Below, piece by piece: positions 1-22,730 of a DNA stretch of 22,730 nucleotides (within the stretch, counting starts at the first letter, position 1; each line of letters opens with the position of its first letter). The notes beneath the pieces were generated by a model. The model was given only the letters and a program-made list of their open reading frames with translations. It searched no databases and was not told where the DNA came from. A program made the translations under genes and the position numbers. The DNA is from an uncultured Nitrososphaerota archaeon (GTDB lineage: Archaea; Korarchaeota; Korarchaeia; Korarchaeales; Korarchaeaceae): NCBI GenBank assembly GCA_964618805.1, contig CAZUBM010000006.1:1-22730 (forward strand), in the 5' to 3' direction.

Positions 1-133
1 GATGCTCGACCATTATTATGAGCTTAGGGGATGGGACAAGGAGACAGGGCTTCCTGAGAAGGAGACTCTCCTTAGAGTTGGACTAGAGGATGTTGTAGAC
101 GATTTAGAGGCAAGAGGAATAAAACTTCCATAG
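1..133 (+). CDS. 3' end of aldehyde:ferredoxin oxidoreductase (AOR family) gene, truncated by window start
   Basis: Frame 2 reads MLDHYYELRGWDKETGLPEKETLLRVGLEDVVDDLEARGIKLP* (TAG 131-133). YYxxRGWDxxGxP..L..LGL is the typical C-terminus of tungsten AOR-family enzymes. Confidence 0.8.
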   Translation, partial: MLDHYYELRGWDKETGLPEKETLLRVGLEDVVDDLEARGIKLP

Positions 134-169
134 TGTTAGAAGTTTTGATCAGCTCTGAACAGCGCACGT

Positions 170-352
170 TTTTCAATCTTCAATCCCAGAGGTTTCGATT
201 GAAAGGGTTCGAGATGTACAGAGACCTTTAAGAAGGCTTTAGCCCTTCAATTCTTTTTTCGAAAGAATCTGATTGAAACAGGCAAAATTGTTCAAAGTAG
301 TAAACGGTTTGAGGAACTTTCAATCTCTCATTCGAGAGACTCTGATTGAAAC
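170..352 (-). CRISPR. Three divergent 36-nt relic repeats at the trailer end of array 1
   Basis: Repeats 170-205, 244-279, 317-352 (TTCAAT...GATTGAAAC/G) separated by 38- and 37-nt spacers. A further 38-nt spacer (353-390) leads to the main array, keeping the ~74-nt period. Confidence 0.8.
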
Positions 353-390
353 GGTAACTTGCAGCCGAAGATCTCGAAGTCCCCAATCAG

Positions 391-2603
391 CTTTCAATCT
401 CCTTCTTCAGGAGTTCAGGATTGCTTCCAGGACGGAATAAAGGAAGGGATCTTGGACGAGGCTAATCTTTCAATCTCCTTCTTCAGGAGTTCAGGATTGC
501 TTCCACGATGAACGCCACAGCTTACTGGAATAACGGAACGGCTTTCAATCTCCTTCTTCAGGAGTTCAGGATTGCTTCGGAAGTTACCTGCGGGCATAAC
601 TGTAACTAAGTACACCTTTCAATCTCCTTCTTCAGGAGTTCAGGATTGCTTCAGGGAAAGCCTATGAGATATGTTATGGTATTCTATAACTTTCAATCTC
701 CTTCTTCAGGAGTTCAGGATTGCTTCGGAGAAATGTGACCAAAGCTTTTCTCAAAGTTCTATCAACTTTCAATCTCCTTCTTCAGGAGTTCAGGATTGCT
801 TCCGGTCAGAAATTCTTCATACACCGCGCAGTACCCGACTTCTTTCAATCTCCTTCTTCAGGAGTTCAGGATTGCTTCGGAGAAATGTGACCAAAGCTTT
901 TCTCAAAGTTCTATCAACTTTCAATCTCCTTCTTCAGGAGTTCAGGATTGCTTCCACAGAGGAAAGTGCGGAAAAGTTCCTTAACCTTTCTACTTTCAAT
1001 CTCCTTCTTCAGGAGTTCAGGATTGCTTCAGAAGGAACATCCTTATCTTATAATCATAAGGTGAATAACTTTCAATCTCCTTCTTCAGGAGTTCAGGATT
1101 GCTTCTTGACTTTGACTTTGACTGACTGCACCTGACTTGGTTACTTTCAATCTCCTTCTTCAGGAGTTCAGGATTGCTTCTATGTAACCATTCGATTAAA
1201 GAAAGGGGAAGAGTTACTTTCAATCTCCTTCTTCAGGAGTTCAGGATTGCTTCCCCAGCAAATTTTGGGGGTGATGTAATGGATAAGTTATCTCTTTCAA
1301 TCTCCTTCTTCAGGAGTTCAGGATTGCTTCGCAGTCAGAACCGATAAGGCTTTATGGCTTTATTGGAACTTTCAATCTCCTTCTTCAGGAGTTCAGGATT
1401 GCTTCCGGGAAGAGATTTTTTATACACCGCGCAGTACCTGACTTCTTTCAATCTCCTTCTTCAGGAGTTCAGGATTGCTTCCCGCTATTATCCTTACCTC
1501 GCCTTCTGCTTCGTTTAGTACTTTCAATCTCCTTCTTCAGGAGTTCAGGATTGCTTCTTAGACAAGAGGAAGCTTAAGGGTAGAATCTCTAAGATAACTT
1601 TCAATCTCCTTCTTCAGGAGTTCAGGATTGCTTCATAAAAGCAGATGGGTATGGAAGTGAAGTTGGAAAGATTCTTTCAATCTCCTTCTTCAGGAGTTCA
1701 GGATTGCTTCATTTTATCTGGCATGCAAGGCGTCCCATTGCTCAAATAACTTTCAATCTCCTTCTTCAGGAGTTCAGGATTGCTTCACTTCTGTGCTTAA
1801 GCGATTGGGATTTAAGAAAGGTCTTTCAATCTCCTTCTTCAGGAGTTCAGGATTGCTTCATCGAGAAGACGAAACGGAAATTGGAAATTTTGAACAACTT
1901 TCAATCTCCTTCTTCAGGAGTTCAGGATTGCTTCTCTGCAATCTTTGCCATTCTCAATACTGGAGTAAGAACCTTTCAATCTCCTTCTTCAGGAGTTCAG
2001 GATTGCTTCATCCAAAGACAAACGCTCTTCTCCTCGACGCCAGATAACTTTCAATCTCCTTCTTCAGGAGTTCAGGATTGCTTCAGGATCACCATTTACA
2101 ATCACACCATTGTAGGGCTTTCAATCTCCTTCTTCAGGAGTTCAGGATTGCTTCTTCCCGAAGAAAAGTTCCCGTGGCAATCCCATTATACACTTTCAAT
2201 CTCCTTCTTCAGGAGTTCAGGATTGCTTCACAGCTAAGAAGAAGGATCAAAGACTACAGAGACTACTTTCAATCTCCTTCTTCAGGAGTTCAGGATTGCT
2301 TCTTGCTTTTTCCCTTCAACGCTGAAAATCAAAGTCAAAGTCCTTTCAATCTCCTTCTTCAGGAGTTCAGGATTGCTTCGGATGAGACAGCCTCCTCCTC
2401 CATCACCTCCAGAAGAACTTTCAATCTCCTTCTTCAGGAGTTCAGGATTGCTTCTTCAGGAAGAGAGATTCAGGAAAGCTTTAAAACTCTTCTTTCAATC
2501 TCCTTCTTCAGGAGTTCAGGATTGCTTCACGATGGAAAAGATGTTAGGAACCTTCCACTAGAAGAACTTTCAATCTCCTTCTTCAGGAGTTCAGGATTGC
2601 TTC
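391..2603 (-). CRISPR. CRISPR array 1: 30 identical 37-nt repeats, 29 spacers of 33-40 nt
   Basis: Repeat on + strand CTTTCAATCTCCTTCTTCAGGAGTTCAGGATTGCTTC; transcribed sense GAAGCAATCCTGAACTCCTGAAGAAGGAGATTGAAAG, ending in the ATTGAAAG handle and preceded by a CTCCT/AGGAG stem. AT-rich leader on the right, degenerate repeats on the left. Confidence 0.99.
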
Positions 2604-2760
2604 TCAACTAAGTAAGACATTCCTTTGACATGAATTTTTATTTTTCCCTTTTTCCTCAACCACCTAGTTCGCACATCGCCTTCGGGCTTTCACATTTATA
2701 AAGATGTGCTAGCATGCCCTAGGCCTTATTCAACAAAATGAAAAATTCTGGTTGACTTTT
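2604..2760 (-). promoter_or_regulatory. Leader/promoter of array 1
   Basis: AT-rich and non-coding. TTTATAAA box about 90 nt from the first repeat. Shares TAGCACATCTTTATAAAT (2694-2711, minus strand) with the array 2 leader. Outer boundary approximate. Confidence 0.85.
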
Positions 2761-3020
2761 AAGAAAATTTAGTTGTAAAAGTGTTATTAGTTCGAATAAA
2801 AAAGTGATCTGCTTTCTCCTTCAATTGTAGTACGATCGTTGTAACATGATAAGACCCCTTCTGCCCTTTGTCTCTGGACCCCAATTCCTCAGTAGAATAA
2901 CTTTAACTAGCATTTTATTCATGGTTTTAAATGTTGTTAAATGAGAAAACCGTTCAGATCTTATATTTTTCTAATTGGGCCCATCTAACTGGTTAGCACA
3001 TCTACCGATTTTTAGGGTAT

Positions 3021-4013
3021 GTGTTACCGTCGATCATATTAAGGGGTGTTGCCCCTTCTTCACGGGCAGAGTTGGTGTTTTACCTCTCCTCAGATCAACT
3101 AAGACTTTTGCACGGTAGATATTTAGCTTGGGCGAGGGAGAATCCTCCAGCAGAGGACTGGAGGGGCTGGAGTTGGAGTAGAGGCCCAATAGAGCCTCCT
3201 TACGAAGATGTAAGGCTTGCCCTATCTGAGGTGGCTGGTCAGTTTTGCGGCACTGGGAGGGACATCTACCTACGGAGGGTCGAAGGTATAAAGAGGCCTC
3301 CTAGCGAGAAGATGCTCAGAGGAAGAGTTTTACACATGATTGTTGAGCGAGCCATAACAAAAGCTAAGGTGATCCTTTACTCAGAGGGTAAGATGACTGG
3401 AAGCGAGCTTCTGGGCAGGTTATCTGAGCTCAGGGAGGAGAGCATTAACGAAGTTATGAGATGCGCCAGCTCGCTAGGAGACGCTGAGTTCGAGACCCTT
3501 AAGCTAATGTCTGGGAGGCTTTGGGATTACGAGGCCATTCAAATATCGGCAAGCTTGGACAAAGCAATCTCATCTAACCCTTGGAGCGGTTTGGATGCTC
3601 TAGTTAATGTCGCAATACCTTTCGTTGTTGAGATGAAGGTAGATGGGAGCTTCTTAGGCTTAAGCGAAAGGCTGAGCATAGATGCTCTTTCAAACTCCTC
3701 CGTCATCTTGGACTTAAAGACTGGAAAAGCAGGCAGGGTAGCAGGGATAGCTGCTGCTGGCTATGCTCTTTGCTTGGAGGCAAGCAGGGACATCCCAGTC
3801 GATGTTGGCGTTGTGGTGAACCTATCCTTCGACAGAGAAGGATTCCCGATAGTTGAGAGGAAGCTGCTGATAATAGATGAGGTCCTTAGGAGGGAGTTCA
3901 TAGATGAAAGGGATAGGAAGATGAGGATAGTCGCTGAGGAGCAAGACCCTGGCTTGCCTCCCTTCTGCCCAAGGGACTGCATCTACTGGGAAGTTTGCAG
4001 AGGAGGTGGTTGA
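3021..4013 (+). CDS. csa1: Csa1 (Cas4-like, type I-A adaptation protein); true start probably TTG 3072 or GTG 3075
   Basis: WRGWSW..P, SEVA..FCGTGRDIYLRRV, VDGSFLGLS..LSIDA, DLKTG and C-terminal CPRDCIYWEVC (Fe-S cysteines); directly upstream of cas1. Confidence 0.9.
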   Translation: MLPSIILRGVAPSSRAELVFYLSSDQLRLLHGRYLAWARENPPAEDWRGWSWSRGPIEPPYEDVRLALSEVAGQFCGTGRDIYLRRVEGIKRPPSEKMLRGRVLHMIVERAITKAKVILYSEGKMTGSELLGRLSELREESINEVMRCASSLGDAEFETLKLMSGRLWDYEAIQISASLDKAISSNPWSGLDALVNVAIPFVVEMKVDGSFLGLSERLSIDALSNSSVILDLKTGKAGRVAGIAAAGYALCLEASRDIPVDVGVVVNLSFDREGFPIVERKLLIIDEVLRREFIDERDRKMRIVAEEQDPGLPPFCPRDCIYWEVCRGGG

Positions 4014-5042
4014 TTGGGGAAAACGTTAGTGGTCAGGGAGTTTGGCTCCTTCGTTGGGAAGAAGGGGGCAAGGCTCGTCATAAGAGGGAAGGATAGAAGA
4101 AACGAGCTTCCAGCGGAGGAAGTTGAGTGCTTGATATTAGCTGGAAGGGGCGTCTCTATATCAACCGATGCCCTTCAGCTTCTCATGAAGAGGGGAATAC
4201 CCGTCTTCTTCTCGGATGGTATGGGAAATCCTTTAGGAGCGGTGCTGTCTGCATTCTCAACAGGATCTGCTTCGACTAGGAGGGAACAATACCTCTCCCT
4301 GATGGATGAGAGGGGAATCGAGCTTGCCAAGTCCTTTGTGATGGGAAAAGTCCTTAATCAAGCCTATTTGATGCTAAGGTTTGCTAGGTCTAGAAGGAGG
4401 ACAAATAAGGAGCTTGCGGATCAACTTGAGAGCGGAGCTTCTTTGATAAAGGGATTGGCTGAGAGTATCTCCAGCTTCAGATCAAATGGATTGAACTTCT
4501 CCTCAAGAGCGGAACTCATGGCCTTAGAGTCTAGGGCTGCCACCATCTACTGGGAGATGTTCTCCGCTTTGCTGCCTAAGGGGTTCGAGTTTCCAGGAAG
4601 GGTGACGAGGGGAGCCGAGGACGAGGTGAACTCGATGCTAAACTTGGGCTACTGGTACCTGAGAACCAGAGTTTTGCCAGCCATATACTTCGCTGGTCTA
4701 GATCCTTATGCAGGTTACCTGCACGTTGACAGGGCGGGAAGGCCTAGCTTGGTGCTTGATCTTATGGAGGAGTTCAGGCCACAGGTAGTCGATAGGGCAG
4801 TCATATCCTTAGTTTCTAAGAGGGTCCTGAAGCCTGGGGAAGTTCTTTCGGACGAAGAGTTCTCTGATAAGGCCATAAGAGCTATTCTAGGCGCTTTAGA
4901 GGAAAGACTTGAGGCAAAGTGCTTTCCCCTCGGCTGGAGGCAGAGGCCAAGGCTAAAGACGGCGATAAGGCTTCAAGCAAGGAGGATAGTAAGCCACATC
5001 CTCAGGAGGGAAAAGTACAGGCCTTTTATCCTGAGGGAGTAG
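4014..5042 (+). CDS. cas1: CRISPR-associated integrase Cas1
   Basis: G.FVGKKG N-terminus, catalytic E (ALESRAA), NSMLNLGY, GLDPYAGYLH, DLMEEFRPQVVDR. Confidence 0.97.
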   Translation: MGKTLVVREFGSFVGKKGARLVIRGKDRRNELPAEEVECLILAGRGVSISTDALQLLMKRGIPVFFSDGMGNPLGAVLSAFSTGSASTRREQYLSLMDERGIELAKSFVMGKVLNQAYLMLRFARSRRRTNKELADQLESGASLIKGLAESISSFRSNGLNFSSRAELMALESRAATIYWEMFSALLPKGFEFPGRVTRGAEDEVNSMLNLGYWYLRTRVLPAIYFAGLDPYAGYLHVDRAGRPSLVLDLMEEFRPQVVDRAVISLVSKRVLKPGEVLSDEEFSDKAIRAILGALEERLEAKCFPLGWRQRPRLKTAIRLQARRIVSHILRREKYRPFILRE

Positions 5043-5339
5043 TTGCCTATGAAGTACTTGGTGGTCTACGACATAACCAATGACAGGCTTAGGGCGAGGG
5101 TAGCGGAGAAGCTGAAGGACTATGGGCTAAGGAGGATCCAGTACAGCGCTTTCTTGGGGGAGCTTATCCCAAGGAGGCTGAGGTCTTTAGTGCAGGATCT
5201 GAGGAAGATACTTGGCCCGAGACCTGAGGAGAGGGAGAGGAAGGTAATACACGTTTTCCCAGTTCCTTCCTCGCTGAGAGGCATAATAGTGATAGGAGAT
5301 GAGTGGAAGGAGGAGGAGGGAAGGGTCGAGGTTTTTTAG
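5043..5339 (+). CDS. cas2: CRISPR-associated endonuclease Cas2 (ATG at 5049 likely)
   Basis: YLVVYDITNDRLR..V...LKDYGLRRIQYSAF.G; 98 aa, after cas1. Confidence 0.97.
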   Translation: MPMKYLVVYDITNDRLRARVAEKLKDYGLRRIQYSAFLGELIPRRLRSLVQDLRKILGPRPEERERKVIHVFPVPSSLRGIIVIGDEWKEEEGRVEVF

Positions 5340-5910
5340 GACCTTTGACCCCTCCGAGAGGCCAATAACCCCTACCGATGTGAAACAGTACGTATACTGT
5401 CCTCTTGTAGTTTACTACAGCAGAGTTCTCAAGCTAAAGCCCGTCTTGGATTCCCAGCAAGAAGCATCGAGGGAGAAGCACTCTAGGATAAGGAGACCTC
5501 CTCCAGGTATCGAAGGGAAAGTATTGAGCTGTCCTCCCCTTTATAGCGAGAGGCTAAACGCATATGGCGAGCCCGACCTCCTCTTGAGGCAGGGAAATGA
5601 GCTAATCCCAGTAGATTACAAGTTCTCAAGAAGCATGAAGGGAAGTGCCTGGCCAGACCACAAGTATCAGCTTGCCCTCTATGCCCTTTTGGTCGAGGAG
5701 GCCTTCTCAACAGTCGTCAAGAGGGGGCTTATTTACTATGTTGGCGATGCCCTGGTTGAGGTCAGGATCACCAGGAGGGTGAAGGAGTATGTTAAGCGCA
5801 TTATAAAGGAGATAAGAGAGATGGAGAGGACGGGGATCCCTCCTAAGGTAAGGAGGGATCCTGAGAAGTGTTCTGGAGGTTGTGGGTACAGCTGGGCGTG
5901 CAAGGGCTGA
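5299..5910 (+). CDS. cas4: CRISPR-associated exonuclease Cas4
   Basis: DVKQYVYCP, GEPD, VDYK, QLALYALL and C-terminal C...C.Y...C Fe-S motif. Confidence 0.95.
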   Translation: MSGRRRREGSRFFRTFDPSERPITPTDVKQYVYCPLVVYYSRVLKLKPVLDSQQEASREKHSRIRRPPPGIEGKVLSCPPLYSERLNAYGEPDLLLRQGNELIPVDYKFSRSMKGSAWPDHKYQLALYALLVEEAFSTVVKRGLIYYVGDALVEVRITRRVKEYVKRIIKEIREMERTGIPPKVRRDPEKCSGGCGYSWACKG

Positions 5911-5975
5911 TGAGATAAAGGAGATCTCTCAACGGTTACGACAGAACCTAAAGCAGGCTGCAAGGCGAAGGAGAT

Positions 5976-6671
5976 TCACTCATCAAATAGGCCAAGCCTG
6001 CTGGCAACCTCTTCCTTTGAGATCAGCCACTTTAACTCTTTGCTTTCCTCGTACACGTAGATCAGGAGGACTGGATACTCCTGAGCGAGCTCGTAGTAAG
6101 CTATTGTGGCTGGCTTCGTAGCAGAGGTGCAATCTAAGATTACAGCGTGCTCTTGAAGCAAGGTCTCCAGATATGGCCTTACCTTCTCCTTCACAGCGTC
6201 CACATCTATTATCTCTTTGTCCTCAACCAATATCCAAGCAAAAGGAAGTTTCATCCCTGCTCCCCCTGGCCAGCTCTCCATTGCCCTCCTTGAGGTGCAG
6301 ATGTAGCAAATCTTAGGGCTTATCCCCTTTTTAGAGAGGAGCTTAATGGCTACATTAGGCTCAGCCTCTTGAGACTCTTCCTTCTTTATGCCCAAAAGAC
6401 CTATGTAGGCGAACTGGGCAGATCCTCCACAGAGGTAGCTCATGATGCCCTTGTAGGAGAGCTCATAAGCTCCTTTGATCACCCTTCTTAGAAGGCCACT
6501 TGATATCAGCCTGTCAAGGTGATGAACCAAAACGGAGCCATCTAATCCTGTTAGATCCCTTATCTCGGAGAAGCTGGCAACTCCTCCCTTCTTTGCAATT
6601 GCCTTGAATACATCCTTGGTCTTAGCTGGCTTTAGGTAATACCTCCACTTCATCCAATCATGTTGTAGCAT
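5976..6671 (-). CDS. Putative transcriptional regulator: N-terminal winged HTH plus C-terminal CARF-like domain
   Basis: SFSEIRDLTGLDGSVLVHHLDRLISSGLL is an ArsR-like wHTH. AYIGLLG ... ILDCTSATKPATIA ... LIYV resembles the CARF Rossmann pattern (D.TGG.K). Confidence 0.7.
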   Translation of the reverse strand: MLQHDWMKWRYYLKPAKTKDVFKAIAKKGGVASFSEIRDLTGLDGSVLVHHLDRLISSGLLRRVIKGAYELSYKGIMSYLCGGSAQFAYIGLLGIKKEESQEAEPNVAIKLLSKKGISPKICYICTSRRAMESWPGGAGMKLPFAWILVEDKEIIDVDAVKEKVRPYLETLLQEHAVILDCTSATKPATIAYYELAQEYPVLLIYVYEESKELKWLISKEEVASRLGLFDE

Positions 6672-6758
6672 TGTTCTATAATATTAGAGTGCAGCTTTAT
6701 TAATCTTAAAATTATATCGTAAGTCATTTTACAATAAGCCAATTCCCAGTGATGGAGA
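6672..6758. promoter_or_regulatory. Divergent promoter region between the regulator and the cmr operon
   Basis: 87-nt AT-rich gap with TATA-like TTTATTAA and an imperfect palindrome TCTA-TAATAT-TAGA (6675-6688). Confidence 0.5.
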
Positions 6759-7529
6759 TTGAAAACCTCTGTTATAGCCCCTCTTGGCTTGAGTCCCCCT
6801 GTGGTAACTGAATTTATCCAATATCTTGATCTAGCTGAATCATCTCTTCCAGATTACCTGTTCTTGATGACTACAAATGACAAAGAGGTAATGGAGGGAG
6901 CTGAGCTCATTAAGACCGCCATGTCCCTTAAGTATAGAAAGTGCAGGGTTAACACGATCAGCTTGCCATTTCCCGACCTAGATAGACAGGAAAGGGTATG
7001 GGAGTTTACAAGGCTAGCTGGAAAGCTCCTGGTGGATCAGAGATTAAAATACAATGTGAGAAGGGTTCACGTTCTTATCTCTGGTGGAAGGAAGATAATG
7101 GGGATCCAGCTAGCCATGCTATGCCAGATATTCCCAACTAGCGGAGTTTACCACGTTGTAGCTAGAGATGTGAGGGTAGCTAGCGAAAGGCTCGAAGCGA
7201 TAAGGGGGTTGATATCGGAGCTGGCCAAGGACTCTGACAAGGAGGACTTCTACAGGGAACACTCTGAGGAGTTTGATCCTGTGATGTGGCCCCCTATGTC
7301 TGAGTACTCAGTGGTGAAGCTACCCATCCTCCCTTATCCGCAGGAGGTGCTTGAGAGATTGGTAAGGGTTCTTTCCTCCCCTAGAACTAGAAGAAAGGAG
7401 GCCGCGGTTCCTGAGGAGCTCTTGGTGATGTTGTGGGAGGGGGGACTACTTCAGGTGGTCGAGGGATGGATCATACCGACCGAGATAGGAAGGGAGCTTG
7501 GTGAGGCATTGGGGAGCGTGTTAGGATGA
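6759..7529 (+). CDS. csx14: CARF protein, Csx14/Cas_NE0113-like (possible ring nuclease) with C-terminal wHTH-like tail
   Basis: IAPLGLSPPVVTE, HVLISGGRKIM, VYHV, LPILP; first gene of the cmr operon, overlaps the cas10 start (ATGA). Confidence 0.75.
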   Translation: MKTSVIAPLGLSPPVVTEFIQYLDLAESSLPDYLFLMTTNDKEVMEGAELIKTAMSLKYRKCRVNTISLPFPDLDRQERVWEFTRLAGKLLVDQRLKYNVRRVHVLISGGRKIMGIQLAMLCQIFPTSGVYHVVARDVRVASERLEAIRGLISELAKDSDKEDFYREHSEEFDPVMWPPMSEYSVVKLPILPYPQEVLERLVRVLSSPRTRRKEAAVPEELLVMLWEGGLLQVVEGWIIPTEIGRELGEALGSVLG

Positions 7530-10500
7530 GTGAAAGGGTGAAAGAACTAGGCACGAAAGAGTGGCTACTCAAATTAGCTGCTTTACTCCACGACCCTCCT
7601 GATAAAGTTGCTCTTACTCCAGGCCACGGGAAACGCGCTGCTGGTTATTTACCCAACTACTTTGCAGAATGGGCGAAGGAGAGAGGAGTAGATATAAAGG
7701 AACTTATACGCAAGCATCATGCTGATGAGCATGAGGTTCCTGAGGAAGTTAGAAGCCAGCTTAAAAGGCTTAAGCTAGCAGATTGGTTTTCGAGCGCCAG
7801 CGAACGCATAGCCTTAGATCTCGCCTCTGAAGTACTAGGTTTAAGCAGGATGGATGTAGGTTATATAGAGCTTGTGCACCCTTTCTCTGGCCTTAAATCA
7901 TGTCTGGGTAAGCTTAATGCTGAGGAGTTAAGGAAGCAGCTAAGGACTGGTAAACTGCCATTAGTGAGCAATGTACTTGATGTGCTCAGGCAGACGACTT
8001 GTAGGCCTTGGCAGGGTATTCTGAGGGGATTGGGGGATTCCGGAGCCAAGTTGTTATATCTGCTCTTCTGGAGACTGCTTGAATCGAAGTGGCGAGAGCT
8101 AGTGAAGGGCCGTACTGATCCCCGCGCTGCTTCCCTTCCTGCGGATAGCCGTGTCCCGACGCACTCAATCTGGGATCATGTTGAGGCAACTAGCGCCCTT
8201 ATACCCTGCATTGAAGCTAAGGGTTCTGAACTGGTTCTTAGGGCCTCCCTTCTCTCCATGGACCTAGGCGGGGTCCAGCTTTTTATATCGGCTGCTAGAA
8301 AAACTAGTGATCTCTGGGCTGGGAGCTGGATCTCCTCAGTTCTCTCCTGGTCAGCCATCAAGGAGGGTCTGTCAATACTTGGTCCAGATGCAGTCATTTA
8401 TCCGTATATTAAGGGGTTCCCCTTTGTCGACCTCTGGATAGCTAGTGAGCTCGCCCAATTGTTAATGGATAGAAGGATCCTCTCAGAGAGGGATGCCGAG
8501 GAGTTCAGCAGGAAGCTTATAGAGGAGCTTTGGAAGCTTGATTGGGGATCCATAGAACGGGGGAAGCGCTTGCTTTATCTTCCACTAGTTCCAAATAGTG
8601 CTCTTATATTAGCTCCAAATCATTTATGCAAGACCCTTGAGAAATGCATGAGAGAGGGCTTAGAGAACTGCTGGAAGCAGATATGTGAAAGTGCTCGGGA
8701 ACGCATTCGTAATCTCTTGATTGAGAGGATTCCAAAGAGCAGTATAGAAGAGGGATGGGAGGAGAGGTGGAGTAGGCAGGTCGAGAGACCGCCTCTATGG
8801 CCTATGAGAATAGTATATACTCCATTTCCGGAGAAAGGAGAGGATGTAGAAGAGTTCTTAACTGAGAACTGCAGAGATCTACCTAAAGAGCTTGTTAATC
8901 CGCTCCTTAGGCTGGTTAAGAGGCTTAGGAAGGTAAAGCCAACCATAGTCTATGGTGCGGTTTACGCGCTTAATTCGGTGAAGCTCTCTGCTTACATTCC
9001 ATCATTTAATATCAGCGTTGAGCCATCACCTCGCGAGGAAGGCGGGGAAATAACTGAGAGATGCTCCCTGTGCGGCATAAGGAACCCCCTCTTCCTCAAA
9101 AAGGAGGTTTGGAGGGCCCTTAAGGATGCGAGGCCCGGGTTAATAGAGTGGGATGAGAGGCTCGATTCAGGCGAGTACCTTTGCGCTCCCTGCCTAATAA
9201 AGCGACTCCTTGGATCGGATAGTGTGTTCTTCAAAGAGATCATCAGGGCTGTTATTGGCCTTCCTGAGGGGCTTTCCGAGGGATTAGCCGAAGAGAGACT
9301 TGAAGTCCGCTTCCCATCAACTTCAGATTTTGCTACAGCTACCTTTAAGGCATCCCTATGTGAAGCTATTTTCTGGGCCATAGAAAGGAGAGAGGAAGAG
9401 GGAGCGCTTAGAAAGCTCTTAAATGAAGCTAAGAGGCTAAATGAGGAACTCTCAAGGTTAAGGCAGAGGATTGGCATAACATCCTCCCGTCAGCCTCCCG
9501 CTATTGAGGCTCGACTATCTTGGCTACGCCAAATTAGGGCCAAGATAGAAGGCTCTACTGATATTCAGGGCAAAGCTTCCGAGATCTCTGAGGGTCTTAT
9601 GAGCATTGAAGAATTGCTCAGAATACCAGGCGAATTCCTAATGGAAGAGACATGGCTCCGATTAAGAGAACGCTTCGAAGGGATACATGATAAGCTGGAA
9701 GAGGCGCATAAGAAGCTAAGAGAATTTCTAAAATACGCTGAAAGTTTAATTGAAGAGTGGTTCAGCGCTTTAGAGGAGGATGGAGAGCTTCCTCTTTACA
9801 TAGGGGAGTGCGTAAATGATCTTAATGAAGTCCCCGGCCCCCTTATGCCTTACGCATGGCGGAAGAATCCAGGGAGCTTCTTCGCCCTTCTGAAGAGCGA
9901 TGGGGATGATATGGGACGCTGGATCTCAGGCGAGTTCTTACCAAGCTATTTTGATTCGCTGCACCCACAGATCAGGGAGCAGATTCGGAGCAAAGGGGAA
10001 GCCAAGGGTCTACTGCAAGATAGGCGAGCTATGAGTCCCGCATCTCACATGGCATTTAGCAGGGCACTTATGAGCTTTGCGGCACGGATAGTCCCTCGAG
10101 TAGTTGAAGAGATTGGCTTCGGATCCGTGGTATACTCAGGTGGAGATGACTTAATAGCGCTGCTTGCGCCTGAGCTAGCCCTTGAAGTAGCTCAGCGTCT
10201 AGCTGAGGAGTTTTCCCGTGAGTTCTATGCTGTACCTGGGTTGATTATACAAGGGCTCGGATACAGGGTCTCATGTTCAACAGGTCTAATCATCACTCAC
10301 TACATGTATCACCTAGGTAGGGCGGTGGAGATTGCTGTTGAGGCCATGGAGAAGGCGAAGGATGTTAAGGGCAAAGGAGCTATCTACGCTGAGCTCCTAG
10401 GCAGGGCTGGGCCCATAGTTAAGCTAGAGTGCGGTGTTCACTGGACGTATCCATGGGATAAGAAGAAGCTTGCCGAGCAGGTTAAGCTACATCAATACGG

Positions 10501-10984
10501 TATGGCCCGGTGGTGGAAGGGGCTTAGCCTCTCCCGGAATCCAAGTGATCCACTTACCACAATATTAGTGGGTGCTGGAGAGCTTCGATCTCAATCTTCC
10601 TTAAGGAGCCCGATCATTGAGGCTCAGGCCATTGCTTCAATCGTGAATGGACTCGCCCAGCTTGAGAAAAAGAACATCAGGGTGGCTAGGCGCCTTATCC
10701 ACATATTAAACGCACCTGAGCTACGGAGCGCACTAGCGGCAGGGGGACCCATAATTCCAGCTCTAATCAGGAGGGAGGTAGATAGGCATGTGGAAGGACC
10801 GCCTCAATCTTCTGCCTTTGAGCAGGTAGTGAAGAGCGTGTTACACCGCTCCTTCACTAGTTGGTATCAGACTCTAGGGCTTGGAGAAGTAATCAACGAT
10901 TTCATGGGACTGGTTCATATAGCGAATCGATGCCTATCTGAGTCGCTCCTAAGAGCTAAGCCAAGAGGGGATGAGATTGGATAA
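7526..10984 (+). CDS. cas10: Cas10/Cmr2, type III-B large subunit with HD nuclease and intact cyclase palm
   Basis: LLHDPPDK and ADWFSSASER (HD domain); PADSRVPTHSIWDH; VQLFISAARKTSDLWAGS; CSLC...CAPC Zn site; KSDGDDMG; YSGGDD. Confidence 0.97.
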   Translation: MSERVKELGTKEWLLKLAALLHDPPDKVALTPGHGKRAAGYLPNYFAEWAKERGVDIKELIRKHHADEHEVPEEVRSQLKRLKLADWFSSASERIALDLASEVLGLSRMDVGYIELVHPFSGLKSCLGKLNAEELRKQLRTGKLPLVSNVLDVLRQTTCRPWQGILRGLGDSGAKLLYLLFWRLLESKWRELVKGRTDPRAASLPADSRVPTHSIWDHVEATSALIPCIEAKGSELVLRASLLSMDLGGVQLFISAARKTSDLWAGSWISSVLSWSAIKEGLSILGPDAVIYPYIKGFPFVDLWIASELAQLLMDRRILSERDAEEFSRKLIEELWKLDWGSIERGKRLLYLPLVPNSALILAPNHLCKTLEKCMREGLENCWKQICESARERIRNLLIERIPKSSIEEGWEERWSRQVERPPLWPMRIVYTPFPEKGEDVEEFLTENCRDLPKELVNPLLRLVKRLRKVKPTIVYGAVYALNSVKLSAYIPSFNISVEPSPREEGGEITERCSLCGIRNPLFLKKEVWRALKDARPGLIEWDERLDSGEYLCAPCLIKRLLGSDSVFFKEIIRAVIGLPEGLSEGLAEERLEVRFPSTSDFATATFKASLCEAIFWAIERREEEGALRKLLNEAKRLNEELSRLRQRIGITSSRQPPAIEARLSWLRQIRAKIEGSTDIQGKASEISEGLMSIEELLRIPGEFLMEETWLRLRERFEGIHDKLEEAHKKLREFLKYAESLIEEWFSALEEDGELPLYIGECVNDLNEVPGPLMPYAWRKNPGSFFALLKSDGDDMGRWISGEFLPSYFDSLHPQIREQIRSKGEAKGLLQDRRAMSPASHMAFSRALMSFAARIVPRVVEEIGFGSVVYSGGDDLIALLAPELALEVAQRLAEEFSREFYAVPGLIIQGLGYRVSCSTGLIITHYMYHLGRAVEIAVEAMEKAKDVKGKGAIYAELLGRAGPIVKLECGVHWTYPWDKKKLAEQVKLHQYGMARWWKGLSLSRNPSDPLTTILVGAGELRSQSSLRSPIIEAQAIASIVNGLAQLEKKNIRVARRLIHILNAPELRSALAAGGPIIPALIRREVDRHVEGPPQSSAFEQVVKSVLHRSFTSWYQTLGLGEVINDFMGLVHIANRCLSESLLRAKPRGDEIG

Positions 10985-12164
10985 TGCTGGTTATCGTTTT
11001 ATGAGGTTTAGGCTCTCACCTATGGATGTACTCAGGTTTAGGAAGCCCAAACCTTTCCGCGTAGGCGGTTATGCCCAGACTGAGCTCATGCCGCCTCCAA
11101 GCACCATAGCTGGTGCCTTTCTAACTGAGCTCTATTACCATGGCCTCATCCCTGATACTGATAGCTTCGAGGAGTTTGTTAAAAGGTTGGAGGATGAAAA
11201 GGCGTTCTTCCACGGCCCATTCTATAGCTGGAAGGGAGACCTCTTAGTTCCTCTACCGTACGATATTCGCAGGTGTAAGTATTGCAAGAAGCTCTTCCTA
11301 GTCCCTTGGAGGGGAGACCAATACGTTGAAGGGGTTAGCTATCCATTATCTACCCCCTGGCCTCCCTGTCCAAGCTGCGGCAGGGCCTCAAAGCCAGCGA
11401 TGAATGGCTTAATTTCATCCTCCGTATTGAAGCTGAGGGCTCAGCAAGTAACTGAGCTTAGGGGTGTAGATGTAGCCAAAATCAAGGAGGATGCTGAGGG
11501 CATAGTCAGAATCCAGCTGAGGCCTGGGATAGCGCTGAAGGATGAAGCTAAGGTAGTTAGGCCAGGCTATTTTTACATGACTGAATGGCTCGAGCTTATC
11601 GATGTTGATATCGTGGAATATGCGAGCCTCCCTGAGCATTACCTCAATATCTTAAAGAATCTCTCCCTGCTAAGTGTTGGAGGCGATAGGAGGCCTGTAG
11701 TCGTTAACTCTGAAGAGCTTAGGCTTGATGAGATTTGTAAGGAGCTTACTGGCTATTCTATTGAAGAACTATCTAAAGAAATTGTTAGGAGTAAGTGTTT
11801 CGATCTCCTTATACTGACTCCAGCTATATTTGCTAGACAGGGGAAAATCCCCTACAGAGAAAGGACGAGCTGGCTTCCAGACTGGCTTGTTAACGGGAGG
11901 GGAGAGCTGAAGGGCCTTAAGATGAGGTTAATTGGCGTGGGGCTGCACAAGCCCCTCCCAGTCAGCGGCTGGGATTTAAGGTTGAATGCCCCTAAGAATA
12001 TGTATGCTGCTGTCTCCCCGGGATCCGTATTCCGTCTTGAAATCTTGGGGGATGTAAACCTCCAAGATGTAATGCGGTTCTTGGGGGAGGTTCTTGTTAA
12101 AGGTGTGGGGAGGTGGAGGGCTGTTGGATATGGAACAGCAGTCGTGCTCCCAGTCAGTCAGTAA
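10971..12164 (+). CDS. cmr3: Cmr3 (Cas5 group)
   Basis: PMDVLRFR..KPF, PPPSTIAGA, GGDRR, LTPAIF, SGWD....PK..YAAV.PGSVF, GYG C-terminus. Confidence 0.93.
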   Translation: MRLDNAGYRFMRFRLSPMDVLRFRKPKPFRVGGYAQTELMPPPSTIAGAFLTELYYHGLIPDTDSFEEFVKRLEDEKAFFHGPFYSWKGDLLVPLPYDIRRCKYCKKLFLVPWRGDQYVEGVSYPLSTPWPPCPSCGRASKPAMNGLISSSVLKLRAQQVTELRGVDVAKIKEDAEGIVRIQLRPGIALKDEAKVVRPGYFYMTEWLELIDVDIVEYASLPEHYLNILKNLSLLSVGGDRRPVVVNSEELRLDEICKELTGYSIEELSKEIVRSKCFDLLILTPAIFARQGKIPYRERTSWLPDWLVNGRGELKGLKMRLIGVGLHKPLPVSGWDLRLNAPKNMYAAVSPGSVFRLEILGDVNLQDVMRFLGEVLVKGVGRWRAVGYGTAVVLPVSQ

Positions 12165-13137
12165 TACCCATTTATTGATACTATTCTGCGAGACCCCTAC
12201 GCATTTCGGAGCTGGCAGGGGGGTGGCACCAGCTGATCTCATAATTCAAAGGAGCAGGAGGACAGGCCTCCCGATAGGACAGGCCCCGAGTATACGTGGT
12301 ATGTTTAGATCAGCGCTTAAGCTAGCAGGAGAGAAACAGTTAGCTAGCAAGCTCTTCGGGGCTGAGCCAGAGGAGGTCGGAGGCAGGAGCGGCATTCTGA
12401 CCTTTCTAGACGCTAAACTCCTATTATTCCCAGTAAACTCAATTAGGGGCATGTGGTGCTGGGCTACATCGCCCTCAACCCTTAAAGAATTTGATCACAC
12501 ATTAGCGGCCCTAGGGCTTAGCGGATGTGATCAATTTAAGGAACTTCACGGATTGCTTACTAGACTTCCCGAGGTAGAGAATGCAAAGGCATTCGTCCCT
12601 GTTGAGAATGAGGTCGTGGTAGATGATAAGGTCATCTTATTAGCTGGCGAGGTTGAGCTAGAGGCCTTAGAGTTTAAAGAGCAAGGGAAATGCTCTGAGG
12701 AGCCAACTAGGGATCTTATTGGAGAGCTCGCGTCTAAACTCGGAGAGTTGCTCCCCGACGGGCCCCCGTACGATTATATAAGGAGGAAGCTCGCTAAGAG
12801 ATTTGTCTTAATTGGGGACAACACTTTTGAATTCCTCACGAGGAGGGGAGCGGAGCTACGCACTAGGGTTAGCTTAGACTATGAAAAAAAGATCGTGAAG
12901 GAGGGAGGGCTTTGGACTGAGGAGTATCTACCGGAGATGAGTGTAATGTACTCAGGAGTTATCTTGAGAAGCCGTAAGGCTGAACCCCAGGTAGAACTAG
13001 GCTATCTAAAGAGATTCCTTGAGTTCATCATAGATAAAAAGAGATTCTTTGCAGCGGGCAAGGAGAGCGTGGGCGGGGGCCTTGTCTATGTTAAACCATT
13101 ACCAGGTGTCTCAAATGAGCGTGAAGGTAAAGGATAG
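12094..13137 (+). CDS. cmr4: Cmr4 (Cas7 group backbone RNase), copy A; ATG at 12130 likely
   Basis: ETPTHFGAG....DLIIQR..TGLP, DAKLLLFPV.S, GGLWTEEYLP, GKESVGGG; catalytic-position His and Asp present. Confidence 0.93.
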   Translation: MLKVWGGGGLLDMEQQSCSQSVSNTHLLILFCETPTHFGAGRGVAPADLIIQRSRRTGLPIGQAPSIRGMFRSALKLAGEKQLASKLFGAEPEEVGGRSGILTFLDAKLLLFPVNSIRGMWCWATSPSTLKEFDHTLAALGLSGCDQFKELHGLLTRLPEVENAKAFVPVENEVVVDDKVILLAGEVELEALEFKEQGKCSEEPTRDLIGELASKLGELLPDGPPYDYIRRKLAKRFVLIGDNTFEFLTRRGAELRTRVSLDYEKKIVKEGGLWTEEYLPEMSVMYSGVILRSRKAEPQVELGYLKRFLEFIIDKKRFFAAGKESVGGGLVYVKPLPGVSNEREGKG

Positions 13138-13588
13138 GATAGCTCAGATGTATGAGCACGCATCGCACTACGTAAGAATTGCTAGTAGGTTAGGCCCTGA
13201 GGGACAAAAGAAGCTGAAGTCTTATGCCGCTAGCTGCTCCACTTCCATAGTAGCCGAAGGCTTGCTTGCAACGCTTTCCTTTGAGGCGTCAAAAGCGAAG
13301 GAGAAAGCCATCAGAGAAGTCATAAAAGCTCGCAATAGCGAGGCTATAAGTACGCTTGAAGAAATCAAGGAAGAAGAACTAGCTCATGCTCTAGTTTATG
13401 ATTGTGTTGCCAGCTGGATCCTGCCTTTAGTAGGGGTGAAGGAGGAGCTTTACCAAGAAAAACCATTAGAGATTTTGCTTCGCCTAGCTGAAAGATATAA
13501 TGACTTAGCTTTGAAGTCTCGTACGCTTCATGAAGCTTGTCTACTCCTCGAGGCCTTAAAGAGGCTAGCGGAGGGTGAGTTTGGCTGA
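13049..13588 (+). CDS. cmr5: Cmr5 (Cas11 small subunit), copy A; ATG at 13115 likely
   Basis: KSYA....SI..EGLLATLSF..SK and C-terminal EA..LLEALKRLAEG are typical of Cmr5; follows cmr4. Confidence 0.85.
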   Translation: MQRARRAWAGALSMLNHYQVSQMSVKVKDRIAQMYEHASHYVRIASRLGPEGQKKLKSYAASCSTSIVAEGLLATLSFEASKAKEKAIREVIKARNSEAISTLEEIKEEELAHALVYDCVASWILPLVGVKEELYQEKPLEILLRLAERYNDLALKSRTLHEACLLLEALKRLAEGEFG

Positions 13589-14622
13589 TGAACTGGTCTT
13601 CCATCGAGAAGAGGCTCTTATTCCTGATGCTAGTTACAGACTTGCACTCGGGGATGGGTAAGGCTGTCTCAGGGGCTGTAGATAACCCGATTCAGAGAGG
13701 AAGCCCTGCTTACATCCCGCTAATTCGAGGTAGTTCTATTAAGGGCGCCCTAAGCAATCGCTACTTTAAGCGGGTGGGTAAGAGAAGCAGAGATGAGAAG
13801 GAGATATGGGCCCCTATTTTTGGGGATGTAGATGAGTCAGCTGCTTCATTTACTGTGTTAGACGCCCATCCTCTCCTAATCCCTGTGCCCTCCCTCAAAG
13901 GAGGCTATGCTTACGTGACCTCACCAGCCCTTCTTAATCGCTTTGCCCTAATTGCCGATATGACGGGGAAAGATATGTTAGTTAATGAAGCCCTTGAAGC
14001 TTTGGCACCAGGTGGACGAGAGCCGTGTGGAAGGGAATGCTACGTTGAGGAGGAAAGTAAAGTGCTCTTGAGTGTTGAAGCCCTTCAGAATGAAGAATGT
14101 GTGGTTATAGAGCCTCTTCTCGTTCTTAAGCCCGCTAGGAGGGCTTATGAGATATCTAAGCTCACTAGGACACTTATCAGGAATAGTCAAGCGTTAAATA
14201 TAGCTCTCGAAGTGGAAGGGCACGTAGTGCTCATTAGTGATGATATGTTAAGCCTTGTGTTGGAACATGTCATCACCGCGACTCCGCGCATACGCTTAAA
14301 GTATAAGGAGAAAGTAGTGGAGACTGGGCCCTGGTGGGAGGAGACATTACCTAAGGGCACATTACTATACACAGCCTTTATTGCAAGGAACTCCAGAATC
14401 CCCCTCAAGCGAGAGGTACTTAAAGGACTGAAGAAGTTTATCTCCTTTAGAGAGCTTGGCTTAGAGATAGATGGGGACAAGGCTGAGATTCAACTTAAAC
14501 CGTCTCACATCTTTCAGATAGCGTTAGGACAAAAGTCCCCCCTTTACCTCTTCTTGGGGGCTGACAAGAGCTCAGGTAAGGGCTTGATTAAGGTGATCTG
14601 GTATGGGAGAGGGATCAGTTAG
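13588..14622 (+). CDS. cmr4: Cmr4 paralog, copy B
   Basis: TDLHSGMG.....VDNPIQR, GSSIKGAL, DAHPLLIPVPSLKG.YAYVTSP..L.RF, RIRL....K.V..GPWWEETLP.GT, LGADKSSGKG. Confidence 0.88.
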   Translation: MNWSSIEKRLLFLMLVTDLHSGMGKAVSGAVDNPIQRGSPAYIPLIRGSSIKGALSNRYFKRVGKRSRDEKEIWAPIFGDVDESAASFTVLDAHPLLIPVPSLKGGYAYVTSPALLNRFALIADMTGKDMLVNEALEALAPGGREPCGRECYVEEESKVLLSVEALQNEECVVIEPLLVLKPARRAYEISKLTRTLIRNSQALNIALEVEGHVVLISDDMLSLVLEHVITATPRIRLKYKEKVVETGPWWEETLPKGTLLYTAFIARNSRIPLKREVLKGLKKFISFRELGLEIDGDKAEIQLKPSHIFQIALGQKSPLYLFLGADKSSGKGLIKVIWYGRGIS

Positions 14623-14938
14623 TGAGGCGTTAAGCAGAACTGCCCTGTTTCTCAAAGCGATGGGTTTGAGAGGGGAGGAGATTCCTGATAAAGCGCGTAA
14701 GCTCCTTATCTGGATGAGAGTAGGGGCTCCTTATCTCATAATGTGGCTCCTTATCATGGAAGAGGAGGTAAAGGAGTTGCTTCAACTGCTTAAGCTAGAG
14801 CTTACATGGGAAAACCTAATTTGCTTTGCGGAGAGGGAGGATCCTTCCCAAATTCGTTTATCCGAATTATGCTGGAGCAGACAGTTAGATTTTTTGCGTA
14901 AGCTCTCAGAGACAATTGGAGAAGGGGGGATAAAATGA
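14603..14938 (+). CDS. Small helical protein, probable divergent second Cmr5-like subunit
   Basis: 111 aa, RBS-like AGGTGA before the ATG, overlaps both neighbours, occupies the cmr5 position after the second cmr4. The C-terminal LDFLRKLSE resembles the Cmr5 ending (LEALKRLAE in copy A). Confidence 0.55.
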   Translation: MGEGSVSEALSRTALFLKAMGLRGEEIPDKARKLLIWMRVGAPYLIMWLLIMEEEVKELLQLLKLELTWENLICFAEREDPSQIRLSELCWSRQLDFLRKLSETIGEGGIK

Positions 14939-16179
14939 GCAATTCTGTCCTTAACAAGCCAGAGAGGCTCTTTGAAGTGGATTTTGAGGTTTTTATGCCA
15001 ATTGCTACAAGTGGATATGATACTAACACACGGCATACCGTAGACAAACTTACGTGGTATGAGTCAATTAGAGCTCCAAGTATCCGAGGAGTATGGAGGT
15101 GGTGGCTTAGAACGCTATTTGCAGGAGTTGCATGGGATAGAGGAAAGAACGAAGTGGAATCAGCTCTTAAAGCAACTGAAGTGCTAGGCTACGTTGGCAA
15201 GAAGAAATCATCACGATCCTACCTTATGATGATCCTAACTAGGCCAAGTTCCCCGCCAGAACACGCTAGCCGAATTAAAATAGGAAAAGTTCCTAGGGTC
15301 AGTCTTCTCCGGAGAGATGTTCATTTTCATCCACAAGACGCCTCCTGTAAACTGAAGGTATACTCGTTGGTTCCTGTCAAGCCTAAAGGCCTTAGAGACG
15401 TAGCGCTAGCTTCTCTTGTCTTGAGCGCATCGTTGGGAGGCTTTGGAAAGATTGCTAGACGGGGGTTTGGGAAGCTTAAACCTCTTAAAATAGAGAAATC
15501 CCCTGAGACTCTACGTAGGATTATGAATCTTTGGCAAGAGTTATTTAATGAGGATGAAGAGAGAGTTAAAGAGGCGTTAAAAGAGCTCTGCGAATCTATC
15601 TATGAGTTGGCAGATAAAACTTTTAATGAGTTTGAGGCAGCTTTATCATCCCAGGGAAATCTTAGCCAGCTTCCTCGTATACCTGCGTTCTCTAAGAGAA
15701 AAATAAAAATTGAAGAAATTGAAATTCCTTACTGTCAGGTTCTATTGACCAGTACTCGTTCTCTCTCTAAAAGACTAGAGAGCGTTATAGAGAAGGATAG
15801 CTCCCTTAAGATAGATCGAGGGATTAACTACTATAGAATGGGAGGTTTTCTAGATCGTAACAAGCCCCTTCATCTCATTGGTATGTTATGCCGCATATTA
15901 GCCATTAAATTAGGTCCAGATCGATGGATTTTAGGAGGACCGCGGAAATGGAGAGATCAAAACGATAGAACAAAACAAAGAGAGATAAAACGAAGGGCTA
16001 GCCCAGTCTGGTTTACTATTCTAGGTGAGCATGGGAGTTATCATGTTGTTGCCACAGTATTCCTGAGCAAGGATTGGCCTCATGGATACCAAGTCTCTAG
16101 AGAAACTTTATCTCCTTTCGGAAACCTCTTAGATCTGCTTTTTGAATATAACTTTCGTGTGGTGTGGCCTAATGGATGA
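14935..16179 (+). CDS. cmr1: Cmr1 (Cas7 group RAMP)
   Basis: IRAPSIRGVWRWWLR, LGGFGKIARRGFG, LGGPR, RRASPV. Confidence 0.92.
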   Translation: MSNSVLNKPERLFEVDFEVFMPIATSGYDTNTRHTVDKLTWYESIRAPSIRGVWRWWLRTLFAGVAWDRGKNEVESALKATEVLGYVGKKKSSRSYLMMILTRPSSPPEHASRIKIGKVPRVSLLRRDVHFHPQDASCKLKVYSLVPVKPKGLRDVALASLVLSASLGGFGKIARRGFGKLKPLKIEKSPETLRRIMNLWQELFNEDEERVKEALKELCESIYELADKTFNEFEAALSSQGNLSQLPRIPAFSKRKIKIEEIEIPYCQVLLTSTRSLSKRLESVIEKDSSLKIDRGINYYRMGGFLDRNKPLHLIGMLCRILAIKLGPDRWILGGPRKWRDQNDRTKQREIKRRASPVWFTILGEHGSYHVVATVFLSKDWPHGYQVSRETLSPFGNLLDLLFEYNFRVVWPNG

Positions 16180-17410
16180 GGACTCACTTCATATGAATAT
16201 TCTGCTACTTCTGGGGTTGTCAAAACATAGAAGAATTGAGAGGATTAATGAGACGATTAATACTCTTTTAAAGAACGTGAAAGACGCGTTAAGGCAAAGA
16301 AGGGTTCAGAGAGAAATAATTGTAAAAATTATAGATAAATTAAATAGAGTATTACATGAATTAGAAGAATTAGAAAGAAGTGGAACGCTTGTTTCCCTTG
16401 CTATTAAAGTTCTTAAGCAAGAGCTTAAGTTAATAGGGTGTATAAAACAAGCTAAAGATAAGCTCTCTCAGCCTTACATAGGTAGAGATATACTTAAAGA
16501 TGTAAGGAATTTAGTTGAGAAGCTAGACTTAGGTATAGAATCACTTCGTCGCTTGCTACTTGAGAAGCTATCTCGAGAGACGAATATAACGACTAGCAAT
16601 AAATATGTGCAGCACCTTAAGGAGGCCTTAAAAAGTACTAAAGGGGATCAGAGCTTACAGCTAAGAAGTATTAAGGCGCGCTTAATTACCCCAGGAGTTC
16701 TTGGTACTCGCACATTCCCTTGGGCTATAGGATTCCATATCGGTCTCCATTGGGACCCTCTTATTCAGTCTCCATACTATCCCGCTACCGCTATAAGGGG
16801 AGCCATTCACTCCCTCCTCTTTTATCCTGATCTCATAAAGAAAGTAGTTGAAGACGCTCTTGAAACCGAAGTTAGCCATCTTGAAGCTTTATGCTATACT
16901 TATGAAGTGCTTGGTGTTGCAGAGTGGGATAAGGATCTGCCTAATGAGGTAATAGATAGATGGAAAGGATGCATTAGGGCTGAAGCAGCCGATCTCCTTA
17001 AACTATTAAAGAAGAAACTTGGAGAGAAATTCATAGGAAAAGTAATGTTCTTTGATGCATATCCGGTAGAAGTTAGTGAAGAGGGCCTCCTCATAATACC
17101 AGAAGTTATAAGCCCCCATTATCGTGAAACAGAAGTAAGACGCCTTCTTGAGACTGATCAAAAGGTAATAATGAAAGAGCTCCATAAGAAGCTCCCTGAG
17201 ATACAAGAGATAACTGAACCTAGAGCGTTGCTCTTTCCTGCCATAGCACCTGGCGTAACATTCACTTTTTACATAGCTTCAGAAAATGAGAAGCTACTCA
17301 GGGTCGCTACAGCTCTCCTCAAATGTGCCCTTACAACCGTCGGTATTGGGGCGAAGACCACATCAGGCTACAATCTCTTTGAAATAACTGAGGATGAGGC
17401 AAATACCTAA
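16142..17410 (+). CDS. cmr6: Cmr6 (Cas7 group RAMP) with long helical N-terminus; ATG at 16172 likely
   Basis: WDP....PYYPATAIRG, GKVMFFDAYP, EVISPHY, P....FPAI..G..F.F, GIGAKTTSGY. Confidence 0.92.
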   Translation: MNITFVWCGLMDEDSLHMNILLLLGLSKHRRIERINETINTLLKNVKDALRQRRVQREIIVKIIDKLNRVLHELEELERSGTLVSLAIKVLKQELKLIGCIKQAKDKLSQPYIGRDILKDVRNLVEKLDLGIESLRRLLLEKLSRETNITTSNKYVQHLKEALKSTKGDQSLQLRSIKARLITPGVLGTRTFPWAIGFHIGLHWDPLIQSPYYPATAIRGAIHSLLFYPDLIKKVVEDALETEVSHLEALCYTYEVLGVAEWDKDLPNEVIDRWKGCIRAEAADLLKLLKKKLGEKFIGKVMFFDAYPVEVSEEGLLIIPEVISPHYRETEVRRLLETDQKVIMKELHKKLPEIQEITEPRALLFPAIAPGVTFTFYIASENEKLLRVATALLKCALTTVGIGAKTTSGYNLFEITEDEANT

Positions 17411-17760
17411 GGAGATTCAATCCTAGTCTCATGGAAGGAAGAGGAGAGATATGAGAGGCTTCTTAAAGGGATTGCTGTCAATTTACCTCATGAGGCTAGG
17501 TTAGATAGTGTGTGGCTCTACATGAAGAAAGTTGAGGAGGCATTAAAGCCTCTCATGGGCGAGTATGGCGATGAGCTGCTAGGCACTGAGCCGCAATAGG
17601 GTTGAGGGCGATATATTTCCCAAGCCCTTTAAGCTAAGGGAGCTTGAGGTGCCTCAGCTTCTTGATTCAAGGAGACTGGCGCTGATCAGGAGATTAATGC
17701 CTATCCGATTGAGCTTAATAAGAGCAGAATGCTACTAGAGTCTGGAGGGTTTAACACCAA
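17411..17760 (+). pseudogene. Decayed coding remnant, possibly of a second cmr6-like gene
   Basis: 62 sense codons without an N-terminal start (17411-17599), then frameshifted coding-like pieces. LPHEARLDSVWLYMKKVEEALKPLMGE and NAYPIE align by eye to Cmr6 segments. Confidence 0.4.
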
Positions 17761-17920
17761 TCTATGCAAGAACCATAAAATAAGTAGAAGCCGAGGCAGG
17801 GCCTATTCCATACATTTCAATCGCAAGAGGTTTGAAACCTTGGTGGGATATTCCACATTTCAAGCTCTACAACCCCATAACCAATCTTGATCTCAGAGTT
17901 ATGGAGAATTATATGTTTGT

Positions 17921-18601
17921 CTAGCGCCTAGCAGCCCTTTCAGCTTCTACCAGGATGGATTTAAGGAGCTTGCGTGTTCTGTCCGACATCCCTCTGACTA
18001 TCTTATCGAGGTGCGGGTCCTCAGAGCTTCCCCTATCGAGCGCTAAAATCACCTGATCTATCTTCCAAGGAATGGCGAACACTGGAAACTCTATCAAACG
18101 GCGAGATTCAGCGGGAGGATGAAGCACTAATCTCTTCTCCTCCTCAGGAAGCTCGGCTAATCTCTTAATCATTCCCTTGGATTCTAGCTCAGGATCTACA
18201 AGGAGATGAAGAACCGATTTTACGCCGTAGAGCTGACCAAGCAATACCATGGCTGCTGACATGGTCTTCCTACCTCCTGCAAGGCTCAAATATACCTCGT
18301 TTCCGCTAGCTATGATCTCCTTATGCATAATGGCAGCTACTTTCCTCATGAACTCTGCATTATCCTCCTCATCGTATATGTCGTCGCTCTTGATGCAGGC
18401 TTCCTCGGTTCTTAGCTCGACGTTAGGATAATGTTTGTGGAATTCCTCCCTGATTAAAGGAATGCATCCGTCCCATATCAGTTGGTCGCTAGTTGTTGCC
18501 AAGTAAACTCGTCCGGGCTTCTTTCCTTGCTCTATTAGGGCATCCATTGTCCCGGTTATTACGCCTGGAGCACGGCCTAATGAGGCTATGAGAACTAACA
18601 T
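17921..18601 (-). CDS. CARF protein, Cas_NE0113/Csx14-like (possible ring nuclease)
   Basis: From ATG 18601: MLVLIASLGRAPGVIT, LATTSD, DDI, LSLAGGRKTMSA, HLLV, LIEFP. The ORF track extends it to 18646. Confidence 0.78.
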   Translation of the reverse strand: MLVLIASLGRAPGVITGTMDALIEQGKKPGRVYLATTSDQLIWDGCIPLIREEFHKHYPNVELRTEEACIKSDDIYDEEDNAEFMRKVAAIMHKEIIASGNEVYLSLAGGRKTMSAAMVLLGQLYGVKSVLHLLVDPELESKGMIKRLAELPEEEKRLVLHPPAESRRLIEFPVFAIPWKIDQVILALDRGSSEDPHLDKIVRGMSDRTRKLLKSILVEAERAARR

Positions 18602-18865
18602 CCTGATCGAACTGGTAAAATGAATTGAAAAAATAAAAGACTTCATTTGATATCACGTTCCATCTGTTTGATTAATTATCAGGCAGGAGACTCTAGATCT
18701 AGCTGATTAAGGGATTAACGTGCTGCAGGTGTACAAAACGCAGGAGCTAGCTCATGAAGCAACTCTGAAGCCTGAAGAAGGAGACTGAGGGTCTGAAACC
18801 CAATTTTGGGACGCTTCATGTCTCCCTTAAGGTTCTTTTTTAGCTTCAGATAGTCAATACATTAG

Positions 18866-19351
18866 ATGCCCATAGCTTACCTGGCTACGGTAGGCTCCAG
18901 CGAAAAGCCTGCTTTCAATTCGATAAAGGCTGTTCTACAGAAGTATAAACCAGAGGTTCGTAGAATACTTCTTCTATGCTCCCAGCGCGACAAGAGGAGG
19001 GGGATACCTGGAACAGAAGAGGTAGGAGAACGCATTAAGGCTAAGATCTCTGGACTGCCCTGCACATCTGGAGTTGAGGTTAAGATCCTGAGAGTAAGCC
19101 AAGAATCGATAGAAGAGGTGTACAATAAGGTTAAGATGGCGGCTGAGGAAGCAAAGAGGGACGGGTTGGAGCTTTGGGTTGATATAACTGGTGGCAGGAA
19201 GACCATGTCCAGCGGTGCACTTCTAGCTGCTACAGAGCTCGGTCTCAAGTGCTTCTACTTCTGGCTTTATGATCCAGCAAGAAACAGGGATAAGGAACTG
19301 GAGGAGATGCAGGAATTCATAGATTATGAAGTTGTTAGGGTGAGGGCTTAA
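18866..19351 (+). CDS. Stand-alone CARF domain protein (161 aa)
   Basis: YLATVGSSEKP, ILLLCS, WVDITGGRKTMSSG, C-terminal strand CFYF; no room for a fused effector. Confidence 0.82.
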   Translation: MPIAYLATVGSSEKPAFNSIKAVLQKYKPEVRRILLLCSQRDKRRGIPGTEEVGERIKAKISGLPCTSGVEVKILRVSQESIEEVYNKVKMAAEEAKRDGLELWVDITGGRKTMSSGALLAATELGLKCFYFWLYDPARNRDKELEEMQEFIDYEVVRVRA

Positions 19352-19352
19352 G

Positions 19353-20453
19353 GTGCGGCATTGGAAGTTCCTTAAAATTAGGGAAGAAAAGCTGGCAGGA
19401 ATAATAGGCCGCTTAGGCGGTAAAATTGAGCTTCATTGCCTTCTAGCAAAGGGTAATAGGCTTGTGGGCTATCTCATACTCGACAAGCAAGAGGCGACGA
19501 TAATTCCGAAGATTAAGGAGAGGGGAATCATAGCCTCTCTCATAAAGGACGAGCAAGTTAAAGAAGCTCATCTAATTCAAGCCATTGAAAGGGCTTGCAT
19601 AGAGCACGTAAATCCTCTTGACAAACTAATTGAGCTTGCTGAGTCTTTATCCGAGTTTAACGCTAAAATATGCCTGGCTGTGGATACTAGCTTCCTTATG
19701 AGGGGCCTTCTTGAGTATCTAAAAGAGAAGTTAGAGGAAAAGTTAAAGGAAAAGAAGTTAGAGGAAAAGGGCTTTAGCTTGAGTTTATTCATCCCTTCTA
19801 TGGTTCTTCAGGAGCTCTTCACGGACTTCGATGACTTGATAAGGAGCGAGGAGCTGAGCGCGATAAGCGGCTTCCCAAAGTTTAGATCGAGATTGGCCAG
19901 AAGGGTACTCTCCTACATGATGGGGACCAGAGGATCAAGAGCTCTTAAAATTCAGTTTGGATCTGGGCATATTCTCCTCCCAACTGGGGCGAAGGGGATG
20001 AAGTACCTGCCAGATCTTGAGATCCTAAGGCAGATTAGGGAGTTCTCTAAAGAAAGCAGCGACTTGGTGATAACGGCAACCTGCGACCTTGGAATGGCAA
20101 TGATTGCTGAGGGGCCTTGTTGCTACATAAAGCCTGAGAAAGTTTCCGCATCCTTCAAAAAGGAAGGACAAGAGATAGTGCTGCCAAGAAAGAGGATCCA
20201 GCAAACCTTAGCGGAGCTTATAGTTGCGTTCGGACTCCTGCTCCTTAAGCCTGAGCAGGGTGAACCTATGCTGCTCTCTTACAGCTGGAAGGGAATAGGA
20301 AGATCTGATTATGCCAGGAAGTTAATATGCCTTGGAGTAAGAGAGGTAAATGAGCTGATTAACTGGATCTCGCTTGATAAGGAGAGAGGCGAGGGATTTC
20401 TTCCATCGGAGAAGGTTCCATGGAGAAATTTGGTTGAGAATAGGGGTCTATAA
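19353..20453 (+). CDS. PIN-domain ribonuclease-like protein with N- and C-terminal extensions
   Basis: PIN acidic tetrad: LAVDTSFL, IPSMVLQEL, PDLEIL, TATCDLGM; starts 1 nt after the CARF stop. Confidence 0.75.
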   Translation: MRHWKFLKIREEKLAGIIGRLGGKIELHCLLAKGNRLVGYLILDKQEATIIPKIKERGIIASLIKDEQVKEAHLIQAIERACIEHVNPLDKLIELAESLSEFNAKICLAVDTSFLMRGLLEYLKEKLEEKLKEKKLEEKGFSLSLFIPSMVLQELFTDFDDLIRSEELSAISGFPKFRSRLARRVLSYMMGTRGSRALKIQFGSGHILLPTGAKGMKYLPDLEILRQIREFSKESSDLVITATCDLGMAMIAEGPCCYIKPEKVSASFKKEGQEIVLPRKRIQQTLAELIVAFGLLLLKPEQGEPMLLSYSWKGIGRSDYARKLICLGVREVNELINWISLDKERGEGFLPSEKVPWRNLVENRGL

Positions 20454-20537
20454 GGGATCAAACTTTGTAATGCTGTTAATTCCGGTGCTTAGCTGAGCAA
20501 TGTATATAAGGCGCTTTTGGGATCATGAAGTGAATTA

Positions 20538-20675
20538 ATGTCTGAGGGAAGTAGCTTGAAGGGAAGGACCCGGAGGATAGGGAAGATCAGGTTCTTGAGG
20601 ACCATCGAAGTTAGGATTGATCCTCACAAGCTTAGGCGCGCTGGTAAGATAGGGAAGATCAGGCTCGTGAGGTAG
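20538..20675 (+). CDS. Small basic 45-aa protein with an internal repeat (not in ORF track)
   Basis: MSEGSSLKGRTRRIGKIRFLRTIEVRIDPHKLRRAGKIGKIRLVR*; TATA-like TATATAA about 30 nt upstream; stop lies 5 nt before the next gene. Confidence 0.5.
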   Translation: MSEGSSLKGRTRRIGKIRFLRTIEVRIDPHKLRRAGKIGKIRLVR

Positions 20676-20680
20676 TTTAA

Positions 20681-21109
20681 GTGGTTGTGAGGGTTAAGAT
20701 CAGGTTGAAGGGTCCCGCAGGCCAGATAGAGACTACAGCACTGGTTAACAGCGGTTTTGAAACCAAAGAGCCTGAGATAATCTTGCCTTCCGAGGTATCG
20801 GAGCTTTTGGGCATCGAGGATTTTGAAGGGGCTGAATACGAGGTTGCTGGAGGAGCAGAAGTAATAGCTGCCAAGGCTAAGGGCACGATAAAAGTTGAGC
20901 TTCTCTCAAACAACGAGCTTCTCGTTAGCTTTGATGGAGCTAGGCCCGTGGTCCTTGCAGGAGAAGAAGAGGTTATAATAAGCGGCTATCTTGCCTCTGA
21001 GTTGAGGATATCTCTAATCGACATAAAGGAGGGGCTCTGGTGCTTAAGAGAAGAGGTTGGAAAGGTGGTTAGGAGAAGCGAGGAGAAGCAGGTCTGGAAG
21101 AAGGACTGA
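20681..21109 (+). CDS. Retropepsin-like (clan AA aspartic protease fold) protein with NSG in place of D[ST]G
   Basis: VRVKIRL....ETTALVNSGFE...IILP, flap-like YEVAGG, EEEVIISG..L..L; 142 aa single lobe. Confidence 0.7.
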   Translation: MVVRVKIRLKGPAGQIETTALVNSGFETKEPEIILPSEVSELLGIEDFEGAEYEVAGGAEVIAAKAKGTIKVELLSNNELLVSFDGARPVVLAGEEEVIISGYLASELRISLIDIKEGLWCLREEVGKVVRRSEEKQVWKKD

Positions 21110-21155
21110 GGAAGAAGCACATGGTTAAATTCAGCTGGCCCAAGTTTGAATCGGG

Positions 21156-21974
21156 TTGCCTTGCAGGATCTCCGTCTCGCTTGAGCCATCCTCTGAGCTC
21201 GTTTACGAGCTTCCAACAAGCGGTAGAATAGTTCAACACCTCTTCTTCTCCGCAATAAAGGCTTACGATAAGGATCTAGCTTCGGAAATTCACTCAATGA
21301 GGATAAAGCCTTACTCGGTAACAAGGCTCACCACGGCCAGGGAGAACGTTAAGGGGAAGCTGGCTAGAGTTGGACTCGGAAGCTACGTAAGGGCTACCTT
21401 CAAGCTTTTGAGGGATGAACTCAGGGAGCCTCTAATCGAGGGGCTCCAGAAAGCTGAGCTTAAGGTCGCTGGGGTCGAGCTAAAGGTGCTCGACGTAAAG
21501 GCAACTAGGCCTGAGGGATACGAGGAGATGCTCTTCAGGGGAGAGCCCTACAGGGAGTTCACGGTTGAGATATTAACCCCTGCTGTCTTCGATGAGGAGT
21601 CTCCCTTTCCAGAGGACAGCAGACCGATGTTCAGAAGGCCTCTCCTCTGTTGGAACACGTTTTGCCCCGAGGAGCTTAGACTTCCAGAGAGCGCAGTTCA
21701 GAGGGCATCAAAGCTCAAACTCCTCAAGTGCCAGCTTGTGAGGAGGGTCGTGCCCGTACCAATCAAGAGGTTAAGGGTCCCTATAATCTGCTTTTCAGGC
21801 ACCCTCGCCTACAGGATGGGAGGGCTTGACTTCATGTCAGGCCTAATGCTGACCGCCCTTCTGAAGCTTGCCAACTACAGCGGAATAGGATCAAGGACGA
21901 CCATGGGATTTGGAAGCGTTTTCATCAAACCTTACGTTAGCTGCAAAGAAAAGGGCAGAAGTCGCTTAAAATGA
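21156..21974 (+). CDS. cas6: CRISPR RNA-processing endoribonuclease Cas6
   Basis: LA..IH....KPYSVT, LTPAVF, F.G...Y and C-terminal G-loop ANYSGIGSRTTMGFG. Confidence 0.93.
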   Translation: MPCRISVSLEPSSELVYELPTSGRIVQHLFFSAIKAYDKDLASEIHSMRIKPYSVTRLTTARENVKGKLARVGLGSYVRATFKLLRDELREPLIEGLQKAELKVAGVELKVLDVKATRPEGYEEMLFRGEPYREFTVEILTPAVFDEESPFPEDSRPMFRRPLLCWNTFCPEELRLPESAVQRASKLKLLKCQLVRRVVPVPIKRLRVPIICFSGTLAYRMGGLDFMSGLMLTALLKLANYSGIGSRTTMGFGSVFIKPYVSCKEKGRSRLK

Positions 21975-22439
21975 GGTAGGAGAATTTTTGGTTCCATCAA
22001 GCTATCAAAGTCTGAAGGTTTTAACTCTTCAAAAACGCCGAGCTCGTCTACAATCCAGATCTAAAAAAGGTTATCTAAGCATTTTTCCATAAGAGCTCAA
22101 GGCTTTTGGATCCTCTTATCATCTAAGCTAGTAAAGCCCGATCTTAACTCAACGCTAGCTGAGGGATCGGCGTTCCGTCCTTACCTGTTTCAAAGGTAAC
22201 ACCACAACCTCTGACAGAGCGATGTGCCACTCACTGAGATTGTGAATTTAGGATAGTTTGAAGAAATCCTGCGTTATTTTTGGAAATAAATCTCAAAAGT
22301 GTTAATAACTAAAAAAGAGGAGACTTATGAGAAGTCCTTTTCCTTCTCACTGAAGGAAACTGCTTCTGAAGTAGGTGTTACTCAAGCTAATTGTGATGCC
22401 AAATCCACTTCAGCAAGCTCTAATCTTGGAAATATTAAT

Positions 22440-22617
22440 GGTTTTGAATATAATTAGGCGAATAAAGGCACCTGCTTCGTGCTCTTTTCTCAAACGGAAT
22501 CCACGCTAATTAGCACATCTTTATAAATCCAGGTTCAAAAGTGAGATGTGAGCACTAAGTCAAGCGAGGCAAAAATCAGAATGTTTTAAGGCAATGCTAA
22601 CTATGTAATTCAAGGGG
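22440..22617 (+). promoter_or_regulatory. Leader/promoter of array 2
   Basis: TAGCACATCTTTATAAAT at 22511-22528, 89 nt before the first repeat; homologous to the array 1 leader. Outer boundary approximate. Confidence 0.85.
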
Positions 22618-22730
22618 GAAGCAATCCTGAACTCCTGAAGAAGGAGATTGAGAGTACTTGTTCTCCATCGCCATAGACAATTACTGGTAATGAAGCAATC
22701 CTGAACTCCTGAAGAAGGAGATTGAGAGAC
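22618..22730 (+). CRISPR. CRISPR array 2 (start only: two repeats, one full spacer)
   Basis: GAAGCAATCCTGAACTCCTGAAGAAGGAGATTGAGAG at 22618-22654 and 22692-22728; 37-nt spacer at 22655-22691. Confidence 0.95.

Follow-up and report, generated by a model that had tools for sequence, protein, structure and literature searches.

Canonical type III-B systems have been described in P. furiosus, A. fulgidus, T. thermophilus and S. islandicus (Cmr-alpha), and their gene families are those of the operon reported here. In the canonical composition there is one Cmr4, and the backbone is homomeric. In the study on P. furiosus Cmr4, D26A abolished cleavage and D86A reduced it, and the filament showed named stacking contacts including a conserved K276-D86' salt bridge (PMC4333402). 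The principle of a heteromeric Cas7 backbone is already known from type III-D: in SsoCsm of S. solfataricus, six Cas7-like backbone subunits were encoded by four genes, all of which were essential and non-interchangeable (bioRxiv 10.1101/2022.11.14.516469). A backbone of this kind, in which different Cas7 products occupy fixed positions, is the mechanism that we propose for the present locus.

We analysed a stretch of 22,730 nucleotides (the window), in which one tightly coupled operon on the + strand has the order cas10/cmr2-cmr3-cmr4A-cmr5-cmr4B-small ORF X-cmr1-cmr6. CRISPR arrays, cas6 and CARF genes were located nearby, as in canonical III-B loci. However, the operon differs from these by two Cmr4 genes, only 28% identical, and by an orphan gene of 111 aa between cmr4B and cmr1. 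The large subunit gene cas10/cmr2 (7526..10984, 1152 aa) was of the Cmr2 type (TIGR02577, 224.8 bits, cut-off 79.4; Csm1 reached 53.4 bits against its cut-off of 170), matched Pfam Cmr2_N and Cas10 palm2, and showed in its translation an HD motif at the N terminus as well as a GGDD motif. It was followed by cmr3 of the Cas5 family (10971..12164; TIGR01888 116.5 bits, cut-off 100.4; Pfam Cas_Cmr3). The two Cas7-family cap genes were cmr1 (14935..16179; TIGR01894 38.5 bits, cut-off 28.65) and cmr6 (16142..17410; TIGR01898 72.9 bits, cut-off 51.1); in the latter, the model covered residues 198-414 only and an N-terminal extension of about 190 aa lay outside the match. Between cmr4A and cmr4B, cmr5A (Cas11 small subunit) was listed from 13049, where the frame is open from TTG, with a likelier ATG start giving 13115..13588. 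It was a genuine Cmr5, matched by TIGR01881 (36.5 bits, cut-off 27.9), by Pfam Cas_Cmr5 and by eight PADLOC Cmr5 models, and it could be aligned with nine Cmr5s from loci L001-L012. Within the window cas10, cmr3, cmr1 and cmr6 were each present in single copy. Cas10 of the Cmr2 type, Cmr3, Cmr5, Cmr1 and Cmr6 were all found above the curated cut-offs, and the second Cmr4 gene is a variant which gives no ground for exclusion from type III-B.

The overlapping or abutting gene order given in the original prediction was confirmed by the coordinates and by the coupled junctions. The stop of cmr5A and the start of cmr4B have one base in common (TGATG), the first 20 nt of ORF X (14603..14938), which follows a GGTGAT motif, lie within the 3' end of cmr4B, and at its stop X shares 4 nt (ATGA) with the start of cmr1. 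Seven antisense ORFs (68-97 aa) inside or overlapping 12094..14938 had no match in Pfam, and Rfam gave no match anywhere in the window. As for base composition, GC3 was 0.509 in cmr4A and 0.504 in cmr4B, indicating that neither resembles a recent import, and it was 0.361 in cmr1 and 0.348 in cmr6. The compositional break within the operon falls at these two cap genes and does not affect cmr4B or X.

Both Cmr4 copies were matched from end to end by the curated model TIGR02580 (NCBIfam, length 283, cut-off 87 bits): Cmr4A, a Cas7 backbone/slicer paralog (12130..13137), scored 174.8 bits over model positions 2-282, and the more divergent Cmr4B (13588..14622) scored 162.5 bits over positions 2-283. 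The cmr4A frame is open from TTG at 12094, from which it was listed, with ATG at 12130 as the likelier start. The top four PADLOC models for each copy were all Cmr4. Between the two proteins, 82 of 295 aligned residues were identical (E 2e-18). The claim of two full-length, deeply diverged Cmr4s in one III-B operon held, and what is observed lies far beyond chance. The motifs quoted earlier were also found in both translations, namely ADLIIQR and VDNPIQR around the Asp, THFGAG and DLHSGMG with the His, and WTEEYLP and WWEETLP for W.EE.LP. In sequence both copies were nearest to P. furiosus Cmr4, which was the best PDB match of Cmr4A (E 3e-33) and was matched by Cmr4B with E 1e-24. D36 and D94 of Cmr4A are the equivalents of P. 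furiosus D26 and D86, and D32 (in VDNPIQR) and D92 (in LDA) of Cmr4B align to VDQPIQR and GDA of that protein. These two columns are among 12 which were invariant across 18 Cmr4s, and Cmr4A and Cmr4B keep all 12. Furthermore, Cmr4B has the Cmr4 fold, as judged from its AF2 model (pLDDT 74.7, pTM 0.79), whose best match was A. fulgidus Cmr4 (9l7d_F, E 3e-19, TM 0.68/0.70) and whose best 25 listed matches were Cmr4 chains only.

Type III-D was considered as an alternative class and rejected: all components were Cmr-type, and Csm3, the runner-up family for Cmr4B, scored 24.2 bits (cut-off 90). Compared with SsoCsm, the present locus has a Cmr2-type Cas10, Cmr4 instead of Csm3, and two paralogs rather than four. 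Moreover, the assembly was shown for SsoCsm whereas for the present locus it is proposed.

The three unusual genes, cmr4A, cmr4B and X, each had an ortholog in other datasets (P0011, P0002 and P0022, respectively), and the source of these orthologs may not be one genome. Cmr4A had the orthologs P0011 (78%) and P0012 (41%), and Cmr4B had P0002 (66%), with which it has in common an insertion of about 26 residues seen in no other of the 18 aligned sequences. One reading of copy B is that it is a relic of III-B operon recombination or of an old tandem duplication, in which case Cmr4B and X, as redundant or unincorporated products, would be tolerated but not needed. It is in keeping with this reading that Cmr4B was not sister to Cmr4A in the best tree, that its stem was very long (1.6 to 2.4 substitutions per site), that it kept the family consensus at 22 of 28 strongly conserved columns against 26 of 28 in Cmr4A, and that a compositional break in the operon indicates some module exchange. 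However, this break is at cmr1/cmr6 and not at cmr4B or X, and the departures of Cmr4B from consensus are common to P0002, indicating that they are fixed and not random. Identity between Cmr4B and P0002 was 71/83 (86%) in family-conserved columns versus 124/195 (64%) in variable ones (Fisher p=1.9e-4), and a like pattern appeared between Cmr4A and P0011 (77/84 versus 152/197, p=0.004). This is the pattern of a working Cmr4 and is contrary to relaxed selection; on these alignments Cmr4B is under purifying selection, not decaying. The intact reading frames, the ordered model of Cmr4B with its shared insertion predicted at high confidence, and the conservation of X (61% along its full length) also argue against a relic, which we regard as very unlikely.

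Copies A and B may have arisen by one duplication, as originally predicted. Their grouping in one clade was not rejected by the AU test (p=0.118), but in the best tree they were not sisters, and the placement of Cmr4B shifted once long branches were removed.

The prediction that a whole cmr4-cmr5 unit had been duplicated, with a second cmr5 at 14603-14938, was not borne out. ORF X is a real gene: it had one homologue among 1.84 billion representatives (P0022, 109 aa, 61%, full length, E 2.8e-27). X had no detectable similarity to Cmr5 or to another small subunit. No family model matched it in Pfam (E<=10), NCBIfam (E<=0.01), PADLOC (E<=0.1) or PHROGs, and BLASTP against Cmr5A gave E 3.1. Profile comparison by hhalign between the X family (2 sequences) and a 10-sequence Cmr5 alignment gave a probability of 1.07% over 15 columns, so no relation was detected; the PDB profile search had 0 matches at E<=10, and the fold search with a low-confidence model had none at E<=0.001. 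X as a Cmr5 is therefore not supported by the HMM, profile-profile, PDB or fold searches. The AF2 model of X was all-helical with 7 helices at a low pLDDT of 48.8 (Atlas models: 0.44 and 0.56), for which reason only the gene position, directly 3' of the backbone Cas7 gene cmr4B and inside the effector operon, argues for a Cmr5-like role. X and P0022 were mildly acidic (pI 5.1 and 5.6) versus pI 6.2 to 9.4 for 10 Cmr5s.

Several described proteins resemble X in part. In Sulfolobales, Cmr-beta is a III-B complex with a lineage-specific extra subunit, Cmr7, as X might be here, and Cmr7 is listed as associated with certain III-B variants (PMC3973734). However, Cmr7 has about 200 aa and no relation to X, and Cmr-beta has a single Cmr4 gene. 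Like protein S of III-C, in which no similarity to Csm2 or Cmr5 can be detected (PMC3973734), X is a small type III protein without recognisable similarity to these families. Small orphan ORFs between RAMP genes also recur in type III loci; those named 'Cmr7/8/9' came from human-microbiome bacteria and averaged 138-194 aa, against 111 aa for X (Zhang et al. 2014; PMC3936711). Outside the backbone, X could instead have an accessory or regulatory role or be an inhibitor-like passenger, and the second Cmr4 would then be the sole real novelty. Its acidic character and its lack of Cas11-family similarity agree with this, and type III loci are known to carry additional lineage-specific proteins (Vestergaard). 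Yet the gene overlaps both neighbours within the block of structural genes and had no relatives among phage or plasmid records; in addition, small subunits can diverge past sequence recognition, for example protein S, and unrelated small ORFs between RAMP genes are recurrent. We consider a role outside the backbone rather improbable.

On the gene layout and the conservation, from which we infer the assembly, we prefer the explanation that Cmr4A and Cmr4B together form the heteromeric Cas7 backbone of a single Cmr complex, with X as an extra subunit, and we give it somewhat less than an even chance. In this explanation, one III-B operon of a sparsely sampled lineage, probably of archaea, would have two non-interchangeable Cmr4 paralogs together with a small helical protein specific to the lineage, and all operon products would assemble on one crRNA. 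Between the Cmr3-Cas10 foot and the Cmr1/Cmr6 cap, Cmr4A and Cmr4B would each have positions of their own. Each would still cleave target RNA, at its own site in the 6-nt spacing, and would thereby contribute to the switch-off of Cas10. Differences between the stacking faces of the paralogs would determine the order of subunits. X would most simply be a very divergent small-subunit analogue beside Cmr4B, as Cmr5 would be beside Cmr4A. A stronger version, in which the heteromeric backbone is obligate, Cmr4A/Cmr5A and Cmr4B/X form two distinct segments with different cleavage kinetics, and X founds a new family of Cas11-like small subunits that sequence does not reveal, seems unlikely; if it were true, the shut-off timer of Cas10 signalling would be position-dependent. 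Any effect on the length of crRNAs, on where targets are cleaved or on resistance to anti-CRISPRs is speculative.

The stacking faces were compared by pairwise alignments onto the RNA-free crystal filament of P. furiosus Cmr4, using the contacts named for it. The K276 equivalent is Gly in Cmr4A, Lys in Cmr4B and Arg in P0002; P0011 resembles Cmr4A in having no Lys there, and P0012 and most other Cmr4s resemble Cmr4B in having Lys or Arg. At the R112 equivalent, Glu was found in 3/3 sequences of the A clade and Arg in 2/2 of the B clade. The D233 equivalent is Met in Cmr4A and Gly in Cmr4B, and the R95 equivalent is Asn and Pro, respectively, with the D86 equivalent retained in all A- and B-clade sequences compared. 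Because these contacts map to different residues, the A-A, A-B, B-A and B-B interfaces are probably not equivalent. However, the differences may be ordinary drift, as several contacts are unlike those of P. furiosus in both paralogs.

The repeated pattern of cmr4 followed by a small gene fits two alternative assemblies equally well: Cmr4A with Cmr5A, or Cmr4B with X, would build homomeric backbones on a shared Cas10-Cmr3 foot and under a shared Cmr1/Cmr6 cap. Such assemblies could provide redundancy, for example against inhibitors of one backbone type, or two crRNA/target preferences. Every conserved Cmr4 feature is present in each paralog by itself, and backbone composition is not rigid in S. 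islandicus, where Cmr complexes with three and with four Cmr4 copies coexist (PMC9368842). However, translational coupling in one operon leaves no visible way to make the two sets separately, X is not recognisable as a small subunit, and the missing Lys at the K276 equivalent in Cmr4A and P0011 would be less easy to reconcile with a pure A-A filament. We therefore consider two complexes of low probability.

A second Cmr4 was found in none of 13 bacterial loci, 23 and 22 plasmid records and 5 Pyrobaculum modules, the last of which are listed with a single Cmr4 each (PMC3396285). No description of the two-Cmr4 III-B arrangement was found in full-text searches of the literature, and only two lineages with these unusual genes are known. 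The 'Cmr4.1' labels in a preprint on Cmr-beta reportedly denote positions of one protein. The expectation of an undescribed III-B architecture thus stands for the occurrence of two true Cmr4s in III-B, which is the new part; the principle itself is not new, the heteromeric Cas7 backbone being known from III-D.

The crRNA processing gene cas6 was located downstream on the + strand (21156..21974; TIGR01877 65.2 bits, cut-off 58.65). CRISPR array 1 (391..2603, - strand) contained 30 identical repeats of 37 nt separated by 29 spacers of 33-40 nt, and its repeat, in the - strand reading, terminates in ATTGAAAG. At the other end, the start of array 2 (22618..22728, + strand) had the array 1 repeat with one base changed and continues beyond the window.

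The window (22.7 kb) is a CRISPR-Cas island. CRISPR array 1 (391-2603; 30 copies of an identical 37-nt repeat, with 29 spacers of 33-40 nt) is followed by csa1-cas1-cas2-cas4 (3021-5910), and an HTH gene in divergent orientation lies between these genes and a long block on the + strand. The block begins with a Csx14-like gene (6759-7529) and continues with cas10/cmr2 (7526-10984), cmr3 (10971-12164), cmr4A (12094/12130-13137, two candidate starts), cmr5A (13049/13115-13588, also with two candidate starts), cmr4B (13588-14622), a 111-aa ORF referred to here as X (14603-14938), cmr1 (14935-16179) and cmr6 (16142-17410), all on the + strand. CARF and ring-nuclease-like genes are located 3' of cmr6 and before cas6 (21156-21974), and the start of CRISPR array 2 is seen from 22618. 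The cmr5A stop and the cmr4B start have one base in common, X starts 20 nt inside cmr4B with a GGTGAT motif upstream, and its stop overlaps the ATG of cmr1. This is the junction pattern of an operon with translational coupling, and the layout of the original prediction, with two overlapping or abutting cmr4 genes flanking a cmr5, was borne out. None of the seven antisense ORFs of the region matched any family, and Rfam gave no match anywhere in the window. Every gene-family test assigned the locus to III-B.

The two Cmr4 proteins were tested against the NCBIfam Cmr4 equivalog (curated cut-off 87 bits). Both matched end to end, Cmr4A with 174.8 bits and Cmr4B with 162.5 bits, and the next-best family for Cmr4B was Csm3 with 24.2 bits. 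They are identical at 82 of 295 aligned residues (28%), indicating two full-length and highly diverged paralogs as had been proposed. The protein encoded between them, Cmr5A, is a true Cmr5 (36.5 bits, cut-off 27.9; eight PADLOC Cmr5 models match). In P. furiosus Cmr4, D26A abolishes and D86A reduces target cleavage, and mutation of H15, E227 or E228 had no apparent effect according to the available text (PMC4333402). HMMER alignment with P. furiosus chains placed ADLIIQR of Cmr4A and VDNPIQR of Cmr4B on VDQPIQR, so that the catalytic-position Asp named in the original prediction is kept in both; the D86 equivalent is kept in both as well. In an 18-sequence Cmr4 alignment, the D26 and D86 equivalents were among 12 invariant columns, and both paralogs carry these Asp columns there and in a 10-sequence version. 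The best solved relatives of the Cmr4s were the P. furiosus and A. fulgidus proteins. An AF2 model of Cmr4B built from the 18-sequence alignment reached pLDDT 74.7 and pTM 0.79, and its fold matches listed as far as rank 25 were all Cmr4 chains of solved Cmr complexes, the top one being A. fulgidus 9l7d_F (E 3e-19, TM 0.68/0.70). Cmr4B and its ortholog P0002 have a common insertion of ~26 residues after the strand ending FIARNSR, modelled with high confidence as an ordered strand-helix-strand. Insertions at this site were present in 4 of the 18 sequences, this one only in Cmr4B and P0002.

Relaxed selection on Cmr4B was looked for with relatives from other public datasets, namely P0002 for Cmr4B (66% identity) and P0011 and P0012 for Cmr4A (78% and 41%), after columns had been graded by conservation in 13 other Cmr4s. 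The opposite pattern was found: Cmr4B and P0002 had the same residue at 71 of 83 conserved and 124 of 195 variable columns (odds ratio 3.4, p=1.9e-4), and the pattern for Cmr4A and P0011 was alike (77/84 conserved and 152/197 variable columns, p=0.004). At the most-conserved columns the consensus was kept at 22 of 28 in Cmr4B versus 26 of 28 in Cmr4A. Because the counts of P0002 equal those of Cmr4B, the departures are fixed features of the clade and not random decay; at least one of them, at the FG column, appears to be caused by a shifted alignment. Path lengths in a 30-sequence tree were 0.47 for Cmr4B and 0.26 for Cmr4A, and Cmr4B would have evolved ~1.8 times faster than Cmr4A if the orthologs share one genome pair. 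These comparisons of sequences indicate that copy B is not decaying and that both Cmr4s are maintained by selection. A relic origin, in which the cmr4B/X arrangement would simply be tolerated, is disfavoured by the selection pattern at the conserved columns and by the conserved orthologs, and we regard it as quite improbable.

The most economical reading of the locus is one complex whose Cas7 backbone would be heteromeric, built from Cmr4A and Cmr4B, since cas10, cmr3, cmr1 and cmr6 are each single, and the two cmr4 genes, translated together with these four, are both maintained by selection. Two alternative homomeric complexes, which would use a common foot (Cmr3-Cas10) and cap (Cmr1/Cmr6), were considered as well and appear unlikely. 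For the heteromeric backbone, the subunit interfaces offer a hint. Stacking of P. furiosus Cmr4 subunits involves K276, D233 and R95 on one face and D86', R112', R115' and H34' on the opposite face of the neighbour (PMC4333402). By alignments to this RNA-free filament, from whose contacts both paralogs have drifted, K276 corresponds to G in Cmr4A and P0011, K in P0012 and Cmr4B and R in P0002; R112 to E in all three A-clade sequences and R in both B-clade sequences; D233 to M in Cmr4A and G in Cmr4B; and R95 to N in Cmr4A and P in Cmr4B, with D86 kept as D in all. As the stacking residues differ between the paralogs, the four possible neighbour pairs would be chemically different, as a fixed order of subunits would require. 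A solved heteromeric backbone is that of S. solfataricus III-D, in which six Cas7-like subunits come from four genes and are all essential and not interchangeable (bioRxiv 10.1101/2022.11.14.516469). The Cmr4A/B locus probably works like this backbone without being a member of III-D. With the catalytic Asp present in both paralogs, every backbone position, whether Cmr4A or Cmr4B, would be expected to cleave the target. S. islandicus undergoes lethal self-targeting when Cmr4-alpha no longer cleaves, and the substitutions H16A and D83A impair loading of the fourth Cmr4 (PMC9368842, available text). In the light of these effects, position-specific Cmr4 types could plausibly tune the length of the complex and the duration of Cas10 activity, though this is speculation.

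In all likelihood X is a genuine gene, being coupled to the genes on either side and having a full-length homologue in another public dataset. This homologue, P0022 (109 aa, 61% identity, E 2.8e-27), aligned from end to end, interrupted by two short internal gaps, and was the sole credible match among 1.84 billion cluster representatives. Two other candidates, P0023 and P0024, were spurious, internally repetitive proteins, and tblastn gave no match to X in phage and plasmid records. The original prediction had taken X for a second Cmr5, completing a duplicated cmr4-cmr5 unit. As a demonstrated claim this was rejected: a BLASTP comparison of X with Cmr5A had E 3.1, the hhalign probability of X with an alignment of 10 Cmr5s was 1.07%, there was no meaningful match in Pfam (E<=10), NCBIfam, PADLOC or PHROGs at permissive thresholds, and a PDB profile search returned 0 matches at E<=10. 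Furthermore, X is acidic (pI 5.1), unlike most Cmr5s compared. Models of X were all-helical and of low confidence; the AF2 model from a 2-sequence alignment (pLDDT 48.8, too low to interpret) had no PDB match at E<=0.001 in Foldseek. In the ESM Atlas, X had no usable feature match and the feature scores of P0022 were all <=0.84, which is chance level; structure-search neighbours of P0022 include generic helical bundles. A complex prediction of Cmr4B with X, run without controls and counting neither way, gave ipSAE 0.01 and 0.00. The missing similarity counts only weakly against X being a small subunit, because protein S of III-C is not detectably similar to either Csm2 or Cmr5 (PMC3973734), and small, mutually unrelated ORFs recur between the RAMP genes of type III loci (PMC3936711, available text). 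The duplicated cmr4-cmr5 unit is a hypothesis that draws on gene position only. It is also conceivable, at rather low probability, that X is an accessory protein outside the backbone, which fits the heteromeric backbone and the alternative complexes alike.

The origin of the paralogs was addressed with a maximum-likelihood tree of 30 Cmr4 sequences. Two fragments, P0004 (239 aa) and P0021 (232 aa), were excluded from the Cmr4 profile, the tree and alignment A5, and the Cmr4 fragment of bacterial locus L013 was excluded from the tree. Cmr4A grouped with P0011 and P0012 (100/99) and Cmr4B with P0002 (100/100). The two clades were not sisters, both lying inside a 9-row group (98/96); Cmr4B joined other divergent sequences (91/88, with a warning of long-branch attraction), and one named neighbour in the tree is a Desulfurococcaceae MAG sequence. 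When the three longest rows were removed, Cmr4B stood beside P0018 and the A clade. Support for this placement was weak (68/75), and the stem of Cmr4B measured 2.4 substitutions per site. The duplication originally proposed is thus not recovered in the best tree, but an AU test did not reject A and B as one clade (lnL difference 5.75, p=0.118). Both an old duplication with fast divergence of Cmr4B and a separate acquisition remain as candidate origins. GC3 was 0.509 for cmr4A, 0.504 for cmr4B and 0.482 for X, and it dropped sharply only at cmr1 (0.361) and cmr6 (0.348), the other window genes examined having 0.456-0.677. cmr4B is not marked as foreign by composition. Import of cmr4B-X-cmr1-cmr6 as one block was unsupported, since the GC3 of cmr4B and X matches the upstream genes. 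The compositional break right after X suggests that the cap genes (14935-17410) were exchanged or separately acquired.

The type III Cas7 backbone measures the crRNA and cuts the target, and target cutting turns off the Cas10 DNase and cyclic-oligoadenylate signalling. To our knowledge, the well-studied III-B complexes all polymerise one Cmr4. When genome contigs were scanned for the gene order with Cmr4B-specific peptide patterns, 14 of 71 matched stretches encoded a relative, giving 13 loci, all bacterial; the relatives were 24-28% identical to Cmr4B, except for a piece of 52 residues with 42% identity. None of the 13 loci, three of which (<2.5 kb) are too short to judge, contained a second strong Cmr4, and four had a second match of 15-24 bits only, presumably another RAMP. 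Nor was one found in 23 plasmid records matched by Cmr4A, in 22 matched by Cmr4B, or in the five complete Pyrobaculum III-B modules listed in the available text of PMC3396285. Because these samples are small and mostly bacterial, the layout can be called not the norm, and its uniqueness is not shown. Full-text searches found no description of two cmr4 genes in one III-B operon, though the locus tables of classification studies may list such loci; in the accessible parts of PMC4333402 and PMC9368842, 'two Cmr4' or 'copies of Cmr4' means copies of one protein. What is new here is two bona fide Cmr4 paralogs with an orphan small gene in III-B. Heteromeric backbones as such have already been established. 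Since, in addition, the lineage is known from two sequence sets only, the advance would be incremental unless the paralogs prove to have position-specific functions. If true, the locus would offer a simple two-paralog case for how a Cas7 filament specifies subunit order, and one could compare how Cas10-proximal and distal cleavage sites contribute to shutting down the immune signal; dissection is more difficult in the Sulfolobus III-D complex with its four paralogs. X could represent a new family of small subunits or of accessory proteins.

Several other features were noted around the operon. Cmr5A (13115-13588) has an insertion of ~27 residues compared with nine bacterial Cmr5s, and the translation of cmr3 (10971-12164) contains a CxxC...CxxC segment resembling a zinc ribbon. 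The cmr6 ORF has an N-terminal extension of ~190 residues (16142-16720, putative start) with no credible match in PADLOC (best E 0.007), the Cmr6 HMM covering residues 198-414. In a Desulfurellales MAG (locus L010 of the contig scan, 3544-4198), a MntA/HepT-like toxin-antitoxin pair scoring just below curated cut-offs lies between the III-B cmr4 and cmr5. Csx14/Cas_NE0113-type genes with weak similarity to the Crn1 ring nuclease flank the Cmr operon (6759-7529, +; 17921-18646, -), and HEPN-containing Csx1/Csm6 models matched only their CARF region. At 18866-20453, a CARF-only ORF (161 aa), matching the N-termini of CARF-HEPN and CARF-PIN effector models of PADLOC, abuts a 366-aa ORF in another frame, which had no match in any library searched and shows PIN-like motifs by eye; the pair is a candidate split or two-gene CARF effector. 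The repeat of array 1, read in the direction of transcription, ends ATTGAAAG, an ending associated with archaea. Together with Csa1, the P. furiosus and A. fulgidus proteins as best solved relatives and the Desulfurococcaceae neighbour in the Cmr4 tree, this ending suggests that the locus is from an archaeon. The irregularities of array 1 and a solitary degenerate repeat, at 171-355, 690-955 and 18755-18791 taken jointly, comprise three degenerate, partly palindromic repeat copies at the presumed trailer end, one spacer present twice, and the solitary repeat (62% match) between the ring-nuclease-like gene and the CARF gene. Array 2 (22618-22728) is oriented opposite to array 1, and its repeat is one base off that of array 1 (GAGAG versus GAAAG) in the 3' tag region.

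Follow-up and report, generated by a model that had tools for sequence, protein, structure and literature searches.

A split CARF and PIN gene pair as the candidate cyclic oligoadenylate-dependent effector of an archaeal type III-B CRISPR locus

Background

A type III-B CRISPR locus in a 22,730-nt stretch of archaeal DNA (the window, by which we mean the whole of this stretch) carries a small stand-alone CARF gene followed by a gene for a PIN-domain protein. The question raised by this arrangement is whether the two genes form an effector under the control of cyclic oligoadenylate (cOA), and, if so, how a sensor and a nuclease that are encoded as separate polypeptides would act together. The original prediction, made from the sequence alone, had noted that CARF effectors are usually single-chain fusions and had proposed that cOA binding by the CARF protein releases or activates the PIN RNase in trans, in the manner of a toxin-antitoxin (TA) system. 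A premise that the architecture is unprecedented is weakened by the fact that single-chain CARF-PIN fusions have long been known (available text of PMC4012209 and PMC6546367), and that PADLOC contains profiles for stand-alone 'CARF_m1--CARF' proteins. PIN is listed as a class of cOA-activated effectors in the parts available of PMC12669027 and PMC4012209. For the fused CARF-PIN protein ST0035, the available text of PMC6546367 reports weak binding of cA4 and no induction of RNase activity; this negative result is the one test of CARF-PIN activation that we found, and the literature found, so far as its text was available, contains no demonstration of such activation. Our literature searches returned no relevant description of a split CARF and PIN pair, nor a paper on SiRe_0806. 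In this paper, we describe the gene pair of the window, its relatives and the readings that they allow.

Results

Locus and gene layout

An ORF check of the window returned both gene coordinates and lengths exactly as originally given, including the single nucleotide that separates the CARF gene (end at 19351) from the PIN gene (start at 19353). The pair is located within a complete type III-B locus as annotated by Pfam and NCBIfam, in which the block from cmr3 to cmr6 encodes the type III-B effector complex (Table 1). Cas10/Cmr2 keeps HD at residue 22 and GGDD at residue 872 according to a motif scan; it is the presumed signal generator of the locus, and would synthesise cOA. The first Csx14/CARF5 protein is a candidate ring nuclease and thereby a candidate off-switch for the signal, and the second, whose gene is divergent from the CARF-PIN pair, is likewise a candidate ring nuclease; Csx14 is counted in the Crn1 family of ring nucleases in the available part of PMC12409355. 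Among the 19 ORFs of the window scanned with Pfam, NCBIfam and PADLOC we found no HEPN, Can, NucC or other effector, so that within this scope the PIN protein is, as had been claimed, the only recognisable accessory nuclease. No Rfam family was found in the window, and a scan of 18600-20750 for sigma-70 promoters and intrinsic terminators, which is blind to archaeal promoters, gave no sites. An orphan CRISPR repeat is present upstream of the CARF gene, and we mention in passing that it might exert a CreTA-like control of the pair.

Table 1. Coordinates and supporting matches of the genes, domains and sites in the window
Feature	Position	Strand	Details
Csx14/CARF5 protein	6759..7529	+	TIGR03642 1.1e-25, at cut-off; PADLOC CARF5 6.3e-73
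Cas10/Cmr2	7526..10984	+	1152 aa; TIGR02577 2.1e-66
cmr3, cmr4, cmr5, second cmr4-like gene, 111-aa ORF, cmr1, cmr6	10971..17410	+	Pfam/NCBIfam
Second Csx14/NE0113-type CARF protein	17921..18646	-	Pfam Cas_NE0113 6.4e-27; PADLOC CARF5 2.2e-35
Stand-alone CARF gene	18866-19351	+	ATG start; TAA stop 19349-19351; 161 aa
SD-like GGTGA	19339..19343	+	inside CARF gene end, 9 nt before PIN GTG
PIN-protein gene	19353-20453	+	GTG start; 366 aa
PIN protein, N-terminal domain, residues 1-103	19353..19661	+	AF2: small beta-alpha-beta-beta-beta unit, then helices
PIN nuclease core, residues ~104-260	19662..20132	+	tetrad, AF2 topology, Foldseek
PIN acidic tetrad codons	D111 19683-19685; E154 19812-19814; D221 20013-20015; D245 20085-20087	+	
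PIN protein, C-terminal domain, residues 261-366	20133..20453	+	invariant S311-W312-x-G314...D319 motif

The CARF protein

That the 161-aa protein is a stand-alone CARF protein is borne out by its AF2 model (pLDDT 86.6, pTM 0.85), which has a Rossmann-like CARF fold, and by a Foldseek search with this model, which gave 118 PDB matches at E<=1e-3. Among the matches listed almost all were CARF proteins, headed by the CARF domain of Cam1 (4e-9) and by the Crn1 ring nuclease Sso2081 (2.9e-8). In the sequence family libraries the best Pfam match was Cas_APE2256 (E 3.7e-4; 20.8 bits vs a cut-off of 24.8), the NCBIfam matches included Crn1 (4.7e-5) and Csa3 (4.2e-5), and none of the five Pfam and three NCBIfam matches reached its gathering or curated score. 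PADLOC CARF profiles, which carry no curated cut-off, matched the protein down to E 3e-14. The Csx1/Csm6-type (3e-14) and CARF1 sensor (4.7e-12) profiles stood well above CARF_m13 (2.1e-6), and the CARF1 and Csx1 profiles also scored better than the CARF_m1 profile PDLC01973 (2.1e-8).

Both hallmarks of a CARF pocket are present: strand 1 leads into a loop rich in Ser/Thr, and strand 4 into a Gly-rich one that holds a conserved basic residue. The pocket motifs are T8-V9-G10-S11-S12 and D106-I-T-G-G-R111-K112-T-M-S, which align with G9-T10-S11 and R105-K106 of Sso2081, and D106-ITGGRK112-TMS is invariant in all nine sequences of the CARF family alignment (A2). CARF-only proteins of this family were predicted separately nine times (161-219 aa, counting one fragment and the window protein). 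We regard the 161-aa protein as the predicted sensor subunit of the pair, and possibly as a ring nuclease too.

The PIN protein

The AF2 model of the 366-aa protein (pLDDT 67.4, pTM 0.49, i.e. of moderate confidence) shows the parallel sheet and alternating helices of a PIN fold, flanked by the extensions of about 100 aa that had been noted at either end (residues 1-103 and 261-366). PIN-domain structures were retrieved with this model by Foldseek, including 3i8o (2.2e-5), SMG6/EST1A/Nmd4 (4-5e-4), AF0591 and PAE2754, together with an archaeal PIN-ATPase Holliday-junction helicase (5f4h, 1.5e-4). Also near the model was PDB entry 9jxx (E 2.5e-4, TM 0.30), titled 'SiRe_0806 in complex with cA4', with the molecule name 'PIN domain-containing protein'. 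The acidic tetrad proved to be as intact as originally described: D111, E154, D221 and D245 are invariant in 7/7 family members, and their sites match the PIN topology of the model: D111 follows strand 1, E154 lies in the helix behind strand 2, D221 opens the helix that comes after strand 3, and D245 follows strand 4. With two CARF_m1 PINs added to the set, one fused and the other also split, D111, E154 and D245 were invariant in 9/9 sequences; MAFFT aligned D221 in eight of these, and hhalign in the remaining one. This complete and invariant tetrad argues for catalysis by the PIN protein.

The N-terminal domain was modelled with pLDDT values of 29-84 per 10-residue block, those of residues 53-82 being below 50. 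It was set by MAFFT against the linker region of a fused CARF-PIN protein (P0021, see below), although the hhalign alignments do not extend to this domain, and it is a candidate docking surface for the CARF protein. The C-terminal domain is also present in CARF_m1-family PIN proteins, and its G314 is invariant in 9/9 sequences with the two CARF_m1 PINs added.

The protein matched no family in Pfam (even at E<=10), NCBIfam or PADLOC. For its seven relatives, Pfam returned PIN_12 in four (best 2.4e-8), PIN_4 in two and PIN in one, and PADLOC profiles matched none of the six PIN-family members scanned. Look-alikes in the ESM Atlas belong to large archaeal PIN_4 clusters of ~343-357 aa. PIN-only proteins were predicted separately seven times, six of them being full-length relatives (335-376 aa) and one a fragment of 63 aa. 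No meaningful match came from sequence searches of the PDB, whether the query was the PIN protein or its profile, P0021 or L002:2917-3963, and plasmid and phage sequences yielded no tblastn match to the PIN protein.

Pairing of the two genes

CARF and PIN genes are paired, abutting or overlapping, in all three loci with context, namely the window, L001 and L002; this count leaves out the metagenomic PIN relatives P0012 and P0014-P0016 and the CARF relatives P0004-P0011. L001 is 80% identical to the window in the CARF protein over the visible 40 aa and 67% in the PIN protein, and the corresponding values for L002 are 44% and 28%. A stop codon is found between the two ORFs in each of the three loci, and the junction takes a different form in each: a 1-nt gap with a +1 frame offset in the window, a TAG stop (121-123) followed directly and in frame by TTG at 124 in L001, and a 25-nt overlap in L002. 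The SD-like GGTGA before the PIN start of the window, which may act as a ribosome-binding site, suggests translational coupling of the two genes; in L001 and L002, too, a similar GGTG-containing stretch comes before the PIN start.

As for the surroundings, L001 adjoins cas6 and its contig ends inside the CARF gene, and the 15.6 kb of L002 contain CARF, cas2-like and cas4-like genes around the pair, with neither cas10 nor a CRISPR array; cas10 is visible in one of the three loci. L002 also contains a second, paralogous split pair directly upstream of the first, consisting of a 151-aa CARF_m1 protein (PDLC01972, 6.1e-16) and a 348-aa protein that corresponds to the PIN end of PDLC01973 (1.4e-12).

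Homology to single-chain CARF-PIN proteins

Proteins of the CARF_m1 CARF-PIN family carry both domains on one polypeptide, and the window pair carries them on two; both of its halves are homologous to this family, the CARF half by PADLOC and both by hhalign. The comparator used here is P0021, a metagenomic 544-aa single-chain CARF_m1--CARF_PIN protein (PADLOC PDLC01973, 1.1e-32, residues 20-518). The CARF profile A2 aligned with residues 1-150 of P0021 (hhalign 97.4%, E 1.2e-11), and the PIN profile A3 with residues 297-494 (72%, E 3.3e-5). Against A5, a profile of two sequences (P0021 and L002:2917-3963), A3 aligned at template positions 298-529, covering PIN and the C-terminal domain (95.6%, E 1.1e-8) and crossing the S311-W312-x-G314...D319 motif (Q109-335 / T298-529). 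HMMER with the A3 profile detected neither P0021 nor L002:2917-3963; the link of the PIN half to the fusions therefore rests on hhalign and on the aligned catalytic and C-terminal motifs. Searches of proteins of 201-641 aa and of 385-2000 aa gave no close relative in fused form, the latter set yielding three distant matches only.

Beside P0021, the single-chain comparators include PADLOC PDLC01973 and PDLC01068 (CARF_PIN), and Msed_1167 and ST0035 (Shah et al. 2018); SiRe_0806 (PDB 9jxw/9jxx) is probably another, to judge by how the entry is titled, by its molecule name and by a weak match (E 0.069). The window pair shares with the fused proteins a DxTGGRK-type CARF motif, the same PIN acidic residues, a C-terminal domain with a (S/E)(W/Y)(K/R)G motif, and probably a link to type III CRISPR loci in Thermoproteota. 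It differs from them in comprising two genes, split right after the CARF domain, and in a PIN half that is too diverged for PADLOC, Pfam and NCBIfam profiles and for HMMER.

Discussion

A probable two-piece CARF-PIN effector

Our results support the pair as a functional module and as the strongest candidate for a cOA-dependent effector in the Cmr locus, since the pairing recurs in 3/3 loci, fused homologues exist, Cas10 keeps GGDD and HD, and the window yielded no other effector nuclease. To this extent the original prediction is supported; its notion of a TA-like release gains no such support. The homology to fused proteins speaks for a stable complex with the behaviour of the single-chain effector, and VapB-type features are missing from the upstream protein. 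As the same two parts occur fused in one protein elsewhere, a two-piece CARF-PIN effector is the most likely form of the module, and we put at roughly 0.6 the probability that the pair is a gene-fission version of the CARF-PIN cOA-dependent type III effector that works as a non-covalent complex.

Under such a mechanism, binding of target RNA by the Cmr complex would cause Cas10, with its intact GGDD, to make cyclic oligoadenylate, probably cA4, which would be bound by a CARF homodimer in a pocket formed by S11/S12, R111 and K112. The CARF dimer would sit non-covalently on PIN subunits, probably via the N-terminal ~100 residues of the PIN protein, which might stand in for the linker of the fused proteins. 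Ligand binding would then lead to metal-dependent RNA cleavage at D111/E154/D221/D245, and to growth arrest or abortive infection, until the two Csx14/Crn1-family proteins, and possibly the CARF subunit too, clear the signal.

Alternative readings

The alternative that survives best, though we consider it unlikely, is a TA-like switch in which free CARF protein sequesters and inhibits the PIN RNase, cOA makes it let go, and its ring-nuclease activity resets the system. The layout of a small upstream gene and a downstream PIN gene with abutting or overlapping frames resembles type II TA operons such as VapBC; the R111-K112 dyad of Crn1-type ring nucleases, being kept, would provide a built-in timer; and the last 28 C-terminal residues of the CARF protein are conserved and modelled at low confidence (pLDDT 48-67), as expected if they fold on a partner. 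However, the upstream protein has a CARF fold, and no DNA-binding antitoxin domain was found in it by Pfam, NCBIfam or AF2. A typical VapC toxin has ~130-150 aa, whereas the PIN protein has 366 aa and three domains, two of them additional to PIN. Fused homologues (P0021, PDLC01973) cannot act by dissociation and do not fit the labile-antitoxin logic of VapBC, so that allosteric control within a complex is more economical than release. That PIN domains can act as toxin RNases is described in the available part of PMC4012209. An elaboration of the same idea, to which we also give little credence, is a self-timing non-covalent switch in which the CARF protein would be sensor, inhibitor and ring nuclease at once: cA4 would free the PIN protein, and slow, Arg-Lys-dependent cleavage of cA4 would restore the inhibition.

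A second alternative, which we hold to be about as unlikely, is that the 161-aa protein is a third stand-alone Crn1 ring nuclease, short like Sso2081 and Sis0455, and that the PIN protein is a separate RNase that is merely co-transcribed. The Arg-Lys dyad of ring-nuclease type had not been considered in the original prediction. In a search of the PDB with profile A2, the best solved sequence relatives of the CARF family were Sso2081 (5.5e-8) and Sis0455 (2.3e-6), which are ring nucleases and not sensors. The window protein shares with them its small CARF-only form (161 aa, close to the 178-207 aa of their chains), the DITGGRK motif, in which R111 and K112 align with R105 and K106 of Sso2081 and are invariant, and a hydroxyl residue at the S11 position (S/T in 8/9 family members). 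According to the available text of PMC9638899, the R-K dyad is essential for catalysis in Crn1-type ring nucleases (K106 being catalytic and R105 family-specific). In Sso2081/Sis0455, D75 positions R105, and a C-terminal helical insertion closes the pocket. As the dyad is kept, the CARF protein may also, or instead, degrade the signal. On the other hand, the correspondence to the other features of these enzymes is less clear: E84 of the window protein aligns with D75, in a column that varies within the family (E, D, T, S, S, T, S, E over the eight rows inspected), and the profile alignment stops at position 139, short of any lid, leaving the C-terminal lid insertion of Sis0455 unaligned. The NCBIfam Crn1 model (NF040581) scored 23.2 bits vs a cut-off of 125, and PADLOC ranks the Csx1/Csm6-type and CARF1 sensors well above CARF_m13. 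Furthermore, the locus already contains two Csx14-type candidates, while the part of PMC12409355 available gives only 10 of 242 ring-nuclease-positive loci with more than one ring nuclease. Finally, unlike Sso2081 and Sis0455, the CARF protein of the window type has a PIN gene as its partner in all three loci with context and shares homology with the sensor end of the fused proteins, both of which this reading leaves unexplained.

It is improbable that the PIN-like protein is something other than a cOA-controlled RNase, i.e. a nuclease specific for DNA or for certain structures, or a scaffold without catalytic activity, with another role, e.g. in RNA processing. The Holliday-junction helicase 5f4h among its structural neighbours and its large archaeal look-alikes in the ESM Atlas would suit such a role, as would the failure of cA4 to activate ST0035 in the available text of PMC6546367; against it stand the complete and invariant tetrad, the homology shared with the PIN portion of CARF fusions and the CARF gene partner in all three loci. 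Weakest of all, and very hard to sustain, is an assembly or sequencing frameshift in a single CARF-PIN gene, which the 1-nt distance between the ORFs and the existence of fused relatives might suggest, but which is contradicted by the recurrence of the split in three diverged loci, each with its own relative frame and junction type, by the start codon and GGTG-type motif of every downstream gene, and by the separate prediction of the nine CARF-only and seven PIN-only proteins.

Comparison with other systems

The two-piece effector that we favour may be compared with other systems in which a CRISPR signal is sensed and acted upon by distinct parts. [quoted passage not shown] The Cam1 CARF (PDB 8t64-8t66), a cA4/cA6-binding sensor by its PDB entry titles, matches the CARF model with a TM of ~0.6 and 24% identity. 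As in CalpL-CalpT-CalpS (available part of bioRxiv 10.1101/2024.05.08.593097), the sensor of the signal and the final output are placed on different polypeptides; there a SAVED-Lon protease cuts an anti-sigma factor, whereas the window has a CARF protein and a nuclease, with no protease step.

Implications

CARF-PIN proteins are a known but little-studied class of presumed CRISPR alarm-activated RNases, and the natural split described here makes it easier to study how the signal is transmitted from CARF to PIN, whether the sensor destroys the signal, and whether sensors and nucleases can be mixed. If the self-timing switch were true, the pair would be a TA-like module with its 'antitoxin' under the control of a second messenger; the sensor, being a free subunit, could then also serve more than one paralogous PIN effector or be swapped between them, as is hinted at by the two tandem pairs in L002. 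In addition, the PIN family is missed entirely by the profile libraries used for the annotation of CRISPR accessory genes, so that loci of this kind would be scored as having ring nucleases without an effector.

Organization of the locus

The window comprises an archaeal type III-B (Cmr) CRISPR-Cas locus that is complete; its features are listed in the table. Its Cas10 keeps both the HD motif (residue 22) and the GGDD motif (residue 872), which makes signal synthesis by this protein plausible. The 19 ORFs, all searched against Pfam and NCBIfam and ten of their proteins with PADLOC as well, yielded no known effector, whether HEPN, Can/Card, NucC, Lon or another.

Features of the type III-B locus and of the CARF/PIN gene pair
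Feature	Coordinates	Strand	Remarks
CRISPR array 1	379-2617		30-31 repeats
csa1, cas1, cas2, cas4	3021-5910		adaptation genes
wHTH + CARF protein, 231 aa	5976-6671	-	C-terminal CARF matches PADLOC CARF_m5 (1.4e-14)
Csx14-type CARF protein	6759-7529
cas10/cmr2	7526-10984
cmr3, cmr4, cmr5, second cmr4-like gene, 111-aa ORF, cmr1, cmr6	after cas10, to 17410
Second Csx14/NE0113-type CARF protein	17921-18646	-
CARF ORF, 161 aa	18866-19351		ATG start; TAA stop at 19349-19351
PIN ORF, 366 aa	19353-20453		GTG start
142-aa ORF downstream of the pair	20681-21109	+
cas6	21156-21974
CRISPR array 2	22618 (start)

The cmr operon includes two Cmr4-type genes (12094-13137 and 13588-14622) and a 111-aa ORF (14603-14938), which sits between the second cmr4 and cmr1 and has no match in Pfam, NCBIfam or PADLOC. 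In the protein encoded at 5976-6671, the N-terminal winged helix and C-terminal CARF domain reverse the domain order of Csa3; a homologue (27% identity, E 8e-19) is found in L002, one of two other loci carrying a homologous CARF/PIN pair. Within array 1, a repeat-spacer stretch of 114 nt occurs in two identical copies (690-803 and 842-955), and degenerate repeats of somewhat different sequence are located at 171-355. In array 2 orientation, the repeats end in ATTGAAAG in array 1 and in ATTGAGAG in array 2 (22618-22728). Furthermore, an orphan degenerate repeat (18756-18791, + strand; 5 mismatches and a 1-nt deletion over 37 columns when aligned with the array repeat) lies 75 nt 5' of the CARF start, in the 219 nt that separate the CARF/PIN pair from the divergently transcribed Csx14-like gene; it could be an array relic or serve as a crRNA-like regulatory element. 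Downstream of the PIN stop and ahead of the 142-aa ORF is a 25-nt direct repeat (20576-20600 and 20648-20672, 92% identical, spacing 72 nt); the ORF itself has no match beyond a weak one to clan AA aspartic proteases, under the cut-off (TIGR03698, 5.9e-5).

The CARF protein as a putative sensor subunit

Both ORFs of the pair have exactly the boundaries and lengths that the original prediction had assigned to them. The CARF matches of the 161-aa protein in Pfam and NCBIfam are all sub-threshold; PADLOC CARF profiles match it down to 3e-14. Its AF2 model, built from a 9-sequence alignment (pLDDT 86.6, pTM 0.85), retrieves CARF proteins nearly throughout among the PDB matches listed by Foldseek, headed by the Cam1 CARF (4e-9) and the ring nucleases Sso2081 (2.9e-8) and Sis0455. 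On these three lines of evidence, the protein is clearly a CARF domain.

It might be argued that the protein is simply a member of the short stand-alone ring nucleases, since Sso2081 (5.5e-8) and Sis0455 (2.3e-6) are the closest solved sequences to the family profile and its R111-K112 align with their R105-K106, as does S12 with S11. R105 and K106 are both reported to be essential for cA4 cleavage in enzymes of this type, and R105 is described there as exclusive to the short stand-alone group (PMC9638899). However, NCBIfam scores it at 23.2 bits for Crn1, where the cut-off is 125, PADLOC places the Csx1/CARF1 sensor profiles far above CARF_m13, the equivalent of D75 is unconserved in the family, and the lid insertion is unrecognisable. 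Moreover, the locus already carries two Csx14-type proteins; a ring-nuclease survey assigns Csx14 to the Crn1 family, and reports multiple ring nucleases for just 10 of the 242 ring-nuclease-positive loci (PMC12409355). In our reading, the CARF protein would be primarily a sensor subunit, and self-limiting cA4 cleavage by it is a real possibility.

The PIN protein and its family

The 366-aa protein, whose GTG start is preceded by GGTGA 9 nt upstream, matches nothing in NCBIfam, PADLOC, the PDB sequences or Pfam, in the last case even at E<=10. When 1.84 billion representatives were searched in full with HMMER, only seven proteins reached E<=1e-3, namely a 63-aa fragment and six full-length relatives (335-376 aa). 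When the window protein is aligned with these six relatives, D111, E154, D221 and D245 are invariant (7/7), as are T112, Q153, L155, F156, F174, P175, R180, L222, Q227, T243, Y258 and a C-terminal S311-W312-x-G314...D319 motif. The window protein itself lacks any Pfam PIN match; across the seven family members scanned, PIN_12 is found in four (best 2.4e-8), PIN_4 in two and PIN in one. The AF2 model, of moderate quality (pLDDT 67.4, pTM 0.49), comprises an N-terminal domain (1-103), a PIN core (~104-260), in which the four acidic residues fall at canonical PIN positions, and a C-terminal domain (261-366). PIN proteins matched by Foldseek include 3i8o (2.2e-5), the archaeal PIN-ATPase 5f4h, SMG6/EST1A/Nmd4 (4-5e-4), AF0591 and PAE2754; ESM Atlas look-alikes, which are archaeal clusters of 343-357-aa proteins carrying PIN_4 (score 0.95), serve as a lead only. 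The original observation is confirmed, including the intact acidic tetrad flanked by N- and C-terminal extensions. Inside the gene, a short tandem DNA repeat (19723-19769), made up of 12-15-nt units, gives rise to an insertion rich in Lys and Glu at about residues 124-139 in a PIN-core helix; nine residues are missing from P0002, a 66%-identical relative.

Conserved adjacency of the two genes

Scanning species-representative genomes with the PIN alignment as query yielded 47 matching stretches, two of which were confirmed (L001 and L002). L001, a Thermoproteota MAG contig, starts within the CARF gene, so that nucleotides 1-123 cover just the C-terminal 40 residues of a homologous CARF (80% identical) and its TAG stop; the base after the stop opens the gene of a 67%-identical PIN homologue. 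Next come a degenerate counterpart of the 142-aa ORF and cas6 (73%); the 35%-identical stretch in that place (1397-1753) has no listed ORF of at least 80 aa. L001 also encodes a canonical small VapC-type PIN protein (6368-6781, - strand; 137 aa, Pfam PIN 8.8e-7), unrelated to the 366-aa family. In L002, from an uncultured Thermoproteales MAG, a 175-aa CARF (44% identical, E 3e-41) overlaps by 25 nt the gene for a 376-aa PIN homologue (28% identical).

The CARF gene therefore lies immediately 5' of the PIN gene in all three loci with context, and the relative frames differ in each (+1 offset in the window, in-frame with a stop in L001, overlapping in L002), which speaks against a sequencing frameshift, and equally against a conserved recoding signal, as the source of the apparent split. 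Co-occurrence of the pair with cas10 is visible only in the window; the L001 contig is truncated, and the 15.6 kb of L002 analysed contain cas2-like, cas4-like, wHTH and three further CARF-type genes, with neither cas10 nor an array.

Relationship to fused CARF-PIN proteins

Directly 5' of the first pair, L002 carries a second split pair (2465-2920 and 2917-3963, overlapping by 4 nt). Its 151-aa CARF_m1 protein matches PDLC01972 (6.1e-16) and positions 8-146 of the 465 of PDLC01973, 'CARF_m1--CARF_PIN' (1.9e-15), and its 348-aa partner corresponds to the PIN end of the latter profile (1.4e-12, positions 327-456). When longer CARF-family relatives were sought, three distant proteins came up, among them the 544-aa metagenomic protein P0021, which by its PADLOC matches (PDLC01971, 2e-42; PDLC01973, 1.1e-32 over residues 20-518) is a bona fide single-chain CARF_m1--CARF_PIN protein.

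With hhalign, the window CARF profile aligns with P0021 residues 1-150 (97.4%, E 1.2e-11) and the PIN profile with residues 297-494 (72%, E 3.3e-5). Against a profile of P0021 and the 348-aa L002 protein, the PIN match improves to 95.6% (E 1.1e-8; template positions 298-529), taking in both the PIN core and the SW-x-G motif of the C-terminal domain, and D111, E154, R180, D245 and G314 are invariant in all nine sequences of the joint alignment. HMMER alone did not detect this relationship, which is thus remote. Since both halves match P0021, the window pair tiles a known fused architecture, the split falling immediately behind the CARF domain. The PIN protein's ~100-aa extensions are accordingly present but, instead of being novelties, belong to that architecture; for the N-terminal one, MAFFT placement alone suggests this.

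Discussion

A CARF+PIN cluster (Msed_1167) was listed by Shah et al., who also describe ST0035, 'a CARF-PIN toxin', with weak cA4 binding and an RNase activity that was not induced (PMC6546367). PIN RNases are named among the cOA-activated effectors in the 2025 CRISPR classification (PMC12669027). PDB entries 9jxw/9jxx are entitled 'SiRe_0806 in complex with cA4' (molecule 'PIN domain-containing protein'); this structure is a weak neighbour of our PIN model (E 2.5e-4, TM 0.30), and our literature search found no publication on it. No description of a split CARF + PIN pair turned up in the literature searched; PADLOC already holds stand-alone 'CARF_m1--CARF' profiles, so split forms may already be catalogued.

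For the pair studied here, the folds, motifs, conserved adjacency and homology to fused proteins are established, and the original prediction that CARF and PIN form one module is supported. Its variant, a toxin-antitoxin-like release of PIN by CARF, is less likely, as fused CARF-PIN proteins exist. In an allosteric two-component effector, cA4 would be the ligand of a CARF dimer docked via the N-domain of the PIN protein; ligand binding would activate RNA cleavage by PIN, and the Csx14 proteins of the locus would switch the response off. What is new here is a split, strongly diverged and unannotated form of an already known kind of effector, the CARF-PIN proteins.
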